The notes beneath the pieces are model-generated. The model was not told the origin of the DNA. It saw only the letters and a list, made by a program, of their open reading frames with translations, and did no database searches. The position numbers and the translations under genes are program-made. A DNA stretch of 64,000 nt from positions 700,005-764,004 of the forward strand of contig JABTUE010000003.1 of NCBI GenBank assembly GCA_015075515.1. Reading direction: 5' to 3'. Origin of the DNA: Planctomycetota bacterium. GTDB lineage: Bacteria; Planctomycetota; UBA8742; UBA2392. Positions within the stretch are counted from its first letter, which is position 1. Each line of letters opens with the position of its first letter. Positions 1-64,000 of this stretch are shown piece after piece.

Positions 1-1
1 G

Positions 2-223
2 TCGAACCTGATGGCCCTGGACGCGACCTGTTTCGGCAACTGGGGCTGCGCGCCACGCCACTACCCGGAAGTGATCCGGATGGTTCTGGACGGGCGCATC
101 AACCTGAAACCCTTCATCCAGACGCACCCGCTTTCCCGGATCCAGCCGCTGTTCGAACAGGCCCACCACGGGGGTCTGCCACAACGCGCGATTCTGGTGC
201 CGCAACCCCAGGAGCAACCATGA
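2..223 (+). CDS. had: C-terminal fragment of a zinc-type alcohol dehydrogenase, probably 6-hydroxycyclohex-1-ene-1-carbonyl-CoA dehydrogenase (gene runs off the 5' edge)
   Basis: The in-frame ORF is open to the window edge. Its tail (...VLDGRINLKPFIQTHPLSRIQPLFEQAHHG...) looks like an MDR-family dehydrogenase C-terminus. The stop overlaps the next start (ATGA at 220-223). The context next to oah/dch/bcr supports the call. Confidence 0.5.
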   Translation, partial: SNLMALDATCFGNWGCAPRHYPEVIRMVLDGRINLKPFIQTHPLSRIQPLFEQAHHGGLPQRAILVPQPQEQP

Positions 224-1341
224 CCCAGACCCTGGTCAACCATGAACTGGCCCCCGATGCAGCCTTTTCCGAAATTCTGTACGAGCGCCGGCCGCTTCTG
301 GACGCCGCCGGCAAGCCGGTGGAAGGTCTTTACAACGCCTGGATCTGGCTGAACAACCCGCGCCAGTTCAACAGCTACACCACGCGCGCGATCAAGGAAA
401 TCATTCTGGCCTTTCGCCGCGCCAGCATGGACCGGGCCGTGGTTGCCGTGGTGTTCACCGCCGTTGGCGACAAGGCCTTCTGCACCGGCGGCAACACCAA
501 AGAGTACGCCGAATATTACGCCGGCAACCCGCAGGAGTACCGCCAGTACATGCGGCTGTTCAACGACATGGTCACCGCAATCCTGACCTGCGACAAACCC
601 GTGATCAACCGCGTCAACGGCATGCGCATCGGCGGCGGCCAGGAAATTGGCATGGCCTGTGACTTCACGATTGCCGCCGACACCGCGCGCTTTGGCCAGG
701 CCGGGCCCAAGCACGGCAGCGCGCCCGACGGCGGCGCGACGGATTTCCTGCCGTTGTATGTGGGCTTTGGCCACGCCATGGCCAGTTGCGTGTTGTGCGA
801 GCCGTTCAGCGCCCACCAGGCGCTGCGGCTTGGCCTGGTAAATCAGTTGGCGCCGGTGCTGAAGCTGGAGGACAGGTTCATTCCCAACCCGCTGGTGATC
901 ACCGACCGCTACAGCGACGAATGGGGCAACATCGTGTTCGGCGCGCCCAGAACCGGCGAGGAGGCCGCCCGCGCCAAAGAGATCTTCGCCCGCTGCCAGG
1001 TAGACCAGTCCCGGCTTGACGCCGCCGTTGAGGCCATGGCCTGGAAACTGGCACTGACCATGCCCGACTGCACCACCAAAACCATCGAAAGCATCCGCAA
1101 GTTCAAGCTGGAGCACTGGGACCGCAATCGCGAAACCAACCGTGCGTGGCTGGCGCTGAACATGATGACCGAGGCCAAGGCCGGCTTCCGCGCCTTCAAC
1201 GAAGGCCCGAAGGACCGGCGCGAGGTGGATTTCATCGCCCTGCGCCGCGAACTGGCCGCAGGCCACCCCTGGAACGATGACCTGATCCGCAGGGTTTCGC
1301 CGCAACACGCCGCCACGGAGGCCTGCCAATGCCGTTTGTAA
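220..1341 (+). CDS. oah: 6-oxocyclohex-1-ene-1-carbonyl-CoA hydrolase (ring-cleaving crotonase, Oah/BamA type)
   Basis: A 373-aa crotonase-fold protein, longer than ordinary enoyl-CoA hydratases. Motifs: AVGDKAFCTGGN and RIGGGQEIGMACDF. It sits between had and dch and upstream of bcrCBAD. Confidence 0.8.
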   Translation: MTQTLVNHELAPDAAFSEILYERRPLLDAAGKPVEGLYNAWIWLNNPRQFNSYTTRAIKEIILAFRRASMDRAVVAVVFTAVGDKAFCTGGNTKEYAEYYAGNPQEYRQYMRLFNDMVTAILTCDKPVINRVNGMRIGGGQEIGMACDFTIAADTARFGQAGPKHGSAPDGGATDFLPLYVGFGHAMASCVLCEPFSAHQALRLGLVNQLAPVLKLEDRFIPNPLVITDRYSDEWGNIVFGAPRTGEEAARAKEIFARCQVDQSRLDAAVEAMAWKLALTMPDCTTKTIESIRKFKLEHWDRNRETNRAWLALNMMTEAKAGFRAFNEGPKDRREVDFIALRRELAAGHPWNDDLIRRVSPQHAATEACQCRL

Positions 1342-2099
1342 GGGCACAACCGGACCACAGCGGCAAGCTGTTGCGGCTGATTCTGAACCGGCCCAGGGGC
1401 AACGTGTTCAGCGGTGAGCTGATGGCCGAGCTTGAGTCGGCGCTGGCACAGGCCCCGTCGTCACCCACACTGCGGCTGGTAACACTGGAGGCCGAGGGCG
1501 ACCATTTCTCGTTCGGCGCCGCCGTGGAGGAACACACACGAGCCCAGGTGGTGCCGATGCTCCAGCGCCTGAACCGGCTGATCAAGGCCGTGGCGGCCTG
1601 CCCGGTGCCTGTGGCGGCGCTGGTGCAGGGCAAGTGTCTGGGCGGCGCCTTTGAGGTTGTGCTGGCGGCACACTTTGTGTTCGCGGCCGAAAACGCCCGG
1701 TTTGGCGTGCCCGAGATCCGCCTTGGGGTGTTTCCGCCCGCGGCCTGCGCGCTGCTGGCCCGCAAGGTCGGCCAGGCCAGCGCCGAACGCTGGATTCTTG
1801 CGGGCGAGGAAATCAGCGCCGACGAAGCCCATCGCGTGGGGCTTGCACACCGGGTGTTTCCCGCCGACAGCCTGCGCCGCGGCGTGGACGAGTGGTTTGC
1901 CGTTTCTCTGGGTCAGTACTCGGCATCCAGCCTGCGTCATGCCGTTGCCGCCGCGCGGGCTCCTTTTCTGGCGGGGCTGGACGACGCGCTTGAATCGGCC
2001 ACCCATGCCTACGTGAAAAACCTGGTGCCGACACACGACGCCGAGGAGGGCATCCAGGCTTTTGTGCAGCGCCGGCGCCCGCAATGGAGGGACGCATGA
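1329..2099 (+). CDS. dch: enoyl-CoA hydratase family, probable cyclohexa-1,5-diene-1-carbonyl-CoA hydratase
   Basis: A 256-aa crotonase fold (GDHFSFGAAVEE, GKCLGGAFEVVLAAHF). It overlaps the oah stop by 13 nt and is coupled to bcrC. Confidence 0.7.
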   Translation: MPFVRAQPDHSGKLLRLILNRPRGNVFSGELMAELESALAQAPSSPTLRLVTLEAEGDHFSFGAAVEEHTRAQVVPMLQRLNRLIKAVAACPVPVAALVQGKCLGGAFEVVLAAHFVFAAENARFGVPEIRLGVFPPAACALLARKVGQASAERWILAGEEISADEAHRVGLAHRVFPADSLRRGVDEWFAVSLGQYSASSLRHAVAAARAPFLAGLDDALESATHAYVKNLVPTHDAEEGIQAFVQRRRPQWRDA

Positions 2100-3295
2100 G
2101 CCTTGCCGCCCCCGAAGCTCCCGCGGCCGCCGGCCCTTTGGCTGAACTGGTCGGCCGCGCCACGCGCCTGTACGAAGACCTGGATCTCAAGGCCGTCTCC
2201 GATTGGAAGGCAGGCGATGCCTCGCGCCGCGCGATCGGCTTTCTGCCGGTGTATGTGCCGCGCGAGGTGATCCACGCGGCGGGCGCGCTGCCGGTGGGCA
2301 TCATGGGCGGCGGCGACCAGATCGAGATCGTGCGCGGTGACAGCTATTTTCAGTCTTACATCTGCCACCTGCCGCGCAGCGTGATTGAGCTTGCGGTTTC
2401 GGGTCGTCTGAATGCCCTGGACGGGTTTGTGTTTCCCTCGATCTGCGACGTGATCCGCAACCTCAGCGGCATGTTCAAGGTACTGACGGCCGACAAGTGG
2501 GTGCATTACCTTGACCTGCCCCAGAACTTCGACCGCGACGGCGGCGGTACATTCTACCGTCACGAACTGGCCACCATCGCCAGCGGCGTGTCGGCGCTGA
2601 CCGGCATTGAGGTAACCGACGAACGCCTGCGCGCCTCGATCCGGCTGTATAACGACAACCGCCGCGCCCTGGCCGAACTGCAGGCCCTGCGGGTTCAAAG
2701 CCCGTGGCTGGTGCCCGCCACGGAGTACTACCTGCTGTTGCGGGCCTCGTACCTGCTGCCGCCCGAGTCGCACACGGCCATGGTGCGTGACTACATGCGG
2801 CATTCGCGTGATGCGCGCCGCAACGCCCAGGACAACATCCGCGTGATGGTGCGCGGGGCGTTCTGCGAACAGCCGCCGCTGGGCCTGCTGCGCACGCTTG
2901 AGCGCGCGGGCTGCTATCTGGTGGACGACGACTTTGTGCTGGGGGCGCGGTTTATCCCAGAACCCCTGCCTGAAGACGGCGACCCGTGGCAGGCGCTGAT
3001 TGACGGGTTTCTGTATCGCTCGCTGCCCACAGCCAGCAAGTACGACGTCAACGCCACCAAGGAAGCCGATATTGTCCGGCGCGCCCGCGACGTGCGCGCC
3101 GACGGCGTGCTGCTGATCGCGCCCAGCTTCTGCGACCCGGCGCTGCTAGACCAGCCGATGCTGGCGCGCGCGCTGGAAAAAGCCGGCATTCCCTGCACCA
3201 GCTTCAAGTACGCCGAAGATACCGGGCAGTTCCAGGTGATCCGCGAACAGGCCGGCACGTTCGCCGACGCGATTAAACTCTGGGGGACGACATGA
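2096..3295 (+). CDS. bcrC: benzoyl-CoA reductase subunit C (2-hydroxyacyl-CoA dehydratase D-component family)
   Basis: About 399 aa. GGAGG at 2086-2090 lies 5 nt before the ATG at 2096, which overlaps the dch stop (ATGA). The family is recognised from size, conserved Cys content and the C-B-A-D gene order. The ORF track's longer start at 2084 is less likely. Confidence 0.75.
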   Translation: MSLAAPEAPAAAGPLAELVGRATRLYEDLDLKAVSDWKAGDASRRAIGFLPVYVPREVIHAAGALPVGIMGGGDQIEIVRGDSYFQSYICHLPRSVIELAVSGRLNALDGFVFPSICDVIRNLSGMFKVLTADKWVHYLDLPQNFDRDGGGTFYRHELATIASGVSALTGIEVTDERLRASIRLYNDNRRALAELQALRVQSPWLVPATEYYLLLRASYLLPPESHTAMVRDYMRHSRDARRNAQDNIRVMVRGAFCEQPPLGLLRTLERAGCYLVDDDFVLGARFIPEPLPEDGDPWQALIDGFLYRSLPTASKYDVNATKEADIVRRARDVRADGVLLIAPSFCDPALLDQPMLARALEKAGIPCTSFKYAEDTGQFQVIREQAGTFADAIKLWGTT

Positions 3296-4560
3296 CCGCC
3301 GCCGTGAAGGACCTCAGCCAGGACCGGCAGAAGCAGATGATTTCGGCGCACTACGCCCGCCTGGCCCGCGCCAAAGAAGACGGCCGCAAGGTGGTGTACA
3401 CCTTTGTGCCCGGCAACCTGACGGAACTGCTGAACAACCTGGGGCTGCTGCCGGTTCTGCCCGAAATCAACGCACTGCAAAGCGGCATGCGCGGCAAGAC
3501 CGGCGACTACATCCACATCGCCGAAAAGGCCGGCCACAGCGAGGATGTCTGCACGTATGTAAAAGCCGATATCGGAATGCTCAAGTCCGGAAACATCGGC
3601 CCCACCGGCGAGCCGCTGCCGAAGCCGGACCTGCTGCTGCTGAGCTACACCGGGTGTTTCACGTTTCTCAAGTGGTTTGAGCTGCTCAAGCGTGAATACG
3701 ACTGCCCGGTGGTCATGCTGCACGTGCCCTACCAGGGTGACGGCCGCATCACCGAACCGATGCGCCGGTACGTGGCGGGCCAGTTGCGTGACGTGGTGAT
3801 TCCGGCGCTGGAAACGCTGGCCGGGCGCCGGGTGGATTACGACCTGCTGCGTCAGCAGCTGGCGCTGTCGGCGCGGGCCGAAGACGACCTGGTCTGGGTG
3901 CTGCAAAGCGCCAGACACAGACCTTCGCCGATTGATGCCTACTTCGGCGGCGTCTACTACATCGGCCCGATCTTCACGGCCTTTCGCGGCACCACCGACG
4001 CCGTCGAGTACTACCAGTTGCTGCGCGACGAGATCCGGCAGCGGCTGAAAGGCGGCCTGGGGCCCGTCACGCCCGAAGGCACGCTGCAGGAAGAAAAATA
4101 CCGCATCGTCGTCGAGGGTCCGCCGAACTGGACCAGCTTCCGCGAGTTCTGGCGCATGTTTTACGGCGAGGGCGCGGTGGTTGTGGCCTCCAGCTACACC
4201 AAGGTCGGCGGCCTGTACGACCGCGGCTTTCGCCACGACCCGTCGCGGCCGCTGGAGACCCTGGCCGACTACTGCATGGGCTGCTACACGAACCTGAACC
4301 TGCCCGACCGCATTGCGTTACTTGAAAAATACATCAACGACTACGCGGCCGACGGATTTCTGATCAACAGCGTCAAGTCGTGCAACAGCTTTTCGGCCGG
4401 CCAGTTGCTGATCCTGCGCGAGCTGGAAAAGCGCACTGGCCGCAGCGGCGGTTTCATTGAAAGCGATCTGGTGGACCCGCGCTATTTTTCGGCCGCCAAC
4501 ATCAAGAACCGGCTGGAAAGCTATTTCCAGATGGTCGAAGCCAAGCGCGCGAGGACATGA
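3292..4560 (+). CDS. bcrB: benzoyl-CoA reductase subunit B
   Basis: A 422-aa paralogous dehydratase-component-like protein. Its start is ATGA-coupled to the bcrC stop. Confidence 0.75.
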   Translation: MTAAVKDLSQDRQKQMISAHYARLARAKEDGRKVVYTFVPGNLTELLNNLGLLPVLPEINALQSGMRGKTGDYIHIAEKAGHSEDVCTYVKADIGMLKSGNIGPTGEPLPKPDLLLLSYTGCFTFLKWFELLKREYDCPVVMLHVPYQGDGRITEPMRRYVAGQLRDVVIPALETLAGRRVDYDLLRQQLALSARAEDDLVWVLQSARHRPSPIDAYFGGVYYIGPIFTAFRGTTDAVEYYQLLRDEIRQRLKGGLGPVTPEGTLQEEKYRIVVEGPPNWTSFREFWRMFYGEGAVVVASSYTKVGGLYDRGFRHDPSRPLETLADYCMGCYTNLNLPDRIALLEKYINDYAADGFLINSVKSCNSFSAGQLLILRELEKRTGRSGGFIESDLVDPRYFSAANIKNRLESYFQMVEAKRART

Positions 4561-4561
4561 C

Positions 4562-5869
4562 ATGGACTGCTTTGTCGGCATTGACCTGGGCAGCACCACC
4601 ACCAAGGCCGTGATCGTGGACACCCGCGGCCGCATCGTGGGCCGGGGCATCACCAACAGCCGCAGCAACTACGACGTCGCGGCCCAGGTTGCCCGCAACG
4701 AGGCCTTCACCAACGCGCGTTTTGACATGCTGGGCCGGGCGTTGCGCGAAGAAGGCGGCCTTGGCGACGCGGGCCCGGCCTTTGAGGCGGCGCTTGCCGC
4801 GGCCTATCGCCACGAGTGTTTTCTGGGCCAGTTGCAGCGGCTGGAAAACCACTGCCGGCGCGACCTGGAAAGCGACCGCTACACACACGACCGGCGCGCC
4901 ATGGGGCACGCGCTGGAAGTGATTCTGGCCGGCATCCGCCACGATGCCGCGGCGGTGTACGGCGGCGGCACAGCCGCGAGGTCTGACTTTTTCCGCGACC
5001 TGGCCGGCGCCAGCTATACCGAACACGCTGCGCACGTGGCGCGCGAGGGCGGCCCGGCCTTTGACCGGCTGGTTGGCCTGTTTGACCGCAACATCATTCC
5101 GGTTGAGAACGAACCGGAAACGCGCGGCTTTGCCCAACTGTTGCGATCCGCGCTGGATCGCGTGCCGCTGTCTCTGGCGCAGCGGCGTGACGCCGTGGCC
5201 GGGCTTCTGGCCCGCGTGGCCGAAGCCGACCTGCGCGAGGTCAGCGCCGTGGGCACGGGCTATGGCCGCGTGCGCCTGCCGTTTCCGAAAGAAAACATCC
5301 GCAGCGAAATTCTGTGCCACGGCCTGGGCGCGCACCTGATGTTTCCGCGCACGCGCACGGTGCTGGACATCGGCGGCCAGGACACCAAGGCAATCCAGGT
5401 GGACGAACACGGCGTGGTCACCAGTTTTCAGATGAATGACCGCTGCGCCGCGGGCTGTGGCCGTTACCTGGGTTACATCGCCGACGAGATGAACATCGGC
5501 CTGCACGAGCTTGGGCCCCTGGCGCTGGGCGCGCGCCGGCGCATCAAAATCAACAGCACCTGCACGGTGTTCGCCGGAGCCGAGTTCCGCGACCGGCTGG
5601 CCGCGGGCCAGGCGCGCGAGGACATCGTGGCCGGTCTGCACCGGGCGATCATCCTGCGCGCCATGAGCCTGCTGGCGCGCAGCGGCGGCATCCGCAACGA
5701 GTTCACCTTCACCGGCGGAGTCGGCCGAAACCAGGCCGCGGTCAAGGCGCTGCACGAAGTCGCGCAGGACAACTACGGTTCGCTGACGATCAACATCGCG
5801 CCCGACAGCATCTACACCGGCGCGATCGGCGCGGCAACGTTTGCGCTGCAGGGGTCGGCGCGAAACTAG
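4562..5869 (+). CDS. bcrA: benzoyl-CoA reductase subunit A (BadF/BadG/BcrA/BcrD-type ATPase)
   Basis: The start MDCFVGIDLGSTTTKAVIVD lies just after the bcrB stop. It has an acetate/sugar-kinase-like ATPase fold (DIGGQDTKAIQ) and is about 435 aa, as expected for the alpha subunit. The ORF-track start at 4457 lies inside bcrB. Confidence 0.85.
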   Translation: MDCFVGIDLGSTTTKAVIVDTRGRIVGRGITNSRSNYDVAAQVARNEAFTNARFDMLGRALREEGGLGDAGPAFEAALAAAYRHECFLGQLQRLENHCRRDLESDRYTHDRRAMGHALEVILAGIRHDAAAVYGGGTAARSDFFRDLAGASYTEHAAHVAREGGPAFDRLVGLFDRNIIPVENEPETRGFAQLLRSALDRVPLSLAQRRDAVAGLLARVAEADLREVSAVGTGYGRVRLPFPKENIRSEILCHGLGAHLMFPRTRTVLDIGGQDTKAIQVDEHGVVTSFQMNDRCAAGCGRYLGYIADEMNIGLHELGPLALGARRRIKINSTCTVFAGAEFRDRLAAGQAREDIVAGLHRAIILRAMSLLARSGGIRNEFTFTGGVGRNQAAVKALHEVAQDNYGSLTINIAPDSIYTGAIGAATFALQGSARN

Positions 5870-5878
5870 GAGCAGATC

Positions 5879-6724
5879 ATGGCCATCACGGCAGGCATTG
5901 ATGTCGGCAGCGGCGCGGTCAAGGTTGCGGTCATGAACATGGACGACTGCCGCGAGCAACTGGCCGCGCATTACCTTGAACGCATACGGCGACGCGACGT
6001 CATGGAAGTGGTCGAAGAATCCCTGGCCGCGGCCCTGCGCGAGGCCGGGCTGCGTCGTGACCAGCTTGATTACATTGCCACCACCGGCGACGGCGACGTG
6101 ATCCCGTGGCGAACCGGACACTTCTACGGCATGACCACGCATTCACGCGGGGCACTGTTTCTGGCGCCAGAGGCACGCGCGGCCGTGGACATCGGAGCGC
6201 TGCACACCCGCGCCATGCGCTTTGACCCTTCCGGGCGCGTGCTGCAGTACCAGATGACCAGCCAGTGCGCGTCGGGCAGCGGGCAGTTTCTGGAGAACAT
6301 CAGCCGTTATCTGGGCATCAGCATTGACGAAATCGGCCCGCTGTCGCTTTCGGCCACCAACCCCGAAAAATGCAGCAGCATCTGCGCCGTGCTGGCGGAA
6401 ACCGACGTGATCAACATGGTCAGCCGCGGCATCAGCACCCCCGACATCCTGCGCGGTATTCACAACAGCATGGCGCTGCGTGTGGCGGGTCTGCTGCGTG
6501 CGATCAAGGTTGAGGGCACGATTCTGCTGACCGGCGGCCTGGCTCGTGACACCGGTCTTGCGGCCGCGATTGCCGACAAGCTGAAAGAAGGCGGCGGCGC
6601 CAATGTATCGCTGGCCACGCACGAACTTTCCGTGCAGGCCGGCGCGATCGGTGCCGCCATCTGGGGCGCGTTCCGGCACCACAAACTGGCCAGACAACAG
6701 GAGGCCGCCCGTGGCGGCACATGA
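5879..6724 (+). CDS. bcrD: benzoyl-CoA reductase subunit D (BadF/BadG/BcrA/BcrD-type ATPase)
   Basis: 281 aa. Motifs MAITAGIDVGSGAVKVAV and DIGALHTRAM. It is a paralog of bcrA with the size of the delta subunit. Confidence 0.85.
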   Translation: MAITAGIDVGSGAVKVAVMNMDDCREQLAAHYLERIRRRDVMEVVEESLAAALREAGLRRDQLDYIATTGDGDVIPWRTGHFYGMTTHSRGALFLAPEARAAVDIGALHTRAMRFDPSGRVLQYQMTSQCASGSGQFLENISRYLGISIDEIGPLSLSATNPEKCSSICAVLAETDVINMVSRGISTPDILRGIHNSMALRVAGLLRAIKVEGTILLTGGLARDTGLAAAIADKLKEGGGANVSLATHELSVQAGAIGAAIWGAFRHHKLARQQEAARGGT

Positions 6725-7448
6725 GCCATTTGATTTCTCAGGCCGTGTCGCCTGGGTTACCGGCGCGGGCAGGGGTATCGGCCTTGCGGTTGCCAAGCTG
6801 CTGGCGTTGCACGGCGCCCGCGTAGCCGGCGTGGACATCACCACCAACCCGGCCATGCAGGCCTGCTGCGCGCGGGTGCTGGAATTGGATGTCAGCGGTT
6901 ACGCCGGTGTGGAACAGGCCGCGCAGACCCTGGCGGCCGAGGGTCTGGTGCCGGACATTCTGGTCAACAACGCCGGCATCGCGCGCGACGGCGTACTGTG
7001 GAAACTGACCGAATCCGACTGGAACCAGGTTCTGGATGTCAACCTCAAGGGCGCCTTCAACTTTCTGCGCCACGCCGTCCCGCTGATGCGCGCCACCGGC
7101 CGCGGCGGCAGCATCGTCAACATCTCCAGCATCAACGGACTGCGCGGCAAGTTCGGCCAGACCAGCTACAGCGCCAGCAAGGCCGGAATGATCGGTCTGA
7201 CCAAGGCCGCGGCGCGCGAACTGGGCCGCGACCGCATCCGTGTCAACGCCGTGGCGCCGGGCATGGTCATGACCGACATGACCCAGCGCGTGCCGCTGGA
7301 GGCGCGCATGGCGGCATTGCAGGAATCACTGCTGGGGACAATCGCACACCCCGAAGACGTGGCCAACGCGGTGCTGTTTCTGGCCTCACCGATGGCCAGC
7401 CACATCACCGGCCAGGTGCTGCAGGTGGACGGCGGGCAGTACTTGTAG
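6711..7448 (+). CDS. short-chain dehydrogenase/reductase, FabG-like
   Basis: TGAGRGIG Rossmann motif, NNAG, and the S...YSASK catalytic motif. GTG at 6711 is preceded by AGGAGG (about 6698-6703). The longer ORF start at 6603 would overlap bcrD by 120 nt. Confidence 0.8.
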   Translation: MAAHEPFDFSGRVAWVTGAGRGIGLAVAKLLALHGARVAGVDITTNPAMQACCARVLELDVSGYAGVEQAAQTLAAEGLVPDILVNNAGIARDGVLWKLTESDWNQVLDVNLKGAFNFLRHAVPLMRATGRGGSIVNISSINGLRGKFGQTSYSASKAGMIGLTKAAARELGRDRIRVNAVAPGMVMTDMTQRVPLEARMAALQESLLGTIAHPEDVANAVLFLASPMASHITGQVLQVDGGQYL

Positions 7449-7457
7449 GAGCCAACG

Positions 7458-8138
7458 TTGACCGCACCAACGCAAGAACTGGACGCGCGCCAGCTGCCTG
7501 AGCCGCAACGTCCCGCGGCGGTTCTGGGCCAGCTGGCGCGGCTTGAAACGGGCCAGGAACTGGTGCTGGTGACACCGCACGACCCGCGCCCGCTGCTGCG
7601 CCGGCTGCTGGCCGAACTGCCCGACCGCCTGGACTGGGGGCCGCTGCGGCGCGGGCCGGAACTCTGGCGCTGGCAGTTTGCCGCGCGACCGCCGGAGCCC
7701 CGCACCGTGGCGGGCTATCTGGTCTGGGATCACCGCCGCATGGAAACACTGCTGCATCAGGGCACCACCGCCGCGGCCGCCGGCCAATGGCGCGAGGCCG
7801 GCCCGCGCCTTGAAGAATACGGCGTGGCGCTGCTGCGCCATGCCGACATTGAGGACGACATTCTGTTTCCGGTCTACGAGAAGCTGGGTGGTGGTCTGGC
7901 CGACAGTCCGACGGCCATGATGCGCGGCGAACACACCCAGGTCCGGCTGGCCGTGCATGATCTGCTGGCGGCGGCACGGCGCACCGACGCGCCGGGTGTT
8001 TTGGCCGCGCTGGGGCGCCTTCAGGCCGTGGTGGTGGAACACCACGTCAAGGAAGAAGAAATCCTGTTTCCTTCTCTGGACGACGCGCTTGAGCCGCCGG
8101 CACGACGGGCGCTGGTGGAACAACTGCTGCTGGCATGA
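7458..8138 (+). CDS. DUF2249-like N-terminal domain fused to a hemerythrin-like (HHE cation-binding) domain
   Basis: TTG start after AGGAG. N-terminal half: LDARQLPEPQRP...GQELVLVTPHDPRPLL. C-terminal half has His/Glu-rich helices (WDHRRME..., HADIEDDILFP, MMRGEHTQV, EHHVKEEEILFP). Confidence 0.65.
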   Translation: MTAPTQELDARQLPEPQRPAAVLGQLARLETGQELVLVTPHDPRPLLRRLLAELPDRLDWGPLRRGPELWRWQFAARPPEPRTVAGYLVWDHRRMETLLHQGTTAAAAGQWREAGPRLEEYGVALLRHADIEDDILFPVYEKLGGGLADSPTAMMRGEHTQVRLAVHDLLAAARRTDAPGVLAALGRLQAVVVEHHVKEEEILFPSLDDALEPPARRALVEQLLLA

Positions 8139-8148
8139 AAGGCAGGTC

Positions 8149-8832
8149 ATGACCGTAAAAACCGAAACTCTGGACGCCCGCGCCATCAACCTGGACGAAG
8201 CAAGGACACTGGTGCTGCGGCGCCTGGAGCGCCTGAAGCCGGGCCAGGCGCTGGACATTCTGACCGCGAACGAGCCGGCACCGATTCTGCGCGCGGCACT
8301 GGCCGAGTTTCCGCTGGCGTTTGACTTTTCGCCCCTGCGCGCCAGTCCGGGACAGTGGCGCTATCACATTTTCCGGCGCGACACCCGGCCCCAGCGCACG
8401 GTCACCGATTACCTGGCCTGGGATCACGACCGGCTGGATGCGCTTCTGGAATCCAGCCTGGATCACGCCCGACGCCAGGACTGGGCGGGGGCCCAGGCCC
8501 TGGCTGAAGACTTCGAACACGGTTTGAACCGCCACATTGAGATCGAAGAAGGCATCCTGTTTCCGGCCTTTGAACGCGCCACAGGACTGTTCGCCGACGG
8601 CCCGACCCAGGTCATGCGCCACGAACACGTGGACATCCGGCAATTTGTGACCGGTCTGGTGGACGCCGCGCGCCGGCGCGATTACGACGGCATGGAGCGC
8701 CACCGGGCGGACCTGCTGGGTGTGCTGGTGCCCCACAACATGAAAGAAGAGTCGGTGCTGTACCCCACCACCGACCGTTTCCACCACGAGGCCGAACTCG
8801 AATCACTGGTGCTGCGGCTGATGCTGGGCTGA
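8149..8832 (+). CDS. DUF2249-like + hemerythrin-like protein, tandem paralog
   Basis: The architecture and motifs match the preceding gene (LDARAINLDE..., WDHDRLD, HIEIEEGILFP, MRHEHVDI, PHNMKEESVLYP). The ATG at 8149 lies 11 nt after the upstream stop. Confidence 0.65.
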   Translation: MTVKTETLDARAINLDEARTLVLRRLERLKPGQALDILTANEPAPILRAALAEFPLAFDFSPLRASPGQWRYHIFRRDTRPQRTVTDYLAWDHDRLDALLESSLDHARRQDWAGAQALAEDFEHGLNRHIEIEEGILFPAFERATGLFADGPTQVMRHEHVDIRQFVTGLVDAARRRDYDGMERHRADLLGVLVPHNMKEESVLYPTTDRFHHEAELESLVLRLMLG

Positions 8833-9435
8833 TACCGACGGCACCACCTCAAACAACCTCGGGCCGGCCTCAATCACCGCGGCCACGCGCTCGGCCCAGG
8901 CCTGTCGAAACACGGCCAGCGCGCGGGGGTCACCCGCCAGCGCCGGCCGCAGGTTTTCAGAAATCACCGGCTGTTCCGGCAGCACGCCGGCACGCGTCAC
9001 CAGACACACACTCGCGCGCGTGTCAGAGCGCCACAGGGTAACGGCGCCAAAGGGCGCGGCCTCGGGTTCATACCGCAGCAGCCCCGCGCGCGCGAAGCGG
9101 CCGGCCAGTCCGCGAAACCCGTCATTGCCCGCCGCGCCGGTAATGTAGCCGACAATCCGCCCGACCGGGCCGCTGGCGAATACGTCAGGCGCCGAGTGAA
9201 CCTTGACCGACACATCGCCGCGCACCGGCAGTTGATCCCCGTACAGGCGCTTCAGGCCCTCGCGCGCCAGTTCAAATGCCGTGGCCACCGTCGGGCACAG
9301 GTGCCCGGCGTAGCGGCCGGCATCCTCCAGCGTGAACTCCATGCGGCCATCGGCCTTGAACCCCAGCAGTTCCGCCAGCGGATCACGCAGCACAATCGGC
9401 GCGCAGGCAGCGGCAATTTCTTCAAGCCTTGTCAT
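8803..9435 (-). CDS. FmdE-like domain protein (uncertain)
   Basis: About 210 aa with a GHLCPTVA motif reminiscent of the FmdE family HxCPG. AGGAGG lies 9 nt upstream of the ATG at 9435. The start overlaps the stop of the nnrS-like gene. Confidence 0.45.
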   Translation of the reverse strand: MTRLEEIAAACAPIVLRDPLAELLGFKADGRMEFTLEDAGRYAGHLCPTVATAFELAREGLKRLYGDQLPVRGDVSVKVHSAPDVFASGPVGRIVGYITGAAGNDGFRGLAGRFARAGLLRYEPEAAPFGAVTLWRSDTRASVCLVTRAGVLPEQPVISENLRPALAGDPRALAVFRQAWAERVAAVIEAGPRLFEVVPSVSAQHQPQHQ

Positions 9436-11419
9436 GGGCAATCGCCTCCTGTAGCTGCTTCATCACGTCCTCCAGCGCGTAGCCGTTGTGCGACGCCGCG
9501 CGCGCCACGCTTTCTTCGCCGCCGCAGCAGGCATCCAGCCCCAGGCGCGAAAACACCGGCACCGTGCGCGGATACGCCCGGGCCACGTCGGCCACCGACC
9601 GTCCCGGGTCAATCGCCGCAACCGGCGCGACGGGCGGGGGCGACGGTGGCGCGGCTCCTGTGGCGCGGCGCAGATCCGCCAGCAGCGCGTCCAGGTTCAC
9701 ACCCTTGAGCGCGCAGGCCTGCTCCAGACTGACCGCGCGCGCCAGAGTGTTGCGCGCTACCGGGTTCTTCAGCAGCCCGAACCCGTGCCAGGCAAACACC
9801 TCGATCGTGTGAGGCCAGCGCGCCAGAATCGCCGCCACGTTGGCCCGGGCGTTCAGTTCCGTGGCCGGGGCGATGACATCGGCAGGCCGCGCGCGGATCA
9901 GCAGCCCGCCGATGTGCGCCCCCCACAGCAGCAGCGCCAGCGCCGCCAGCGCCGAACCCGCACCCAGCACAACGAACGCGGCGGTGTGGTAATCCAGGGC
10001 GGTCTCACCCGCCAGGCGCAACGCCACCGCCAGGTTCAGCAGCCACAGCACAGCGCGCTTGCGGCCCAGCATGGCCGGGTTGATGCCGCGCAGCGTGGGC
10101 ACAACCTTGAGCGACACGGCCACGATCATCTGGGCAATGAACCCCAGTGTCAGGGTGTGGCGCACCGCGCCGTGATAGCCGTGGCCGAAATACCCCAGCA
10201 GCGAAATGTACACCGGCTCCAGCAGCCACAGCACCAGCGCGACCGCCAGCCACCCGTGCGCGGCGCGCACGAACGGAATGCTGCGGTCGCGCCCCGCGGG
10301 CGTGCGCCAGGGGCGAAAACCCGTCAGGACGCCAAGCACTGAAACCGCAAACACCAGCAGAGCCAGCCAGTACATCGTCTGAAGGGTCGCAACGCTCAGG
10401 GGTGCGGCAGCCAGACCGCGCTTGGCCGCCATGGACCAGCCAAACCCGGTAACCATGACCGCCAAGCCCAGGTTCAACGGCCAGAACCAGAACTTCATGG
10501 CGCGCTGGCCCGGATCGGCAAAACCGAACACCGGCGGCAAAAACCTTTGCATCACGCCCAGAATCAGGATCGTCGCTCCGCCCAGCAGTTGCACCATGCG
10601 CAAGGGCTCCTGCAGCGCCGCAATGCGCGGAATCAGTGTGCCAAAGCCGTCGGCTGTGGTGATGGCCGCCAGATGCACCCCCGCGGCCAGCGACCCCAGC
10701 ACGAGCCACCCCGCCGCGGCAAACACATAGCGGTCATAGGCCGCCCATCCGGCCCCCGCCACGGCGCAGGTGCGCCACAGGATCAGCGCGAACAGGGCCA
10801 GCGCCACGGTTTCCAGCCCGCTGCCGGCAAGGGCCAGCGCCAGCCACGGACCACCGAATGAAAACACCGGACCGGACATGTCCAGCGCCAGCATCTCGCC
10901 GGCCACGCGCGCGGACACACCCAGCGCCATCAGCACAAACGAAAACAGCGCCAGTTTCGGCCGCCACAACGAGGCGTGCTTGAAGCGCGGCAGGGCCTGG
11001 TAGCCGAAACCCATGATGAACATGCCCGCAAACCCGGCCACCATCGCGTGGGCGTGGGCGTTGATCAGGTTGATCGGCGGCGACACCAGGCTGCCCCCGG
11101 CCCAGGCCCGCCCCATCACATACAGACCCAGAATCACACCCGGCACCAGCGCAAAGGCCAGTCCGCCCAGAAAGAACGGGCGGTACAACGCGTCGGTCAG
11201 GCCGGGTGCGGAAGGCGCTGGCGGGGCTTTGGCGGGCGCGGCGTTCAGCTCCCGCAGCAGGCGGTCGAGTTCCACACCGTGGGCGGCCGCAAAGAACGCC
11301 AGGGTTTCATCGGGCCCGGTCGCGCCGCCGCACCCGCGCAGTCCGTACCGATCCAGCACAGGTCTCAGGTGCGGTGCCCTGGCCAGCAGGCGGGGGATGG
11401 TTTCCTCGGGGTGGATCAT
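9422..11419 (-). CDS. NnrS-family polytopic membrane protein fused to three DUF1858/ScdA_N-type soluble domains
   Basis: 665 aa. The N-terminal roughly 60 aa (IPRLLARAPHLRPVLDRYGLRGCGG...) form one soluble module. A long multi-TM core rich in conserved His follows. Two C-terminal modules complete the protein, and the last one (VADVARAYPRTVPVFSRLGLDACCGGEESVARAA) closely resembles the YtfE/ScdA N-terminus. Confidence 0.7.
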   Translation of the reverse strand: MIHPEETIPRLLARAPHLRPVLDRYGLRGCGGATGPDETLAFFAAAHGVELDRLLRELNAAPAKAPPAPSAPGLTDALYRPFFLGGLAFALVPGVILGLYVMGRAWAGGSLVSPPINLINAHAHAMVAGFAGMFIMGFGYQALPRFKHASLWRPKLALFSFVLMALGVSARVAGEMLALDMSGPVFSFGGPWLALALAGSGLETVALALFALILWRTCAVAGAGWAAYDRYVFAAAGWLVLGSLAAGVHLAAITTADGFGTLIPRIAALQEPLRMVQLLGGATILILGVMQRFLPPVFGFADPGQRAMKFWFWPLNLGLAVMVTGFGWSMAAKRGLAAAPLSVATLQTMYWLALLVFAVSVLGVLTGFRPWRTPAGRDRSIPFVRAAHGWLAVALVLWLLEPVYISLLGYFGHGYHGAVRHTLTLGFIAQMIVAVSLKVVPTLRGINPAMLGRKRAVLWLLNLAVALRLAGETALDYHTAAFVVLGAGSALAALALLLWGAHIGGLLIRARPADVIAPATELNARANVAAILARWPHTIEVFAWHGFGLLKNPVARNTLARAVSLEQACALKGVNLDALLADLRRATGAAPPSPPPVAPVAAIDPGRSVADVARAYPRTVPVFSRLGLDACCGGEESVARAASHNGYALEDVMKQLQEAIAHDKA

Positions 11420-11468
11420 GGCCGCCTCCCTATATCAATATAACGCGACCTGATTATCTCTTTATTCC

Positions 11469-13214
11469 TCACAGCGCGCCAGCGCATTCCACAAACCGGC
11501 ATCGCGCCGGCACCGGGCCGCCCTGTACGGTCCCCGGATCAAAGTTGGCCTCGTAGAATGTGGGCGGTTCAAGTGTCATGCCGTGCGCCAGCCGGCGGGC
11601 TTCGGCCCGCATGCGCCACAGCACATAGCGCCCCCCCAGCGCCGCAGCCAGGCGCGCCTTCAGGCCGAACTCGGCATACAGCCGCCCCAGCAGTTGCCCC
11701 AGCCGCCCGTAGTGAGGTGTCGCGCGCCCCAGCCAGTTCCTGGCGGCAGCCACCACGGCAGCAAAGGTGGTAGGCAGTTCGCGGCCCTCCCAGCGCACGC
11801 GGTCGCGCACGCGCGGGTCGGGGTGGTTCTTGTGACGCAGCCAGCCCTTGAGCGTGGTCTCGATGATGCGCACGACACTGGGGCCATTGACTTCAAAATC
11901 GCGCCGAAACGCCGCCAGAAGCAGCGCGGTCTCTTCGCCGTCGCGCAGATGCGGGTGCCGGTAGTTGAAGCGCTCCTGGCCATGAATCTTCGGCAGCCCG
12001 ACCTCGGATTCGGCCAGAATCCGGCCCTGGGCCGCCAACTCGCGGTGCAGTTGCGTGCCGGGCAGGGGCGTATACAGCATGAACTGGTGAAAATCCGTGG
12101 CGTGCGCCACGGCGTAGTCAATCGCCTCGTGGATGTTGTCCCGGGTGTGGGACTCAAGGCCGATGATGGTGCTGCCCAGCACGCGAATGCCGTTTTCCTG
12201 AAACTTGTGAACCATGGCGCGGGTGTCGGCACCGGCCAGCTTGCCGTAACGGCTGTCTTTGCCCTCAAGGCCCAGCCACACCCACGACACACCCAGCCTC
12301 AGCAGTTCGTCCATCGAATAACGGCGCAGCACATTGGCCGAGCTGAACAGGTACAGCGCCCAGGGTTTGCGCGCGGCCTCCATGCGGCTTAGCAGCGCCA
12401 GGGCCCGGCGCCGGTCCAGCAGGAAGTTTTCGTCCATCACAAAGAACGACCGCGCCCCGGTCTCGCGCTCCAGCCCGCACAGAATCTCGAACAGTTCGTC
12501 GCCCGAGGCATAGAAGACACTGGAGCGCCCCTTGCCGCCAAACATGGCCGACGTCGAGCAGAAATTGCACCCGATCGGACACCCCACCGAGGGAATCACC
12601 GTGGCTGCCGTTTCGCCCGGCCGGTTGGGCACCGCAACGCCCATGCTGCGCATGTTCACCGGCGACAGCACCACCGGGTGCCGGATCGGCGCGCCGGTGT
12701 CTTCGCCCAGATAGGCGCGGAACCAGGCCACACCCTCGCCGCGCACGATATGGTCGGCGTCAACACGGGCATGCAGGTCGTCCAGATTGGCGATGTGGCC
12801 CCCGATCACGATCTTGGCATGGGGCTGGTACCGCCGGATCAGTTCGCACATGTGCTTTACCTTCAGCACGTTGACGATGATGCTGCTGATGCCGATCACG
12901 TCGTAGGCGCGCGATTTCAGTTCGAGCACAAACCGTTCCAGCGTGGGAAAGTCCAGCACCGTGCATGGCGCCGAAATGTTGCACTGGATCAGCATGATGC
13001 CCCAACTGCGGTGGAACATGCGCAGGGAAAACGGCCCCTGCACCCGCGTGACCTGGTTGTGGTACAGCTCCATCGGGTTGATCACGCTGCCGCCGAATTC
13101 GTCATCGCGGGCATAGGGCCCGAACACGCTGCACAGAAGCACGCGGGCGCGCGTGCCACGGGGGTGAAGTGGCGGCGCGGGAACAGCCTTGGCCGGAACG
13201 GTGGTCTGCAACAT
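11469..13214 (-). CDS. B12-binding-domain radical SAM protein (class B)
   Basis: 581 aa with an N-terminal cobalamin-binding-like domain. The radical SAM cluster motif is CPIGCNFCS, and the C-terminal extension is long. Confidence 0.85.
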   Translation of the reverse strand: MLQTTVPAKAVPAPPLHPRGTRARVLLCSVFGPYARDDEFGGSVINPMELYHNQVTRVQGPFSLRMFHRSWGIMLIQCNISAPCTVLDFPTLERFVLELKSRAYDVIGISSIIVNVLKVKHMCELIRRYQPHAKIVIGGHIANLDDLHARVDADHIVRGEGVAWFRAYLGEDTGAPIRHPVVLSPVNMRSMGVAVPNRPGETAATVIPSVGCPIGCNFCSTSAMFGGKGRSSVFYASGDELFEILCGLERETGARSFFVMDENFLLDRRRALALLSRMEAARKPWALYLFSSANVLRRYSMDELLRLGVSWVWLGLEGKDSRYGKLAGADTRAMVHKFQENGIRVLGSTIIGLESHTRDNIHEAIDYAVAHATDFHQFMLYTPLPGTQLHRELAAQGRILAESEVGLPKIHGQERFNYRHPHLRDGEETALLLAAFRRDFEVNGPSVVRIIETTLKGWLRHKNHPDPRVRDRVRWEGRELPTTFAAVVAAARNWLGRATPHYGRLGQLLGRLYAEFGLKARLAAALGGRYVLWRMRAEARRLAHGMTLEPPTFYEANFDPGTVQGGPVPARCRFVECAGAL

Positions 13215-13303
13215 GGCAGGGAACCCCGGTGGAAGGAAAGGAAGGTATATAGGCTATCCTGGTCCTGTTATCCATATGTCAGACGCAAAAGATACGGCCC
13301 GGC

Positions 13304-13492
13304 CTACAAAACCTTGCGCCCACGAAGATCTTTCCACACCCGGTACGCGTACCCCGCGCCCGCGATCACAAAAAGCGGCTGGGCCAGAAACACGAACGCG
13401 GCCATCGCGTAAGGCCCCGGATCCACGGCGTACAGTGCTGTGATCAAAAACGCCACTGCGGCAGCCAGGGCTGGAAGACGCACCGAGTTCAT
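13304..13492 (-). CDS. small (62 aa) two-helix membrane protein, possibly NapE-like
   Basis: The ATG overlaps the stop of the cytochrome gene (ATGA). The protein is hydrophobic (LPALAAAVAFLITALYAV, AAFVFLAQPLFVIAGAGYAYRVW). Its tail resembles the GGYGFxVW end of NapE as I recall it. The ORF-track version of 122 aa is over-extended. Confidence 0.45.
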   Translation of the reverse strand: MNSVRLPALAAAVAFLITALYAVDPGPYAMAAFVFLAQPLFVIAGAGYAYRVWKDLRGRKVL

Positions 13493-14169
13493 CGTTTTTC
13501 TCCCGTCAGCCGGCCGTAATCCGCGTGGCCGGGCGTGCGCTGGTCGCGCGTCGGGTGCGCGCGGCCGTGGCAGTTCAGGCAGCTCAGGCTGCTGTCGGCC
13601 AGCCGCGCGCGAACCGTTACATGTGACGGCACGGCCACAAAACGCGGCGTGCCTTCGTGGCACTTCAAGCAATTGTCGTTGTGGAACACACCGCGAAACT
13701 TGATTGGCTCGGTGAATGTGCCGGTGGTGTACCGCGCCAGGTGCCGGTAGCCCTCCATCTTGGCGCGCAGGTCACCCGCCAGGCCGTAATCAGAGTGGCA
13801 CACAAAGCACTGGTCCTTGGCGATCCAGCCGTTGCGAAAGTGGCGCGCCGCCAGCGTCTGGCTTGACGCGTCGCGCATGTCCGTGACCATCGGCGTCATC
13901 ACGTGGCAGCGGTTGCAGGCCTCTACGCCGTGCACGCCCTCAACCGTGTGATAGTTCGCCACCGCCACCGTGGCCGCAGGCACGGCAAACAACGCCGCCA
14001 GCGCCAGCAGCTTGAAAAACGCCACGCCCGAAACCGTCGCCACTCCCAGCGAAACCTTGCGTTCGGGGTCAATCCGGCCGAAGTTCACCCGCGCCACCCA
14101 CACACACAGCAACGCGCCCAGAACACTGAGCACGCCGGTCAGGACACGAAACACATCGGCTGTTTCCAT
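13489..14169 (-). CDS. membrane-anchored tetraheme cytochrome c (NapC/NirT/NrfH-like)
   Basis: Four CxxCH motifs (CNRCH, CFVCH, CLKCH, CLNCH) follow two N-terminal hydrophobic helices. GGAG lies 7 nt before the ATG. Confidence 0.85.
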   Translation of the reverse strand: METADVFRVLTGVLSVLGALLCVWVARVNFGRIDPERKVSLGVATVSGVAFFKLLALAALFAVPAATVAVANYHTVEGVHGVEACNRCHVMTPMVTDMRDASSQTLAARHFRNGWIAKDQCFVCHSDYGLAGDLRAKMEGYRHLARYTTGTFTEPIKFRGVFHNDNCLKCHEGTPRFVAVPSHVTVRARLADSSLSCLNCHGRAHPTRDQRTPGHADYGRLTGEKR

Positions 14170-14181
14170 CCGTCGCTCCGG

Positions 14182-16479
14182 CTAGTCCCGAATCTTGCGG
14201 AACTGCACCGCCGTCAGCTTGAACTCAGGCTCTTTCGAAACCGGATCCACGTGGTCGGCCACCACCCGGTTCACCAGCAGTCTTGCGTCATAAAACGCGG
14301 CAAACACCAGCCCCGGCCGCAGGTCCGGGTCTGTCACGGCCCGGCCCCGCACAGAACCAAAGCGACTGGAAAACTCGACCATGTCGCCCGAACTCACGCC
14401 GCGAGCGGCAGCATCAGCCGGGCTGACCATAAAACGCGCGGGGCCGGCCGCACCGCCAAGTTCGGCGATCCGCCCGGTCATGGTGCCGGTGTGCCACTGT
14501 TCCAGCACGCGCCCAGTGGTCAGGTACAGGGGGTAGTCTTCACCCGGCTGTTCGGGCGACGGCACATAGGGACACAGCGTGATCACGGCGCGTTTGTCCT
14601 TCTGGCCGTAAAACTCGATACCCGCGCCCTTGCTGACAAACGGGTCGTCGCCTTCCACATACCGCCGCACGGTGCCGGGGTGGTCTTCGGTCGGACACGG
14701 CCACTGCAGACCCGGCAGCGCGCGCAGCCGTTCGTAGGTCATGCCCTCAAAGTTGTAAACGCTGTGCGCGCTCATGTGCCGCCATTCGTCCCACACCTCC
14801 TGCGGCGTGCGCGCCTTGATCAGTTGGCCAAGCCCCAGCCTTTCCGCAAGCTGGGTCAGTATCCACAGATCCGGTCTGGCCTCACCGGGCGGGTCAATCA
14901 GCTTGTCCACAAGCTGGTAGCGGCGCTCGCCCTGGCCCAGCACACCCTGCTTTTCACACCACAGGGCCGCCGGCAGAAGCACGGACGCGGTCTTTGCCGT
15001 TTCACTGTCGGCCACGATCTCGCTGACCACGGTAAAAGCCTTGTCCATGGCCGCCGCGTAGCGATCGCAATCGGGCATGGACTGGGCGGGGTTGGTGCAC
15101 AGGATCAGCGCGCCCTTGACCCTGCCGTCCTCAAGGGCGCGGAACAACTCCACGGCGTGATAGCCGGGCCGCGGCGAGATCGTCCCTTCCGGCACGCCCC
15201 ACAGTTTTTCGACCTCGCGGCGGTGAGCTTCGTTGGTCACCTGGCGACCACCCGGCAGGGCATGCGCCAGCGCGCCGGTATCGCGCACGCCGCCGCAGGC
15301 ATTGGGCTGGCCGGTAATACTGAAGGGGGTGGCGCCGGGCCGCCCGATCTGGCCGGTCAGCAGGTGCAGGGCATTGAGCATGATGTTCAGCGCCGTGCCC
15401 TGGGTGCGCTGGTTGGCACCCATCGTCCACAGCGACATCGCCGCCCCCGCCCGGGCAAACCGGTGCGCTACATGCCGGATCACATCCGCACCGATACCGA
15501 GGCGCCCGGCCACGGCCGGGGGTGTGTAGTCGGCCAGAAACGCCGCGAACTCGTCAAAGCCCACCGTGTGGCCGTCACGCGCAAAGCGCACATGACGATC
15601 CACAAAGGCCCGGTTCACCAGACCGTCTTCCACCATCACGCGGGCCATGGCATTGAGCAGCAGCAGGTCCGTGCCCGGAACTACCGGCAAATGCAGGTCG
15701 CAGCGTTTTGCCGTGGGGCTAAGGCGTGGGTCCACACAGATCGTGTACACGCGCGGGTCGGCCGCGCGACGGCGCTGGATGCGCTCCCACAACGGCGGGT
15801 GGCATTCATAGGGATTGGCCCCGAACAGCAGCAGCACATCGGCATGGTCAATGTCCTCGTAACTGCCGGGTGGTTCGTCCTTGCCGTACACCGACACGTA
15901 CCCGGCCGCCGCCGAGGCCATGCACAGGCGCGGGTTGCCGTCCACGTTGTTGGTGCGCAGGCCGGCCTTAAACAGCTTGTTGGCTGTGTACGATTCTTCG
16001 GTGAACAACTGGCCGCTGCCGTAGAACGCCAGTGCGTCGGGACCGTGGGCGTCACGGATTTCCCCAAAGCGCGCGGCCACCAGATCCAGCGCCTCGTCCC
16101 AGCCAGCCTCGACCAGTTTGCCGCCCTTGCGGATCATGGGCCGCGTCAGCCGGCCCTCAATGCGCGGCAGTTCGCGCAGCATGGAACCCTTGACGCAGAT
16201 GACGCCGCGGTTGTGGCCGGATTCGTGGCCGCGGATGTCTACAATCTGGCCGTCGCGCAGACCCACGCGGATCGTGCAGCCGGTGCCGCAAAAACGGCAG
16301 ACTGACTTGTGCCACTGATCGGCGGTGCCGGGCGGCACCATCAGTTCCAGCGCGCCCCAACCCGCAAGACCGGCGCCAACGGCGGCACCAACGCCGCCCA
16401 AAACCCAGAGAAACTCCCGGCGGTAGGGATTGGCGGGCGCGTCCTGGGGCGGCAGTACGGGTTGTTCCCGGTCCGTCAT
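14182..16479 (-). CDS. Tat-exported molybdopterin oxidoreductase, nitrate reductase catalytic subunit-like (NapA/Nas family)
   Basis: Twin-arginine signal (YRREFLWVLGGVGAAVGAG). N-terminal 4Fe-4S motif CRFCGTGC...CVKG. Mo-ligand region NPRLCMASAAAGY. The start is taken at MTDREQ (16479). Confidence 0.8.
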   Translation of the reverse strand: MTDREQPVLPPQDAPANPYRREFLWVLGGVGAAVGAGLAGWGALELMVPPGTADQWHKSVCRFCGTGCTIRVGLRDGQIVDIRGHESGHNRGVICVKGSMLRELPRIEGRLTRPMIRKGGKLVEAGWDEALDLVAARFGEIRDAHGPDALAFYGSGQLFTEESYTANKLFKAGLRTNNVDGNPRLCMASAAAGYVSVYGKDEPPGSYEDIDHADVLLLFGANPYECHPPLWERIQRRRAADPRVYTICVDPRLSPTAKRCDLHLPVVPGTDLLLLNAMARVMVEDGLVNRAFVDRHVRFARDGHTVGFDEFAAFLADYTPPAVAGRLGIGADVIRHVAHRFARAGAAMSLWTMGANQRTQGTALNIMLNALHLLTGQIGRPGATPFSITGQPNACGGVRDTGALAHALPGGRQVTNEAHRREVEKLWGVPEGTISPRPGYHAVELFRALEDGRVKGALILCTNPAQSMPDCDRYAAAMDKAFTVVSEIVADSETAKTASVLLPAALWCEKQGVLGQGERRYQLVDKLIDPPGEARPDLWILTQLAERLGLGQLIKARTPQEVWDEWRHMSAHSVYNFEGMTYERLRALPGLQWPCPTEDHPGTVRRYVEGDDPFVSKGAGIEFYGQKDKRAVITLCPYVPSPEQPGEDYPLYLTTGRVLEQWHTGTMTGRIAELGGAAGPARFMVSPADAAARGVSSGDMVEFSSRFGSVRGRAVTDPDLRPGLVFAAFYDARLLVNRVVADHVDPVSKEPEFKLTAVQFRKIRD

Positions 16480-16519
16480 GACCGGGAGCGTATCAATCAC
16501 GCCGTGAAATTTAAGCTGA

Positions 16520-16560
16520 CAGGCCGGCGGGCCGAGAAATGTCTCAGCCCGCACGGCCTG
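16520..16560 (-). terminator. stem-loop immediately after the Cys-rich gene, upstream of the napA-like gene (attenuator or partial terminator)
   Basis: CAGGCCG (16520-16526) pairs with CGGCCTG (16554-16560), and an inner GGGC pairs with GCCC. On the minus strand an A/T-rich tract (TCAGCTTAAATTTCAC) follows. Confidence 0.35.
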
Positions 16561-16565
16561 CGGCG

Positions 16566-17054
16566 TTATTTGCAGCCTTCACAGCCAAGGCACAGACTGC
16601 CGCCCTTGCAGCCATCGCAGCCTTCGCAGTAGTCGGCGCCCTTGCAACCCTGGCAGCCCTCGCAGTAGTCGCAGCCCTGGCAGCCTTCACAGTCTTCGCA
16701 GTAATCACAGCCCTTGCAGTTGATGCAGACCTTGACCACCTTGCCGTCGGCGGTCTTTTCCTCGATCACGCTGTCGCAGCCTTTGCAGTTGACGCAGTTG
16801 CGGCACTTCTTGCAGCCCTTGCACCCCACGCACTTGGCGCACTTGTCGCAACCCTTGCAGTTGACGGCCTTGGCGCATTTGTCGCAGCCCTTGCAGTCCA
16901 GGCACTTGTCACACTTGTCGCAGCCCTTGCAGTTTTCGCATTTGGCCATTTTGGCTGCCGGGGCCTTTTCGGCCTGGGCGCGGGCTGTTTCCGACCCACC
17001 GGGCAAGCCGCAAAGTCCTGCCGTACACAGCAGCACCATAATCCACATACGCAT
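16566..17054 (-). CDS. secreted cysteine-repeat protein, (C-x-x)n, about 34 Cys in about 125 mature residues
   Basis: The ATG at 17054 is preceded by GGAGGA. Signal peptide: MRMWIMVLLCTAGLCGLPGGSETARAQA. Uninterrupted runs then follow, such as CENCKGCDKCDKCLDCKGCDKC, CKGCDKCAKCVGCKGCKKCRNCVNCKGC and CINCKGCDYCEDCEGCQGCDYCEGCQGC. I recognise no family. Confidence 0.7.
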   Translation of the reverse strand: MRMWIMVLLCTAGLCGLPGGSETARAQAEKAPAAKMAKCENCKGCDKCDKCLDCKGCDKCAKAVNCKGCDKCAKCVGCKGCKKCRNCVNCKGCDSVIEEKTADGKVVKVCINCKGCDYCEDCEGCQGCDYCEGCQGCKGADYCEGCDGCKGGSLCLGCEGCK

Positions 17055-17172
17055 GACGGTTCCTCCGTACTTTGCCGCACCATTCAGCCCAGTAACGGCA
17101 GCATAGCAGCCGGATTCAGCCGCACCAGCATATTCTGGATAACTATATCTATTTACCTTGGAACTCTGTCCG

Positions 17173-17778
17173 TCAGGCTGAAGGAAACCCCGGGTCCTGG
17201 CGCAGACGTTCAATCTGATCCAGGTGCCGGTGGGTGTGGAGCGCGTGGATCTCAAAGGCCTGGGCCAGGCTCACGCGAATCAGCGCCGACACCGGCGTGC
17301 CGAACACAACCGACCCCAGCGGCAGACCGCGCGACAGACGTAACAGATTGCTCAGGTTGGACAGTTCCGTACCCAGTCGGTACCGCACGTCGGCCAGAAC
17401 CAGCCGGCTTGCCGACGGCCGGAACACCCGCGGAGCCGGAACCCGCGCCGCGGGCCCCTTGCGCAGCGTGCGGATGATGTAGCGCCCCACCCATGTGCCA
17501 CGGGCCCACGGGAGAGCACCCGACAAGCCGCGCGCGCGGGCGCGCTCAATCGCGCGGCCGATGCAGCGCGCGTAGGTGCCAATGGACTGGTTCAGGTGAT
17601 CCACACACTCGGCCACCGACCACTTGTCGGGCGCGGGCTTCCAGTTGGCCTGGGCGTCGGAAAGCCCGCCAGTAAGCTGATCCAGCCGATGCCGCGCACG
17701 GTCGTATTCCGCCTGCCAGACCTGAGTGTCTTCGGCGGCTGCGGGCGGCGTGGATTCGCCGGCGGTTTGCGTGTTCAT
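17173..17778 (-). CDS. DinB-superfamily (DinB_2-like) metal-dependent protein
   Basis: 201 aa with four-helix-bundle style motifs (WSVAECVDHL, FEIHALHTHRHLDQI). The start is ATGA-coupled to the marR stop. Confidence 0.7.
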   Translation of the reverse strand: MNTQTAGESTPPAAAEDTQVWQAEYDRARHRLDQLTGGLSDAQANWKPAPDKWSVAECVDHLNQSIGTYARCIGRAIERARARGLSGALPWARGTWVGRYIIRTLRKGPAARVPAPRVFRPSASRLVLADVRYRLGTELSNLSNLLRLSRGLPLGSVVFGTPVSALIRVSLAQAFEIHALHTHRHLDQIERLRQDPGFPSA

Positions 17779-18263
17779 CCTCTGTTCTCCTTGGCAGCGG
17801 CGGCATTGGCCGCGCGCAGTTTTTCCAGCAACGCAATCAGACGGCGCGTGTCACGACTACCCAGACGCGCAAACTGCTGTTCATGCAGACGGTTCAGGGG
17901 CTCTTCCAGCGCGCGGCACAACGCAAGGCCCGCGCGCGTGGCCACGCAGATCACGACGCGGCGGTCCTTGTCCGCACGCCGGCGCTCCACCAGGCCGGCT
18001 TTGCAAAGCTTGTCAATCAGCCGGGTGATGTCCGGATCGCGCGCGATCATACGGGAGGCAATCTCGCCGGCGGGAAGCCCGGCCGGCCCGGCGCCGCGCA
18101 GAATGCGCAGTACGTTGTGCTGGCCGGGGGTAATGCCGCGGGCGCGGATCAGGCGCTGGGCCGGCTCCAGCAGTTCGGTCAGGGTACGGGCCAGCAGCAA
18201 CAGTGCCTGCACGCCGTCGTTGGCAAAGGGCCGGGAAAGGCGGATATCGCGGGCCAGGTTCAT
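17775..18263 (-). CDS. MarR-family transcriptional regulator
   Basis: Winged-helix core (GITPGQHNVLRILRGAG...GEIASRMIARDPDITRLIDKLCKAGLVERRRADKDRRVV). The start is taken at MNLARD. Confidence 0.85.
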   Translation of the reverse strand: MNLARDIRLSRPFANDGVQALLLLARTLTELLEPAQRLIRARGITPGQHNVLRILRGAGPAGLPAGEIASRMIARDPDITRLIDKLCKAGLVERRRADKDRRVVICVATRAGLALCRALEEPLNRLHEQQFARLGSRDTRRLIALLEKLRAANAAAAKENRG

Positions 18264-18316
18264 GTGTTTATCTGTTCTAACGATAGTCGTTATAACGGAT
18301 ATATTTTCCAAAGCAA

Positions 18317-18340
18317 GGGGCCGGGGTGACCCCCGGCCCC
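18317..18340 (-). terminator. intrinsic terminator after the EF-hand gene
   Basis: A perfect 10-bp stem (GGGGCCGGGG tgac CCCCGGCCCC) lies 18 nt past the stop. On the minus strand TTGCTTTGG follows. Confidence 0.55.
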
Positions 18341-18357
18341 TTCGCCCGCGCCTCAGC

Positions 18358-19617
18358 CTACTTCTTGATCTTGGGCCGTGCCGGCTTGGTCGAAATCACT
18401 TCCGTCGTTGACAGCCGCTGCCACTCGTCCTCAGGCTTGTCGCGCCAGTACTGCTCGGTCCGCACCGGAAAACAGTCGGGCTGCGTTGTGGCAATCCAGG
18501 TGACGGTTCGCAGATACTGGCCCGGCTGGCCGCGCTCGAACGTGATCATCGAACAGATGAACTCGCCTGCCGGCGTGGTCAGCTTCTGGTCGTGCTTTTG
18601 CTCCACCACGCGGCCCGGCAGTCTCAGGTTGGCAAACTTCACCGGCTCGTCGGCGCCGCGCGCGGATGATTCCTCGGGCTGCAGGTGCGTCTGCCGCGCG
18701 ATGTACTCAAGACCGGTCATCACACCTATTTCGTTGAGTTCGTCGTCATAAAAATTCACCACCACGCTCGCCCGGCCATAACGTTTGGAAACTGAACTGA
18801 CGCGCCAGCGCCCGTACTGCACGCGGCCATCGGCGAAATTTTCCTTGATCCACCAGACCTGGCCGGCCTTGAGTTCAAACTTCACCTTGTCCGCTGCGGT
18901 CGCGGCGGTCTTGCCCCCGCCTTTGTCGGCGCCCGGCTCGGCCTTGAGCCGTTCCAGTTCGCGGCGGGCGAGGTCTTTGTAGGCCGTGACAAACACGGCT
19001 TCGTCGGCACGGCAGCGGCGTTCTTCTTCGGCGGCATCGTCTCCGGCGGGCGCCTGGCCCTGCAGCGCCGACTGGCATTCAGTCCATTCGTCCACGCAAC
19101 GGGCAACCTCACCGGTGCCGAACAGGGCCGTCAGTTCCTTGCGATCCAGCCGGCCGTCTTTGTTTGTGTCAAAGGCCCACAACACCAGTCGCCAGGCCTG
19201 GCGGGCGGCAAAGTCCATGTCCGGTTCGCGTTCCAGCGGGTTGCGCGCGGCGTCCACCAGCGCGCCAAGCTCGCCGCGTGACAACACCCCGTCATCGTCG
19301 CTGTCGGCCAGAGCGAAATCAGCCGTTGAGGCGAACTCCTCCACGGGGTGATAACGCAGGTTATGGGTGTTCAGGGCCTCGGCCTGTTTGTCGCCCTCGG
19401 GCATGGCCTCGATCGCCCGCAGTTCGGTCAGGGCGCGCAGGCGCAGATCGTGCATTTCCTGCGTGCTGATGCGGCCGTCCTTGTCGGCGTCGGCCAGCTT
19501 GAGAGCCTCGGCCGCGTACTTTTCGCGGCTTTCCTTCAGCAGTGCCGAATCATCCGCCAGGGCATACCCGGCGCACAGGGCCAGAACAGCAACGGCCGGA
19601 GCAAGTCGTGTCTTCAT
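18358..19617 (-). CDS. secreted EF-hand calcium-binding protein with an unknown C-terminal domain
   Basis: Signal peptide MKTRLAPAVAVLALCAGYALA. Three canonical EF loops (DADKDGRISTQE, DSDDDGVLSRGE, DTNKDGRLDRKE). AAGGAG precedes the ATG at 19617. Confidence 0.75.
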   Translation of the reverse strand: MKTRLAPAVAVLALCAGYALADDSALLKESREKYAAEALKLADADKDGRISTQEMHDLRLRALTELRAIEAMPEGDKQAEALNTHNLRYHPVEEFASTADFALADSDDDGVLSRGELGALVDAARNPLEREPDMDFAARQAWRLVLWAFDTNKDGRLDRKELTALFGTGEVARCVDEWTECQSALQGQAPAGDDAAEEERRCRADEAVFVTAYKDLARRELERLKAEPGADKGGGKTAATAADKVKFELKAGQVWWIKENFADGRVQYGRWRVSSVSKRYGRASVVVNFYDDELNEIGVMTGLEYIARQTHLQPEESSARGADEPVKFANLRLPGRVVEQKHDQKLTTPAGEFICSMITFERGQPGQYLRTVTWIATTQPDCFPVRTEQYWRDKPEDEWQRLSTTEVISTKPARPKIKK

Positions 19618-19764
19618 GACGATTCTCCTTAGGCGGCATGATTGCAATAGCGCAAAGGCTGCACCACCATGACATCTGGCTTGCATCGCGTATGCGCACA
19701 ACCGCCGCGACCCTGCGCGGCACCGCAACCGGCGCTAGACTCCCGCCCGCACACGGAGGCAAAC

Positions 19765-20565
19765 ATGTCCAGGCTGGCCATCATCGGCGGCGGGTTCATG
19801 GGCGCGGCGCTGGCCGAAGGCCTGCTTGACTCGGGCTGGCACCGCGACAGCTTTGTCGTGGCCGAGATCAGCCGCGACCGCCGCGAACACCTGACCGCGC
19901 GCCTGAAACTGCGCACCACTGACAGCGCCGCCGAAGCCGCGGCCCAGGCCGCCACGGTGCTTCTGGCCGTAAAGCCCCAGAACGCCCGCGACACACTGGC
20001 GGCAATCCGGCCGGTGTTTGACCGCGCCAAGCTGCTGGTCAGCATCTGCGCCGGCATTCGCATCGAGACCCTGGAACAGGCCCTGGGCAACCCGCCGGTG
20101 ATCCGCACCATGCCCAACACGCCCGCGGCCGTGGGCATGGGCGTGACGGCCCTGGCCCGTGGCCGCCACGCCACGGACCAGCACCTGGCCACGGCGCTGA
20201 ACATCCTGTCGGCCGTGGGCCGTGTGGTGGTGGTGGACGAATCGCAGATGGACGCCGTAACCGCCGTCAGCGGCACCGGCCCGGCCTATGTGTTTTACCT
20301 TGCCGAGGCACTGATTGACGCGGCCTGCGCCGAAGGCCTGGACCGTGAACAGGCCACCATGCTGGTGTACCAGACCTTTGTCGGCGCCGCGCACCTGTTG
20401 CAGCATGACCCGGCGGGGCCGGTTGAGCTGCGCCGGCGCGTGACCAGCCCCAACGGCACCACTCACGCCGCAATCACGCACCTGCAGGCCGCCAACTGGG
20501 CCGAAACCTTCAGGCAGGCGGTAACCAAAGCCCGCCGTCGCGCCGAAGAACTGGGGCGGTCCTGA
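19765..20565 (+). CDS. proC: pyrroline-5-carboxylate reductase
   Basis: MSRLAIIGGGFMGAALAEG Rossmann start, plus RTMPNTPA and VTSPNGTT motifs. GGAGG lies upstream. Confidence 0.9.
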   Translation: MSRLAIIGGGFMGAALAEGLLDSGWHRDSFVVAEISRDRREHLTARLKLRTTDSAAEAAAQAATVLLAVKPQNARDTLAAIRPVFDRAKLLVSICAGIRIETLEQALGNPPVIRTMPNTPAAVGMGVTALARGRHATDQHLATALNILSAVGRVVVVDESQMDAVTAVSGTGPAYVFYLAEALIDAACAEGLDREQATMLVYQTFVGAAHLLQHDPAGPVELRRRVTSPNGTTHAAITHLQAANWAETFRQAVTKARRRAEELGRS

Positions 20566-20685
20566 CAGACGGGTTTCCGTTGCGGCAGGGCTGTTTCGTA
20601 TCAGATATCGCCCATCGCGCGCGTGGCTGGATTGGTACCGCGTGCGGGTTATGATTGCCCCCTCAGACCGTTGCCCGGAGCATCC

Positions 20686-22467
20686 ATGAAGTCGCGCGCG
20701 GCGCTGCTGATGCTTGCCCCCCTGGCGGCTTTGCTGCCCTGGGCGCTGGCTGTCGCCCAGCCCGTGCCGCCCCCGCCGCCCGAGCCGGAGCCGCCCAAGG
20801 CCGCACCCGCGCAGCCCCAAAGTGCTCCTTCGACCGTGCGCTTTTTCGGCTCCGACTGGACGCTGGACCCCCACGACGCCCGTGACCCGGCCAGTCTTTC
20901 CCTCTGCTGCGCGCTGTACGACACGCTGTACATCTACGGCCCGGGACCCAGGCCCGAAATCAAACCCCTGCTGGCCGAGGCCCTGCCCGAAGTTTCCGAA
21001 GACGGCCTGGCCTGGACCATCCGGTTGCGCAAGGGCGTGCGCTTTCACAACAGTGCGGCGGTGTTCGGCACCGACAAATCCCGCGAACTCAAAGCCCGCG
21101 ACGTGGTAGACAGTCTCAAGCGCCTGTCGCGGTCGGGCACGGAACGCGGCATGTACTGGCTGATCCAGGGCATTATACAGGGGCTGGATGACTACGGCCG
21201 ACGCACCCGCGATGAACTTCAATTCGGGGCCGACGACGTGACCGTGGCCGGCGTGTCGGCGCCCGATGACCGCACCGTGGTCCTGAAGCTCACGCGGCCC
21301 TTTGGCGCGCTGCTGACCGTTCTGGCCCATCCCTGCACCAGTGTCATACCGCGCGAGGCCATGGACGCCCTGGGCAGCGGCCTTGCGGCGCGAGCCGTGG
21401 GCAGCGGCCCCTACCGCGTGCATGCCGTGGCGGGAAACTCGCTGCTGGTGCTCAAGCGGTTCGAGGACTACTGGGGTGAGAAACCGGGCTTTGAGCGCAT
21501 TGTCTACAGTGACGAAGCGTCCGGGCGCTGGGAACAATACTTTGAAAGCGGCCAGACCGCGGTGATGCGCATTTACAGCACCCAGTTACTGGAACGCATC
21601 CTGCCCGGCAACAAACCCGGCCCGCTGCTGCAAAAAACGGGCTGCACCCCCGTGTGGTCGGACGAAACGGGCATGTACTTTCTGGCCTTTAACATGGAAG
21701 ACCCGCTTTGGGGTGCTCTGGACGACGACGGTCGCCTGTTGCGCAAAGCCGTAAGTCTGGCCGTGCAGCGGCCCGAGTACGCCGCGGCTTGCGGTTATGC
21801 CGAGCCCTGGTCACGCCAGGCCACAACGCCCATGCCGCCGCACACCGAGTTTGACGACCTGGCGGCGCGGCACGACATGGGCGGCACGGACGCCAAGGCG
21901 GCCAAAGCGGCCCTGGACGCCAGCAAGTACAAGGGCGGCAAGGATCCCGCCACCGGCGCCCCCCTGGTGCTTGAAGTGGCGCTGACAAACGCGACCATGC
22001 ACAACGCCCTGGGCAAGAACCTGAAGCAGGCGCTGCAGCCGCTGGGGATCACTGTGGTTACACGCGTAGCACGCGGCGACTACCGCGAAACAGTACGCAC
22101 CAGCAAGGCCCACGCGTTCTTTGCCGGGTGGTTCATGGACTCGCCCGACGCCCAGAACTTCTTGCAGCTTTTCTGGGGCGCCAACGCCGCCAGCCGGGCC
22201 GAGTTCACCAACACCGCGCGTTACCGCAGTGAAGAATACGACCGGCTGTACCGCGAGTTCGAAGCCCTGTTGCCCAGCACAGCCAACGAGACGCGCCGGC
22301 GTGAACTCGCCGACGCCCTGCTGGCTCTGCTGGCGCGAGACAGGCCGCTGGCGCCGCTGTTTGTCATGCGCCACGCGCACCTGTATTCGCGGCAGGTGCA
22401 GTGGCCGGACCTGCCCGTTACCAGCCTTCACGAACTGCGGCATCTCAAGCCCGCCAAAACGGAGTAA
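20686..22467 (+). CDS. ABC transporter substrate-binding protein, family 5 (peptide/nickel type)
   Basis: Signal peptide MKSRAALLMLAPLAALLPWALAVA. Family-5 length and motifs (GVRFHN, YWGEKP, GWFMDSPDAQNFL). Confidence 0.8.
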   Translation: MKSRAALLMLAPLAALLPWALAVAQPVPPPPPEPEPPKAAPAQPQSAPSTVRFFGSDWTLDPHDARDPASLSLCCALYDTLYIYGPGPRPEIKPLLAEALPEVSEDGLAWTIRLRKGVRFHNSAAVFGTDKSRELKARDVVDSLKRLSRSGTERGMYWLIQGIIQGLDDYGRRTRDELQFGADDVTVAGVSAPDDRTVVLKLTRPFGALLTVLAHPCTSVIPREAMDALGSGLAARAVGSGPYRVHAVAGNSLLVLKRFEDYWGEKPGFERIVYSDEASGRWEQYFESGQTAVMRIYSTQLLERILPGNKPGPLLQKTGCTPVWSDETGMYFLAFNMEDPLWGALDDDGRLLRKAVSLAVQRPEYAAACGYAEPWSRQATTPMPPHTEFDDLAARHDMGGTDAKAAKAALDASKYKGGKDPATGAPLVLEVALTNATMHNALGKNLKQALQPLGITVVTRVARGDYRETVRTSKAHAFFAGWFMDSPDAQNFLQLFWGANAASRAEFTNTARYRSEEYDRLYREFEALLPSTANETRRRELADALLALLARDRPLAPLFVMRHAHLYSRQVQWPDLPVTSLHELRHLKPAKTE

Positions 22468-22469
22468 CG

Positions 22470-24497
22470 ATGCCCGCCACCCGCGTCCCGATGCTGTTCG
22501 CCACCGCACTTGTGGCGATGGCGATGTCCGGCTGCGGCGGCACGGCGGCATCTTTGGCCGCCGAAGACGAAGGACTGATTGTGCTTCGCCGCAGCGAGGG
22601 CGAAGATCCCAAGACGATTGACCCTCACAAGGCCGGCGACACGGGCAGTTCCCGTCATTGCTCGCTTTGTTACGAAAGCCTGCTGGAGTACGACTTTCTG
22701 GAACGCCCGGCCAAGCTGGTACCCTGTACCGCCGCGGCCATGCCCACCTATGACGCCGCCACACTGACCTACACGTTCAGGTTGCGTGACGACGTGTATT
22801 TTCAGGACGACCGGTGCTTTCACCCGGAAGCCGCCGGCCGCACCTACAGCCAGGAGGGTGAACGCCGCCAGTCCGACAGGGGCAAGGGTCGCCGCCTGAC
22901 CGCCCATGACTATGTCTGGAGCTTCAAGCGCCTTTCGGCCTTGCCGGATTCTGAAGGCTTCTGGCTGTTCGAGCACAAGATTGTGGGCATTGATGCCTTT
23001 CACACCCGCGCCATGGATCTGTATACGGAAGACCCGGAAGCCTGGCGCGAGCACCTGAATCACGGCAAGGTGGAAGGCATCTGGGCGCCCGACGATTTCA
23101 CGTTCTGTGTCCGGTTTGTCGAACCGTACCCCCAGTTTCTGTACGCCATTGCCATGTCCTACGGAGCGGCGATGGCACGGGAAGCGGTGGAGTATTACGG
23201 CCCCGATATCGCGCGCAAACCGGTGGGAACCGGCCCGTTTGTGCTGAAACGCTGGCGCTTCAACATGGAGCTGGTGTGGGAGCGCAGCCCCACATTCCGT
23301 GACCAGCGCTTTCCCACCAGCACCAGACCCGAGCATGAAAGGTTCCGCGCCTTCATGGGCAGGCGCCTGCCGATCGCCGACCGCGTGCACTTCCGCATTA
23401 TCAAGGAAAGCCAGCCGGAGTTTCTGGAGTTCCTGCAGGGCAACCTTGATGTTGCCGGCATTGACAAAGACCAGTTTTCCACGGCACTGACGCCGCAGCA
23501 CGAACTGACGCCGCTGCTGAAGGACAAGGGCATCCAGCTTCGTACCTGGGAAGACCCCTACATGTCCTACATTGCCCTGAACATGGACGACAACGACATC
23601 GGGGCTCCGGCCGGCGCCAGGGGGCTTGCCGTGCGTCGGGCCCTGTGCCTGTGCATTGACCGTGACGACCTGATCCGGCGCTATCTCAACGGCCGCGGAT
23701 CGCCGGCACGACATGTGATTCCGGCCTCGACGTTCGGTTACAGTGAAGACAGCGCCATGAGCTGGCAGCGCTACGACCCTGCCGAGGGTCGCCGGCAACT
23801 GGAAGCCGCCGGGTTCCGCGTGGAAAGTATCGGGCGTGATCTCTACCGGACCGTTGACCCGGCCACCGGCAAGCAGGTCTCAATCACCGTGCTGATTCGC
23901 CGCAACGACCAGCAGTCGGCGGACTATGCGGTGTTTCTCAAGAGCTCGGGCGACAAGGTCGGCATCCGCATTGACAGCGAGCGCATGACGTTTGCCGAGT
24001 GGCTCAAGCGCAGCAACGACCGGGTGGGCCAGGCGTTCGATTCCGGCTGGATCATGGACTACCCCGACGCCCAGAACAACCTGCAGTTGCTGTACGGCCC
24101 CAACACGGCACAGGGGCTGAATTACTCGGGCTACAACTCGGAAACCTACAACCGCATGTACCGCGAGCTGGCACCGCTGGACGAAGCCGATGAAACCCAG
24201 CGCGCGCGCAAGGGCGAACTGGTGCGGCTGATGCACGCCGAACTCGACAAGGATCTGCCGTGGGTCATGCTGAACTGGAACAAGACCTATTCGCTGTTTC
24301 ACAGCTGGTATACCCTGCCCGACCCCAACCCCTTTGCCTACACCTACACCAAGTTCGTGCACGCCGACACGCCCCGGCGCGGCGAACTGGCCACAAGCTG
24401 GGCCAGAACACCGGTGCTGCCGGGTCTGCTGCTGTCGCTGCTGTTCTTTGTTCCGGCTGCCCTGCTGGTATCACGGGTGATAAGGCAGGCGCTCTGA
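22470..24497 (+). CDS. ABC transporter substrate-binding lipoprotein, family 5, with an extra C-terminal hydrophobic helix
   Basis: Lipobox-like AMSGC. Family-5 motifs (GTGPFVLKRW, GWIMDYPDAQNNL). The C-terminus is VLPGLLLSLLFFVPAALLVS. Confidence 0.8.
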   Translation: MPATRVPMLFATALVAMAMSGCGGTAASLAAEDEGLIVLRRSEGEDPKTIDPHKAGDTGSSRHCSLCYESLLEYDFLERPAKLVPCTAAAMPTYDAATLTYTFRLRDDVYFQDDRCFHPEAAGRTYSQEGERRQSDRGKGRRLTAHDYVWSFKRLSALPDSEGFWLFEHKIVGIDAFHTRAMDLYTEDPEAWREHLNHGKVEGIWAPDDFTFCVRFVEPYPQFLYAIAMSYGAAMAREAVEYYGPDIARKPVGTGPFVLKRWRFNMELVWERSPTFRDQRFPTSTRPEHERFRAFMGRRLPIADRVHFRIIKESQPEFLEFLQGNLDVAGIDKDQFSTALTPQHELTPLLKDKGIQLRTWEDPYMSYIALNMDDNDIGAPAGARGLAVRRALCLCIDRDDLIRRYLNGRGSPARHVIPASTFGYSEDSAMSWQRYDPAEGRRQLEAAGFRVESIGRDLYRTVDPATGKQVSITVLIRRNDQQSADYAVFLKSSGDKVGIRIDSERMTFAEWLKRSNDRVGQAFDSGWIMDYPDAQNNLQLLYGPNTAQGLNYSGYNSETYNRMYRELAPLDEADETQRARKGELVRLMHAELDKDLPWVMLNWNKTYSLFHSWYTLPDPNPFAYTYTKFVHADTPRRGELATSWARTPVLPGLLLSLLFFVPAALLVSRVIRQAL

Positions 24498-24498
24498 C

Positions 24499-25545
24499 AT
24501 GCTCGCCTACGTCCTGCGCAAGCTGCTGTACATGCCGCTCATCCTGATGGGCGTCATCCTGATCACCTTTCTGCTGTTCTTTGTGGTGACCAGCCCCGAG
24601 GCCCTGGCCCGACTGCGCGTGGGCAGCAAGGCCAGCCAGCAGCAGGTATGCGAATGGATGGCCGCCAACGGGTACATTGAGTGGACCGACGCCGGACGCG
24701 CCAAACGGGCAGCTCCCCCGGAGAGAACCGAGGACAGCGCCGACACCGAACAGGGGCGGGTTTTCGAAGAGGGCCAGGACTTCGTGCGCACAGGCCGGCT
24801 GGTGCTGTTCGGCCGTTTTTTACGGGACATTCTGCTGTTTGATTACGGCATGGACCGCCGCGACCGCCCCGTGGCCCGCGTACTGTATGAAGGCATGTGG
24901 GCGAGTCTGGCGTTAACCGTGCCGGCATTTCTGATTGCCGAACTGCTGGGCGTGTTTTTCGGCCTGATTGCCGCCATGTACCGCCAGACCAGAATTGACC
25001 ATGTGCTGGTGATCAGCGCGATCCTGATCATGAGCGTCAACAGCATCGCCCTGTACATGTTCGGCCAGAAGTTTCTGGCGGCCGAATGGAACTACTTTCC
25101 CGTCATCGGCTACGGCGACGGCCTGAATGCGGCCCGCTATCTGGCGCTGCCGATTCTGCTGTACGTGTTCATCAGCTACGGCGAACAGTTGCGCTTCAAC
25201 CGGATTGTAATGCTGGATGAAACCAACCAGGACTACGTGCGCACGGCCCGGGCCAAGGGCCTGAACGAAAACACCGTGCTGTTCAAACATGTGTTGCGCA
25301 ACACGCTGATTCCGCTGATCACGCGCTGGGTGGTGGCGATTCCGTCGCTGTATCTGGGCGCGCTGGTGCTGGAAAGCTTCTTTGGCATTCCCGGCCTGGG
25401 GTACCTGACCGTGGACGCGATCGCCAACAGCGACGTGAACATCGTGCGTGCAACCGTTGTTCTGGGTTCGATCACCTTCATGCTGGCCAACCTGCTGTCC
25501 GACGTGCTGTACGCGGTGGCGGACCCGCGCGTGAAACTGAGTTAG
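24499..25545 (+). CDS. ABC transporter permease (DppB/OppB-like)
   Basis: 348 aa, multi-TM, with an EAA-loop region (YVRTARAKGLNENTVLFKHVLRN). Confidence 0.9.
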   Translation: MLAYVLRKLLYMPLILMGVILITFLLFFVVTSPEALARLRVGSKASQQQVCEWMAANGYIEWTDAGRAKRAAPPERTEDSADTEQGRVFEEGQDFVRTGRLVLFGRFLRDILLFDYGMDRRDRPVARVLYEGMWASLALTVPAFLIAELLGVFFGLIAAMYRQTRIDHVLVISAILIMSVNSIALYMFGQKFLAAEWNYFPVIGYGDGLNAARYLALPILLYVFISYGEQLRFNRIVMLDETNQDYVRTARAKGLNENTVLFKHVLRNTLIPLITRWVVAIPSLYLGALVLESFFGIPGLGYLTVDAIANSDVNIVRATVVLGSITFMLANLLSDVLYAVADPRVKLS

Positions 25546-25555
25546 GCAACCACAC

Positions 25556-26617
25556 ATGCCCTGGATCGAGGTCATCCGTCGCCTGCTGAAGCGCCCGCTG
25601 GTCATGGCGTGCCTGGCGGTGATTCTGGTCTTTGCGCTTGTGGCGCTTACCGCGCGTCTGTGGGTTCCCAACGAAGACCTGGCCGCGCGCACCAGCGAAT
25701 CGGCCCTGGATGAAATCACCGGTCTGGAACGCAGCTATCATCCCCCGGGCTGGCTGCTGTATCTGGACGCCGACCACGGCCACTGGGCCAACACCGGCGT
25801 GGACCCCGCCACCCGCGAAGAACGCCCCGCCGTGGCCCCTGAAAACCGCAACTGGGGCTTTTTTGACGTGCGCACCTGGCACCTTCCGCTGGGCTGCGAC
25901 ATCCACGGCGTGAGTCTGCTGGCCAAGCTGATCCGGGGCACCGAACTGGCGTTCATCATCGGCATCATTCCCACCCTGATCAGCAGCGTGATTGCCGTGA
26001 TCATGGGGCTGCTGGCGGGCTACTTCGGCAAATGGATTGACGACGCAATCGGCTACCTGATCAACACCCTGGCATCCATTCCGTTTGTGCTGCTGTTGAT
26101 CGCGTTTATCCAAGCCGTGCGCGACAGCGACAGCATCGCCCGTCTGTTTGAAGCCGTCGGCCAGGACAGCAAGCCGCTGCGTAATCTGGTTCTGGTGCTG
26201 ATCGTGATCGGCCTGACGAGCTGGATCGGGCTGTGCCGCCTTGTGCGCGCGGAAGTGCTCAAGCACAAAGACCGCGATTACGTTCACGCCGCACGGGCTC
26301 TGGGCTGCGGGCACATGCGCATCATCGGCAAACACATCCTGCCCAACGTGATGCACCTGGTGATCATCGTGTTCACGCTCAGCTTTGTCGGGTCGGTCGG
26401 TCTTGAAGTGTTCCTGAGTTTTGTGGGGATCGGGATTGACTCGACACTGCCCACCTGGGGCCAGGTCATCGTCAAGGGCCGCGACGAACTGCAGCGTGAC
26501 CCAAGTGTCTGGTGGCCCCTGACCTTTGCCACCGCCACGCTGTTCACCCTGTCGCTGGCGTTTTCGCTGTTCGGCGACGCCCTGCGCGACGCGCTGGACC
26601 CGAAACTGCGCACATAG
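25556..26617 (+). CDS. ABC transporter permease (DppC/OppC-like)
   Basis: 353 aa, multi-TM, with an EAA-loop region (YVHAARALGCGHMRIIGKHILPN). Confidence 0.9.
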   Translation: MPWIEVIRRLLKRPLVMACLAVILVFALVALTARLWVPNEDLAARTSESALDEITGLERSYHPPGWLLYLDADHGHWANTGVDPATREERPAVAPENRNWGFFDVRTWHLPLGCDIHGVSLLAKLIRGTELAFIIGIIPTLISSVIAVIMGLLAGYFGKWIDDAIGYLINTLASIPFVLLLIAFIQAVRDSDSIARLFEAVGQDSKPLRNLVLVLIVIGLTSWIGLCRLVRAEVLKHKDRDYVHAARALGCGHMRIIGKHILPNVMHLVIIVFTLSFVGSVGLEVFLSFVGIGIDSTLPTWGQVIVKGRDELQRDPSVWWPLTFATATLFTLSLAFSLFGDALRDALDPKLRT

Positions 26618-26671
26618 AGCCTTTCGTGGCCGGTTGATTCAGACCCGCTTTGCGTCTATCGTTTCCGCCCG

Positions 26672-27400
26672 ATGCGCACCGGAATCTTCATTACAGGCAC
26701 GGACACCGGCGTCGGCAAAACGATCGTCTCGGCCGGGCTGGTGCTGGCTTTGCGCCAGCGCGGCCTGAACGTGGGCTACATGAAGCCGATTGAGACCGGC
26801 TGCCCGCTGGTTGACGGCGAAGTTCTGGCCAAGGACGCCCGGTTTGTCCGCGAAGTCACCGGCATCCGCGACGACATTGACCTGGTCTGCCCCTACCGCC
26901 TCAAGGCGCCCGCCGCGCCCAGCATCGCCAGCCGACTGGAAGACGTCCACGTGGACATGAACTACATCGTGGATCAGTACTTTCAGCTTTCACTGATGCA
27001 CGAGATCGTGGTGGTCGAGGGCGTAGGCGGCCTGATGGTGCCGCTAAACAACAACGACCTGGTCACCGACCTGATTCTGGCGCTGGGGCTTGAGGCCGTG
27101 GTGGTGGCACGCCCCACGCTGGGCACGATCAACCACACGCTGCTGACGGTGAACATGGCCAAGATGATGGGCATCGGCGTCGCCGGCGTGATCTTCAACG
27201 GGTTCGGCAAAGAGGCGATCGGTCTGCCCGAACGCACCAACCCCGACGAAGTTGAACACTTCGCCCAGGTACCGATTCTGGGCATTCTGCCGTGGCTGAA
27301 AGACCTTGATTACAACGCGCTGCGGGCCGGGTCGCTGCTGAGCGAGTTCAGCGAACGCATCAACATCAACTCATTGCTGCCCAAAGACGACGAATACTGA
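26672..27400 (+). CDS. bioD: dethiobiotin synthase
   Basis: MRTGIFITGTDTGVGKTIVSAGL P-loop and EGVGGLMVP motif. Confidence 0.9.
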   Translation: MRTGIFITGTDTGVGKTIVSAGLVLALRQRGLNVGYMKPIETGCPLVDGEVLAKDARFVREVTGIRDDIDLVCPYRLKAPAAPSIASRLEDVHVDMNYIVDQYFQLSLMHEIVVVEGVGGLMVPLNNNDLVTDLILALGLEAVVVARPTLGTINHTLLTVNMAKMMGIGVAGVIFNGFGKEAIGLPERTNPDEVEHFAQVPILGILPWLKDLDYNALRAGSLLSEFSERININSLLPKDDEY

Positions 27401-27405
27401 AGCAG

Positions 27406-27425
27406 CCGGCCCCTTGCGGGGCCGG
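27406..27425. terminator. bidirectional hairpin between convergent bioD and the toroid-2 gene
   Basis: CCGGCCCC ttgc GGGGCCGG fills the 31-nt convergent gap. Confidence 0.55.
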
Positions 27426-27431
27426 TGCGGT

Positions 27432-29309
27432 TTACTTGTCGCCGGTAAACACTTTCTTGCGCGGCGGAACGGTGCCCTTTTTCAGAAACAGCAGGGCAAA
27501 ACTGGTGTCCGTGGCCCCGCCCCAGCCACCGTCCTTGTCCTGCAATGCAAGCAGCGGGCAGCAGCCCTCATAGTACCAGTTGTGCTCGCCCATGAACTTG
27601 ATCGCCGCCAGCATGCCCACGCGTTCCAGTCCGTACATGTAGTAGTAGTACCAGTTGCGCCAGTACACAGGGTTGCGGGTCACGCTGAACCAGTACTCAT
27701 GCCAGGCCAGGCCGCACTCAATGGCATCCTGTACCGTCTTTTCCCACTGCTGGAACAAAGCCTTTGAGGTGAACTCGGCCTTGAAGTCGGCTTCGTTCAT
27801 ACCGTCGGCGATTTCAAGCCCGACCATCAGAATGGTCACGCCGCTGGCCGACATGCTGCCGTAGGCGGTGGTGGTGTCCTGGTACTTGTCCCAGGTTGCC
27901 TTCACACTGTAGTGAAAGCCGCGGGCTTCCACGGTTTTGGTGCTGTAGGTGGACTTGCCCTTGCCGCGCTGGGCGTCTTTGGGCGGGGTAAAGCTGATCA
28001 CGCGGCGCACCTTGGGGCCATTGGCCGCCTGCATCTTCAGGGTTTCGTCCACAAACTTCTTGGTGATGCCGGGCGGAATACGCACATTGCAGCGCTGGGC
28101 CGCAGCCAGACCCAGAATCGCGTACTGGGTGCAGGAAAAGTCAAAGCGCTGGGTGGTGGCCGGCGCTACCGGCGGCTCTTTCTTGTAGTTCCAGAACGGG
28201 TTGGTGTCGTTGCGGTTGGCGACAATCCAGGCCACCAGCCGCTCCATTTCGGCCCGGTCTTCGGGGCTCAGGTCGCGCTTGAGCGTTACCGGCTTGTCTG
28301 AGCTGAGGAACGAGCGGCGCTCTTCCACGGTGATATAGCGCGCCTCCAGCGCCATCAGCGAAACGCCCACGTCGTAGATGCAATCCAGAGGCAGGTCCTT
28401 AAGCTTGCGGAAGCTTTCGACAATCCGCTCGTCATCGGCTGGCACATCGCACATCAGCAGCGCCAGCAGGCTCAGCGCCGTGCCGCCGCGGGTGTGGTTG
28501 CCGTAGGGCCACAGACCTTCGGCGCTGCGCTGCTTCCACAGGCGCTCAACGCCCAGGGCAATCGCGCGCTCAACGCGACCGTTGAGAACCTTTTCTTCCC
28601 AAGCGTCAAAATCGCGCGTCATGCGCCATTCGACATCCCAGTCGTAGTAGTTCATCGGCCCGGGCTTGTCGCCCACGGCAGGGGTGATCAGCGACCCGCG
28701 CAGAATCACCCGCGCGCCGCGCAGCCAGCCACGCGGCATGTCGAAGTACGCCAGCGTGTCGGCCTCAAACGTGGTCAGACGCGACAACTGGGCCAAGCCC
28801 GCGGCGTCGTGCGCCTTGAGGCTGTGCTTGCCATAGATCAACCAGCAGTTCAGGCCGTTGTATTCGACCTGGGGTTTGAGTTCGTAGCTGGAGTTGACCG
28901 AGAAGTTGTTGAAGGTCTGGACCTTTTCGAACTTCCATTCGCGCTGCCAGGTGGCGCCGACTTTCTGCTTGCCGGCCGGCAGGTACATGGCCAGTTGCAT
29001 CAGCGCTTCATCGAGAATCAGCGGCTCATAGCGGCGCAGCCATTCGCCAGCGGACGAGATTTCATAGCCAAAGAAACCAACCCACTGTCCGGCGGGCTCG
29101 ACCTGTTTGTCTTCGCCCTGCAGCGGCGCGCGCGGGTCGAGTTTTTTCTGGTCAGCGACCGTGAAGTGCAGGTACTGGTTGACGCCCAGTGCCCAAGCCA
29201 ACTCGGCGCGGTCGTTGCCGGCCTGCATGTCGCTGTTGGCCAGACCAATGCTTGAAGTGCAAAGTATTGCGGCGCAGACGGCTGCCGGCGCCATAGCCCA
29301 GAAACGCAT
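27432..29309 (-). CDS. exported protein: unknown N-terminal domain + alpha/alpha-toroid (prenyltransferase/squalene-cyclase repeat) domain, paralog 2
   Basis: Signal peptide MRFWAMAPAAVCAAILCTSSIGLA. C-terminal repeats (GLWPYGNHTRGGTALSLLALL, LALQDKDGGWGG, TDTSFALLFLKKGT). GGGAGGAG RBS. Confidence 0.65.
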   Translation of the reverse strand: MRFWAMAPAAVCAAILCTSSIGLANSDMQAGNDRAELAWALGVNQYLHFTVADQKKLDPRAPLQGEDKQVEPAGQWVGFFGYEISSAGEWLRRYEPLILDEALMQLAMYLPAGKQKVGATWQREWKFEKVQTFNNFSVNSSYELKPQVEYNGLNCWLIYGKHSLKAHDAAGLAQLSRLTTFEADTLAYFDMPRGWLRGARVILRGSLITPAVGDKPGPMNYYDWDVEWRMTRDFDAWEEKVLNGRVERAIALGVERLWKQRSAEGLWPYGNHTRGGTALSLLALLMCDVPADDERIVESFRKLKDLPLDCIYDVGVSLMALEARYITVEERRSFLSSDKPVTLKRDLSPEDRAEMERLVAWIVANRNDTNPFWNYKKEPPVAPATTQRFDFSCTQYAILGLAAAQRCNVRIPPGITKKFVDETLKMQAANGPKVRRVISFTPPKDAQRGKGKSTYSTKTVEARGFHYSVKATWDKYQDTTTAYGSMSASGVTILMVGLEIADGMNEADFKAEFTSKALFQQWEKTVQDAIECGLAWHEYWFSVTRNPVYWRNWYYYYMYGLERVGMLAAIKFMGEHNWYYEGCCPLLALQDKDGGWGGATDTSFALLFLKKGTVPPRKKVFTGDK

Positions 29310-29348
29310 CGTCTCCTCCCTCGGCAGGCGGTTGTCCTCACAACGCGC

Positions 29349-31178
29349 CTAGCCCTCCCCCGTGACGACCCGCGACCTCAGTGGAACCGTACCCTTCTTC
29401 AGGAACAGCAGCGCAAACGACGTCTCGACAACCCCATCTCCCCACTTGCCGTTGTCGTGTTGCAATGCAAGCAACGGGCACGACCCTTGGTGGTACCAAG
29501 GATGTTCGCCAATGTACCGCATCCCGGCAAACATTGCGACTCTTTCCATACTATAAAGATAGTAGAAATACTCATGAAATTGGCTGCGCCAGGGGTTCCT
29601 CGTAACACTGTAAAAGTACTCCAGCCAGGTCAGGCCTCCTTCTAAACTGTTCTGCATCAAGAGGTTCCACTTGCCATACTCGGCCTTGGACCCGAATTCG
29701 GCATCCAGTTCCGGGCCTTGCAGGGCCATGCCCCATTCCGTGCACAGCATCTGGGTGATCAGGCCGGCGCAGGTCATGGACCCGTAGGGGGTACCCGTCC
29801 AGGCTTTTTCATCCCATGTGCCCCAGGTCATGTACTCCCAGCCGCGGCAATCAGTCGGCTTGGCGGCGCGGGCAAAGGCCGGCACGCCGCGGGCGTTGAC
29901 TTTGGCCGCCACAACACGGCGGTGCTTGGGCCCGTTCTGCTGCTGGTACTTCAGCAGGTAGCTGCTGACGGATTTGGGAATGTTGGGCGGGCGCTTCAGG
30001 CCGCAACGCACAGCGGCGGCCAGACCCATCATCACATAGTGTGTGGTTGAAAAGCACCATTTGCCACCGCCGGCGCCGCGTTCTTTGGTGTAAGTCCACA
30101 GCGGGTTGTCCGTGTTGCGGTTGTCCATCAGCCAGTCCACCAGCCGCTGCATTTCAGCGCGGTCTTCCGGCGTCAGGTTGCGCTTGGGAGGCGGCAGGTC
30201 GTCCGCACCGGCGATGTAATGCTTGCGCTCTTCGGCATCAATGTACTTGGACTCAATGGCCAGAATGGAGATCGCCGCGGCATAGGTGGTTTCCACCGGC
30301 AGGTCTTTCATCGCCGCAAAGGCCTGCACAATGCGCGGGTCAGTCGGCGAAACGTCCGACGCCAGCAACGCCGAAAGCGCCAGCGCCGTGCCGCCGCGGC
30401 GGTGCTGGTAAAACGGCCACAGGCCGTCCTTCTGAAGGGCAAACAGGGCGTCAACGCCCCTGGCAATCGCCCCGGCAATCTGGCGGTTCAGCATGTCGGT
30501 TTCGCGGCTGTCGTGGCGCGCGGCCAGCCGCCACTGGCCCGTCACGCGGTGCGACACCATCTGGCCCTCGGCGTTGCGGTGTTCGGCATCGAGCATCACG
30601 CGCAGTCCGCGCGCGCAGCGGGCCGCCGGGTCAAACCAACTGGTGGTGGTCAGGGTAAAGGCCGTCCAGCCAGCCTTGCCGGCGCCTTCGGCCACGGTGG
30701 ATTGCTTGCGCAACGTCCAGGTGCCGGTGATGACAGCACAACGGATCTTTTCGTGGTCTTCCAGACGTGCAAACTGCATGTCGGCGGCCAGCGCCAAAGG
30801 CGGCAGATCCACCAGGTGGGTAAAGTCGTGGTCGCGCTTCCAGGCGTGGCCGATCTTGTGCCGCCCGCCGGGCAGACTGCCGGCGCAGGCGGCCAGAAGC
30901 TCGTGCAGGCCAAGCGGCTGGACCGGCCCGGCGCGAAACCCGAACGAGTCAACTTCGTAGCCAAAGAAGTGATAGCGGCCAAGAGGCGCCGGCGCGTCGG
31001 GTGTGTCCAGAACCGGCGTTTCCAGCGGGGCGTAATGCAAATACACCGGGTGCGGCACATCCCAGGACAGGTCAACGCGGTCGGCCCCGGCCTGGCGCTG
31101 GCCGGCCACGCCGGGGGCAACGGCCAGCATCAGCACCGTGCCCGCAGCAACCGCAACTGCCCTGCGGATGCAGCCCAT
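29349..31178 (-). CDS. exported alpha/alpha-toroid repeat protein, paralog 1
   Basis: Collinear with paralog 2 (GLWPFYQHRRGGTALALSALL, LALQHDNGKWGD, ETSFALLFLKKGT), with a signal peptide. Confidence 0.65.
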   Translation of the reverse strand: MGCIRRAVAVAAGTVLMLAVAPGVAGQRQAGADRVDLSWDVPHPVYLHYAPLETPVLDTPDAPAPLGRYHFFGYEVDSFGFRAGPVQPLGLHELLAACAGSLPGGRHKIGHAWKRDHDFTHLVDLPPLALAADMQFARLEDHEKIRCAVITGTWTLRKQSTVAEGAGKAGWTAFTLTTTSWFDPAARCARGLRVMLDAEHRNAEGQMVSHRVTGQWRLAARHDSRETDMLNRQIAGAIARGVDALFALQKDGLWPFYQHRRGGTALALSALLASDVSPTDPRIVQAFAAMKDLPVETTYAAAISILAIESKYIDAEERKHYIAGADDLPPPKRNLTPEDRAEMQRLVDWLMDNRNTDNPLWTYTKERGAGGGKWCFSTTHYVMMGLAAAVRCGLKRPPNIPKSVSSYLLKYQQQNGPKHRRVVAAKVNARGVPAFARAAKPTDCRGWEYMTWGTWDEKAWTGTPYGSMTCAGLITQMLCTEWGMALQGPELDAEFGSKAEYGKWNLLMQNSLEGGLTWLEYFYSVTRNPWRSQFHEYFYYLYSMERVAMFAGMRYIGEHPWYHQGSCPLLALQHDNGKWGDGVVETSFALLFLKKGTVPLRSRVVTGEG

Positions 31179-31213
31179 GATGACGCTCCCGGCGCGGGCG
31201 CAAACCGCCCGCG

Positions 31214-31972
31214 TTACTTCAGGTCACGCAGCCTGTCCGCGGCCGTCCGGCGCAGATCGGCCAGCGTCTTCTGTCGCGACTGAAGTGTTTCCTTCAGCTT
31301 CTTGCTTTCACTGACCAATGCCGGCCCGTCATCTTCGCCCCTGACCTGGGCTTCGGCGCCGATCAGCTTGTCACAACGTTCAATGTCGGTCTTGATACGG
31401 GCCTCCTCGGCGGCGGCCCAGCGGTCAAACTCGGCCAGGCGCTCGCGGTCGCCCTTTTTCTGGGCGGCGGTCACGTCCGGGTCGGGGTCGGGCTTGCGCA
31501 CCTGGGGCACTTCCGGCAGCGACGACAGCGCCTCGGTCCAGGCTTCCAGAGCCAGACGGGCTTCGTTGATGCGGGGCGCCCAGGCTCCCTGGGCCGAAAG
31601 CTGGTTGACAGCATGCCCGCCGGCGGAGTTGCGCAGTTCCACCTGTTTGTCCATCAGCGCGCGGCGGGCGGAATCGCGGTTCTTCTGGGCTGTTTCGGCG
31701 GCCTTGCGCAGGTTCACGCCCTCGGTCTTGATCGCCTGGGCACGGGCGGGGTCTTTCTTGAGCGCGTCTTCGTAGGCGCGGTTGTTTTCGTTGACTTTGG
31801 TGTCGGCATCACTCAGGGCCTTTTCGGCCTCGGTCACCTTGACCGCCAGTTCGCTGATTTCCTTGCGCAACTGGCGGAAGTTGTTCTGGGCGTGCGCGAC
31901 CGGCGCCGCGGCCAGAGCGGCCAGAATCACGACCCATGCCAGGGTCCTACATGCCCGGTTTGCTGATGCCAT
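31214..31972 (-). CDS. exported coiled-coil protein
   Basis: Signal peptide (LAWVVILAALAAAPVAHA) followed by charged heptad-like sequence. The ATG lies inside the last codons of the response-regulator gene (26-nt overlap). Confidence 0.55.
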   Translation of the reverse strand: MASANRACRTLAWVVILAALAAAPVAHAQNNFRQLRKEISELAVKVTEAEKALSDADTKVNENNRAYEDALKKDPARAQAIKTEGVNLRKAAETAQKNRDSARRALMDKQVELRNSAGGHAVNQLSAQGAWAPRINEARLALEAWTEALSSLPEVPQVRKPDPDPDVTAAQKKGDRERLAEFDRWAAAEEARIKTDIERCDKLIGAEAQVRGEDDGPALVSESKKLKETLQSRQKTLADLRRTAADRLRDLK

Positions 31973-33278
31973 ACTTCTTCATCTTATACTGAAGCGCCGT
32001 GCGGCCCACGCCCAATACCCGCGCCGCCCGGCTGATGTTCCAGCCCGTTTCTTCCAGCGCCGTCACCAGCGCGTTGCGTTCGATCCGTTCCAGGTCGCCG
32101 ACCAGGCCCTTGGGCGGCTCTTCGCCCGGCGGCAGATCGCCGGCCTCGAGCAGTTCCGGCGGCAGATCGCCGCGCGCGACGCTGTCGCCCCGCGCCAGAG
32201 CGACGCAGCGACGCACCACGTTCTCGAGTTCGCGCACGTTGCCGGGCCAGTGGTAACGCTCCAGAATGCCCATGATCTCGGCCGGAAACTTCAGCCGGCT
32301 GTTTTCCCGCCCAAGAAAGTGCTGCACCAGCGCGCCCAGATCCCCCACCCGTTCGCGCAGCGGCGGCAGGGTCACGGTCACCACGTTCACGCGGTAATAC
32401 AGGTCTTCGCGGAAGCGGCCCTCCTTGACCATCTGGCGCAGGTTGCGGTTGGTGGCGCACACCAGCCGAACGTCCACGCGGATCGGCTGGCTGCCACCCA
32501 CGCGCTCGATCACCTTGTCCTGCAACACGCGCAGCAGCTTGACCTGTGTGCCGGCCGGGATTTCGCCCAGTTCGTCCAGAAACAACGTACCGCCGTCGGC
32601 GGTTTCAAAGCGGCCCTTGCGCTGGGCGTCGGCGCCGGTGAACGCGCCCTTCTCATGGCCAAACAGTTCGCTTTCCAGCACACCCTGGGCCAGCGCCCCG
32701 GCGTTGACGGCCACAAACGGCCCCCTGGCACGGCCCGAAAGGCCATGCACGGCCCGCGCCACCAGTTCCTTGCCGGTGCCGCTTTCGCCCAGCACCAGAA
32801 CCGGCACGGTGCTTTGGGCCGCGCGGCGCACAATATCGGCCACTTCGGCCAGTTGCGGGGCATTGCCCACCACGCCCGGCAGTGGCCCGCCGGCAGATGG
32901 CGTGTTGCGGCCCTCGGCAATCGCGCGCTCAACCTTGAACTCGAGTTCCGCCAGGTCAAACGGCTTTTCCATGAAGTCCGCCGCGCCCAGACTCATCGCC
33001 TCGACCGCGTCGCGCACGCTGCCGTGGGCAGTGATCATGATGAACGGCGGCGGTTCGCCACCCTTGGCCAGTTCACGCAACAGGCCCATGCCGTCCAGCC
33101 TGGGCATCTTCAGGTCACTGACAATCGCGTCAAAGCGCGTGGCCCGCGCCTGCTTCAGCGCGGCCTCGCCGTTTTCAGCCTGAGTAACGGCCATGCCCTT
33201 GGCCATAAGGGCCATCGCCAGCATGTCGCGCATGCTGGCCTTGTCGTCCACCACCAGAACATGGGGCTTGTCGCTCAA
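31947..33278 (-). CDS. sigma54-dependent response regulator (NtrC family)
   Basis: Receiver domain (VLVVDDK...DLKMP). AAA+ domain with GESGTGKE and the GAFTGA signature (EKGAFTGADA). C-terminal HTH. Confidence 0.9.
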   Translation of the reverse strand: MSDKPHVLVVDDKASMRDMLAMALMAKGMAVTQAENGEAALKQARATRFDAIVSDLKMPRLDGMGLLRELAKGGEPPPFIMITAHGSVRDAVEAMSLGAADFMEKPFDLAELEFKVERAIAEGRNTPSAGGPLPGVVGNAPQLAEVADIVRRAAQSTVPVLVLGESGTGKELVARAVHGLSGRARGPFVAVNAGALAQGVLESELFGHEKGAFTGADAQRKGRFETADGGTLFLDELGEIPAGTQVKLLRVLQDKVIERVGGSQPIRVDVRLVCATNRNLRQMVKEGRFREDLYYRVNVVTVTLPPLRERVGDLGALVQHFLGRENSRLKFPAEIMGILERYHWPGNVRELENVVRRCVALARGDSVARGDLPPELLEAGDLPPGEEPPKGLVGDLERIERNALVTALEETGWNISRAARVLGVGRTALQYKMKKYGISKPGM

Positions 33279-34591
33279 GGCTCGGTCTCTTTCAGAAAAG
33301 TCGCCCGGAATATGGTACCCGCCGGCCCGGTCTGGACCAACACAAGGTCGCCGCCCAGGTCACGCAGCAGCCGTCGGGCGATGGCAAGCCCGAGCCCGGT
33401 GCCGTCAGCCTTGCCTGTGACAAAGGGCTGAAACAGCCGGGCGCGGATTTCGTCGGGGATGCCCGGGCCGTTGTCGGCGACCTCAACGCTGACCTCGGGC
33501 CCGCGCAGGGCGGCGCGCAGCGTGACCTGGCCGGCGGCGACTTCGCGCAAGGCCTCGGCGGCGTTGTTGACCACGTTGCTCAGGGCTTCGCGCAACGCGG
33601 TGCTGTCTACTTCAAGTTCCGCCGCGGGCAGGTTGTCCGCGCGGATGGTCACGGTGTCGCCGGCCAGGCTGCGGGCGGTGTCCAGCACCGGACGCAGCAC
33701 CTGGTCCAGCGTGATGCGTTCAATGCTGCCCTTGCTGCCGCGCGAGAACTGCAGAAAGTCGCGCACCACGCGGTCCAGCGCGCCGATTTCGGAGATCAGC
33801 TTGTCGGCAATCTGTTTCTGCAGCGGGTCATTCAGGCCGCGGGCCAGCAGTTCAACGTACCCGCGCAGGGCAGCCAGCGGGTTCTTGATCTGGTGGGCCA
33901 TGCCGGCACTGAATTGCGCCAGTTCGGCCAGGCGCGTCTGTTTCTGCAGATCGCGCTGCACACGGCCCCAGGCCCGCGCCGCCACCAGCGCCGCCAGCAG
34001 CGTGACGGCAAAAACCACACCCACGGTCAGGGCCATGGTATTGCGCACGGCGACCAGACTGGCCGAATAGTCGGCCTCGATTTCGACAGCCACGGCAAAG
34101 GCGGCAACAGTGCCGTCGGAATTCAGCACAGGGGCAAACCCGTTGCGGTACAGGTTGCCCTCGGTGTCGCGGTAGGCAACGGTAGCCAGGGGCCCGCGCG
34201 AAAAACAGGCCTCAAGCTCGTTGGCGTCGTTGGCAAAGCCGTAGTCGCGGCTGCCAAAGGGGCTGTCTTCGGTGTCCACCAGCAGCGAGCCATCGCGGCG
34301 CAGAATGGCGATACGGCGCACGCCGCTGGCCTGTTTGAGAGCCGCCAGACGGCCACGGTACAGGCGTGCCACCGGGTCGTCACCCGAGGGCAGTTGTTCC
34401 AGTGCCCCGGCGCTCAGACCGGCGGCGGCGGCGGCGGCATAGCTGCGCAGCCGCCGTTCAAGCTGGTCCTCAAGCCCGCGTTCGATGTAACCGTAGGCGA
34501 TCAGCGCGCCGCCCAGCAGGGCACCGGCCACGGTCAGGGCGAAAACCAGGCCCAGCATCAGTGTCTGGGTGTTGCCGGGCCGCCGGGTCAT
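33275..34591 (-). CDS. sensor histidine kinase with a periplasmic sensing domain
   Basis: Two TM segments flank a domain of about 150 aa. H-box FSAGMAHQIKNPL. N and G boxes (NNAAEAL, DNGPGIP, GTGLGL). 4-nt overlap with the regulator gene. Confidence 0.9.
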   Translation of the reverse strand: MTRRPGNTQTLMLGLVFALTVAGALLGGALIAYGYIERGLEDQLERRLRSYAAAAAAGLSAGALEQLPSGDDPVARLYRGRLAALKQASGVRRIAILRRDGSLLVDTEDSPFGSRDYGFANDANELEACFSRGPLATVAYRDTEGNLYRNGFAPVLNSDGTVAAFAVAVEIEADYSASLVAVRNTMALTVGVVFAVTLLAALVAARAWGRVQRDLQKQTRLAELAQFSAGMAHQIKNPLAALRGYVELLARGLNDPLQKQIADKLISEIGALDRVVRDFLQFSRGSKGSIERITLDQVLRPVLDTARSLAGDTVTIRADNLPAAELEVDSTALREALSNVVNNAAEALREVAAGQVTLRAALRGPEVSVEVADNGPGIPDEIRARLFQPFVTGKADGTGLGLAIARRLLRDLGGDLVLVQTGPAGTIFRATFLKETEP

Positions 34592-35784
34592 CAGAAGTTC
34601 AGCTCCACAAACAGGGTGGCGGTGTGCACCGCATAGCCGGCGGCGTTAACGTCGCTGATGCGGCGCGAATAGCTGTAGCGCCCGCCCAGATACAGAAACG
34701 AATACACGTTGTAGGCAACTTCGGTCCACAGCATGGCGTAACGCTCGAACGTGGTCTTTACAGTGCTGTCCGGATCCAGCGAGTCCACGTCCACGCGGTC
34801 GTCGTATTCGCGGTGCCAGGCATCCAGGCCGAACGTGATGCGCAACGGCTCGTACAGATTCAGGTCCAGCGCGCCGCGCAGCCCGTACTGCCAGTACCGG
34901 TTAAATCCCGCGGCGCTGTCATCCTGGCGTAGCGAATAGACGCGGGCCTCGGCTTCGATCAGGCCGATGTCCAGGCGCACATCGGCGCCGTAGTTGAACT
35001 TCAGCAATTGCAGGTCGTCTTCCTGGCGCAGCAGCGTGCCGTCGTCCTGCAGGTCAAACTGGTCGCGGAACCAGGCATAGCTGAACTCGATGTACGGCCG
35101 GATCTCAAGCACATCCCAGGCGTTGATGTACACGCTGAAGTCACTGCCGATTTCCCAGTTGTCGTAACTGGGAACAGCGTTCTCTTCGCTGAAGTCGGTG
35201 GTCTTGCCGGTAAAGCCAAGCTCAAAGATTAAAAACGAAAGCGAATAACCCACGTGCACGCGGGCGATGCCGCCGCTGGCGCGCAGGTCGTCCTGGCGGG
35301 TCAGCGGGCCGGTCAGCTCGTAGGTCTGCAATTGCTGGTACAGCACGTCAGCCGAAATGCCGAAACCCCAGCCACCGCCGCCGTAGGGCACCTTGACAAA
35401 TCCACCCAGCTTGAGATCCCACATGTCGGCGTCGGGCTCGCCAAAATACAGGCGCCCGGCCACCGTGCCGCGGGCGCCCAGCGCCACCAGGCCGAAGTTG
35501 TGGCCAACCCAGGCCTGGGCTACAGCGTCGCCGAACAGGCCGTTATCGAGGTTGCGGTCTTCCTTGAAGATGTTGTTGTCCCAGCCAACGGAAGCGCGGG
35601 TGCGCAGGCCAAGCCCGGTGCGGTCGCGGCCCAGTGCCAGCGGCAGGTACTGGCCATCGGCCACGCCTCCGACCTCAAGATCGGCAAAGGGCTCCACGGG
35701 CTTTTTTTCGTCCGACGCACTGGCGGACTGGGCCGCAAGCGGCAGGGCCAGCACAAGGCAAAACGGCATCAGCCAACGAACCAT
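34591..35784 (-). CDS. outer-membrane beta-barrel protein
   Basis: Signal peptide (MVRWLMPFCLVLALPLAAQSASA). Alternating aromatic/hydrophilic strands and a C-terminal ...LFVELNF. GGAG lies 8 nt before the ATG at 35784. Confidence 0.65.
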   Translation of the reverse strand: MVRWLMPFCLVLALPLAAQSASASDEKKPVEPFADLEVGGVADGQYLPLALGRDRTGLGLRTRASVGWDNNIFKEDRNLDNGLFGDAVAQAWVGHNFGLVALGARGTVAGRLYFGEPDADMWDLKLGGFVKVPYGGGGWGFGISADVLYQQLQTYELTGPLTRQDDLRASGGIARVHVGYSLSFLIFELGFTGKTTDFSEENAVPSYDNWEIGSDFSVYINAWDVLEIRPYIEFSYAWFRDQFDLQDDGTLLRQEDDLQLLKFNYGADVRLDIGLIEAEARVYSLRQDDSAAGFNRYWQYGLRGALDLNLYEPLRITFGLDAWHREYDDRVDVDSLDPDSTVKTTFERYAMLWTEVAYNVYSFLYLGGRYSYSRRISDVNAAGYAVHTATLFVELNF

Positions 35785-36005
35785 GGCACGACTCCGGCAG
35801 GGCAAAGCAGGGGTGCCTGAGTTTAGGCCGGGCCAGGCGCCGTCACAATGCCGCCGATGGACCGGGGAGGTTGGCCGGGGGTTCCTCCCCGCGCCAACCT
35901 CCCGTTTGGACTTCCGGACAAAGTTGGCAGCCGGTCAGTGGGGCCATACCGCCGGCTGCCTTTCCCTTGTCATCTGAGGACCCGATCCCCAGACAACTGG
36001 GTAAG

Positions 36006-36021
36006 AGCACCCGGCGTGCCA
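36006..36021 (-). promoter_or_regulatory. candidate sigma54 (-24/-12) promoter for the barrel-kinase-regulator-toroid operon
   Basis: The minus strand reads TGGCACgccggGTGCT, with correct GG-N10-GC spacing. It lies about 220 nt upstream of the barrel gene start. The operon encodes a GAFTGA activator. Confidence 0.4.
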
Positions 36022-36149
36022 ATCCGTGCCTGGGGCACGCGCCGGCCTGCAAGTAGCTTGAACAAGGGGTTTTGCGGACACTTCCGGGTTTGGTCACTTT
36101 TGCCGGCCTCGGGCAGATTCGCCAGTTCTCAAGCGTTAGTGCCAGTGGC

Positions 36150-36169
36150 GGTGCCAGACTTTCGGCACC
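36150..36169. promoter_or_regulatory. perfect inverted repeat GGTGCC-N8-GGCACC (candidate activator/operator site)
   Basis: It lies about 130 nt upstream of the candidate sigma54 promoter and about 75 nt upstream of the XPB start. An extra GTGCCAG copy sits at 36139-36145. Confidence 0.3.
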
Positions 36170-36242
36170 CGGCCACGGACGCGTATCGCGCCGGGCCTGC
36201 CGCATGTAGAATGTTTCGTTCGATTTTCGGCCGGAGCAACGC

Positions 36243-37979
36243 GTGAATCAGCCCCGTGGACCAGCCATCGTACAGGCCGACCTTTCGATCCTGCTGGAAG
36301 TGGATCACCCTGACTACGAAACCGCCCGCGACGCGTTGGCCGGTTTTGCCGAATTGGTCAAGAGTCCCGAGCACATCCACACCTACCGCATCACACCGTT
36401 GAGTTTGTGGAACGCCGCCGCCAGCGGCATTTCCGCCCAGGACGTGCTGGGTGCCCTCAGGCGCTATTCGCGCTATGAGGTGCCCGAACTCGTCACCAGC
36501 GAAGTGGTCGAATACATCGGCCGCTACGGGCGTCTGGTTCTGGAGGAACGCAACGGCCGCCACATTCTGACCAGCCGCGACACCCAGTTGCTGGCGATGG
36601 TCGTCGGGCAGAAGTCCTGTGCGCGCTACTTTGACGGCATGCTGGACCAGCATACCGCGTTGCTGGCCCCGGGGGCACGCGGATGGCTCAAGCACGCGCT
36701 GGTCAAGATCGGCTTTCCGGTCGAAGACATCGCGGGCTACACCCCCGGCACGCCGCTGGAGGTCAAGCTGCGCGAGCGCACGCTGGAGGGCCGGCCGTTT
36801 GCCCTGCGCCGGTACCAGAAAATGGCCGCCGACACCTTTCATGCCGGCGGCGGCCCGCGCGGCGGCAGCGGCGTGATCGTTCTGCCATGCGGCGCTGGCA
36901 AGACCATCGTGGGCATGGCGGCCATGTCGCTGGTGCGTGCCCACACCCTGATCCTTACCGCCAACGTGGTGGCCGTTCGCCAGTGGATCCGCGAACTGGT
37001 GGACAAAACCGGCCTCAGTCCCGACCAGGTGGCCGAATACACCGGCGACAGCAAGGCGATTGCGCCCGTCACCGTGGCCACGTACCAGATCGTCACCTAC
37101 CGCAAGCGCAAAAGCGAGGAGTTCCCCCACTTTGAGCTGTTCCGGCGCGGCGACTGGGGGCTGATCATCTACGACGAAGTACACCTTCTGCCCGCGCCGG
37201 TGTTTCGCGCCACGGCTGAAATCCAGTCGCGCCGGCGCCTTGGCCTTACCGCCACGCTGGTGCGCGAGGACGGGCTTGAAGAAGACGTGTTCAGCCTGGT
37301 GGGCCCCAAGCGTTACGACGTGCCCTGGCGCGAACTGGAAAAGCAGGGCTGGATCGCCACGGCCGACTGCACCGAAATTCGCGTGGATCTGCCCCCCGGC
37401 CAGCGTCTGCCCTACGCCATGGCCGACCAGCGCGAGCAGTACCGCATTTCGGCCGAAAACCCGGTCAAAATGGACGTGCTGGAGGCCCTGTTGAAGCTGC
37501 ACGCCGGCGACCGTGTGCTGGTGATCGCCCAGTATCTGGACCAGTTGCACGAGATCGAACGGCGTTTCGGCTTTCCGCTGATCGAAGGCAAGACTCCCAC
37601 CAAACGGCGCGAAGAACTGTACGCGAAATTCCGCACCGGCCAGCTCAAGGCGCTGATTGTCAGCAAGGTCGGCAACTTCGCCATTGACCTGCCCGACGCC
37701 AACGTGATGGTCCAGCTTTCGGGCACGTTCGGGTCGCGCCAGGAAGAAGCCCAGCGCCTGGGCCGTATCCTGCGCCCCAAGGGCGACGGCCAGCTTGCGC
37801 ACTTCTACACGATCGTGACACGCGAAACCCGCGACCAGGACTTCGGCGCCAACCGCCAGTTGTTTCTGGTCGAACAGGGCTATCGTTACCGCATGGTGGA
37901 AGCCGCCGACATCCTGCAACAGCGGTTTGAGCCCGCGCGCCCCGTCACGGCGCCGGTCGGTCAGGGGGCGGCGCCATGA
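36243..37979 (+). CDS. XPB/Rad25 (ERCC3)-type SF2 DNA helicase
   Basis: GTG start after GGAG. Walker A (LPCGAGKTIVG), DEVH box (IIYDEVHLLPA), motif III with the XPB RED signature (GLTATLVREDG) and motif VI (QRLGRILR). Confidence 0.85.
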   Translation: MNQPRGPAIVQADLSILLEVDHPDYETARDALAGFAELVKSPEHIHTYRITPLSLWNAAASGISAQDVLGALRRYSRYEVPELVTSEVVEYIGRYGRLVLEERNGRHILTSRDTQLLAMVVGQKSCARYFDGMLDQHTALLAPGARGWLKHALVKIGFPVEDIAGYTPGTPLEVKLRERTLEGRPFALRRYQKMAADTFHAGGGPRGGSGVIVLPCGAGKTIVGMAAMSLVRAHTLILTANVVAVRQWIRELVDKTGLSPDQVAEYTGDSKAIAPVTVATYQIVTYRKRKSEEFPHFELFRRGDWGLIIYDEVHLLPAPVFRATAEIQSRRRLGLTATLVREDGLEEDVFSLVGPKRYDVPWRELEKQGWIATADCTEIRVDLPPGQRLPYAMADQREQYRISAENPVKMDVLEALLKLHAGDRVLVIAQYLDQLHEIERRFGFPLIEGKTPTKRREELYAKFRTGQLKALIVSKVGNFAIDLPDANVMVQLSGTFGSRQEEAQRLGRILRPKGDGQLAHFYTIVTRETRDQDFGANRQLFLVEQGYRYRMVEAADILQQRFEPARPVTAPVGQGAAP

Positions 37980-38173
37980 AGTTTCACCTGCATGTGGGAG
38001 TAATCGAGGCCGAAAGTGAGCAGGCCCTGAACGAGGCGCTGACAATCGCGCGCTGTGAGGCCCGCGTACTGGCGCGCCTTGCCCCCAACGTGGCGGTCCT
38101 GGAACGCGGCGACACGCAACTGGTGATCGCGGCGCTGCGGGAACTGGGCCTTCACCCCAAGGTGATGCAATGA
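37976..38173 (+). CDS. 65-aa protein of unknown function, coupled on both sides
   Basis: There are ATGA overlaps with the XPB stop (37976) and with the next start (38170). The sequence resembles the C-terminal module of the next protein (EAESEQAL... vs CDSDEQAM...). Confidence 0.55.
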   Translation: MKFHLHVGVIEAESEQALNEALTIARCEARVLARLAPNVAVLERGDTQLVIAALRELGLHPKVMQ

Positions 38174-39897
38174 AGGGCGCGGCCACGGATCAAGGCAGGG
38201 GCTACCGGGCCGGCGAGCTTGATTTTTTGAGCGTCGCCGAGGCCGTGATTGAACGTCAGCCGCGCGTGTTGAAAAATGGGCTGCCCAATCTGGCGTTCTT
38301 CCGGGCGGCCAACGCCAACCTGGCCCAGCCCGATGACGAAGCCCAAGGGCACGGCTTTGCGCAGGTGGAGTTCTGGCTGACACTGGCGCGCGAACTCGGG
38401 CTGACTGCAACCGACGGTGACCGACTGGCGATTACCGATGCCGCCGACGAGTTTTTTGCCCAACCGCTTGCTGCACGGCGCGATCGCCTGCGCGAGGCCT
38501 TTCTGGGCGCCCGGTCGCTGAATGACTTTGCCCTGGTGGGCGATCTGGAATTGCCCGGTCTGCGCAAGTCCGGCACCGTGGACACCACCACCGACGCGCC
38601 GGGCCCCGAGGCGCTGGCCGCGGCGCGACGGCGCGTGCTGGAGTTTGTGCTGGCCTGCGCGGGCGAAACCCGGGTCGCGCGCCTGTGTCAGCAGGTCCAG
38701 CGCGAAGCCCCCAGCTTTGCCATTGACCACAGCGACGACGGGTCGTGGCGACGCGTGTTTTACCGCGGCATCCGCGAACGCGGCGGCCGCGAAGAAATCG
38801 AACGCGACGGCGGCTGGGATCGCGTCGAGGGCGCGTACATCCGGTGGCTGGTTTCGCTGCCGTTTGCGCGGCTCGGCTGGGTGGACTACGACCCGGCCCG
38901 CGATGCCTTTGAACCACTGACCACGGAAGACGGCGACCCGATCTTTGAGATCGTGGTACAGCCCAACTTCGAAGTGCTGGTGCTGGGCGACCGGCTGGAT
39001 GCCGGGACGCTGTGGCGGCTGGCGCGCTTTGCACGCCCGGCCATGCAGGGCCGCGTCCGCCGCTATATGCTGGAAAAGAAGTCTTTTACCGACGCGCTGG
39101 GCCGCGGCCTGAGCGCAGGCGCGATACTGGAGCTTTTGTCTTCACTGTCGCGCCGGCCCTTGCCCCAGAACGTGCGCTTTTCACTCGAGGAATGGAGCGC
39201 CAGTTCCGAACGCATGAAAATCTGGCCCGACGCGCTGCTGGTCGAGGCCGAAGGCGTAGACGACCTTGCGGCGCTGCTGCCCGAGGCCGCACGCCGCGCT
39301 CTGGGCCTGGCGCGCATCGGCGGCGGGCACATGGCCGCCGTCGCGCCCGATGCCGCGCTGTTGCGCCAGCATGTGCCGCCGCGCCGCGCGATACTGGACT
39401 ATTCGCGGCGGTTGCCGCCGGCGATCACACCCCAGGGTGACCTGCGGCTGCACGCCCCGGCTGAGTCATTGCACCTGCGCGCGCGCCAGACACTGGAACT
39501 GGTGGCGCGACGCCAGGGTGCCGACCACTGGCTGCTGGATCCGGCACTGACCCGCGCCGCCGCCACAGCACTGGGGCCCGACGAATTGCGACGGCGCGTC
39601 GAAGAAGCACTGACCCGGCCGCTGGAACAGGCCCACGCGCTGGCCTTGCGTGCCTGGAGCGGCGAGTTCGCGCCGGCCTTTGCCGGCAGCGCCGAGGTGT
39701 TTCTGTGCGACAGCGACGAACAGGCAATGCTGCTTGAACAAGTTCCCGAGTTCGCGGCGTGGCTGGATCGCAAGCTGGGCCGCGGCGCCTATCTGCTGCG
39801 CCACGGAGGCGCCGCAGCGGTGCGCAAACTTCTGGCAGGCTGCGGCGTAACACTGCGTGACCACACCCGAACAGACTCGCAGGGCAGGCGTCCATGA
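38170..39897 (+). CDS. XPB-associated 575-aa protein carrying a copy of the XPB N-terminal module
   Basis: The central segment (IVVQPNFEVLVLG...RRYMLEKKSFTDALGRGLSAGAILELLSSLSRRPLPQNV) aligns with the XPB N-terminus (IVQADLSILLEV...HTYRITPLSLWNAAASGISAQDVLGALRRYSRYEVPELV). Confidence 0.65.
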   Translation: MKGAATDQGRGYRAGELDFLSVAEAVIERQPRVLKNGLPNLAFFRAANANLAQPDDEAQGHGFAQVEFWLTLARELGLTATDGDRLAITDAADEFFAQPLAARRDRLREAFLGARSLNDFALVGDLELPGLRKSGTVDTTTDAPGPEALAAARRRVLEFVLACAGETRVARLCQQVQREAPSFAIDHSDDGSWRRVFYRGIRERGGREEIERDGGWDRVEGAYIRWLVSLPFARLGWVDYDPARDAFEPLTTEDGDPIFEIVVQPNFEVLVLGDRLDAGTLWRLARFARPAMQGRVRRYMLEKKSFTDALGRGLSAGAILELLSSLSRRPLPQNVRFSLEEWSASSERMKIWPDALLVEAEGVDDLAALLPEAARRALGLARIGGGHMAAVAPDAALLRQHVPPRRAILDYSRRLPPAITPQGDLRLHAPAESLHLRARQTLELVARRQGADHWLLDPALTRAAATALGPDELRRRVEEALTRPLEQAHALALRAWSGEFAPAFAGSAEVFLCDSDEQAMLLEQVPEFAAWLDRKLGRGAYLLRHGGAAAVRKLLAGCGVTLRDHTRTDSQGRRP

Positions 39898-41342
39898 GCA
39901 GAACGCAAACAACCGCGAGTAACCAACGGGAAATCTCGGCCCGTGTGCGGGTGTGGGCGTTCATGGCCTGGTTGCTGTTTCTTGCATCCTGCACGCTGCC
40001 CGGCGAACAACCATTGCCCGAAGGCGTCACCGACACGCGCGCCAATCTTGTGGATCACATCAAGGACAATCCGACGGACCTTGACGCCCACGCCGACCTG
40101 CTGCGCATGCAGATCAAATCCGGGGACCGCGCCGGCGCCGAGACCACAGTGGCCCACGCGCTGAAACACAACCCGCGCGATTTTCGCGCCCACCTGCTGG
40201 AGGCCCAGTACCACCGCTGGCAGCTTGACCTGATCACCACCGAAAAGGCCCTGCTCAAGGCCCGGGCAACAGCGCCCGAGCGTCTGGAACCCTGTGTGGC
40301 GCTGGCCGGCCTGTACAACCAGACCTATCTGGACACCGAAGAACTGGCGCTGCGCCGCGTGGCGCTGGAACTCTGCCCGCCCGAACTGCGGCCCGAGTTC
40401 ACGCTGGATCTGGCCTATTGCCTTTGGGGCCAGGGCAACGCCGCCGCCGCGACACCTCTGGCAGCGGCTCTGGCAGGCCAGACCGACACGCCGGCCGGTC
40501 TGCGCGCCCGTAACCGGCTGCTGCAGGCCGAAATGGCGCTGGCCGGCGGAACCGGTACCGAGGCCGCGGGGCACATCGCCGCAGCCTTTGCACTTGTACC
40601 CGAAGACGGCGGCGTGCTGCAGTTTGCCGCGCGCGCCGCCACGGTGCTGGACGACCCGGCCCCCCTTGCGCCGCTATTTGAGCAAACGCTGGCCGGACAT
40701 GACCGCGCCGAGCTGCGCTGGACGGCCCTGTTCGGCCATTGGATGCTGGCTCTGCGCAAATCTGTGGCAGCCGGCTCTGACCCGCTGGGCGACGAGCCCG
40801 ACCTGTGGCGCAAACGCCTGGAAGCCATGGAACCCGGCCACCCCGATGTTTCGGGGCGGTACTACCAGCTTCTGCGCCTGGATTCCGCGCGCGCACAGCA
40901 GGCCGAAACGCTGGGCAAACAGCTTGAGGAATACGGACTTGGCGTGCCGCCGGTGCCTTCAACCCACGCGGCGCTGCTGAGACTGTGGCGTGTGGAAGAC
41001 GCCCTGCGGGTGGGAGCCTCAAATCCGGCGGTGGCCCTGGCAACCGAGCTGCGCCGGGCCGAGGGCGAACTGGAGGGTTCGCGCATGCTGCTGGTCATGG
41101 CCCTGTTCAAGGCCCGTCAGGACGACCGGTGCCTGGCCGAAGTGGAGGCCTGGCTGGCTGAAAGCAAGGAGCCCGACGATATCCTGCTGTCGCTGCGCTG
41201 GTGGCTGCTGCTGCGCCAGGGAAAATCGGTGGAAGTTCTGGCCGACATCGAAAAGCGTGGCGGAGACAACAACAGTCGGCTGTGGCTGGAGGCAGTGGCC
41301 CGCTTTCACACCTATCGCGCCGCCGCGCGCAAGGGCGAATAG
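39894..41342 (+). CDS. TPR-like helical-repeat lipoprotein
   Basis: The ATGA overlaps the previous stop. Signal with lipobox (WLLFLASC). Helical repeats are rich in A/L/R. Confidence 0.6.
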   Translation: MSRTQTTASNQREISARVRVWAFMAWLLFLASCTLPGEQPLPEGVTDTRANLVDHIKDNPTDLDAHADLLRMQIKSGDRAGAETTVAHALKHNPRDFRAHLLEAQYHRWQLDLITTEKALLKARATAPERLEPCVALAGLYNQTYLDTEELALRRVALELCPPELRPEFTLDLAYCLWGQGNAAAATPLAAALAGQTDTPAGLRARNRLLQAEMALAGGTGTEAAGHIAAAFALVPEDGGVLQFAARAATVLDDPAPLAPLFEQTLAGHDRAELRWTALFGHWMLALRKSVAAGSDPLGDEPDLWRKRLEAMEPGHPDVSGRYYQLLRLDSARAQQAETLGKQLEEYGLGVPPVPSTHAALLRLWRVEDALRVGASNPAVALATELRRAEGELEGSRMLLVMALFKARQDDRCLAEVEAWLAESKEPDDILLSLRWWLLLRQGKSVEVLADIEKRGGDNNSRLWLEAVARFHTYRAAARKGE

Positions 41343-41344
41343 CC

Positions 41345-41803
41345 TCAGGACGGGCGCAGGGCCAAACGGTCAAAAGCATCCGGAAAGTGCTCGGCGCGCG
41401 TGGGTTCGCCGTTTTTGTCCAGGTACACCCCCACCACGTCAAAGCGCAGCACGTCGTGATAGCCCCTGCGGCGCAGAATGCGCCGGGCCGTTTCCACCAC
41501 TTGGCGCTGTTTGCGCAGATCCACGGCCTCACGCGGTGTGATCAGGCCGCCTTCCTTGCGCGAGCGCACCTCAACAACCACAAGGCCTTCGTTGCCCCGT
41601 ATGCGGCCCACGATGTCCAGTTCGCCGTCTTCGTCTTCGAGGTTGCGTTCCACTACCCGAAAGCGGCATTGCCGCTTGAGAAAATCCACGGCGAAGTCTT
41701 CGGCCCTGTCGCCGACAGCACGGGTGCGTGACCGCCTGCCCCGGACGGTCTGTTCGGGACGCAGCTTCTCCAGAAGGGCTGAGATCAGTTCCAGAACGAA
41801 CAT
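41345..41803 (-). CDS. yraN: YraN-family (UPF0102) endonuclease-like protein
   Basis: GDRAEDFAVDFLKRQ...GELDIVG...LVVVEVRSR...RFDVVGV, a PD-(D/E)xK-like pattern typical of YraN. Confidence 0.8.
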   Translation of the reverse strand: MFVLELISALLEKLRPEQTVRGRRSRTRAVGDRAEDFAVDFLKRQCRFRVVERNLEDEDGELDIVGRIRGNEGLVVVEVRSRKEGGLITPREAVDLRKQRQVVETARRILRRRGYHDVLRFDVVGVYLDKNGEPTRAEHFPDAFDRLALRPS

Positions 41804-41835
41804 GGCCGGCTATTTTAGCCGGCACAAACGCAAAA

Positions 41836-41857
41836 GCCCGCCGTTTACGCGGCGGGC
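41836..41857 (-). terminator. intrinsic terminator after rplS
   Basis: GCCCGCCG tttacg CGGCGGGC. On the minus strand TTTTGCGTTTGTG follows. Confidence 0.6.
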
Positions 41858-41878
41858 TTTGTGAAGTTGCAGCAGGAA

Positions 41879-42343
41879 CTACTTCTTTTCTTCGGCCTTG
41901 GGCTCGGCGGACTCGGTCTTGGCCTCGGCGGCGGGCTGCTCGGCTTTGGCGGCCTTGGCGCTGCGGTGCTGGTCCACCTTGCCCAGATAGTCGGCGTTGA
42001 CGCGTTCCTTGATGCGGGTGGCCTTGCCCACGCGGTCGCGCAGGAAGTAAAGCTTGGCACGGCGGGTCACGCCGGGGCGCTTGACTTCGATCTTGGCCAC
42101 GTTGGGGCTGTGCAGGGGGAAAATGCGTTCCACGCCTTCGCCCTCGACAATGCGGCGGACCGTGAACGTTTCACGCAGACCGCCGCCCTTGCGGGCAATG
42201 CAGATGCCGGCGAAAACCTGGATGCGCTCCTTGTCGCCTTCCTTGATGCGCACATGCACGTCCAGCGAATCACCGACGCGGAAGACCGGAATGTCGGTCT
42301 TCTTGATCTGTTCGCGTTCCAGCTCGTAGGCAAAACCACTCAT
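41879..42343 (-). CDS. rplS: 50S ribosomal protein L19 with a Lys/Ala/Glu-rich C-terminal tail
   Basis: [39 protein letters not shown]... The start MSGFAYE is preceded by AGGAG. Confidence 0.9.
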
Positions 42344-42383
42344 GGCATGACTCCTGTACCGCGTGCGCCCTGAGGCGCGTTGA

Positions 42384-43079
42384 TCACAACAAATCCGGCC
42401 TGCGTTCCTTCGTTCGTTTCCTGGCCTGTTCCTCGCGCCATTTGGCAATCAGCGCGTGATTGCCGCTTTGCAGCACCTCGGGCACCTTCATGCCCTCGAA
42501 CTCCACCGGCCGCGTGTACTGCGGGTACTCCAGCAGCCTGCCATGCGGGCCAAGGTTGAAGCTGTCTTCCTCGGCGCTGCCGTCTTCGCCCAGCACGCCG
42601 GGCAGCAGCCTTACCACCGCGTCGGTGATCACCAGCGCCGCCAGCTCTCCGCCCGACAGCACATAGTCGCCGATGCTGATTTCATCCCAGGCAAAGCCCT
42701 GGCGGATGCGCTCATCAAACCCTTCATAGCGCCCGCACAACATCAGCAGGCGCTGCTTGCCCGACAGCTCAATCGCAGCCTGCTGGTCAAACCGGCGACC
42801 CTGCGGCGTCAGCAGAACCAGGTGGGCCGGTCGCGTGTCCTGCGCCAGCACATGGCGCACACAGGCAAACACCGGCTCGGGCTTGAGCACCATGCCTGCA
42901 CCGCCGCCGTAAGGCCGGTCGTCCACGCTCTGGTGGACGCCCTTGGCAAAGTCACGGAAGTTGGCCAGGTGGTACTCAACGGCGCCCTTTTCCCTTGCGA
43001 TGCGCGGGATGCTTTCGTCCAGCACCGCACGCACCAGTTGGGGAAACAGGGTAAGGATGTCAATCCGCAGCGGCTTCAT
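42384..43079 (-). CDS. trmD: tRNA (guanine37-N1)-methyltransferase
   Basis: [14 protein letters not shown]..., [34 protein letters not shown]. Confidence 0.95.
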
Positions 43080-43095
43080 CTGCGGCCCTCAACAG

Positions 43096-43593
43096 CTACT
43101 CCGTCACTTGCGTGTAGGGTTTGCCCTCACCGCTGCGGCTTTCCACAAGCTCCAGCAGGCACTGACTGGCGTTGTCACCCACACGACGCCGGGCCAGCTT
43201 GATGATGCGTGTGTAGCCGCCGTTGCGCTCTTTCTTGCCGCCCTTTTCGGCGTGACGGGGCCCGATGTCCTTGAACAGCTTCTGCAGCGTGGTGGCGGCA
43301 ATGACGCGCACTTTCTTGACCGCATCCTTGCCTTCGCCGGTGGTTTCGGTGACGGTAACCTTGTTCTGAAGGTCGCGATCGCCGATCAGCGAGACCACCC
43401 GCCGCTTGTTGGTCAGGTTGTCGGTCTTTGCCAGGTGAATCACACGCTCGGCCAGCGGCTGAAACTGCTTGGCTTTCTCCACGGTGGTGACAATGCGCTC
43501 GTGGTCAATCAGCGCCTGGACCATGTTCTTGCCCAGCGCCCGACGGTGCGAGGGCGAGACACCAAGTTTGCGGCCGCGTTTTCTGTGACGCAT
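43096..43593 (-). CDS. rplQ: 50S ribosomal protein L17 (165 aa, with an internal/C-terminal expansion)
   Basis: MRHRKRGRKLGVSPSHRRALGKNMVQALIDHERIVTTVEKAK. Confidence 0.95.
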   Translation of the reverse strand: MRHRKRGRKLGVSPSHRRALGKNMVQALIDHERIVTTVEKAKQFQPLAERVIHLAKTDNLTNKRRVVSLIGDRDLQNKVTVTETTGEGKDAVKKVRVIAATTLQKLFKDIGPRHAEKGGKKERNGGYTRIIKLARRRVGDNASQCLLELVESRSGEGKPYTQVTE

Positions 43594-43629
43594 GACGGTA
43601 TTCCTGTGTTATCCGGGCCCGGTTGCGGT

Positions 43630-44673
43630 TCAGGCCTGAGAGCCGGCGCCGGCCAGCGATTCAATCCCCGGCGAGATGCCGTAATCGGCCAGGTTGATGC
43701 CAAAACGCAGGCCCATGTCCTCGATCTTCTTCTTGATTTCCTTGAGCGTGGTCTTGCCCAGGTTGCGGATTTCCAGCAGGTCGTCCTCGCTGCGGCTGAC
43801 CAGGTCGCCGATTGTGTTGATGCGTTCGGCGCGCATGCAGTTGTTGGCACGGACGTTCAGGTCCAGTTCGGTGATCGGGCGCATCAGCAACTGGCGGGTG
43901 CGCTCAAGCTCGTCGCTCTTGCGGCCGCTTTCGCCGACTTTGGCGCCTTCGGCCACCAGCTGATCCTTGAGTTCGTAGTACTGCACAAACGGGTTGAGAT
44001 GTTTGCGCATAATCTTGGCGCTCTCGACCAGGCAGAACTCGGGGTCTTTCGTGCCGTCGGTCCAGATCTCAAGGATCAGGCGGTCATAGTTGGTCAGCTT
44101 GCCCACGCGGGTGTATTCGGTCTTGTAGCGCACGCGGGTGACGGGGCTGAAGTTGGCGTCCAGCCAGATAACCCCCAGTTCGCTGGAACCCTGGCTGAGT
44201 TCTTCGGCGGTCTGGTAGCCGCGGCCGCGCTTGACCGTAACCTCCATCTCGAAGTCCTGCGATGCCGTCAGGGTGCACAGCACGAGTTCGGGGTTGATCA
44301 CCTCGCACTCGGCGTCGGCAGCGAAATCGGCCGCCGTGACCGGGCCCTTGCGGCTGACTTTCAGACGCAGCACGCGGGGCTGGTCCGTGGACAGCGCGAT
44401 CTGGAGCTTCTTGACCGCCAGCACGATGTGAGGCACGTCTTCCAGCACACCCTTGGGGCTTTCGAATTCGTGGCTGACGCCCTTGATCTTGAGCGAAACC
44501 GGCGCCGTGCCCTCAAGGCTGGAAAGCAGAATACGGCGCAGGCTGTTGCCGATAGTGGTGCCAAAGCCGCGTTCAAACGGCTCGACAATGAACTTGCCAA
44601 AGCTCTGGGTCTGGGTCTCGCGCTCGCAGATCAGACGGTTGGGAAGCTCAAGCCCACGCCAGCGGATTCTCAT
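43630..44673 (-). CDS. rpoA: DNA-directed RNA polymerase subunit alpha
   Basis: FGKFIVEPFERGFGTTIGNSLRRILLSSLEG... C-terminal domain LDLNVRANNCMRAERINTIGDLV. Confidence 0.95.
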   Translation of the reverse strand: MRIRWRGLELPNRLICERETQTQSFGKFIVEPFERGFGTTIGNSLRRILLSSLEGTAPVSLKIKGVSHEFESPKGVLEDVPHIVLAVKKLQIALSTDQPRVLRLKVSRKGPVTAADFAADAECEVINPELVLCTLTASQDFEMEVTVKRGRGYQTAEELSQGSSELGVIWLDANFSPVTRVRYKTEYTRVGKLTNYDRLILEIWTDGTKDPEFCLVESAKIMRKHLNPFVQYYELKDQLVAEGAKVGESGRKSDELERTRQLLMRPITELDLNVRANNCMRAERINTIGDLVSRSEDDLLEIRNLGKTTLKEIKKKIEDMGLRFGINLADYGISPGIESLAGAGSQA

Positions 44674-44751
44674 GCCCTGTCTCCTCGGTACGGGCGCCCG
44701 CATGCGCGGCGCCACAAGAGCCATTGTCCTGGTATGCCCGCCAAAACGCTT

Positions 44752-45186
44752 CTAGACGCGGCGCTTCTTCTTGGGGCGGCAGCCGTTGTGCGGCAGCGGC
44801 GTCACGTCTTCAATGGATTTGACCTCAATGCCGCGACCCTGCAGCGCGCGTACAGCGCTTTCGCGCCCGGCACCAGGCCCCTGCACCCGCACTTCGACTT
44901 CGCGCACGCCCATCTTCTTGACCTTCTCGGCCACGTTTTCGCCGGCGCGCTGGGCCGCAAAGGGCGTACCCTTGCGCGAACCCTTGAAACCCATTGAGCC
45001 GCTGCTGTCCCAGGCGATGGTATCGCCATTGAGATCCGTCACCGTCACGATCGTGTTATTGAACGTGCTCTTGACGTGCACAATCGCGCGCGGGACGTTG
45101 CGCTTGATCTTGCGCGCTTTCTTTTCCTTGGCGCCGGCAGCCGCCGATGCCCCGGCGGCCTGGGGCGCGCCTTCAGTCTTTGCCAT
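44752..45186 (-). CDS. rpsK: 30S ribosomal protein S11
   Basis: [45 protein letters not shown]. Confidence 0.95.
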
Positions 45187-45273
45187 CGTTCGTTCCTTTG
45201 GGCTCAACCCTGCGTGGCAGGTCCCCCACCTTAACGGCGCGACGGGGCCGCAGCCCCGAACGCGCCCAAACGT

Positions 45274-45651
45274 TTACTTGGTCACCTTCTTCTTGCCCGC
45301 GATCGTCTTCTTCGGGCCCTTGCGTGTGCGCGCGTTGGTGCGCGTGCGCTGGCCGCGAACCGGCAGGTTCACCTTGTGGCGCAGACCGCGGTAGCACTTG
45401 ATGTCGCGCAGACGGTTGATGTTCTGGGTGCGCTGGCGGCGCAGGTTACCCTCAACCACAAAGTTCTTTTCGACAAACGCAGCGATCCGCGTCAGTTCTT
45501 CTTCGGTCAGCGTGCTGGCCTTGCGCGACGGGTCAAGGTTCAAACCCTCACAGATGCGCGCGGCCACCGTGGGGCCGATGCCGTAAATGGCGCGAAATGA
45601 ATAGGCCAACTGTTTGTTGGCGGGAATATCCACACCCAGAAGACGAGGCAT
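45274..45651 (-). CDS. rpsM: 30S ribosomal protein S13
   Basis: MPRLLGVDIPANKQLAYSFRAIYGIG...CYRGLRHKVNLPVRGQRTRTNART. Confidence 0.95.
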   Translation of the reverse strand: MPRLLGVDIPANKQLAYSFRAIYGIGPTVAARICEGLNLDPSRKASTLTEEELTRIAAFVEKNFVVEGNLRRQRTQNINRLRDIKCYRGLRHKVNLPVRGQRTRTNARTRKGPKKTIAGKKKVTK

Positions 45652-45729
45652 TTCGTTACTCCGTGGCCGGGCTCAACGGCATGCGCCTACCCCGGCGGAA
45701 AAGAAGCGGTGCTTTGAAACAACCCTGGC

Positions 45730-45846
45730 CTACCCCTGACGCTGCTTGTGACGCGCGTTCTTGCTGCAGATGACGCGCACAACGCCCTTGCGGCGGATGA
45801 TCTTGCACCCGTCACAGATACGCTTGACTGAAGACTTCACCTTCAT
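45730..45846 (-). CDS. rpmJ: 50S ribosomal protein L36 (zinc-binding form)
   Basis: Not in the ORF track (38 aa). Hand translation gives [38 protein letters not shown]. Confidence 0.9.
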
Positions 45847-45869
45847 GGCTGCACCCGGCTTCCTGATTT

Positions 45870-46088
45870 CTAGTTGCGGTAAACAATGCGACCCTTTTCA
45901 AGGTCGTAGGGGCTCAACTCCACAATCACAGTGTCACGAGGAAGGATCTTGATGTAGTTCTTGCGCATCTTGCCCGAGATGGTGCACAACACGATGTGCC
46001 CGTTGTCGGTCAACTGTACGCGGAACATGGCATTGGGCAGTGATTCAACAACCGTGCCCTCAACCCTGATCGCTTCGTCCTTCGACAT
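45870..46088 (-). CDS. infA: translation initiation factor IF-1
   Basis: [52 protein letters not shown]...; GGAGGA RBS. Confidence 0.95.
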
Positions 46089-46300
46089 AGTCCTCCAGCG
46101 GCGGGACCATTCCCGCGCCTTGCTGCCGTAACCGTTCCGCGCCGCTTGACTTACGCAAAACCGCCGCGCGCGCAAACTTACCCCGGAACAAGGGCGCGGC
46201 ACGGTAGCACGGGTCTTTGGCCCTTTCAAGCGCCCGGCACAAGTTTTTCGGCCTTTTGGCTTGCCTTGTGCCAAACAGCCGTTCCAGTTACCCCCGCCCG

Positions 46301-47266
46301 TCAGGCCAGACTTTCCACCGTGGCTACTAAACCGCGGTAGATGTCTTCCACGCCGCCACGGGCGTCAAACTCTCGCAACAGGCCACGTTCGCGGTAGTAG
46401 GGCACCAGCGGGCCGGTGCTTGCATCGTAGACGGTAAGCCGCTGGCGAACCTTGTCGGCCGCGTCGTCTTCGCGCTGGTAGGTCTGGCCGCCACAGGCGT
46501 CGCACACGCCCTCAACCCGTGTGGGCGCGTAGACGGCGTGGCTTATGGCGCCGCAGGCCCGACAGGTGCGTCGGCCGCTGATGCGCTCCACAATCACTTC
46601 ACGCGGGGCGTCAAAATACAGAACCGCTGAAACGCGCTCGCCCCGCACAGCCAGCGCCTGGGCCAGCCGGTCGGCCTGGGGCACCGTGCGCGGGAAACCA
46701 TCCAGGATATAACCACCACGGCAGTCCTGGGCGCCGATGCGGTCAATCACCAGCTCAACCACCAGGTCGTCGGGCACAAGCTGGCCGGCGTTCATGAACT
46801 CCTTGGCCTTCAGCCCCAGCGGCGTGTCGCGCTTGAGGTGGTCGCGGAACAAATCGCCGGTGCTGATATGCGGCAGGCCAAGGTGCTGGGCCAGTTTGGC
46901 GGCCTGGGTGCCCTTGCCCACGCCGGGCGGACCCATAAACACCAGCACCAGGCGCCGGTCAGGCCGCGCGGGCTCGACCATCGGCAGCGGCTGGGGCGCG
47001 GGCATGGGCCGGACCGCGGCCTCTACAAACGATGGCTCGGCGCGCAGACTGGTGCGGGGCGCCTTGCGCGCGGATACGGGCGCGGCTTTTGGCGCGGGCA
47101 GTTTGCGGCGCACAGCCTTGCGCGGGGCGACCTTCTTGGCGGGTTTACGTGCGGTCTTTTTCGCCGGCTTTTTCGCCGGTTTCTTGGCAGCCTTCTTGGC
47201 CGGTTTCTTTGCGGTCTTGCGGACGGGCTTTTTCACCGACTTCTTTGCGGGATTCTTGCGGGCCAT
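46301..47266 (-). CDS. adk: adenylate kinase (zinc-lid type) with an in-frame Lys/Ala/Pro-rich N-terminal extension of about 104 aa
   Basis: Core: [15 protein letters not shown], lid CRACG...CDACGG. The extension is [45 protein letters not shown]... with no stop before the core. GAGAGGA RBS lies before 47266. Confidence 0.85.
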
Positions 47267-47332
47267 AGGGTCCTCTCAATGGCAACGGGCGCCCCAGGGG
47301 CGCCCGGCAAAACGTAAGCTTGCGGGCGCCAA

Positions 47333-48751
<1,419 letters not shown>

Positions 48752-48835
48752 CTTCGCCTCTTTCAAGGCCGCGTGCTGCGCAAGGCGGCCCTTTTATCCA
48801 CTGGATGCCGCCGCGTAAACGGCGGGAATTACGCC

Positions 48836-49315
48836 CTACTTGCCCTTGGCGGGTTTACCACCCTGGGCCTCAATCACCACGCACTTGCCGCCGGCCTTTT
48901 CAATTTTTTCGCGGGCGGTAGCGCTGAAGCGGTGCGCGTGAACGGTGAGCTTGCGGGTGACATCGCCGTCGCCCAGAACCTTCACGCCGTCGGCGATCTT
49001 GTTGATCATGCCGGCCTTGAGGAACTCCTGGGGCCCGACGGTGGCGCCGGCCTCGAACTCGTTGAGGCTGCGGACGTTCAGCACCACGATGTTGGTGCGG
49101 AAAATCTTGTTGTTGAAGCCGACTTTGGGCAGGCGGCGCACCAGCGGCATCTGGCCGCCCTCGAAATAGTAGCGGTGGGTAAAGCCGGTGCGGGCGGACG
49201 CGCCCTTGCCGCCGCGGCCGGCGGTTTTGCCCTTGCCCGTGCCCGGCCCGCGGCCCTTGCGGACCATCGGGCGCTTGCGCGTGCGCGGCTTGCCCTTGAG
49301 TTGAGTCAGGTTCAT
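48836..49315 (-). CDS. rplO: 50S ribosomal protein L15
   Basis: MNLTQLKGKPRTRKRPMVRKGRGPGTGKGKTAGRGGKG...FEGGQMPL. Confidence 0.93.
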   Translation of the reverse strand: MNLTQLKGKPRTRKRPMVRKGRGPGTGKGKTAGRGGKGASARTGFTHRYYFEGGQMPLVRRLPKVGFNNKIFRTNIVVLNVRSLNEFEAGATVGPQEFLKAGMINKIADGVKVLGDGDVTRKLTVHAHRFSATAREKIEKAGGKCVVIEAQGGKPAKGK

Positions 49316-49382
49316 CGTTCGCTCCCTCGGGCATGGCCCGGGTCCCTCGGCATTGCCTTGGTTGCGCCGCAATGTGGCGCTG

Positions 49383-50093
49383 CTATCTGGTTTCTCCGGC
49401 GTCGGCGGCCCCGGTTTCACCGGCATCGGCGGTCTCGGGCCCGTCGTTTGCGCCACCCTCTTCTTCACCGCGACCGCGACGACCGCGACCACCGCGGCCG
49501 CCACGTTCAGGCTTGCCGCCGCGGCGGGCGTCCTTCTGCTTGCGGGCGCGCTCTTCCTTGTCCAGGCCCGTGGGTTCAAGCTTGGGCCGGTCACGGTCCG
49601 CCAGAACCGGCAGACCGCGCAGGGTGAAGATTTCTTCCTTGCTGCGCAACTGTTCCAGCCCGTTGAGCGTGGCCTTGACCAGATTGACCGGGTTACGGCT
49701 GCCCATGGCCTTGGTCAGGATGTTGCGGATGCCCAGCTCTTCCACCACGGCACGCACGGTGGCACCGGCCTTGATGCCGGTACCAGGCGCGGCGGGGCGC
49801 AAAATCACGCGCGAGCTGCGGTACTTGCCGATCACCAGGTGCGGGATGGTGTCGCCCCGCAGCGGGTAACGGTACAGGTTCTTCTTGGCATCGCGGGCGG
49901 CCTTTTCAATGCTGTTGGGAACCTCGCGCGCCTTGCCCTGGCCCAGACCGATGGTGCCGCGACGATCGCCGACAATCACCACGGCCGAAAAGCCGAAGCG
50001 CCGGCCGCCCTTGACCACGGCCGCCGTGCGGTTGACGCGCACCACTCTCTCTTCCCCGAGTTCAAGATCCCGGGCCGACATGCGAATTGCCAT
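49383..50093 (-). CDS. rpsE: 30S ribosomal protein S5 with an RGG/acidic C-terminal tail
   Basis: VVRVNRTAAVVKGGRRFGFSAVVIVGD... The tail is RRGGKPERGGRGGRGRRGRGEEEGG... Confidence 0.95.
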   Translation of the reverse strand: MAIRMSARDLELGEERVVRVNRTAAVVKGGRRFGFSAVVIVGDRRGTIGLGQGKAREVPNSIEKAARDAKKNLYRYPLRGDTIPHLVIGKYRSSRVILRPAAPGTGIKAGATVRAVVEELGIRNILTKAMGSRNPVNLVKATLNGLEQLRSKEEIFTLRGLPVLADRDRPKLEPTGLDKEERARKQKDARRGGKPERGGRGGRGRRGRGEEEGGANDGPETADAGETGAADAGETR

Positions 50094-50129
50094 TGCTTCC
50101 TCTTTCTGGCCGGTTTGCGGCCGGTGTTT

Positions 50130-50492
50130 CTAGAATTCGAGCCCCGCTTCACGCGCCGCATCAGCCAGCGCCTTGATGCGTCCGTGGTACTTGTAAGGCC
50201 CGCGGTCAAAGGCCACCTGCTTGATGCCCTTGGCCAGCGCCAGTTCGGCGATCTTCTTGCCGATGGCGCGGGCACCGGCAATGTTGCCGCCGGTCTTGAC
50301 CTCGGCTTTTTTGCCGTGGGTGGTGGCAGCAGCCAGAGTGCGGTGCGCGTTGTCGTCAATGATCTGGGCCGCAATGTGCCGGGCGCTGCGGAACACCGAC
50401 AGGCGCGGGCGCGTGCCCGCCGCCCGCTGGCGGTTGCGCGTGCGGTAGGCGCGGCGCTGTTTCTGGACTGACTTGTGCTTGTTCTTTTCCAT
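50130..50492 (-). CDS. rplR: 50S ribosomal protein L18
   Basis: [20 protein letters not shown]...[26 protein letters not shown]. Confidence 0.95.
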
Positions 50493-50531
50493 GTGTGTGC
50501 TTCCGTTACTGCCTGGGTGTTCCGGCCGGGT

Positions 50532-51080
50532 TTACTTGCCGCCGCCGACAAAGCTCTTGCCGGCCTTGCGGATAATGCGTTCGCCCTCATAGCGCACGCC
50601 TTTGCCCTTGTAGGGCTCGGGCTTGCGGCTGGCGCGTATCTGGCTGGCAAACTGGCCCACGGCCTGCTTGCTGATGCCCGAAACCTCGATGCGCTGGGGG
50701 TTGGGCAGCACGCACTTGACACCATCGGGGATGGTCAGGTCCACGGTGTGGCAATACCCGACCTGCAGCACAAGCTGCTTGCCCTGAACCTTGCCCTGCC
50801 AGCCCACACCCACGATGTCGAGGTTGCGCTGGTAGCCCTGGGTGACGCCGCGGATCATGTTGGCCAGGTTGGCACGCGTGGTGCCGTGAAGAGCCCGGGC
50901 GAACTTGCTGTCGTTGGCACGGTCAACGCGGATCGTGTTGCCCTCGACGCGCACGGTGATTTCGGCGCGCAGATCCAGCGTGAGCTTGCCCTTGGGACCT
51001 TCCACGGTGACGGTCTTGCCGCTGACGCTGGCCTTGACGCCGCCGGGGATGGTGAGAGGTTGCTTGCCGATTCGTGACAT
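50532..51080 (-). CDS. rplF: 50S ribosomal protein L6
   Basis: MSRIGKQPLTIPGGVKASVSGKTVTVEGPKG...PEPYKGKGVRYEGE. Confidence 0.95.
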   Translation of the reverse strand: MSRIGKQPLTIPGGVKASVSGKTVTVEGPKGKLTLDLRAEITVRVEGNTIRVDRANDSKFARALHGTTRANLANMIRGVTQGYQRNLDIVGVGWQGKVQGKQLVLQVGYCHTVDLTIPDGVKCVLPNPQRIEVSGISKQAVGQFASQIRASRKPEPYKGKGVRYEGERIIRKAGKSFVGGGK

Positions 51081-51112
51081 GGCTGTTTCCTTAGCAGCAG
51101 TTGCGGCGGCGA

Positions 51113-51511
51113 CTAGCCGACCTTGCAGATCAGTTCTCCGCCGACGCTCTGTTTGCGGCACTCGCGGTCTGAAAGGACGCCCTTGCTGGTGGACAGCACG
51201 CAGATGCCCATTCCGCCACGCACACGCGGGATATCCTTGATGTTGGTGTAGATGCGGCGGCCGGGGCGGCTGACACGATCCAGCCGTGTGATCACGCGTT
51301 CGCCGTCGGGGCCGTAGCGCAAGGCGATCAACAACTGACGCGCCGGGCCCTCGCCCTCAACCTTGACAGCGTTGATGTAGCCTTCACGCCGCAGAACGTT
51401 CGCGACCTCGAGTTTGAGCTTGGAATAGGGAATGCTCACCTCGGGCGCGCCGTTGTGGTTGGCGTTGCGAATGCGTGTCAGCATGTCCGCGATAGGGTCG
51501 GTCAAAGACAT
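51113..51511 (-). CDS. rpsH: 30S ribosomal protein S8
   Basis: MSLTDPIADMLTRIRNA...GGELICKVG. Confidence 0.95.
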   Translation of the reverse strand: MSLTDPIADMLTRIRNANHNGAPEVSIPYSKLKLEVANVLRREGYINAVKVEGEGPARQLLIALRYGPDGERVITRLDRVSRPGRRIYTNIKDIPRVRGGMGICVLSTSKGVLSDRECRKQSVGGELICKVG

Positions 51512-51565
51512 CTGTCTTTACTCCGTTCGTTTACTCAAAAGCGTTGCACGTCGTGCGCGGCGCGC

Positions 51566-51751
51566 CTACCAGCTTGCCTTCTTCATGCCCGGGATCTCGC
51601 CGCGGCTGGCCATTTCGCGCAGGCAGCAACGGCAGATCTTGAGCTTGCGGTACACCGCGCGGGGCCGCCCGCACACCTGGCAACGGTTGCGGTGCCGCGT
51701 GGCAAACTTTGGCGTTTTCTGCGACTTGACGACCAGACAGGTTCTGCTCAC
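51566..51751 (-). CDS. rpsN: 30S ribosomal protein S14, short zinc-binding (type Z) form
   Basis: 61 aa, [20 protein letters not shown]. Confidence 0.93.
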
Positions 51752-51792
51752 TGGATTCTCCTGCTACTTTGCCGGCCTTGCGGGCCCTTGCC

Positions 51793-52404
51793 CTAGCTTG
51801 CCTGCTTCTGTTTCTGGGGCAGGCGCTTGAGCGGCACGCCCAGACCCATCAGCAGTTCGCGCGACCACTCGTCGTTGCCGCCGCTGATGGAAAACGCGAT
51901 GTCCATGCCCTGCACTTCTTTGATCTTGTCCAGTTCGATGTCCGGAAAGATCGTCTGTTCGGCCAGACCCATGTTGTAGTTGCCGCGCCCGTCAAAGCTG
52001 CGCGGGTTCAGGCCCTGAAAGTCGCGGATGCGCGGCACTGCGATGCTGATCAGCTTTTCCAGAAACAGCCACATACGATCGCCGCGCAGTGTCACCTTGG
52101 CACCCACGGGGTCGTTCTCGCGCAGCTTCCAGGTCGCCACGGCGGCCTTGGCCTTGCGGATGATCGCCTTCTGGCCGGCGATTTCCGTCAGGTCCTTGGT
52201 CAGGGCTTCGGCCAGGCTCTTGTTCTTGCTGGCCTGCCCGAAACCCATGTTCAGGGTGATTTTCTGAAGGCGCGGCACCTGCATGATGTTTTCAATGCCG
52301 AACTTCTGGCGCAGCGCGGGCACCACTTCCTTGTGGTACTTTTCGCGCAGACGCGGCGTCACCTTGACGGCGGGCGCGGGGGTAGATTTTTCTTTCTTGG
52401 CCAT
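51793..52404 (-). CDS. rplE: 50S ribosomal protein L5
   Basis: PRLREKYHKEVVPALRQKFG..., DGRGNYNMGLAEQTIFPEI-like motif. Confidence 0.95.
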   Translation of the reverse strand: MAKKEKSTPAPAVKVTPRLREKYHKEVVPALRQKFGIENIMQVPRLQKITLNMGFGQASKNKSLAEALTKDLTEIAGQKAIIRKAKAAVATWKLRENDPVGAKVTLRGDRMWLFLEKLISIAVPRIRDFQGLNPRSFDGRGNYNMGLAEQTIFPDIELDKIKEVQGMDIAFSISGGNDEWSRELLMGLGVPLKRLPQKQKQAS

Positions 52405-52446
52405 GACTTGCGTTCCTTGAGGCCCCGGGGGCCGGTACCGCGTTTT

Positions 52447-52782
52447 CTATTCGTTCACCGCGGTGTTGGTGCTTTTGAAATAGCGTTCCTTGCGGCCGTT
52501 AACGACCCGATAATGAACACGCTCGGGTTTGCCGGTCTTGCGGTTGAACAGCATGACGTTTTCAACCGGCAGAAAGGCCTCGCGCTGGACACGGCCGCCC
52601 TGCTGGTTCTGTTCGGTCTTGCGCAGATGCTTCCACACCATGTTCTTGCCGCCGACGATCACGCGGCGCTTGCGTGTGTCCACGCGCAGCACTTCGCCGC
52701 TGGGCTTTTTGGCCTCTTCAGCCGTCTGGGGACGGTCCTTGCCCTTGATGATCTGGACCACGTCGCCGATCCGGATGTGCAT
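52447..52782 (-). CDS. rplX: 50S ribosomal protein L24
   Basis: MHIRIGDVVQIIKGKDRP... KOW motif. Confidence 0.93.
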   Translation of the reverse strand: MHIRIGDVVQIIKGKDRPQTAEEAKKPSGEVLRVDTRKRRVIVGGKNMVWKHLRKTEQNQQGGRVQREAFLPVENVMLFNRKTGKPERVHYRVVNGRKERYFKSTNTAVNE

Positions 52783-52796
52783 TGAACTCTCCTGCC

Positions 52797-53189
52797 TTAG
52801 ACCACTTCCGTGGCCAGCGAAACGATTTTCATGAACTTCTTGGCGCGCAGCTCACGGGCCACAGCCCCGAAGATGCGCGTGCCGACCGGGTTGCCTTCCT
52901 TGTCCACGATCACGGCAGCATTGCGGTCAAACCGGATGTAGCTGCCGTCTTCGCGGCGCACGGCGGCGCGGGTGCGCACAATCACGCAGCGCACAATGCG
53001 CTTCTTCTTGTCTTTCTTGGTGACCTTTTTGAACAGGTCGCAGGTCGGGGTCGCCGATTTGATCACCGCGATCACGACATCGCCCACGGTGCCGTACCGC
53101 CGGCCGGAGTTGCCGAGAACCTTGATCGTCTCGACCTCCTTGGCGCCGGTGTTGTCGGCGACATCCATTCTTGTCTGTTCCTGAATCAT
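52797..53189 (-). CDS. rplN: 50S ribosomal protein L14 (with a small Lys-rich insertion)
   Basis: [19 protein letters not shown]...[14 protein letters not shown]...[12 protein letters not shown]. Confidence 0.95.
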
Positions 53190-53233
53190 GATCGTTCCTT
53201 ACCGTGGCCGTTTCGCGGCCGAACCTGCCATCT

Positions 53234-53587
53234 TCAGCTTGTCTTGGGCGTGCCGGCCGCGCCGGGTTTGCCCGCGTCACCCACATCGTGCAACAGGCCT
53301 TCGTGGGCCTTGCGCACAACGCGCACCAGGCGCCAGTTCTTGGTCTTGGACAGCGGGCGGGTTGCCATGATTTCGACCAGGTCGCCCACCTTGGCCTCGT
53401 TGTTTTCGTCGTGCGCGTGCAGTTTGGTGTTGCGCTTGACGAACTTGCCGTACCGGGCGTGACGCACCGGGCGCTGCCACAGCACGGTGATCGTCTTCTG
53501 CATCTTGTTGCTGACGACGGTGCCGATGCGGCGGCGGCGCTGGTTGCGCTCGGCCTGCGACTTGGACTGTTCCTGTGCGTTGCTCAT
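53234..53587 (-). CDS. rpsQ: 30S ribosomal protein S17 (117 aa, extended at both ends)
   Basis: [64 protein letters not shown]. Confidence 0.93.
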
Positions 53588-53611
53588 GTCTGCTCCGGTG
53601 CCGCGTTGGCA

Positions 53612-54148
53612 CTACTTGTCGGTCTTCTTCTTTGCCTTGGGCTTGTCTTCACCCTTGTCCGCCTTCTTGGCGGGCTTCTTTTCAGCCTTGGGCTCGGCCT
53701 TCTTTGCGGGCTTTTCCGCAACCTTCTCTGCCGCCTTGTCCTCAGCCTTCTTTTCGACCCTGGCCGGGGCAGGTTTTTCAACCGTCTTGGGGACGGGCGC
53801 GGGACGCTCGCCGGACAGTTCCGCCACGGCGCGGCGGGCCTCGTCCAAGCGGCCGGCCACCAGGGCGCGACGGCGCTTGTCCTCGACTGTGCCCTCATGC
53901 GGGCGGCCCATACCGGCCAGCAGCAGCTCCAGGCGCTTGACCTCTTCCTGGCGACGCGCCAAGGCTGCGCGCGCGTGCAGAACGGTATGGATGCGCGCGA
54001 CTTCGCGGCGGCGCTGGCGAATCTGGGCGCCGCGCGCCGGCGTCATGGCCTCGGTGCTGAAGCGAGCCTGGAAATTCTCGCCGTTCAGCTCGTTCAGCCG
54101 GCTGCGCAGATCTTTGTCAGGCTGGCCCTTGAGTTTGTCGTTGCTCAT
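53612..54148 (-). CDS. rpmC: 50S ribosomal protein L29 with a C-terminal extension of about 110 aa
   Basis: The L29 core is LKGQPDKDLRSRLNELNGENFQARFSTEAMTPARGAQIRQRRREVARIHTVL. A coiled segment and a (K/A/E/P)-rich tail (...EKKAEDKAAEKVAEKPAKKAEPKAEKKPAKKADKGEDKPKAKKKTDK) follow. GGGAAGGA lies 9 nt before the ATG at 54148. Confidence 0.85.
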   Translation of the reverse strand: MSNDKLKGQPDKDLRSRLNELNGENFQARFSTEAMTPARGAQIRQRRREVARIHTVLHARAALARRQEEVKRLELLLAGMGRPHEGTVEDKRRRALVAGRLDEARRAVAELSGERPAPVPKTVEKPAPARVEKKAEDKAAEKVAEKPAKKAEPKAEKKPAKKADKGEDKPKAKKKTDK

Positions 54149-54203
54149 TGCGTCCATTCCTTCCCGCGTGCTTCCACTCGTCCGTAGCGCGACAGCGCGG
54201 CGA

Positions 54204-54626
54204 TTAACCCACGTCGTGCTTGCGTTCGATCATCCGGCACCGCACCGGCATTTTGTGCGCGGCCTTGGCCAACGCCTCGCGGCACACGTCAATGCCCAGG
54301 CCGCCGACTTCAAACAGCACAAAGCCGGGCTTGACCACGGCGCACCAGAACTCGGGTTCGCCCTTACCGCCGCCCTGGCGGGTTTCCAGCGGCTTGGCCG
54401 AAACCGGCTTGTGCGGGAACACGCGGATCCAGTACTTGCCGCCGCGGCCCATTGCACGTGAAAGGGCTACACGGGCAGCCTCGATCTGGCGGCCGGTAAT
54501 CCAGCCGGGTTCCAGCGCCTGAAGGCCCGCATCACCAAAGGCGACATAGTTGCCGCGCGTGGCGTTGCCCTTGACCTTGCCGCGCATGACTTTGCGGTAC
54601 TTTGTTCTTGTAGGCAGCAGTGCCAT
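54204..54626 (-). CDS. rplP: 50S ribosomal protein L16
   Basis: MALLPTRTKYRKVMRGKVKGNATRGN... Confidence 0.95.
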   Translation of the reverse strand: MALLPTRTKYRKVMRGKVKGNATRGNYVAFGDAGLQALEPGWITGRQIEAARVALSRAMGRGGKYWIRVFPHKPVSAKPLETRQGGGKGEPEFWCAVVKPGFVLFEVGGLGIDVCREALAKAAHKMPVRCRMIERKHDVG

Positions 54627-54646
54627 GACTCAACTCCGGTGTCCTG

Positions 54647-55315
54647 TTACTCCGCGGCCAGTCCGTACTTGGCCTCTTCGGTCTGCTTCATGAGGCCGCG
54701 GTTGATCCAGACCTTGATGCCAAGCACACCATAGGTGGTGAAGGCCTGGCCAAAGCCGTAATCAATGTCCGCGTCAAGCGTGCTGAGGGGCACCGAGCCC
54801 CAAACCTGCTTTTCCTGGCGCGACAGTTCGGCGCCACCCAGACGGCCGGAAACCTGAATCTTCACGCCTTCGGCGCCGGCGCCGCGGATCAGTTCAATTT
54901 CGCGCTTGACGGCGCGACGGAACGAGCCGCGACGTTCGAGCTGTTCGGCAATGCGCTCGGCGGCCAGTTGCGCGTCCAGTTCGGGCTTCTGAACTTCCAT
55001 GACGCGGATGTCCACCTGTTTGCCGTTGGTCAGCAGCGAAAGTTCCTTTTCGAGATCCGACAGACGGTTGGTCTTCTTGCTGATCAGCATGCCGGGCTTG
55101 GCGGTGAACACGAAAACTGTGATCTTGTCGCCTTCCTTGCGCTCGATCTCCACGCGCGGGATGCTGGCGTACTTGTACTCCTTCATCACGTGCTTGCGGA
55201 TCTTGGCGTCTTCCACAAGGAAGGTGCCGAAGCTCTTCTTGTTAGCAAACCAGCGCGAACGCCACGGCTTGGTGACGCCGACCCGATAGCTGTATGGCCG
55301 AATCTTCTGGCCCAT
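54647..55315 (-). CDS. rpsC: 30S ribosomal protein S3
   Basis: MGQKIRPYSYRVGVTKPWRSRWFA... KH domain. Confidence 0.95.
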   Translation of the reverse strand: MGQKIRPYSYRVGVTKPWRSRWFANKKSFGTFLVEDAKIRKHVMKEYKYASIPRVEIERKEGDKITVFVFTAKPGMLISKKTNRLSDLEKELSLLTNGKQVDIRVMEVQKPELDAQLAAERIAEQLERRGSFRRAVKREIELIRGAGAEGVKIQVSGRLGGAELSRQEKQVWGSVPLSTLDADIDYGFGQAFTTYGVLGIKVWINRGLMKQTEEAKYGLAAE

Positions 55316-55331
55316 GAGTATCTCCGTGTGC

Positions 55332-55838
55332 CTACTTTTCCGCCTTGGCGGGCTTGGCCGCCTTGCCCTTTTCACCCGACTTGCCGGCGCGTTTGGCCAG
55401 GCGCTGGTCCTTGCTCAAACGCTTGCGCGGACGCGCAAACGCCGGACGGCCCTGCTTCTGTTCCGCGACATGCCCGGCCTCAGCCACACGCACCGTCATG
55501 TGGCAGGTGTGGCGCGTGAACGGGTGGGCCATGCCGCGCGAACGCGGGCGCCAGCGCTTCATGCGCGGGCCTTCGTCCACAAACGCATCAGCAATCACCA
55601 GTGTTTCCGTATCCACATCCACGCCGCTGCGGTTGGCGTAGTCTTCGGCGTTGGCCACGGCGCTCTGGATCAGCTTGCTGATTTCGGGCGCGGCGCGCTT
55701 GTTCACAAAACGCAGCAGTGTCATCGCCTCCTGCGCGTTGCGGCCGCGCACGATGTCCATGACCAGCCGGGCCTTGCGCGCGCTCATGCGCACATTGCGG
55801 GCGATCGCCTGAAACTGCTTTTTCGGTTCTTCTGCCAT
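55332..55838 (-). CDS. rplV: 50S ribosomal protein L22 with a basic C-terminal tail
   Basis: AIARNVRMSARKARLVMDIVRGRNAQEA... The tail is ...KRAGKSGEKGKAAKPAKAEK. Confidence 0.93.
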   Translation of the reverse strand: MAEEPKKQFQAIARNVRMSARKARLVMDIVRGRNAQEAMTLLRFVNKRAAPEISKLIQSAVANAEDYANRSGVDVDTETLVIADAFVDEGPRMKRWRPRSRGMAHPFTRHTCHMTVRVAEAGHVAEQKQGRPAFARPRKRLSKDQRLAKRAGKSGEKGKAAKPAKAEK

Positions 55839-55898
55839 TGCTGCTTTCTCCGCTTTCGGGCCCCTGGCCCGTCTGCTGCCCTGCTTTCTTGTCTTTCC

Positions 55899-56168
55899 CT
55901 AGGCCTTGCGGTGGCCGGTGTGGCCCTTGTAGGTGCGCGTGGGGGCAAACTCGCCAAGCTTGTGCCCCACCATGTCCTCGGTCACGAACACCTTCATGTG
56001 CTGCTTGCCGTTGTGAACCAGAAACGTCAGGTTCACGAACTCGGGGATGATGGTGCTGGCGCGCGACCAGGTCTTGATGGACTCGCGCGAGTTCTCATCC
56101 TTGGCCTTCATCACCTTCTTCATCAGCTTCGGGTCCACAAAGGGGCCCTTCTTGAGGCTGCGGGTCAT
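55899..56168 (-). CDS. rpsS: 30S ribosomal protein S19
   Basis: [19 protein letters not shown]...[10 protein letters not shown]. Confidence 0.95.
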
Positions 56169-56207
56169 AAGTCTTCCTCTGTCTTCCGGCGTTATGCCGG
56201 CTTTTTG

Positions 56208-57053
56208 CTAGGCCTTGGGCGTCGTTCCACGGCGAGTGCGGATCACGTACACGTCGTTGCGGTTGCGCTGCTTGCGCGTGCGGGTGCCCTTGGCCGAGTT
56301 GCCGTGCCGGTCCACCGGCGGGCGCCCGCCACCAGTGCGGTCGTTGCCGCCGCCGTGCGGGTGATCCACAGGGTTCATGCTGGTGCCGCGGTTGTGAGGC
56401 CGGCGGCCCAGCCAGCGCATGCGGCCAGCCTTGCCGTATTCGGCGTTCATGTGGTCAAGGTTGCTGACCTGGCCGATGGTGGCGCGGCAGTCACCGGGCA
56501 CGCGGCGGATTTCGCCGCTGGGCAACTGCACGTTGACCCACTTGCCGTCGGGACCAGCCACCACGCACTGGGCACCGGCGCCGCGGGCGATCTGGCCGCC
56601 ACGGCCGGGCTTGAGCTCGACGTTATGAACCGTCAGACCCTGCGGAATCAAGCGCAGCGGCAGACAGTTGCCGGGGCGGGGCTCGGCCTTGTCACCGGAC
56701 ATCACAGTCTGGCCGACCTCGAGGCCGTGGGGCGCCAGAATATAGTCCTTGGCGCCGTTGGCGTACCAGATCTGGGCAATAAAACAGGAACGGTTGGGGT
56801 CGTATTCAATGGAGTGCACACGCGCCGGAATGTTGTCGTGGGCGTTGCGGCGGAAGTCCACCTCGCGGTAACGACGCTTGTGGCCGCCGCCGCGATAGGC
56901 GCTGGTGGTGCGGCCGCGGTTGTTGCGGCCACCGGTGCTTTTCTTGCCGCGCGTGCGCGTCTTGAGCGGACGGGTGTCGCTCAGGCCGCTGTAGTCCACC
57001 AGGCGCGTATGGCGCATGGAGGGTGTGGTCGGGCGGAAACTCTTGATCGGCAT
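56208..57053 (-). CDS. rplB: 50S ribosomal protein L2
   Basis: MPIKSFRPTTPSMRH...GGGHKRRYR...NPVDHPHGGG. Confidence 0.97.
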   Translation of the reverse strand: MPIKSFRPTTPSMRHTRLVDYSGLSDTRPLKTRTRGKKSTGGRNNRGRTTSAYRGGGHKRRYREVDFRRNAHDNIPARVHSIEYDPNRSCFIAQIWYANGAKDYILAPHGLEVGQTVMSGDKAEPRPGNCLPLRLIPQGLTVHNVELKPGRGGQIARGAGAQCVVAGPDGKWVNVQLPSGEIRRVPGDCRATIGQVSNLDHMNAEYGKAGRMRWLGRRPHNRGTSMNPVDHPHGGGNDRTGGGRPPVDRHGNSAKGTRTRKQRNRNDVYVIRTRRGTTPKA

Positions 57054-57103
57054 GGCTTCTTACCTTTCCCGGCTTGTCGCCCCGGGTGGGCATAGGCAGT
57101 TGC

Positions 57104-57394
57104 TTACTTGATCTCGATGGACTGGCCTTCTTCCAGCGTGATCAGGGCCTTCTTCCAGTTCGGCTCGCTGAAGAACCCGAAACGGTTGCGGCGGTTCTTG
57201 CGGCCGCGCACGGTCACGGTGCGCACCTTTTTGACCTTGACGTTGAAGATGTCGCGAATGGCCTGGGCGATCTGCAGCTTGTTGGCATTGACGTCAACCT
57301 CGAAGGTGTAAACGCCGTCAGGCATGAGCGCGCTGCTCTTTTCGGTCAGCAGCGGGCGCTTGATGATCGCGTATTGGGCTGCGGTGGCGGGCAT
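57104..57394 (-). CDS. rplW: 50S ribosomal protein L23
   Basis: IIKRPLLTEKS...FEVDVNANKLQIAQAIRDIFNVKV. Confidence 0.93.
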   Translation of the reverse strand: MPATAAQYAIIKRPLLTEKSSALMPDGVYTFEVDVNANKLQIAQAIRDIFNVKVKKVRTVTVRGRKNRRNRFGFFSEPNWKKALITLEEGQSIEIK

Positions 57395-58038
57395 TACTTG
57401 GCCTCCTTGGCGGGCTGGACACCGCCCTTGAGGGCATCCAGCGCCTCGCGGGTCAGCAGCAGATGGCGCTGTTTCATCACTTCATAGGCGTTGAACTCGC
57501 TGACCTGGCGCACCAGCGAGCGCGGGATGTTGCGCGCTGACAGGTAAAAGTTGCGGTCGGGCCGCGCCACACCCAGCAGCAGACTGCCCTCGGCCAGGCC
57601 GGCGGTTTCAAGCATCTTGGTCAGCTTGCGGGTCTGCGGCTTGTCAAAGCTCAGGCCGTCCACCACCGACACGGCGCCGCCGCGGAAACGCGCCAGCAGA
57701 GCCGAGGCCAGCGCGACACGGCGCATGTTGGTCGGAATGTTGCGGTAAAAGTCGCGCGGGTGCGGGCCGTGGGCAACGCTGCCCTTGCGGCGGTGCGGCG
57801 CGTGCTTCTGGCCGGTGCGGGCGCGACCGGTACCCTTCTGCTTCCAGGGCTTCTTGTTGCTGCCGGCCACGTCGGACAGGTTCTTGGTGTTGACCGTGCC
57901 CTGGCGCCGGTTGCGCTCATAGGCGTACACGATCTCGCGCAGGGTGCGCGACTTGACCTTGTCGCCGAACACGGACTCGTCAAAGGAGATTTTCTCCTTG
58001 GCCTTGCCGCTGGCGTCATATACCTGAACTTCCACCAT
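57394..58038 (-). CDS. rplD: 50S ribosomal protein L4
   Basis: NRRQGTVNTKNLSDVAGSNKKPWKQKGTGRARTG. Confidence 0.95.
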   Translation of the reverse strand: MVEVQVYDASGKAKEKISFDESVFGDKVKSRTLREIVYAYERNRRQGTVNTKNLSDVAGSNKKPWKQKGTGRARTGQKHAPHRRKGSVAHGPHPRDFYRNIPTNMRRVALASALLARFRGGAVSVVDGLSFDKPQTRKLTKMLETAGLAEGSLLLGVARPDRNFYLSARNIPRSLVRQVSEFNAYEVMKQRHLLLTREALDALKGGVQPAKEAK

Positions 58039-58065
58039 TGCTTGCTCCGCTGTATCCCCTGCCCG

Positions 58066-58752
58066 TTACTTGGCCGTTGCCGCAGCCTTGCGCAGCGCGC
58101 GGTCAGCCTTGGCAAACGTCTTGGCCTTTGCCTTGCGCACGGTAACCGCCGCGCCGTTGAAGCCGGGCACAGCGCCGCGCAGAAAGACCAGGTTGCGCTT
58201 TTCGTCCACGCGCGCGACCAGCAGGTTGCGCACGGTGATGCGATCCACGCCCATGTGGCCGGCCATGCGCTTGCCTTTGCGCACGTGGGCGATGTTGGTG
58301 TTGGTGCCCGAACTGCCGGGCTCGCGCATGAACTTTGTGCCGTGGGCGGCAGGACCGCCGGCAAACCCGTGGCGCTTGACACCACCCTGGTAACCGCGCC
58401 CCTTGCTGGTGCCAATCACGTCCACCCAGTCGCCCTGCTTGAAGACGTCACTGACCTTGATTACGTCACCGGCCTTGTGGGCGGCGGGGGCGCTCAGGCG
58501 GACTTCCTGAAGGCGACGACGGGGTTCAACGCCGGCCTTCTTGAAGTGCCCCTTCTGGGGTTTGCTGACGCGCGACAGGCGGATGTCGCCAAAGCCAAGC
58601 TGCACGGCGTCGTACCCGTCGTTTTCCGCGTTCTTGACCTGCACGACGGTGCACGGGCCGACTTCAACGATCGTGACAGGCACAATGGTGCCGTCATCGT
58701 TGAACAACTGGCTCATCTCGCGCTTGGTACCAATCAGTTGCGTCACGGACAT
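58066..58752 (-). CDS. rplC: 50S ribosomal protein L3
   Basis: [35 protein letters not shown]...GTSKGRGYQGGVKRH. Confidence 0.95.
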   Translation of the reverse strand: MSVTQLIGTKREMSQLFNDDGTIVPVTIVEVGPCTVVQVKNAENDGYDAVQLGFGDIRLSRVSKPQKGHFKKAGVEPRRRLQEVRLSAPAAHKAGDVIKVSDVFKQGDWVDVIGTSKGRGYQGGVKRHGFAGGPAAHGTKFMREPGSSGTNTNIAHVRKGKRMAGHMGVDRITVRNLLVARVDEKRNLVFLRGAVPGFNGAAVTVRKAKAKTFAKADRALRKAAATAK

Positions 58753-58856
58753 CGCTGTAACCTCTGTTTGCTTCCTCTACTGCTCGCCACTGGGGTTGCC
58801 CGGTGCATCCCCTTGTCCGACGCGGCCGTGCCGTTGGTCGGAGGGCGTTACTGTCG

Positions 58857-59174
<318 letters not shown>

Positions 59175-59240
59175 GACTTTGCCTCTTCCTGCCGAAAGGG
59201 GCGCAGACCTTAGCCTGCACCCGCAAAGCGTCAATAACCC

Positions 59241-61385
59241 TTACCGCCGGCCCGCGACCTTGCCGCCCTTGGTGACACCGCGCTCGGCCAGAATCTTTTC
59301 CTTGATGTGCGGCGGCGTGACTTCGTACCGATACGGTTCCATCGCGTAGTTGGCACGGCCCTGGCTCAGACCGCGCACGGCCTGGACGTAACCGAACATT
59401 TCCGACAGCGGCACGACGGCCATGATGATGACGATATCGCCGTCGCGCTCGGTGTTTTCAATGCGGGCGCGGCGCGAGTTCAAGTCGCCGATCACGGGGC
59501 CCATGAACTCTTCGGGCGTGCGAACCTCGACCTTCATCATCGGTTCCAGGATCTCGGTACCCACTTCTTCCAGCAACGCACGGAACGCAATGCGCGCCGC
59601 GTCAATGTACGCGAAGTCCTTGCTGTCCACGTCGTGGTAGCTGCCGTCGTACACACTGGCCTTGAAGCCCAGCACCGGGTAACCGGCAATGCCGCCCGAG
59701 GCCGCGGTGTTGCGCACGCCTTCTTCGACGTTCTTGATGAACTGGCGCGGGATGCTGCCGCCGACCGTGTCGTCCTCGAACTCGACCTGGTCGCGCTTTT
59801 CCTCGGGCAGAAGCTCCCAGCGGATTTTGCAGTGACCGTAGGAGCCGGCGCCGCCGCTTTGCTTCTTGTGCAGACCTTCGGTTTCGCAGGTCTGGCCGGG
59901 ACGCAGGCCGACCAGTTCGCGGTACGCCACGCGGGGCTGGCCCACGGCGGCATCCACACGGAACTCGTTGAGGATGCGCGAACGGATGATGTCCAGGTGC
60001 AGTTCGCCCATGCCCGAGATCACCGTCTGCTGGGTTTCCGGATCCAGGCGCACCTTGAACGTGGGGTCGTTCTTGGCCATTTTCTGAAGCGCCATGGCCA
60101 GCTTTTCGCGGTCGGCGTTGGACTTGGGCTCGATGGACATCGAGATCACCGTGTCCGGGAACGTGATCGCGCCCAGCACCAGCGGCTTGTCCTCGTTACA
60201 CAGCGTGTCACCGGTGTAGGTGTTGTTCAGGCCCACCGAAGCGACAATGTCGCCGGCCTCGGCCTGTTCCAGCACCGTGCGATCGTTGGCGAACATGCGG
60301 AACAGGCGGGTGATGCGCTCGCGCCGCTTGATGCGCGCGTTGTATACCGTGTCGCCGGACTTGAGCGTGCCCGAATAAATGCGCAGGTAGGTCAGTTCGC
60401 CGTGCTGTTCGCTGACGGTCTTGAACGCCATCACCGCCAGCGGCCCCTTGGCGTCGCAGGTCAGCTTGTAGTCCTTGCTGCGGTCGTCGGGATTTTCGGC
60501 GTCCTTGGCCTCGGTCGGGGGCAGATCCAGCGGACTGGGCAGATACCAGACCACGGCATTGACCATGTCCTGCACGCCCTTGTAGCGATAGCTGCTGCCG
60601 CACACCACGGGCACCAGCTTGAACGCGATTGTGCCCGCGCGCAGCGCCGCGCGGATCATGGCCGGGGTAACCTTGTCCAACTGGTCTTCCAGCAACAGGT
60701 TGGCGATCGTGTCGTCCACGTCTGCGCACTTTTCAATCATGCGCTGACGGGCAGCCCTGGCTTCATCCAGAAGGTTGGCGGGGATTTCGTGCTTGATGAC
60801 CTCTTTGCCGTTTTCGCCCTCAAAGCTGTGGGCCTTCATTTCAATCAGGTCAATCACACCCTTGTGTTCGACCTCTTCACCCCAGGGAATCTGAACCGGC
60901 ACCGGGTTGGTGCCCAGGCGCTTGACCATGCTTTCGACGCTCTTGCGGAAGCTAGCCCCGATCTTGTCCATCTTGTTGATGTAGGCAATGCGGGGCACGC
61001 GGTACTTGTCGGCCTGGCGCCACACCGTCTCGCTTTGCGCTTCGACGCCTTCCTTGCCGTCAAACACCACCACCGCGCCGTCCAGCACGCGCAGCGAGCG
61101 TTCGACTTCGGCCGTAAAATCCACGTGGCCGGGAGTATCAATCAGGTTGATGCCGTGCTTGATGCCACTGACGGGGTCATCCCAGTACGTGCTGACGGCG
61201 GCCGAAACAATGGTGATGCCGCGCTCGCGTTCTTCCTTAAGGTAATCGGTAACCGTGGTGCCGTCGTCAATGTCGCCCGGCCGGTGCACCATGCCGGTGT
61301 AATACAGAATGCGCTCGGTCGTGGTGGTCTTGCCGGCGTCAATGTGGGCACAGATGCCCATGTTCCGAAGGTATTTGAGTTCCAC
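59241..61385 (-). CDS. fusA: elongation factor G
   Basis: The GTG at 61385 is preceded by GGAGAA. Motifs: RNMGICAHIDAGKTTTTERILYYTG, DTPGHVDF, NKMD. Confidence 0.95.
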   Translation of the reverse strand: MELKYLRNMGICAHIDAGKTTTTERILYYTGMVHRPGDIDDGTTVTDYLKEERERGITIVSAAVSTYWDDPVSGIKHGINLIDTPGHVDFTAEVERSLRVLDGAVVVFDGKEGVEAQSETVWRQADKYRVPRIAYINKMDKIGASFRKSVESMVKRLGTNPVPVQIPWGEEVEHKGVIDLIEMKAHSFEGENGKEVIKHEIPANLLDEARAARQRMIEKCADVDDTIANLLLEDQLDKVTPAMIRAALRAGTIAFKLVPVVCGSSYRYKGVQDMVNAVVWYLPSPLDLPPTEAKDAENPDDRSKDYKLTCDAKGPLAVMAFKTVSEQHGELTYLRIYSGTLKSGDTVYNARIKRRERITRLFRMFANDRTVLEQAEAGDIVASVGLNNTYTGDTLCNEDKPLVLGAITFPDTVISMSIEPKSNADREKLAMALQKMAKNDPTFKVRLDPETQQTVISGMGELHLDIIRSRILNEFRVDAAVGQPRVAYRELVGLRPGQTCETEGLHKKQSGGAGSYGHCKIRWELLPEEKRDQVEFEDDTVGGSIPRQFIKNVEEGVRNTAASGGIAGYPVLGFKASVYDGSYHDVDSKDFAYIDAARIAFRALLEEVGTEILEPMMKVEVRTPEEFMGPVIGDLNSRRARIENTERDGDIVIIMAVVPLSEMFGYVQAVRGLSQGRANYAMEPYRYEVTPPHIKEKILAERGVTKGGKVAGRR

Positions 61386-61426
61386 GCTGCTTCTCCGCTG
61401 CTGTCTCGGTTCGATTGCCCGCGCCG

Positions 61427-61462
61427 CACAAAACAAAAGACCGACAGCCTGAGGTGTCGGTC
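61427..61462 (-). terminator. intrinsic-terminator-like hairpin inside the rpsG-fusA spacer, about 40 nt upstream of the fusA start
   Basis: The minus strand reads GACCGACA cctcaggc TGTCGGTC TTTTGTTTTGTG. Confidence 0.5.
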
Positions 61463-61671
61463 GCATTGAAACACGGTCGTTTCAACTCCCTGTCACCCCG
61501 AAACTTGCCCGCCGCAACGGGCAGTCTTTCCAGGCCGGCCCCGGTACCGGGGCACCCTATGCAGGCCCGATGCTCTGGGCCGTTGTCCACTGCCTTTCCC
61601 CAAACGGGGGCGGGAAGTGTAGCGGGAAGACCCCCCGAGTCAAGGGGCCTTCCCGCCGGTGTTTGCGTCAG

Positions 61672-62145
61672 CTACCAGGCAAAATGGGCAAACGCCTTGT
61701 TCGCGTCAGCCATGCGGTGTGTTTCCTCACGCTTGCGCACCGCCGCGCCTTCGCGCTTGTAGGCTTCAGACAGTTCGTCGGCCAGGCGTTCACTCATGGG
61801 CTTGCCCTTGCGGGCGCGCGCCGCGGCAATGATCCAGCGGAAGGCCAGCGCCTGCTGGCGCTTGGCGCCAACGGCCTTGGGAACCTGGTAGGTGGCACCG
61901 CCGACACGCTTGGACCGAACCTCGACCATCGGGCGGCAGTTGTTGAGCGCCTCATTAAACACTTCAAGCGGTTCCTTTTCGGGGATCCGCTTTTTCAGCG
62001 CGTCAAAGGCGTGATAGACGATCTTCTGGGCAACCGTGCGCTTGCCCTCGTACATGATGGTGTTGACGAACTTCGACACGAGCTTGCTGTTGTAGACAGG
62101 GTCAGGCTGAAGAAACCGCTCGGTCGATTTGTAGTTGCGAGGCAT
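61672..62145 (-). CDS. rpsG: 30S ribosomal protein S7
   Basis: MPRNYKSTERFLQPDPVYNSKLVSKFVNTIMYEGKRTVAQKI...HFAW. Confidence 0.95.
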   Translation of the reverse strand: MPRNYKSTERFLQPDPVYNSKLVSKFVNTIMYEGKRTVAQKIVYHAFDALKKRIPEKEPLEVFNEALNNCRPMVEVRSKRVGGATYQVPKAVGAKRQQALAFRWIIAAARARKGKPMSERLADELSEAYKREGAAVRKREETHRMADANKAFAHFAW

Positions 62146-62178
62146 GCGCCTTTCCTCGAATTCCGCTGTGGGGCGCGA

Positions 62179-62206
62179 AAGATAACAGTGAGCAATTGAG
62201 CGTCAA
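62179..62206 (-). promoter_or_regulatory. candidate sigma70 promoter for rpsG inside the rpsL-rpsG spacer
   Basis: The minus strand reads TTGACG, a 16-nt spacer, then TATCTT. The element ends about 34 nt upstream of the rpsG ATG. Confidence 0.35.
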
Positions 62207-62437
62207 GCGGGGGAGCAACCGGAAAGTCGCGGCAAAGTTTTTTCGCGAATTGCCCGCACCCCCGCTTGCGAGGCCGGTTTGCGGCCTGTGTCAGCGCGCG
62301 GTGAAAAGATTTTGGAACACACGCTGTCCCCGCGCGCGACGATACGCGTTTCGGCACGGGCGTTACGCCGCGCGACAACACGTTGCGGCGGACCAACATA
62401 CGGGCAACTGTCAAGCAGGGGACGCGCGACGGCGCGC

Positions 62438-62470
62438 CAAATGACAAGAGCCCCGGCAAACCGGGGCCCT
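62438..62470 (-). terminator. intrinsic-terminator-like hairpin just after rpsL
   Basis: The minus strand reads GGGCCCCGG tttg CCGGGGCTC TTGTCATTT, starting about 23 nt after the rpsL stop. Confidence 0.45.
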
Positions 62471-62492
62471 GTTGACGTGTCAAGAACTTGCG

Positions 62493-62864
62493 CTACTTGC
62501 CGCGTTTTGCGCCGTACTTGCTGCGGCTCTGCTTGCGGCCGTCCACCGCCGCACAGTCCAACGCGCCGCGCACAATGTGGTAGCGCACACCGGGCAGATC
62601 ACGCACGCGGCCGCCGCGCACCAAGACAATGTTGTGTTCCTGAAGGTTGTGGCCCTCGCCGGGAATGTAGGCCGTGACTTCACGCTGGTTGCTCAGGCGG
62701 ATGCGCGCGATCTTGCGCAACGCCGAGTTCGGCTTCTTGGGTGTGGTGGTCTTGACCTGCAGGCACACCCCGCGCTTGTACTGGTTGGCGTCAAGCGCTG
62801 GAGACTTGCTCTTGTAGGTCTTCTTCTTGCGGCCCTTGCGGACCATCTGGTTCATCGTCGGCAT
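62493..62864 (-). CDS. rpsL: 30S ribosomal protein S12
   Basis: [15 protein letters not shown]...[19 protein letters not shown]...[25 protein letters not shown]. Confidence 0.96.
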
Positions 62865-62904
62865 GCGCGGTTCCTGTGCGGCCCTCAAGCGAGGGGCGCG
62901 GAGT

Positions 62905-63999
62905 TTACTTTCCCTTTTCCATTTGCAAGAGGGCGGCCCTTGCACGGTCGTGCAGGTCCGAGGCTTCGGTATCGCCCTCCATCAAGGGCTGCAATGCGGC
63001 AATAGCTGTTCGCAACGCACCGGCCAGCCGCGTGTCGGCCCGCCGCGACGCAAACAGCGCCAGCGCGTAACGGCCCGTCAGAAACGCCCAGTCGTCCGCG
63101 TGCATGCCCGCCGACGACGCGTCGGGCCAGCGGCCTTCGCCGTCACGCAGGCGGTCCCCCCAACGACCAGCCAGCGCCATGTGCCCGGCCGAAAACAGCG
63201 CGTCCACGGCCGTGGCGATCACGACACTGCGCCAGGCCAGGCGCCCCACCCGATAGGCCGCGGAATAGGCGCGCAGAAAGGCTTCATCCATGGCCGCCGG
63301 TTGTTCGGGCGGCAGGTACTGGCCGAGATCCAGCCAGGAACGCAGCGCCCGGATGTGTTCGTCGAGTTCTTCGGCGATTTCGGCGCCACGACGGGAGACC
63401 TCGGCAGCTTCGGCGCGCAGGCCGTGGTCGAAATAGCCGGCACCCAGTTCGCGGCACACGTCGGCATAGCGCACCCAAGCCTGGACTGAACCAAGCGAAT
63501 CCAGTGCCGCGCGTCCGGCCGTCAGCGCCGCAGCCGCATCTTCGCGGCCAAGGCAGACAGCGGTTTCGGCCAGGTACACATCGCCGGCCAGTCGCGCATC
63601 CGCAGCGGTTCCGGCACGGGCATCCGCCAGAAATGCCAATGCCCGTATTTCGTCGCGGCCGTCACCATAACGCCCCCACACCGCGGCCAGCAGGGCGCAA
63701 AGATAGTGACGTTCGCGTGCGTGATCGGCCGGCAATGCGTCGCGCGCCGCAACCAGCAATGAGGCTGCCGCCGCGCGGTTACCCTGGGCGTCAAAGTGAT
63801 CGGCATCCACCAGACGTTGCGCGACCGAGGCCAGGCGATAGGCCGTGTCGGCGGTTCTATCCACGCGCGGTGCCGGCTGCGGTTGCGGCGCCGACGGCGG
63901 GGTCGAAGCGCAGGCGGCAAGCAGAAGCAGCAGCGCGCAAACGGCACGGAGCCTGCCGGGGGCAGGCTCCGCTGTGGCCGCTGTGAAACCGCGCCGCAT
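62905..63999 (-). CDS. helical-repeat lipoprotein of unknown function (start at or beyond the window edge)
   Basis: Signal with lipobox ([11 protein letters not shown]) followed by Ala/Arg/Leu-rich helical sequence. The ATG sits at 63997-63999, one base from the window end. Confidence 0.5.
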
Positions 64000-64000
64000 T

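Follow-up and report, generated by a model that had tools for sequence, protein, structure and literature searches.

Comparison of four orthologs shows that the minus-strand reading frame at positions 16566..17054 of the window (the whole 64,000-nucleotide stretch of Planctomycetota DNA analysed here) is a real gene, under purifying selection and fixed in length. Its product, which we call the Cys-triplet protein, is built almost entirely of C-x-x repeats behind a signal peptide. We tentatively favour the view that its thiolates buffer soft metals or nitrosative species in the periplasm, much as a metallothionein would, although we would hesitate to call this interpretation probable.

A conserved gene of fixed length

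The gene runs from an ATG at 17052-17054 to a TAA at 16566-16568, both read from the sequence, and encodes 162 aa plus a stop; the translation given in an earlier note on this DNA was reproduced, and the gene is annotated in 13 public contigs. The first 28 residues (MRMWIMVLLCTAGLCGLPGGSETARAQA, 16971..17054, minus strand) form a Sec-type signal peptide with a predicted cleavage between AQA and EKAP. The basic n-region, the hydrophobic core (Kyte-Doolittle 9-mer means of 1.8-2.4) and the AxA cleavage site, together with the lack of a twin arginine, confirm the earlier assignment to the Sec type, and no twin arginine was found in the signal peptide of any of the four orthologs. The sequence of this peptide is divergent between orthologs, with a dN/dS of at least 0.57 where calculable, but its hydrophobicity and AxA-type end are kept.

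The mature protein has 134 aa, a mass of 14.0 kDa and 34 Cys (25%), all of which fall in phase 0, leaving the other two phases free of Cys, in agreement with the earlier estimate of about 34 Cys in C-x-x repeats. Two arrays can be distinguished, whose charges bear out the description of a basic first and an acidic second half. The N-array (16770..16940, minus strand) consists of 19 C-x-x triplets with 18 Cys, is Lys-rich and has a net charge of +7, whereas the C-array (16569..16727, minus strand) consists of 18 triplets with 16 Cys, is rich in Asp, Glu, Tyr and Gly and has a net charge of -6. Between them lies a Cys-free linker of 14 aa (VIEEKTADGKVVKV, 16728..16769, minus strand), which is predicted to form a beta-hairpin. 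A super-repeat of 12 aa is superimposed on the triplets, with CKG at each fourth triplet of the N-array and DY at each fourth triplet of the C-array; Tandem Repeats Finder returned periods of 9, 36 and 72 nt at the gene (36 and 72 in the N-array, 36 in the C-array). In composition, the mature protein is rich in Lys, Asp, Glu and Gly, with three Tyr, one Pro and no His, Phe or Trp. It contains the motifs CAKC, CKGC and CKKC, while neither CxxCH nor the ferredoxin spacing CxxCxxCxxxCP is there.

The 9-nt periodicity and the spurious ORFs on both strands that the earlier note had pointed out were both found, as overlapping alternative-frame and antisense ORFs are present (e.g., 16539-17477 and 16714-17106 on the plus strand and 16766-17083 on the minus strand). 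Orthologs, which could be recovered only through back-translated DNA patterns, allowed four Planctomycetota genomes to be compared (that of the window, PLA32, PLA33 and bin55). Between them, the mature part has a dN/dS of 0.14-0.17, and the third codon position of the C-x-x frame takes 36-51 of 61-92 substitutions. Because of this third-position bias and the low dN/dS, the C-x-x frame must be considered the selected one. The loss of the C-x-x phase among homologs, or the conservation of another frame, had been named as a reason to abandon the gene; it withstands both, since the homologs keep the phase and the selected frame is that of C-x-x.

The layout of 19 plus 18 triplets and the 14-aa linker are found in all four orthologs, with no indels in the arrays, and the linker turn A[DN]G is kept across them. 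The earlier suggestion that the gene might be prone to repeat expansion or contraction did not hold, as triplet counts are equal in the four orthologs and the DNA of the gene is identical in six independent assemblies; repeat instability is thus disfavoured. The Cys totals are even in every ortholog (34, 34, 34 and 36), despite seven variable Cys positions. In one compensated pair, the window and PLA32 lack the Cys of both N-unit 9 and C-unit 11, whereas bin55 has the two of them. An antiparallel ladder of Cys-Cys contacts was considered and rejected, as it fits this pair only; no registry is claimed because the remaining compensated changes do not fit.

Control region and nitrate/NO surroundings

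The gene has a ribosome-binding site (GGAGGA, 17061..17066, minus strand, 6 nt from the ATG) and is preceded by a 118-nt gap of 52% GC, against 64.5% for the window. The region upstream is conserved, and the good RBS and separate A/T-rich promoter gap of the earlier note were thus recovered. In the alignment of the 5′ leader, the sequence GGTGCGG (17075..17081, minus strand) is invariant in the four orthologs. Further upstream lies an inverted repeat, GGTAA-N10-TTATC (17138..17157, no strand being assigned to this or to the other copies), a candidate operator located 103 nt upstream of the ATG. Its consensus, GATAA-N10-TTATC, is found with at most one mismatch in all four orthologs, 95-112 nt upstream and in two genomic contexts.

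Two sites with at most one mismatch occur in the window, against 0.09 expected. The second of these (11439..11458) lies 20 nt upstream of a gene for an NnrS-DUF1858-ScdA fusion (9422-11419, minus strand), and its ortholog is kept in PLA32 (L207 13647). A third, weaker copy with two mismatches (13253..13272) is located about 40 nt upstream of a gene for a B12-binding radical SAM (rSAM) protein (11469-13214, minus strand), three genes downstream of the Cys-triplet gene, and an equivalent site precedes the rSAM gene of PLA32 (L207 11837). In fact, each site with at most two mismatches in the window and PLA32 precedes one of three genes (Cys-triplet, napA-linked rSAM or NnrS-DUF1858-ScdA), and comparable sites are present in the NnrS/rSAM intergenic regions, within the NnrS/rSAM-napA control regions, of L009, L010 and L011. 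Because similar inverted repeats precede the three genes, their sequences suggest that they belong to one nitrate/NO regulon.

As for the regulator, the published consensus sequences of NsrR, HcpR, DNR, NnrR and NorR do not match the inverted repeat, and these candidates were rejected. Its likeness to a Fur box fails on spacing, which is N10 here against N9 or N3 in Fur boxes. A sigma-54 -24/-12 element in the leader was also dropped, as inspection of the alignment showed a fit in the window and PLA32 alone. Scanning for promoters revealed no sigma-70 consensus, and searches for Rfam families and riboswitches were likewise negative. The structure of the leader is not unusually stable (z = -0.16), and no strong or convincing terminator was found between the Cys-triplet gene and napA.

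Directly downstream of the Cys-triplet gene is that of a NapA-like molybdoenzyme of the monomeric type (14182..16554, minus strand, with a likely ATG at 16479), which is TAT-exported (YRREFLWV) and contains the Pfam domains Molybdop_Fe4S4, Molybdopterin and Molydop_binding; NCBIfam NapA models score 604 bits, under their 904 cut-off. It is followed by the gene of an NrfH/NapC-like membrane tetrahaem cytochrome c (13489..14169, minus strand) with four CxxCH, matching the NrfH model TIGR03153 at E = 5e-12 but below its cut-off, and likely to be the quinol dehydrogenase for NapA. Thus, the nitrate/NO genes of the surroundings comprise NapA, the NrfH-like cytochrome, NnrS, an RIC/ScdA-like domain and hemerythrin-DUF2249. 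DinB and MarR genes lie upstream, so that the gene order of the earlier note (marR-dinB, Cys-triplet gene, napA) was found in the window, although the marR-dinB neighbours are not kept even in PLA32.

The linkage to a molybdoenzyme that had been emphasised was upheld in part. Adjacency to napA is observed in two of the four orthologous genomes (the window and PLA32), and the upstream inverted repeat additionally ties the gene to the nap/NO-stress module. By contrast, in PLA33 and bin55 the gene and napA are on different contigs; there, the Cys-triplet gene is near a 4-hydroxybenzoyl-CoA-reductase-like Mo enzyme of the XDH family, with the gene of an Mg-chelatase-like AAA+ ATPase directly downstream. 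Both contexts adjoin metalloenzyme clusters. No metal transporter or metal sensor gene is next to the Cys-triplet gene, and no copy of it lies upstream of napA in L009-L011. As a consequence of the sites described above, a candidate regulon and operator for nitrate/NO genes can be proposed in the poorly studied Planctomycetota.

Related arrays and predicted fold

Standard HMM searches overlook proteins of this kind because of composition filters. The Pfam and NCBIfam scans gave no match to the Cys-triplet protein, even at E ≤ 10, in keeping with the statement of the earlier note that it has no CxxCH, no ferredoxin spacing and no known family. With phmmer, nothing was returned from an index of 5.8 billion proteins, and a profile search and a full scan of 1.84 billion representatives yielded other CxxC-array proteins only, with no orthologs. 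Among the matches listed for the DNA patterns (C-x-x)7-C and, on metagenomes, CKGC..C..C..CKGC, simple 9-nt repeats such as (CKG)n predominated, and an alignment-based metagenome scan for the gene confirmed nothing.

The only family match was phrog_15341, a set of uncharacterised phage CxxC arrays (E = 7.6e-11, 42.9 bits, residues 25-137). Common descent with this family is uncertain and unproven on sequence grounds, because the match is driven by the repeats and the flanking domains are not common to both. The members of phrog_15341 and the CxxC arrays of giant viruses share with the Cys-triplet protein an uninterrupted C-x-x-C lattice, but the viral proteins have no signal peptides and lack the architecture of one basic and one acidic array. 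Moreover, they possess conserved N- and C-terminal domains of their own (e.g., 'YWxDxNGNxW' and 'GLVGxxN') that the Cys-triplet protein does not share. The wider class of CxxC arrays that was matched also mostly lacks signal peptides; for such arrays, a metal-templated fold is plausible, because disulfides are not expected in the cytoplasm.

Among PDB sequences, the best genuine match was the Tenebrio antifreeze protein 1ezg, and it was weak and not significant (E = 2.2, phmmer). The collagen fibril entry 8zxl was matched at a full-sequence E of 1e-6 and was rejected as an artefact of the three-residue periodicity, because its domain score was -100 bits and its bias 115. The label 'insect antifreeze protein' is carried, through InterPro IPR016133, by a protein with a phage array that shares 46% identity with the C-array.

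Structure prediction, which had been proposed as a check, gave a divided answer. Both AlphaFold models place the Cys in the core, contain no helices and have strands at mature residues 69-72 and 78-81, in the linker, but their overall folds conflict, one being a long hairpin and the other a 12-residue beta-solenoid. The second model was computed with a pseudo-MSA made from non-orthologous arrays and shows one beta-bridge per triplet over both arrays, with a pLDDT of 84-90 in the N-array. Because of the non-orthologous origin of its pseudo-MSA, this solenoid is a modelled structure to be treated as a hypothesis. Foldseek returned no significant PDB match for either model; the top fold neighbours, none of them significant, are beta-solenoids, while the predicted fold of a CxxC protein of the ChoanoV1 giant virus matches the Cys-triplet model (E = 1e-7, TM 0.5).

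Taken together, we consider it possible, though on the doubtful side, that the protein is an undescribed tripeptide-repeat rod with a Cys core, shaped as a mini beta-solenoid (4 x 3 residues) or as a zipped hairpin. Such a rod would hold ~34 thiolates or disulfides in one unbroken column, would possibly be threaded by a row of metal ions, would have one basic and one acidic half, and would act in the periplasm within a nitrate/NO-responsive regulon under a regulator binding GATAA-N10-TTATC. We know of no structurally characterised protein with Cys at every third residue over two 55-residue stretches. If the rod exists, the lattice of hundreds of uncharacterised proteins from phages, giant viruses, Bacteroidota and Legionellales-like bacteria would represent a fold class that is large and so far unrecognised. 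A mini-solenoid cored by disulfides or metal would be a new minimal fold, common to many uncurated viral and bacterial CxxC arrays, and of interest for protein design and metal-wire chemistry.

Possible functions

In the thiolate buffer that we favour, the Cys-triplet protein would leave the cell unfolded through Sec and reside in the periplasm. The Sec signal without a twin arginine rules out the export of a pre-assembled cofactor and allows metal loading in the periplasm. As the protein is almost devoid of hydrophobic residues, the Cys must organise its fold; on their three- and 12-residue lattice, the 34-36 Cys would arrange two oppositely charged arrays of equal length joined by the beta-hairpin linker. 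The result would be a thiolate sink of high capacity for cells that respire nitrate under anoxia. Overlapping CxxC pairs could chelate Cu(I), Zn, Cd, Fe or nitrosyl-iron species, with a capacity of roughly 8-9 tetrathiolate sites, or more for Cu(I), and the thiols might also absorb nitrosative or oxidative equivalents as S-nitrosothiols or disulfides. In this way, the sink would shield NapA in the periplasm as well as the machinery for handling NO, both probably co-regulated with it. Such a sponge, if induced together with nitrate respiration, would be a new player in the protection of the periplasmic Mo and Fe-S enzymes of anaerobes from copper, cadmium and NO-derived species.

Several characteristics speak for this function. 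The inverted repeat in common with nitrate/NO genes, the nitrate/NO surroundings and the metalloenzyme contexts are consistent with it, and the composition is, by analogy, metallothionein-like. In fact, the protein has the low mass, high Cys content and few aromatic or His residues by which metallothioneins are recognised. As in bacterial SmtA/BmtA, mycobacterial MymT and the archetypal vertebrate MT, about 25-30% of the residues of a small protein rich in Lys, Asp, Gly and Ala are Cys, there is no His-independent hydrophobic core, CAKC and CKGC motifs occur, and two Cys-rich blocks are joined by a short linker. By contrast with metallothioneins, however, the Cys-triplet protein is Sec-exported, has twice the usual size, shows C-x-x spacing only, with no CxC or CC, and has a super-repeat fixed at 12 aa, while one of its halves is strongly acidic; no metallothionein model or entry was among the Pfam, NCBIfam and PDB matches. 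The bacterial metallothioneins known to us are cytosolic and, to our knowledge, no periplasm-exported metallothionein-like protein has been described in bacteria.

A precedent for an exported, Cys-lined metal store is nonetheless provided by the Tat-exported Csp1, which keeps many soft metal ions for, or away from, metalloenzymes (PMC7558416). Csp1 is a pre-folded four-helix bundle with 13 Cys, whereas the Cys-triplet protein leaves by Sec, carries 34 Cys spaced on a three-residue lattice and has a predicted structure that is all-beta or irregular, and it has no Csp match in sequence or fold (Pfam, PDB and Foldseek).

Other observations argue against the thiolate buffer. The charge of the acidic C-array would repel metal-thiolate clusters, which are anionic, the operator is unlike known consensus sequences of metal or NO regulators, no metal gene is adjacent and the linkage to napA is not universal. 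Furthermore, the periplasm normally oxidises Cys, and even Cys totals would be a need of full disulfide pairing and not of a metal cluster. In the pseudo-MSA model, the Cys would be buried inside the solenoid, as in the disulfide-cored insect antifreeze protein.

These last points fit a disulfide-cored rigid scaffold, the main alternative, which we also consider possible but rather unlikely. Both the buffer and the scaffold take up roles suggested in the earlier note, and they are the two leading candidates. Here, after Sec export into an oxidising compartment, Dsb would pair all the Cys into 17-18 disulfides, producing a stiff rod, either a 12-residue beta-solenoid like that of the Tenebrio antifreeze protein (TmAFP) or a long cross-linked hairpin. 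Its function would lie in the surface, where Lys would form a ladder along one half and Asp, Glu and Tyr would do so along the other; the rod might be a structural part of the envelope, might act as an adaptor, or might bind a partner that is periodic or charged, e.g., a polymer, mineral or protein. The even Cys totals, which are held by compensated gains and losses, and the exact repeat number, as expected for a defined rigid body, favour this model. So do the coincidence of the super-repeat with the coil length of the antifreeze beta-helix, the fact that 1ezg is the only such PDB sequence matched, however weakly, the IPR016133 label of the phage array, and the beta-bridges, solenoid neighbours and giant-virus match described above.

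However, TmAFP (1ezg), which is also secreted and replaces a hydrophobic core with Cys, has the repeat TCTxSxxCxxAx, with two Cys per coil, a single disulfide across the coil in each turn, and a Thr ladder and Thr-Cys-Thr face for binding ice, while the Cys-triplet protein has no TCT motif, has charged faces and would have to point inwards four Cys per 12-residue coil, twice the number in TmAFP. Additionally, the AlphaFold models contradict each other, the solenoid depends on non-orthologous arrays and, with anoxic nitrate respiration and oxygen-sensitive enzymes nearby, thiols in the periplasm may escape oxidation. The apparent co-regulation with NO-stress genes would also go unexplained if the role were purely structural. 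In favour of the scaffold, very Cys-rich exported envelope proteins, thought to stiffen the envelope through disulfide cross-links, are known in related bacteria of the PVC superphylum, both Planctomycetes (YTV, PMC8567305) and chlamydiae (OmcA/OmcB). By comparison with them, the Cys-triplet protein is tiny, soluble-looking and Pro-poor, and lies in a candidate nitrate/NO regulon; no YTV or other envelope domain was found with Pfam, and no partner or surface can be identified.

It is considerably harder to sustain that the protein is an accessory of molybdoenzymes, buffering Cu, thiomolybdate or tungstate, or serving NapA as a redox partner or maturation factor. This proposal derives from the fact that both independent contexts lie within a few genes of a molybdopterin enzyme (NapA or the XDH-family one), but there are only two of them, and the XDH-family enzyme, lacking an export signal, would remain in the cytoplasm, while the Cys-triplet protein is exported. 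Close napA operons in L009-L011 do without an adjacent copy, and the protein is unlike every known Nap accessory (NapD/E/F/G/H/L/M); it matches no NapB/D/E/F/G/H/L/M family in Pfam or NCBIfam.

Still less credible is a periplasmic electron wire, in which electrons would pass to NapA along successive Fe-S or rubredoxin-like Fe(Cys)4 centres, making NapB dispensable. Although the CxxC pairs are rubredoxin-type knuckles and the gene is immediately upstream of a napA without napB, a Sec signal without a twin arginine is incompatible with exporting assembled Fe-S clusters, the ferredoxin spacing is missing, the NrfH-like tetrahaem donor is already encoded beside napA and two genomes show no linkage between napA and the Cys-triplet gene. 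The Fe-S wire is thus disfavoured.

The same applies, and most strongly, to a RiPP precursor, either of the heterocycloanthracin-like thiazole/oxazole type or a substrate of the B12 radical SAM enzyme encoded three genes downstream. Heterocycloanthracin and sonorensin precursors also place Cys at each third position of a long low-complexity stretch, tend to escape homology tools, and may have distant maturases (Haft 2009, PMC2674419). However, they bear a leader peptide, have 50-90 aa with Gly, Ser or Trp as X, and differ between strains by tripeptide indels, the hallmark of that bacteriocin family, whereas the Cys-triplet protein has a classical Sec signal, 134 mature aa, charged X and a count that is invariant between orthologs. 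The NCBIfam scan, whose library includes TIGR03601 (PMC2674419), gave no family at E ≤ 0.01, and YcaO, cyclodehydratase and dehydrogenase were absent from the genes called within about 10 kb and from the scanned ORFs of the window. Finally, synteny led us to reject a RiPP link with the radical SAM gene, as this gene stays with napA where the Cys-triplet gene is absent or elsewhere.

The cysteine-triplet gene and its orthologs

The cysteine-rich protein (here, the Cys protein) is encoded at 16566-17054 on the minus strand, in 162 codons that run from an ATG start to a TAA stop, with a ribosome-binding site (GGAGGA, 17061-17066, minus strand) 6 nt before the ATG. The first 28 residues make up a classical Sec/signal-peptidase-I signal, with a basic n-region, a hydrophobic core and cleavage between AQA and E, and without a twin arginine. 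The mature protein (134 aa, 14.0 kDa) opens with the 10-residue head EKAPAAKMAK and continues as two arrays of C-x-x triplets. The first (N-array) has 19 triplets in a row with 18 Cys, AVN being the exception, and the second (C-array) has 18 triplets with 16 Cys, the exceptions being ADY and GSL; between them lies a 14-residue linker without Cys, VIEEKTADGKVVKV. All 34 Cys share one phase within each array, with none in the other two phases, and the net charge is +7 in the N-array and -6 in the C-array. Additionally, a super-repeat that spans four triplets (12 aa, 36 nt) is visible in both arrays: CKG recurs at triplets 2, 6, 10, 14 and 18 of the N-array, and DY marks triplets 3, 7 and 11 of the C-array. 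Since aliphatic residues are almost absent from the arrays and the protein has just one Pro and three Tyr, only its cysteines could hold the chain together, either in disulfides or in metal-thiolate centres. All descriptive points of the earlier note (signal, phase, charge halves and layout) were thus borne out. The spurious ORFs that it reported in further frames of both strands also exist and arise from the 9-nt periodicity. Two long plus-strand antisense ORFs, one of 800 aa opposite napA (13903-16305) and one of 312 aa opposite the Cys and DinB genes (16539-17477), derive from the high GC content and the 9-nt repeat, and are traps for gene callers.

The Cys ORF is a gene. Gene calls for the identical protein exist on 13 public contigs, which stem from several sequencing runs and include one of Planctomycetota MAG GCA_023384155.1, and the gene is identical, together with its 300-nt upstream region, across six independent assemblies. 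Because of its composition, the protein is missed by standard homology searches (large protein indexes, profile search and cluster look-up), which yielded no orthologs; these were found by scanning genomes with back-translated peptide patterns. Three were recovered from related Planctomycetota MAGs, ACE_PLA32 (79% identity), ACE_PLA33 (66%) and SRR6227243_bin.55 (58%), and the ortholog family proper so far comprises four planctomycete genomes. Between orthologs the coding region aligns and the flanking DNA does not, and substitutions cluster at third codon positions of the C-x-x frame. The dN/dS ratio is 0.14-0.17 for the mature part and, where calculable, at least 0.57 for the signal peptide, well above the mature part; faster evolution of the signal peptide is the usual pattern for secreted proteins. 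The earlier note had considered the repeat prone to expansion or contraction, which is contradicted by the orthologs, as the 19 and 18 triplets and the 14-residue linker are exact in all four and length differs solely ahead of the arrays and at the very C-terminal end. The four sequences differ at seven Cys positions, with totals of 34, 34, 34 and 36; that these are always even is weak evidence for a pairing constraint (roughly p = 0.1).

Genomic context and a candidate operator

In the window, the minus strand carries, in order, a MarR gene, a DinB-family gene, the Cys gene and a nitrate/NO cluster. This cluster begins with a TAT-exported NapA-like molybdoenzyme (14182-16554) that resembles the monomeric NapA type and is scored at 604 bits by NapA models, whose cut-off is 904. 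In place of NapB/NapC, it pairs with an NrfH/NapC-like tetrahaem cytochrome (13489-14169) and a 62-aa membrane peptide (13304-13492); its relatives are found in Planctomycetota, Bacteroidota, Myxococcota, Acidobacteriota and Deferribacterota. The peptide gene lies between the cytochrome gene and that of a 581-aa B12-binding radical SAM protein (11469-13214, minus strand; 11895-13643 in the ACE_PLA32 locus), which always adjoins the monomeric-type napA/nrfH-like pair in these Planctomycetota. The top-scoring matches of this protein (HpnJ, BchE and P-methyltransferases) are weak and all far under cut-off. A 665-aa fusion protein follows (9422-11419, minus strand), in which an NnrS membrane domain is flanked by DUF1858 (hybrid-cluster-protein-associated redox disulfide) at the N-terminus and by an ScdA_N/RIC-like segment at the C-terminus, and after it a conserved 212-aa protein (8803-9441, minus strand) with no family match. 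Together with two hemerythrin-DUF2249 proteins encoded on the opposite strand (7458-8138 and 7957-8832), these look like a compact NO-stress module. Further along, plus-strand genes at 220-6721 encode two enoyl-CoA hydratases, two proteins resembling the 2-hydroxyglutaryl-CoA dehydratase D component and a BcrAD/BadFG-type ATPase. This cluster is of the benzoyl-CoA-reductase/2-hydroxyacyl-CoA-dehydratase type, which implies that the organism carries out radical chemistry of a strictly anaerobic kind.

The link between the Cys gene and napA is weaker than the earlier note assumed. The two are adjacent in the window and in ACE_PLA32, where the upstream neighbours differ (a lipid desaturase and RimK), but they lie on different contigs in ACE_PLA33 and SRR6227243_bin.55. 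These two genomes share another arrangement (L208 3113-10037 and L335 3810-10113, each with two further ORFs without assignment), in which the Cys gene sits between a divergently transcribed xanthine-dehydrogenase (XDH)-family enzyme, closest to 4-hydroxybenzoyl-CoA reductase alpha and with a 2Fe-2S subunit, and a Mg-chelatase-like AAA+ ATPase (498 aa) that begins 58 nt downstream in ACE_PLA33. In three related napA loci (L009-L011, 77-79% identity) the radical SAM gene stands just upstream of napA and no Cys gene is found there; a second radical SAM copy is nearby in L009 and L011. Thus the Cys gene is indeed physically linked to napA, but need not be; it is the radical SAM enzyme that travels with napA. 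A secreted EF-hand protein (18358-19728, minus strand; a 456-aa ORF, about 419 aa called) adjoins the MarR gene, and a different one, an EF-hand hydrolase, occurs near the relocated Cys gene together with a ResA-like thioredoxin-fold protein; the recurrence of EF-hand proteins is probably a coincidence.

An inverted repeat, GATAA-N10-TTATC, is present with 0-1 mismatch 95-112 nt before the Cys gene start in all four orthologs, whose upstream regions are otherwise unalignable; GGTGCGG in the leader is likewise invariant in the four. Allowing one mismatch, the window holds two sites, at 17138-17157 upstream of the Cys gene and at 11439-11458, 20 nt upstream of the NnrS fusion gene, against 0.09 expected, a soft statistic given that four sequences served to define the motif after the fact. 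With two mismatches, the sole addition is at 13253-13272, roughly 40 nt ahead of the radical SAM gene. The 16-kb ACE_PLA32 locus has matches at the same three promoter regions and nowhere else (L207 7893, 11837 and 13647), and those in L009 (4062), L010 (4167) and L011 (4095 and 10793) fall in NnrS/radical SAM-napA control regions or before the radical SAM paralog. This recurrence at independent module promoters in five genomes argues that the Cys gene belongs to a nitrate/NO regulon even where relocated. As none of the published consensus sequences for NsrR, HcpR, DNR, NnrR and NorR (PMC1274295) matches, the repeat may serve as operator for a regulator not yet described. No riboswitch or other Rfam element is present at the Cys gene. 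By position and shared candidate operator, the gene is tied to nitrate/NO metabolism.

Predicted structure and possible functions

The Cys protein is a real and unusual orphan, predicted to be exported, with a strictly periodic cysteine core under strong constraint. We rate it among Cys-rich metal/redox proteins. A cytochrome or ferredoxin is excluded, as there is no His, CxxCH or ferredoxin spacing; export of a pre-assembled Fe-S cluster is excluded by the Sec signal.

Our tentative preference is for a periplasmic, metallothionein-like thiolate buffer. Several observations favour it: the protein resembles metallothioneins in composition; the same lattice occurs mostly in proteins that lack a signal peptide and are presumably cytoplasmic, where metal, and not disulfides, must organise them; the organism's setting is one of anoxia and nitrate respiration, and oxygen-sensitive enzymes of the CoA-dehydratase/reductase type are encoded nearby; and the gene appears to share its regulation with those of NO-handling proteins. 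Such a protein could take up soft metals, nitrosyl-iron or nitrosative equivalents, which would protect NapA in the anoxic, nitrate-respiring state. For an exported store of metal lined with Cys, the Tat substrate Csp1 provides a functional precedent (PMC7558416).

The chief alternative, possible though somewhat more doubtful, is a rigid rod in which all cysteines are disulfide-bonded and the Lys and Asp/Glu/Tyr ladders would carry the function. The even Cys totals and the invariant repeat number are consistent with it, and so is the second, solenoid-like, of two structure models. AlphaFold2, given the single mature sequence, predicted a long beta-hairpin in which the N-array end pairs with the C-array start on either side of the linker, with a pLDDT of 80-93 over mature residues 41-100 and < 50 elsewhere; a PDB fold search found no match. 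A second model, built with a pseudo-MSA of 43 non-orthologous array proteins, retained the linker hairpin and placed one beta-bridge per triplet along both arrays (pLDDT 84-90 in the N-array, 57-68 in the C-array). Its nearest PDB folds are beta-solenoids (pentapeptide-repeat proteins, designed solenoids and tailspikes), none significant (E >= 0.1, TM <= 0.29). The two models differ in topology, share the Cys core and linker hairpin, and are both hypotheses. The only genuine PDB sequence match, which is not significant (E = 2.2), is the Tenebrio antifreeze (TmAFP) beta-helix, whose coil length equals the 12-residue super-repeat, an analogy that also favours the rod; a match to 8zxl was rejected as a collagen-periodicity artefact. 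Cysteine-rich envelope proteins of planctomycetes offer a loose precedent (PMC8567305). The thiolate buffer and the disulfide rod could also be a single redox-active protein in its reduced and its oxidised state, respectively. That the protein represents a new fold class is conceivable but rather unlikely.

An accessory role for Mo-enzymes is improbable: a molybdoenzyme adjoins the Cys gene in both contexts, but one of the two would be cytoplasmic. An Fe-based electron wire is more improbable still. Least credible is a RiPP precursor; the closest Cys-Xaa-Xaa repeats in the literature, Haft's heterocycloanthracin bacteriocin precursors (PMC2674419), are much shorter, carry leader peptides and differ between variants by tripeptide indels, none of which applies to the Cys protein.

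Other CxxC arrays

Against Pfam and NCBIfam, the Cys protein has no match at any threshold. Its sole profile match is PHROG 15341 (phrog_15341, E = 7.6e-11), a phage family with the same uninterrupted CxxC lattice and no assigned function. In the viral predicted-structure library, the pseudo-MSA model matches a ChoanoV1 CxxC protein (BFVD A0A5B8IEK9, E = 1e-7, TM 0.50) and a Campylobacter phage protein. The protein gp68 of Vibrio phage 1.238.A (L337 2833-3207), labelled "insect antifreeze protein" via InterPro IPR016133, is 46% identical to the C-array. Phage and giant-virus arrays lack signal peptides and have terminal domains of their own. No Pfam model covers them, they are hidden by HMMER bias filters, and their annotations vary, including "TNFR-Cys domain" and "CaiB/BaiF family" besides the antifreeze label. 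Large-scale searches show CxxC arrays to be common yet uncurated, and the architecture of signal, basic array, linker and acidic array is found in none of those compared, viral or bacterial.

Bacterial examples include Asn-rich, lipoprotein-like C-x-x arrays with signal peptides in Muribaculaceae MAGs (L209 7866-8339, with a lipobox-like Cys, and L211 8013-8561). They open with a D-x-(N/D)-G-N-[IV]-N-C cap that resembles the ADGKVVKVC entry to the C-array. A further group, secreted proteins with (C-[KT]-G)n repeats and a length of about 80 aa, has an MKKS..AYA signal cleaved before D and is encoded on the metagenome contigs L220, L242, L259, L277, L303 and L329, among the matches listed. On L277 and L329, both low-GC contigs, the gene adjoins a DUF6969 gene; L329 also has genes for a WipA-like phosphatase and the secretin GspD, a hint that these contigs derive from Legionellales.

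Follow-up and report, generated by a model that had tools for sequence, protein, structure and literature searches.

Results

Organization of the locus

Six genes on the minus strand occupy positions 27432-35784 of the window, the 64-kb stretch of Planctomycetota DNA analysed here. In order of transcription, the ORF list gives a predicted outer-membrane β-barrel, a sensor histidine kinase, an NtrC-family activator, an exported coiled-coil protein and two related toroid proteins, A and B. The junctions, read directly from the letters, are spaced as the initial annotation had claimed: the barrel and kinase genes overlap by 1 nt (TGATG), the kinase and regulator genes by 4 nt (TTGA) and the regulator and coiled-coil genes by 26 nt, after which toroid A follows a gap of 35 nt containing a GC hairpin and GGGAG, and toroid B a gap of 39 nt containing an imperfect hairpin and GAGGGAGGAG. 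The N-termini of all four non-regulatory products, judged by eye from the ORF translations, are of the n-h-c type and bear out the signal peptides previously ascribed to them; none of these four products has an assigned family in Pfam or NCBIfam. A GC-rich hairpin with the 8-bp stem CCGGCCCC-GCAA-GGGGCCGG (27406-27425, no strand assigned) separates the convergent toroid B and bioD-like genes. This element had been described as a bidirectional terminator; the hairpin stands, whereas its role as a terminator is at most possible, given that it has no T tract and is not among the terminator-scan listings. Coverage of metatranscriptome contigs was flat, low and possibly affected by contaminating DNA.

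The unit is confined to ~23 species-level Planctomycetota MAGs of an uncultured lineage, and always occupies the same core-genome site. The comparison with related genomes that the initial annotation suggested shows the same gene order in every one of the 23 GTDB species representatives with the barrel. Each locus holds one copy of the operon, invariably adjoining a divergent XPB operon, with ribosomal-protein genes beside it in the window and in L009/L010. Since the carriers form one clade with syntenic flanks, the XPB operon above all, this co-conservation is weak evidence of functional linkage. Of the 20 loci whose sequence runs far enough downstream, 19 have one or two toroid genes after the coiled-coil gene and on its strand. 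The spacing between coiled-coil and toroid genes is 1-58 nt in the window and in L005 and L011 and widens to 90-180 nt in several loci, and the adjacency survives a changed downstream flank in L009, L016 and L017. In L022 a PLD-like nuclease and a helicase, and in L023 an opposite-strand gene, are inserted ahead of the toroid gene, which at these loci would either be expressed independently or stay silent, and in L033 no toroid gene follows the coiled-coil gene. Only the barrel, kinase, regulator and coiled-coil genes are hence invariant as a unit. The proposed six-gene operon thus holds as a tight, conserved unit but not in its gene number, as relatives mostly have a single toroid gene, five genes in all, and six is a lineage-specific state.

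Promoter, upstream repeats and leader

A predicted sigma-54 (-24/-12) promoter, TGGCACGCCGGGTGCT, lies upstream of the barrel gene at 36006-36021 on the minus strand, with a predicted transcription start near 35995. It differs at one position from the consensus TGGCAC-N5-TTGCW (-24 GG / -12 GC) and is the single match to TGGCA[CT]-N5-nTGC[TA] in the whole window. The same motif precedes the barrel gene in 22 of 23 GTDB loci, with 3 other matches in ~0.93 Mb, and is invariant in the alignment of the intergenic region; no second copy was found 5′ of the toroid genes in a motif search of related loci. Approximately 130-150 nt upstream of the promoter, the inverted repeat GGTGCC-N8-GGCACC (36150-36169, minus strand) forms a candidate enhancer and is followed by further CTGGCAC/CTGGCG copies to ~36115. 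The TGCC..N8..GGCA and CTGGCAC columns are kept in five of six aligned loci, the exception being L003, which has no first repeat. Taken together, these elements have the layout of a sigma-54-dependent promoter with its upstream activator site, and the repeats may well be the binding site of the operon's own activator. The conserved promoter favours the earlier suggestion of a self-regulated sigma-54 unit.

The transcript would begin with two conserved hairpins. Hairpin 1 (35970-35996, minus strand) starts at about +1 and has 12 pairs, several of them compensatory (RNAalifold, 7 loci), with many G.U pairs possible solely on the operon sense strand. Hairpin 2 (35926-35960, minus strand; GGCAGCCGG...CCGGCUGCC) has an almost invariant loop and 13 pairs, three of which show compensation (G-C replaced by A-U in 3 of 7 loci); in several loci a U-rich run on its 3′ side makes it terminator-like. 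Its sequence is nearly invariant among loci whose barrel proteins share only 43% identity. The leader matched no Rfam family.

Barrel and signalling proteins

The barrel gene (34591-35784, minus strand) encodes 397 aa from an ATG at 35784 preceded by GGAG, the longest start of the ORF finder being a TTG at 35805. Its product has a signal peptide and a C-terminal Phe (...VELNF). The AF2 model has 16 strands (pLDDT 78), and Foldseek returned probability 1.0 to OmpG, Omp38, OccD2, OprB and OmpF, with TM at most 0.5. The β-barrel first read from the letters is thus corroborated, and on its modelled structure the protein is an outer-membrane porin-fold protein. Its 47 homologues are exclusively from Planctomycetota MAGs, and it belongs to no named sequence family. 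At most distances it is more conserved than the toroid or coiled-coil proteins, and its invariant Arg, Asp and Glu residues are unusually dense.

The sensor histidine kinase (33275-34591, minus strand) has two TM helices around a ~150-aa periplasmic domain, followed by HisKA (Pfam 2.9e-16) and HATPase_c (4.8e-22). The periplasmic domain matched no family; faint matches among 7 kinase orthologues were to dCache_1 (E=0.087, L005) and LapD_MoxY_N (E=0.25, L011). The regulator (31947-33278, minus strand, TTG start) combines a receiver (Response_reg 4e-28), an AAA+ domain (Sigma54_activat 1.5e-69) with GAFTGA in the translation and a Fis-type HTH (HTH_8 1.7e-16), and by this domain composition is an NtrC-family enhancer-binding response regulator. 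Both proteins score below every NCBIfam equivalog cut-off. ZraS is the second-best kinase match (117.7 bits vs a cut-off of 479), and ZraR ranks sixth for the regulator, behind AtoC and NtrC (367.8 vs 760).

The coiled-coil protein (31214-31972, minus strand, 252 aa) is helical and exported, its signal peptide ending ...PVAHA/QNN. Its orthologues are 33-52% identical with conserved landmarks, and the 26-nt overlap between its start and the regulator gene recurs in L001, L003, L006, L009 and L011. Searches of Pfam and PDB gave generic coiled-coil noise only, with no match to the LTXXQ/Spy/ZraP families. Identity as a Skp/OmpH chaperone was rejected, as OmpH was matched in just one of seven orthologues (E=0.51).

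Toroid proteins

Toroid A (29349-31178, minus strand, 609 aa) and toroid B (27432-29309, minus strand, 625 aa) share 40% identity along their entire length (E=3e-132). Toroid B is the orthologue of the single-copy toroid genes of the relatives, whereas toroid A is a fast-evolving paralogue, placed with the first L011 copy in a long-branch clade; L014 also has a first copy matching toroid A. The AF2 model of toroid B (pLDDT 90, pTM 0.89) consists, after the signal peptide, of a β domain (~34-235) and one α/α toroid (239-609) with a β-hairpin insert at 433-461. This architecture is almost confined to the locus (24 representatives among 1.84 billion proteins).

The N-terminal half had been called unrecognised, a description that no longer fully holds, as profile comparison pointed to a remote relationship to Pfam DUF6263. 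Neither window protein matches DUF6263, and the family member P0022 reaches 24.6 bits (E=2.2e-5) against a gathering threshold of 26.7, while the N-domain profile retrieves P0095, a bona fide member of DUF6263 (31.7 bits), at E=1.8e-4. The domain thus appears to be at best a remote relative of that family.

For the C-terminal half, the earlier reading of squalene-cyclase/prenyltransferase-type repeats without cyclase motifs was sustained. The family profile matches squalene-hopene cyclase (SHC) residues 468-526, a single repeat, at E=1.4e-5, and 17 of 23 members contain between one and three Q-x(2-5)-G-x-W motifs, the other six having none. Neither DxDD nor CxEQ is found in any of the 23 members, and DDxxD is missing in the two paralogues of the window and in 22 of the 23, the one match (DDKAE in P0022) being unconserved. 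The SCTQY that had been considered thioester-like is a variable position of a conserved D-x-S-x-T-Q-Y, the Cys being C, V, N or I in orthologues and Thr in toroid A. On these grounds the toroids are neither cyclases nor thioester proteins; identity as a class II terpene cyclase is further contradicted by export and by the presence of one toroid rather than a double (β-γ) one.

Discussion

The cell envelope of Planctomycetota is unusual and little understood, and members of the phylum encode many exported proteins whose ring resembles that of terpene cyclases and has no explained role. What would such proteins do within a two-component operon? We propose, with a probability of roughly 45%, that the locus is a clade-specific, core-genome, autoregulated sigma-54 module for envelope sensing and homeostasis, in which the toroids serve as binding-type effectors, probably for a glycan. 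The periplasmic domain of the kinase would sense a periplasmic signal, a task in which the porin-like barrel and the coiled-coil protein may take part, and the kinase would phosphorylate the NtrC-type activator. The activator could then bind the upstream repeats and open the sigma-54 promoter; more activator would be made, a positive feedback, and with it more barrel, coiled-coil and toroid protein. The toroids would be the output, exported proteins in which a DUF6263-like β domain for target recognition is joined to a QW-repeat toroid. Their target is most probably a polymer of the envelope or of the extracellular space, which they would either bind or act on by chemistry other than that of a cyclase. 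Of the possible ligands, a glycan is likelier than an isoprenoid, because distant toroid relatives (28-34% identical) include fusions to NPCBM (7) or CBM48/AMPK1_CBM (7) carbohydrate-binding modules.

The same fusions would suit a substrate-induced acquisition module, in which the barrel is a substrate-specific channel, the toroids are periplasmic binders or (α/α)6-type glycan-active enzymes and the kinase senses the substrate or a breakdown product, an arrangement that loosely recalls uptake loci in which two-component systems control a porin and a binding protein. The strong conservation and invariant charged residues of the barrel are typical of specific channels, several of which (OprB, OccD/K, LamB, CymA, ChiP and AlgE) are among its Foldseek matches, and the toroid copy number is variable with divergent paralogue lineages. 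The weak structural neighbours of the toroid are also mostly sugar-active (α/α)6 barrels (AprG, glucose and cellobiose 2-epimerases, GH9 and GH63). However, all of the toroid Foldseek matches are weak (E at least 1.7e-3, TM at most 0.53, rmsd above 7 Å), and no conserved catalytic acid pair can be assigned. Moreover, the operon has no inner-membrane transporter or catabolic enzyme, and throughout the clade the locus is present once, in a syntenic core-genome position, whereas nutrient islands are patchy. We therefore regard acquisition as a tentative and rather unlikely explanation.

An envelope-stress circuit of the ZraPSR/Cpx type is improbable. Here the helical protein, like ZraP, CpxP or Spy, would act in the periplasm as a chaperone and give feedback to the kinase as its partner, and the toroids would be damage-induced protective binders. 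The ranks of ZraS and ZraR and the core-genome location fit such a circuit, as does the 26-nt overlap kept in distant loci, which would translationally couple the helical protein to the regulator and suggests a fixed stoichiometry with the signalling proteins. Membership of ZraPSR was rejected, however, because the scores fall far below the cut-offs (118 vs 479 and 368 vs 760 bits) and the locus has no ZraP/CpxP/Spy-type (LTXXQ) partner, the coiled-coil protein matching neither those families nor OmpH. The faint Cache/PDC-like signals in the sensor would also better fit a small ligand.

A more speculative proposal, to which we give similarly little credence, is that barrel, coiled-coil protein and kinase form an undescribed trans-envelope sensor, that a new cis-acting leader RNA, the terminator-like hairpin with its invariant loop, gates the sigma-54 output of this sensor, and that the toroids are a new class of periplasmic effector for a Planctomycetota envelope glycan or lipid. 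If true, this would fit a wider pattern of exported SHC-derived toroids beside coiled-coil or adaptor proteins in Planctomycetota envelope machines.

Handling of isoprenoid lipids, with an SHC-derived toroid that keeps a hopanoid or polyprenyl cavity, a β domain that carries lipid and a barrel that acts as outer-membrane acceptor, seems very unlikely. The SHC repeat is the sole significant sequence link of the toroid to a solved structure, SQHop_cyclase_C and SQHop_cyclase_N are matched in 7 and 4 of 28 members, respectively, and the weak neighbours of the N-domain are lipid-binding lipoproteins and lipid-transfer proteins (YmcC, LmcA, lipovitellin, ApoB and MTP). However, those N-domain matches have E values of 0.025-0.7 and TM at most 0.36, and the SHC match covers one structural QW repeat outside the active site, which counts against an isoprenoid function. 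Isoprenoid biosynthesis genes are absent nearby, and the CBM fusions of relatives point to glycans. Least probable of all is that the toroid genes are mere neighbours of a four-gene functional unit through clade-wide synteny, for although the insertions in L022 and L023, the missing toroid gene of L033, the wider gaps and the equally conserved but presumably unrelated XPB flank would allow it, the toroid gene follows in 19 of 20 loci, closely in three, keeps its place where the downstream flank changes and has an architecture hardly seen elsewhere.

Under the proposed sensing and homeostasis module, the toroids would be the only non-regulatory cargo besides the pore and the coiled-coil protein in a compact, putatively self-regulated sigma-54 circuit, whose clearly defined promoter, candidate enhancer and leader offer a simple experimental handle on them. 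Its solution would provide a first function for the toroid family and a further documented example for the proposed role of sigma-54 as chiefly a regulator of the bacterial exterior. The lineage, an inhabitant of wastewater and bioreactors, has yet to be cultured, which for the present limits the practical impact.

How does the locus compare with known systems? The signalling pair resembles AtoSC, ZraSR and NtrBC in its HisKA/HATPase_c kinase and its activator with receiver, AAA+ (GAFTGA) and Fis-HTH domains, as well as in the GG-N10-GC promoter, the inverted repeat upstream and the probable autoregulation. It differs from them in missing all equivalog cut-offs, in a sensor domain without a family, in regulated structural genes outside described families and in a barrel gene that comes first and overlaps the kinase gene. 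The barrel shares with porins (OmpF/OmpC, OprB, OccD/K and OmpG) the 16 antiparallel strands, signal peptide, C-terminal aromatic residue and Foldseek probability of 1.0, but unlike them it has no sequence family, reaches TM values of at most 0.5, is highly conserved with many invariant charged residues and is predicted to be co-translated with a histidine kinase.

The toroids have the α/α toroid and Q-x(2-5)-G-x-W repeats of SHC, class II terpene cyclases and prenyltransferase β subunits, the Foldseek match to GGTase-I β being only E=0.2. SHC itself is a membrane-monotopic cytoplasmic enzyme with a double (β-γ) toroid, whereas the proteins described here have a signal peptide and a single toroid after a β domain. 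The thioester-containing domain (TED) of α-2-macroglobulin (A2M) and complement C3/C4 belongs to the same toroid superfamily and is likewise extracytoplasmic; weak Foldseek matches to C4b (E=3.4e-3), C5 and A2M were obtained, and some distant toroid relatives match Pfam TED_complement, but the toroids of this locus have neither CxEQ nor macroglobulin domains. Homologous toroids, 28-37% identical, occur in uncharacterised exported Planctomycetota proteins annotated as prenyltransferase/squalene oxidase repeat-containing, which share the motifs D-x-S-N-T-Q-Y, ARGW-Y, GSM, RNP and YYYLYGLER. Those relatives carry NPCBM, CBM48, HEAT or DUF4159 modules, or none, whereas the toroids of the window are partnered by a DUF6263-like β domain and encoded within a sigma-54 two-component operon.

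Results

ORF calling in the window resolves six long open reading frames on the minus strand between 27432 and 35805, which encode, in operon order, a barrel candidate (34591-35784, 397 aa), a histidine kinase (33275-34591, 438 aa), a sigma-54 activator-type regulator (31947-33278, 443 aa), a coiled-coil protein (31214-31972, 252 aa) and two toroid proteins, toroid A (29349-31178, 609 aa) and toroid B (27432-29309, 625 aa). The barrel start codon is the ATG at 35784, preceded by GGAG at a spacing that is kept in relatives. Direct reading of the sequence bears out every junction size claimed in the initial annotation: the barrel and kinase genes overlap by 1 nt (TGATG), kinase and regulator by 4 nt (TTGA), and regulator and coiled-coil genes by 26 nt, while gaps of 35 nt and 39 nt precede toroid A and toroid B, respectively, and both gaps contain a small GC hairpin and a ribosome-binding site of the GGGAG type. 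The signal peptides claimed for the four non-regulatory products are likewise seen, as classical N-termini, when the translations of the barrel, coiled-coil protein, toroid A and toroid B are read by eye. A terminator had been placed at 27406-27425; its hairpin is present (8 bp, GCAA loop), but it lacks a T tract and is not listed by a terminator scan. The operon is a genuine, well delimited feature.

Pfam and NCBIfam recognise only the kinase (HisKA and HATPase_c) and the regulator (Response_reg, Sigma54_activat, AAA_lid and HTH_8, with GAFTGA in its translation) among the six products; no model in either collection matches any of the other four. The periplasmic domain of the kinase (~150 aa) corresponds to no Pfam family, and faint Cache/PDC-type signals are found for this sensor domain in two orthologues only.

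What controls expression of the operon? A sigma-54 promoter, TGGCACGCCGGGTGCT, lies on the minus strand at 36021-36006 and is the sole match to TGGCA[CT]-N5-nTGC[TA] in the 64-kb window. Of 23 loci from GTDB species representatives, 22 have the motif 5' of the barrel gene on the correct strand, compared with three matches elsewhere in ~0.93 Mb, and no second sigma-54 motif precedes the toroid genes. Approximately 130-150 nt upstream of the promoter, a GGTGCC-N8-GGCACC repeat with extra CTGGCAC copies forms a candidate enhancer, and these repeats are kept in five of six aligned loci although the spacer has otherwise diverged. On this evidence from promoter and repeats, the operon encodes, at the level of sequence, the activator of its own promoter, and from this we infer the activity itself. 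The enhancer-like repeats lie in an intergenic region common to the barrel operon and the divergent XPB-helicase operon (36243-41342).

The leader contains two hairpins (35996-35970 and 35960-35926, minus strand) that are kept even between loci with barrel proteins of just 43% identity, with compensatory changes in 8 of 25 predicted leader pairs and many G.U pairs that are possible on the sense strand only. The loop of the second hairpin (35960-35926), CGGUAUGGCCCCACUGA, is almost invariant and a U-rich run follows the hairpin in several loci, and for these reasons the element resembles an attenuator; it may be one, or it may form the 3' end of a short RNA that depends on sigma-54. An Rfam search of 27000-36400 returned no leader family. 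A further strong leader hairpin of at least 10 bp (GGGAGGTTGGC...GCCAACCTCCC; 35865-35903, minus strand) is missing from the aligned relatives and is therefore specific to the window.

An alignment-based AF2 model of the barrel has 16 strands (pLDDT 78) and matches OmpG, Omp38, OccD2, OprB, OmpF, PorB and AlgE with a Foldseek probability of 1.0 at TM scores no greater than 0.5, such that the model places the protein in the porin fold with no specific family. The barrel ends in Phe and has many invariant Arg, Asp and Glu residues. Neither the barrel nor the coiled-coil protein had a meaningful match in searches of PDB sequences with single proteins and profiles. Barrels of 16 strands that lack POTRA and a periplasmic domain are not known to pass a folded 600-aa protein, and the modeled barrel, which has neither, is thus an unlikely dedicated secretion pore for the toroids.

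Toroids A and B are 40% identical across their full length. The AF2 model of toroid B is confident (pLDDT 90, pTM 0.89). After a signal helix it has an all-beta domain (~34-235), built of long antiparallel strands and one helix, and then a single alpha/alpha toroid (239-609) into which a basic beta-hairpin (433-461) is inserted. For this model nothing in the PDB scores better than E=1.7e-3 in Foldseek; weak neighbors of the toroid are AprG, complement C4b, glucose and cellobiose 2-epimerases and GGTase-I beta, and very weak neighbors of the N-domain are YmcC, LmcA and lipid-transfer proteins. In a PDB search the toroid family profile reaches squalene-hopene cyclase (SHC) at E=1.4e-5 through one QW repeat only (246-302 versus SHC 468-526), and Pfam SQHop_cyclase_C is reached by 7 of 28 aligned sequences, comprising family members and distant relatives.

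The cyclase, prenyl-diphosphate and thioester readings all fail their defining tests, based on the motifs of 23 toroid family members. DxDD is found in none of them and DDxxD once, unconserved, as DDKAE in the toroid orthologue P0022, which agrees with the absence of terpene-cyclase motifs claimed earlier. Given this and the export of these single-toroid proteins, a terpene cyclase or prenyltransferase enzyme is rejected. The proposal of a thioester-like SCTQY does not hold: CxEQ is missing from all 23 members, and at the cysteine position orthologues have C, V, N or I whereas toroid A has Thr, with D-x-S-x-T-Q-Y as the conserved form. A thioester (A2M/TED) reading is therefore rejected. Across the whole toroid family the invariant residues are mostly aromatic or polar (Y312, W373, S392, Q427, Y467, W536, R563 and W578), and D390, Q395, R406, Y556 and E562 are nearly so; Y375 and R463 also count among the positions conserved throughout the family. 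Some of the conserved residues are parts of structural QW motifs.

The N-domain profile gave 24 matches at E <= 1e-3 among 1.84 billion representative proteins, most of them ~565-650 aa in length, and the distant ones tested bear an SHC-like toroid. One match, P0095, belongs unequivocally to Pfam DUF6263, and P0022 scores slightly below the DUF6263 threshold, which makes the N-domain at best a remote, very rare relative of DUF6263. The N-terminal half described as unrecognised by the initial annotation has no Pfam or NCBIfam match in the window proteins, but it probably has distant kin.

Homologues of the toroids and barrel occur only in metagenome-assembled Planctomycetota; the source samples examined are mostly wastewater, sludge and bioreactors, with some from hot springs and mats. 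In metagenomes such as X1-X3 the locus is present at 100% of sampled words. Among 185,579 species genomes, the barrel profile identifies 23 loci, all in MAGs labelled Planctomycetota or Planctomycetaceae. Mapping of the window proteins shows the order barrel-kinase-regulator-coiled-coil-toroid in essentially all 23, the toroid gene being present once or twice. In every locus that reaches far enough (including L014-L036), the barrel gene has the XPB-helicase operon as its divergent upstream neighbor, and bioD/Opp genes are the usual downstream neighbors. Since the clade is broadly syntenic around the operon, co-conservation by itself says little about linkage. Stronger indications are the five-gene block that is retained despite a different downstream flank in L009/L010, L016 and L017, and the recurrent overlaps (1 nt between barrel and kinase in 5 of 7 loci examined, 26 nt between regulator and coiled-coil genes in 5 of 7). 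Among closer loci, conservation declines from regulator to kinase, barrel, toroid B and coiled-coil protein.

The expected conservation of the gene neighborhood stands as to order, but strict unity is broken in three relatives. In L022 (14566-19640), an insert of ~5 kb between the coiled-coil and toroid genes encodes a 349-aa PLD-type nuclease and a 672-aa DEAD/ResIII-type helicase (both read by eye) and looks like a mobile or defence insertion. In L023, the same junction is occupied by a gene on the opposite strand (14565-15509, minus strand) that encodes an exported protein of 314 aa; the toroid gene there needs its own promoter. In isolate SJ126 (L033, 14498-16717), no toroid follows the coiled-coil gene, and a 312-aa ORF and a GT4 glycosyltransferase are present instead; another contig of this isolate carries a second, lone barrel paralogue without a sigma-54 motif (L035:10001-11206). 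The toroid duplication of the window is common to its nearest relatives, L011 and L014, with toroid A on a long branch, whereas the second copy in L005 and others is a different paralogue lineage. In L005 (12013-13878) this copy is broken into ORFs of 518 aa and 88 aa by a frameshift, pseudogene formation or assembly error.

Metatranscriptome X4 contains the whole stretch, and its contigs run through the divergent promoter as well as the convergent terminator. Compared with the DNA run from that sample the ratio is flat, and for these reasons X4 probably contains DNA. Four sludge metatranscriptomes (X25-X28) yield scattered fragments at depth 2-5 from operon and neighbors alike. These five runs show basal presence at most and are uninformative on operon structure and co-transcription. 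Within the AAA+ sigma-54 interaction domain (32010-33077), depth rises about ten-fold with many chimeric joints in all metagenome and metatranscriptome runs; this peak represents contigs from conserved activator genes of other organisms and is not a trait of the operon.

Discussion

In sequence terms, promoter and gene content together firmly describe a positive-feedback circuit of the sigma-54/NtrC type, and all its predicted regulated products are extracytoplasmic. What would such a circuit do? We infer an envelope sensing and homeostasis module, to which we assign a probability of roughly 45%. Two points favor it. First, the operon is a universal, syntenic part of the clade's core genome, with one copy per locus. 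Second, translational coupling ties the barrel and coiled-coil genes to those of the signalling proteins. The toroids would serve as binding-type effectors, more likely of glycan. The toroid region alone as query recovers 189 proteins, of which ~60 are close two-domain members, and beyond these are exported Planctomycetota proteins that are 28-37% identical. Seven of the distant relatives join the toroid to an N-terminal NPCBM domain, in the position of the DUF6263-like domain of the window proteins, and seven to a C-terminal AMPK1_CBM/CBM48 domain; HEAT repeats or DUF4159 are joined to it in others. These carbohydrate-binding-module fusions are the sole positive hint at a ligand and would point to glycans over isoprenoids. 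One distant toroid paralogue of two-domain length in a relative's genome, P0131 (37% identical), directly follows a 1422-aa He_PIG/Ig-repeat surface protein (L037:5646-11896), with no two-component system close by; the contigs of two further distant two-domain homologues, P0087 and P0090, are too short to show neighbors.

The porin fold and the carbohydrate-binding fusions would also suit a substrate-induced acquisition module of porin plus binder, which we consider doubtful beside the universal, syntenic locus. Unlikely, too, is a stress circuit on the ZraPSR/Cpx model, in which the coiled-coil protein would act as a periplasmic feedback chaperone: ZraS/ZraR are among the best equivalog matches of kinase and regulator, together with AtoS/AtoC and NtrC, but all score far under curated cut-offs, so both are generic NtrC-class proteins, and the coiled-coil protein gives coiled-coil noise alone against Pfam and PDB. 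Isoprenoid-lipid handling is improbable. Names given to distant toroid relatives, where there are any, include 'prenyltransferase/squalene oxidase repeat-containing', 'terpene cyclase/mutase family' and 'glycogen-binding domain-containing'. Least probable is that the toroid genes are mere neighbors, a reading that the interrupted loci would allow and the gene order in essentially all 23 loci opposes.

A full-text literature search found nothing on this system. Each part of the envelope operon is of a known kind, be it the two-component system, the sigma-54 promoter, the porin fold or the SHC-type toroid; it is their arrangement, and the protein families involved, that are previously undescribed.

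Follow-up and report, generated by a model that had tools for sequence, protein, structure and literature searches.

The closest described counterpart of the locus reported here is the XPB-p52-p8 (Ssl2-Tfb2-Tfb5) arm of eukaryotic TFIIH, in which the XPB N-terminal domain (NTD) and the p52 "clutch" form a pseudo-symmetric pair (PMC13024598), p8 and p52's C-terminal domain (CTD) share one fold, and p52 and p8 both stimulate and limit the ATPase of XPB (PMC7708078). In archaea, the XPB gene adjoins a dedicated, co-transcribed gene for a modulating partner (PMC7672443, PMC13024598), Bax1, an XPG-related nuclease with HD2 and the thumb motif as its binding sites. Bacterial XPB has been called elusive in function (PMC13024598). 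The Mycobacterium tuberculosis enzyme (Rv0861c), which comprises a PF13625 NTD and two RecA lobes with a RED motif, was studied in isolation; the PF13625 NTD is common to bacterial and eukaryotic XPB, and most archaeal XPBs have none (PMC3353954). In the literature searched, p52 and p8, which hold and switch on XPB in TFIIH, are stated to be lacking in bacteria, and no description of a bacterial homologue of either was found in that literature, of which few subscription journals formed part.

The locus lies in a stretch of 64,000 nucleotides (the window) from contig JABTUE010000003.1 of a Planctomycetota bacterium. XPB, a 65-residue protein and a 575-residue partner are encoded there as a conserved unit that is probably the bacterial counterpart of the TFIIH XPB-p52-p8 arm, a minimal DNA-repair translocase. 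This reading builds on the homology of each part, the correspondence of their domains and the linkage of the genes across lineages.

Architecture of the locus and its XPB helicase

The locus comprises four consecutive open reading frames on the + strand, all of which were confirmed. They encode an XPB/Rad25-type SF2 DNA helicase-translocase of 578 residues (positions 36243–37979 of the window), with a GTG start codon and a GGAG 7 nt upstream of it, a putative p8/Tfb5-like protein of 65 residues (37976–38173), a partner of 575 residues (38170–39897) that bears the name "helicase-associated domain-containing protein" and is p52/Tfb2-like by AF2 and Foldseek, and a TPR-like lipoprotein of 482 residues (39894–41342). 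The ATGA stop/start overlaps that the initial annotation placed at the three junctions (37976, 38170, and 39894) are all present in the sequence. Across 23 loci of the clade, NTGA or TGATG overlaps prevail at each of the three junctions, with the junction between the partner and TPR genes lacking an overlap in five of the 23 (gaps of 2, 6, 18, and 93 nt).

Upstream of the XPB gene lies a promoter-like extended −10 element (TGTAGAAT, 36205–36212, + strand), where the motif TGnTAGAnT is kept across an alignment of the upstream regions of the 23 clade loci. A generic σ70 scan gave no match in this region, so the element is a promoter candidate only; generic promoter and terminator scanning of the window was at chance level, and an Rfam search of the window returned no match. 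The possibility of an SOS box upstream of XPB was dropped, as neither a LexA-type nor a Cheo-type box is evident there in the clade alignment, the conserved elements being the −10-like box and GTGCC/GGCAC palindromes.

On its sequence, the helicase is XPB, as first annotated. It scores 849 bits against the NCBIfam model NF045503 "DNA repair helicase XPB" (cut-off 610), the same equivalog as that of Rv0861c, and matches ERCC3_RAD25_C, Helicase_C_3 and ResIII in Pfam; the hallmarks GAGKT, DEVH, TATLVREDG, and QRLGRILR in its translation represent SF2 motifs I, II, and VI and the RED motif. At its N terminus, residues 9–127 (36267–36623) match PF13625 from model position 2 (E 2.7e-32). Whereas the M. 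tuberculosis enzyme was studied alone, partner genes are identified at the present locus; Rv0862c, the neighbor of Rv0861c, is presumably a member of the PF13625 partner family.

Likeness of the partner and the small protein to p52 and p8

Residues 262–383 of the partner (38953–39318) match PF13625, again from model position 2 (E 5.5e-13, 49.5 bits, cut-off 34.2), and are the predicted counterpart of both the p52 MD2 clutch and the XPB NTD. This segment had been aligned by eye with the helicase N terminus in the initial annotation. The pairwise BLASTP comparison of the two is not significant (E 16), and the resemblance was borne out at the level of profiles, where PF13625 relates the partner to the XPB module; because both regions match it from the same model position, the register chosen by eye is correct. 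The presence of PF13625 in both XPB and its partner thus mirrors the XPB-NTD/p52-clutch pair of TFIIH.

An AF2 model of the partner (pLDDT 80.5) was used to search the PDB with Foldseek, and the best 13 matches are all p52/Tfb2 chains of TFIIH (E 4.7e-7 to 8.4e-5, probability 0.98–1.00, ∼360–485 columns), the closest being 6trs_B (E 4.7e-7, 429 columns). XPB chains rank after these, matching through the XPB NTD over 105–289 columns; the alignments to p52 chains are longer (∼400–430 columns in this comparison), and therefore the likeness of the partner reaches beyond its PF13625 domain. TM-scores against p52 in Foldseek are low (0.15–0.34), as expected for flexible multidomain chains, so that the match runs domain by domain with no global superposition. 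The N-terminal half of the partner is predicted to be winged-helix-like and finds its match in the N-terminal half of p52, which is rich in winged helices, with IclR-type regulators found among the weak Foldseek matches. A nuclease in residues 1–250, raised in the initial annotation, was dropped: structure prediction and Foldseek give no nuclease fold among the significant matches and find the winged-helix half of p52 instead, and no nuclease family matches the partner in Pfam or NCBIfam. The locus thus resembles archaeal XPB-Bax1 in the placement of the partner gene, and differs from it in that the partner has no nuclease fold and matches p52.

At the sequence level, the partner of the window shows no significant similarity to p52. 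Neither Pfam Tfb2 (PF03849) nor Tfb2_C matches it even at E ≤ 10, PF13625 is the only Pfam family found at that threshold, also when the N- and C-terminal pieces are searched, and the partner profile HMM retrieves chance matches only from the PDB sequences. In the partner family, which amounts to thousands of clusters at 50% identity, PF03849 matches the relatives P0059 and P0061 below its cut-off of 34.5 bits (E ∼1e-3, 18–19 bits) and over 29 residues only. A precomputed, faint Tfb2 match is also on record for P0231.

The C-terminal domain of the partner (residues 504–563, 39679–39858) is the predicted counterpart of the p52 CTD. By hhalign, residues 3–62 of the small protein align with it over 60 columns (probability 89.6%, E 1.9e-6), as compared with E values of 0.39 for the reversed control and 0.058 for the best of 30 column shuffles, and the likeness of the two that had been seen by eye therefore holds profile against profile. 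The small-protein HMM gives no significant match to the window's own partner and matches 50 of 209 partner-family representatives (domain E < 0.01, best 2.6e-8). The AF2 model of the small protein (pLDDT 88.8) has the topology β-α-β-β-α(-β), and the modeled partner domain shares it, with DSSP assigning strands at residues 509–512, 532–537, and 540–543 and helices at 516–529 and 547–557. Homologues of the small protein are 65–81 residues long; this size and the modeled topology fit the ∼70 residues and β-α-β-β-α fold of p8. Homology of a small protein to the CTD of its larger partner mirrors the common fold of p8 and the p52 CTD.

The assignment to p8 itself is the weakest link of the XPB-p52-p8-like reading, as the small protein has no significant sequence-level similarity to p8. 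It matches no Pfam family at E ≤ 10, and Pfam Tfb5 (PF06331) matches none of 26 small-protein homologues at that threshold. Against human and yeast p8/Tfb5 reference sequences, which are exact PDB matches, neither the small protein nor the p8-like domains of partners gave a significant hmmsearch or hhalign result (hhalign E 0.18–0.48, the p8 alignment being a narrow one, from 12 vertebrates and yeast), and the small-protein profile HMM found chance matches only among PDB sequences. Foldseek, queried with the model of the small protein, does not discriminate: the best match has an E value of 0.038, generic α/β sandwiches are retrieved, and p8 is outside the top 50. The sole Tfb5 match is to residues 441–490 of the L037 partner (PF06331, E 1.1e-3, 19.4 bits, cut-off 23.5), and it sits exactly on the domain matched by the small-protein HMM.

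Taken together, the two internal resemblances of the locus mark it with the signature of the XPB-p52-p8 sub-module of TFIIH, a point that the initial annotation had missed. As in TFIIH, XPB carries a PF13625 NTD, and the partner has the domain order of a winged-helix N-terminal half, an XPB-NTD-like clutch and a CTD whose fold recurs in a separate protein of ∼70 residues (PMC7708078, PMC13024598). Unlike TFIIH, the bacterial locus has no gene for p62, p44, p34, XPD, or a kinase module nearby, its sequence similarity to Tfb2 and Tfb5 stays under the Pfam thresholds, and the partner of the window has ∼120 extra residues (384–503) between clutch and CTD. Many bacterial relatives are also extended by ∼170 residues at the N terminus, carry another PF13625 or p8-like unit, or have a WYL domain, and the gene for a free small subunit is missing in some lineages.

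Conservation of the genes and alternative explanations

Genes for XPB, the small protein and the partner are found together in three unrelated lineages and in differing orders: XPB-small-partner in this clade and L048, and small-partner-XPB in L005 and L042–44. A fourth lineage (L045–47) has the small-partner pair, and L027–L041 have XPB-partner, with many lineages showing XPB and the partner and no free small gene nearby. In the four divergent lineages that have it, the small gene immediately precedes the partner gene in every case, and their start and stop codons overlap except in L048 (4 nt apart); this placement fits, suggestively only, a heterodimer of the small protein with the partner CTD. 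Repair genes recur beside the module elsewhere. At seven loci of other Planctomycetota the genes for XPB and the partner follow a uvrA-like gene, with 4-nt overlaps in L030; Ada and AlkA-like genes lie downstream of XPB in L042, and recO adjoins the partner gene in L050.

The co-conservation expected of all four genes thus extends across lineages for XPB, the small protein and the partner, but the TPR lipoprotein gene is confined to this clade: in none of the other lineages examined does a homologue of it adjoin the XPB and partner genes, and the unit is one of three genes instead of the four first proposed. The product of the lipoprotein gene has a signal peptide ending in a lipobox of the form L-[AS]-[GAS]-C, by which lipoproteins were recognized (LASC, residues 30–33), and the lipobox is kept as L-A-[GSA]-C, cysteine included, in 23 of 23 distinct clade homologues. 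TPR repeats are weakly indicated (TPR_19, E 8e-5, short of the Pfam cut-off). Within the clade, linkage of this gene is inseparable from the general synteny of the whole region, and it is probably a clade-specific, co-transcribed passenger outside the conserved module.

It is very improbable that an XPB-like helicase here forms the base of an anti-phage defence or mobile-element system in which all four genes take part and the TPR lipoprotein adds an envelope-linked role, for instance in DNA uptake or translocation. In its favor, PADLOC models of PbeA match the helicase core (E 8.4e-21, partial), the start of the TPR gene and the stop codon of the partner gene overlap in most clade loci, and WYL domains, which are common in defence regulators, occur in partner homologues. 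The PADLOC matches, a partial one to HmaA included, are generic to the helicase core, however; the small protein, the partner and the TPR protein have none, and no defence system was assigned. The TPR gene is missing from all other lineages with the module, and its junction is open in several clade members. The setting is likewise that of the core genome, with an unknown 404-residue gene, a histidine kinase and a σ54-type regulator (a two-component system) on one side and the ribosomal-protein/rpoA cluster (yraN, rplS, trmD, rplQ, and rpoA) on the other. These flanks are identical in loci whose partners are 48–75% identical to that of the window, and GC content gives no island signature. The locus is therefore not a defence island, and neither the variable island nor the defence or DNA-uptake system considered in the initial annotation is borne out.

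The partner could instead be a DNA damage- or ligand-sensing transcription regulator that recruits XPB for promoter opening or the remodeling of transcription complexes, with transcription and not repair as the primary role. Eukaryotic XPB-p52-p8 acts in promoter opening too (PMC13024598), and the winged-helix-like N-terminal half, the IclR-type matches and a WYL domain fused C-terminally to the partner in four of 21 diverse homologues would all suit such a protein. By Pfam, the partner of the window has no WYL domain, and the neighbors in other lineages are repair genes rather than those of a regulon; moreover, bacterial RNA polymerase is not known to depend on a translocase when it opens promoters. 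We regard this explanation as unlikely. It is also rather improbable that the partner is a lineage-specific duplicate of the XPB NTD set amid unrelated domains, that the small protein is a generic α/β dimerization domain, and that the likeness to p52 and p8 is convergent or limited to PF13625. The subthreshold links to Tfb2 and Tfb5, the unspecific fold search for the small protein and the low TM-scores to p52 are what such an origin would leave, whereas the ranking of p52 chains above XPB chains, with longer alignments, and the position of the Tfb5 match on the domain found by the small-protein HMM argue against it, as does the coincidence of domain order, small-protein size and the small/partner-CTD repeat with p52 and p8 (PMC7708078). 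The DNA-repair or translocation role that was among the initial proposals is the best supported reading given the repair genes that adjoin the module in other lineages.

Proposed action of the module and its implications

By analogy with eukaryotic TFIIH, the PF13625 clutch of the partner would pair with the structurally similar XPB NTD, and the p8-like CTD of the partner would form a pseudo-symmetric heterodimer with the small protein. From these correspondences we infer a physical complex in which the partner and the small protein brace both RecA lobes of XPB and so act as a gate on its DNA-dependent activity as ATPase and translocase. For the N-terminal winged-helix domains of the partner, contact with DNA or with another factor is probable. 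The complex would most likely open or remodel DNA in damage repair, a role suggested by gene neighborhood.

It is also possible, and we propose it tentatively, that the module is a widespread and ancient bacterial "proto-TFIIH", a three-subunit translocase of XPB, p52-like and p8-like proteins, and that the eukaryotic XPB arm descends from it and not from the archaeal XPB system, in which most XPBs have no PF13625 NTD and work with Bax1. If so, bacterial XPB, so far studied alone, has been assayed without its obligatory regulators. The question of the origin of the TFIIH XPB arm is reopened, and the assays published for mycobacterial XPB in isolation may show too little of its activity or give a false picture of it. 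The p52-like and p8-like neighbors provide a testable model in which a clutch subunit and a small dimerization subunit regulate XPB, and a minimal three-protein bacterial system for the gating of XPB by p52 and p8 would bear on xeroderma pigmentosum and trichothiodystrophy.

The XPB operon and its surroundings

Translation yielded four plus-strand ORFs, encoding XPB (36243–37979; 578 aa, with a GTG start and GGAG 7 nt upstream), a 65-aa small protein (37976–38173), a 575-aa partner (38170–39897) and a 482-aa TPR lipoprotein (39894–41342), with ATGA at all three junctions, in agreement with the initial annotation. The helicase belongs to the XPB family, scoring 849 bits against NCBIfam NF045503 (cut-off 610), and its translation contains the GAGKT, DEVH, TATLVREDG and QRLGRILR motifs that had been reported. 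Pfam gave weak TPR signals and nothing stronger for the 482-aa protein, the lipobox of which (LASC, residues 30–33) is kept in 23 of 23 distinct homologues from the clade, the close relatives that share this gene order. The GC content of the window is 62–68%, and its proteins have their homologues in uncultured Planctomycetota.

Two elements kept across the clade loci (TGCCAGATTTCCGGCA in most) lie at 36121–36168, in the intergenic region that separates XPB from a minus-strand gene with its end at 35805. One is the inverted repeat GTGCC-N8-GGCAC (36151–36168), and the other, ~25 nt upstream of it, is GCCAG...GC. As the operon divergent from XPB encodes a 404-aa protein without assigned role, a histidine kinase and a sigma54-type response regulator, these elements may be its regulatory sites. 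The 404-aa ORF (34591–35805) and those of 625 aa (27432–29309), 609 aa (29349–31178) and 252 aa (31214–31972), all on the minus strand, are coding-like in GC3 and match no Pfam family; those of 252 and 404 aa keep their position in related MAGs, each with a ~600-aa gene upstream. The minus-strand adenylate kinase ORF (46301–47266, 321 aa), with an ADK domain from about residue 110, is called at 191–217 aa in related loci, and its longest-ORF start is probably over-extended. A 665-aa minus-strand protein (9422–11419) has an NnrS membrane domain and, at its C-terminal end, DUF1858 and ScdA_N domains, of nitrosative-stress or iron-sulfur repair type; a radical SAM protein of the B12-binding kind and a molybdopterin oxidoreductase are encoded beside it. 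No Rfam family reached its gathering score in 1–64000, although r-protein leader RNAs could be expected in the large ribosomal-protein, rpoA and EF-G cluster of the window.

Relation of the partner and small protein to p52 and p8

In TFIIH, the p52 (Tfb2) 'clutch' (MD2) and the XPB N-terminal domain form a pseudo-symmetric pair (PMC13024598), and the p52 C-terminal domain dimerises with p8 (Tfb5), with which it shares its fold (PMC7708078). The operon has the same arrangement as this XPB arm, comprising a helicase and a partner in which one domain is like the helicase N terminus and the C-terminal one resembles a free-standing ~70-aa protein. The likeness of a partner segment to the helicase N terminus, initially noticed by eye, was not significant by pairwise BLASTP (E 16) and was established through Pfam PF13625, which matches XPB residues 9–127 (E 2.7e-32) and, above the gathering score, partner residues 262–383 (E 5.5e-13). 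Both matches begin at model position 2, so the register of the by-eye alignment was also correct.

The second proposed likeness, between the partner C terminus and the 65-aa protein, was marginal in hhalign with clade-only profiles (E 8.9e-4 to 1.1e-3, 36 columns). With a more diverse partner alignment, essentially the whole small protein (residues 3–62) aligned with partner residues 504–563 at 89.6% probability and E 1.9e-6, compared with 0.39 for the reversed small-protein alignment and 0.058 for the best of 30 column shuffles. An HMM built from 26 small proteins matched 50 of 209 partner-family representatives (domain E < 0.01; best 2.6e-8), two of them at two positions each. In its AF2 model (pLDDT 88.8), the small protein has a beta-alpha-beta-beta-alpha order that recurs in the partner model at residues 509–557.

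The AF2 model of the whole partner (24-sequence alignment, pLDDT 80.5, pTM 0.61) was compared with the PDB using Foldseek. All 13 top matches are p52/Tfb2 chains, led by the p52–p8 crystal structure (6trs_B; E 4.7e-7, 429 columns) and including 9pd3_D, 8ebs_D, 7nvv_2 and 9a88_C, with XPB/Ssl2 chains following in shorter alignments. TM-scores against p52 are low (0.15–0.34), as fits a flexible four-domain protein, and the match is therefore domain by domain. No nuclease, a fold initially proposed as one to look for in the partner, was found among the significant hits.

Sequence-level links to the eukaryotic families were seen in relatives only, all below threshold. Pfam Tfb2 matches two partner-family representatives (P0059 and P0061; E about 1e-3, 29 residues), and a third (P0231) has a faint precomputed Tfb2 match on record. 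Pfam Tfb5 matches residues 441–490 of the partner at locus L037 (E 1.1e-3), a domain also matched by the small-protein HMM (E 5.9e-7). For the small protein itself, Pfam Tfb5 gave no match, Foldseek returned an unspecific result, and a p8 alignment of narrow range scored E 0.18–0.48 in hhalign; it agrees with p8 in size, predicted topology and relation to the partner C-terminal domain only. Because these direct comparisons failed, the p8 assignment is transitive, passing from the homology of the small protein to the partner C-terminal domain and from there to the p52 likeness of the partner, and is the weakest link. The partner has the structural and architectural features of p52 and lacks the Pfam sequence match; the two proteins are therefore named p52-like and p8-like, without assignment to the Pfam families.

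In a set of 1.84 billion 50%-identity clusters, the partner family numbers 7,351 representatives when the limit is E <= 1e-3, and 3,814 when it is E <= 1e-10; the lower-scoring matches probably include XPBs through their own PF13625 domain. Most members are 750–920 aa long, with ~170 extra N-terminal residues. Long forms (700–930 aa; P0059–P0063, P0193, P0256 and L042 8231–10993) contain two PF13625 stretches, many end in a WYL domain, and in some the small-protein HMM matches two separate p8-like domains (e.g. P0193 residues 556–605 and 718–771); the clutch and p8-like unit may have been duplicated in these lineages.

Gene linkage across lineages

The order XPB, small protein, partner, TPR lipoprotein occurs in 26 clade loci, where the flanks are also identical (upstream, the 404-aa, histidine kinase and sigma54-type regulator genes; downstream, yraN, rplS, trmD, rplQ and rpoA), so that clade synteny is uninformative on these four genes specifically. 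Elsewhere the order is rearranged. Loci L005 and L042–L044 have small protein (77–78 aa), partner (920–931 aa, with a C-terminal WYL domain) and XPB, followed in L042 by Ada and AlkA-like genes; L048 has XPB, small protein (76 aa, HMM E 1e-17), partner (783 aa) and an acetyltransferase. Loci L027–L041, from other Planctomycetota, Latescibacterota and Brocadiaceae, have XPB and partner with no free small gene. In one lineage (L045 897–3840, L046 and L047), a 208-aa MobA-like NTP-transferase-domain protein is joined by start-stop overlaps to small protein (71 aa) and partner (702 aa), with no adjacent XPB. Seven of the L027–L041 loci (L030, L031, L032, L035, L039, L040 and L041; about 1–6500 in each), from other Planctomycetota and including one Brocadiaceae MAG, carry a uvrA-like gene directly before XPB and partner, with thiE downstream; both junctions of this run overlap by 4 nt in L030. 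These uvrA-like ORFs, possibly cut at the locus edge, may be canonical uvrA or a paralogue.

No TPR lipoprotein homologue was found in L005 or L027–L048, and the partner–TPR junction is open (2–93 nt) in 5 of 23 clade loci. The conserved unit is therefore XPB and partner, usually with the small protein, and the four-gene unit first suggested reduces to three genes. The best reading of the lipoprotein is that of a co-transcribed neighbour peculiar to the clade, and its link to a cytoplasmic helicase, odd for an exported protein, then needs no special explanation.

A proposed bacterial XPB–p52–p8 module

The analysis shows homology of the three parts, two domain correspondences within the set and a gene linkage that survives rearrangement. 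By analogy with TFIIH, the partner PF13625 domain would dock on the XPB N-terminal domain and the small protein would dimerise with the partner C-terminal domain. Together they would hold the RecA lobes in place and control the XPB ATPase, in the way that p52/p8 act on fungal XPB (PMC7708078). That the operon is a bacterial XPB–p52–p8 module, in architecture and mechanism jointly, appears reasonably probable.

The uvrA-like, ada/alkA-like and recO neighbourhoods suggest that the complex may act in DNA-damage repair. The main functional rival is a transcription-linked role, to which the winged helices of the partner and the WYL fusions in its family point. A defence system, also raised initially, is unlikely, as PADLOC matches are limited to the helicase core and the locus, of ordinary composition, lies within conserved core genome. 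The initial observation of the operon and its two domain likenesses is confirmed. The interpretation stands in part: the unit has three genes instead of four, the partner shows no nuclease fold, and a defence system is improbable.

No account of p52 or p8 homologues in bacteria was found in the literature searched, which lacks most subscription journals, so an earlier one is possible. The function of bacterial XPB is still described as elusive in a 2026 review (PMC13024598). The point of most interest, unnamed in the initial annotation, is that this operon resembles a bacterial XPB–p52–p8 module, a sub-module that would here occur outside eukaryotes and without the remainder of TFIIH.
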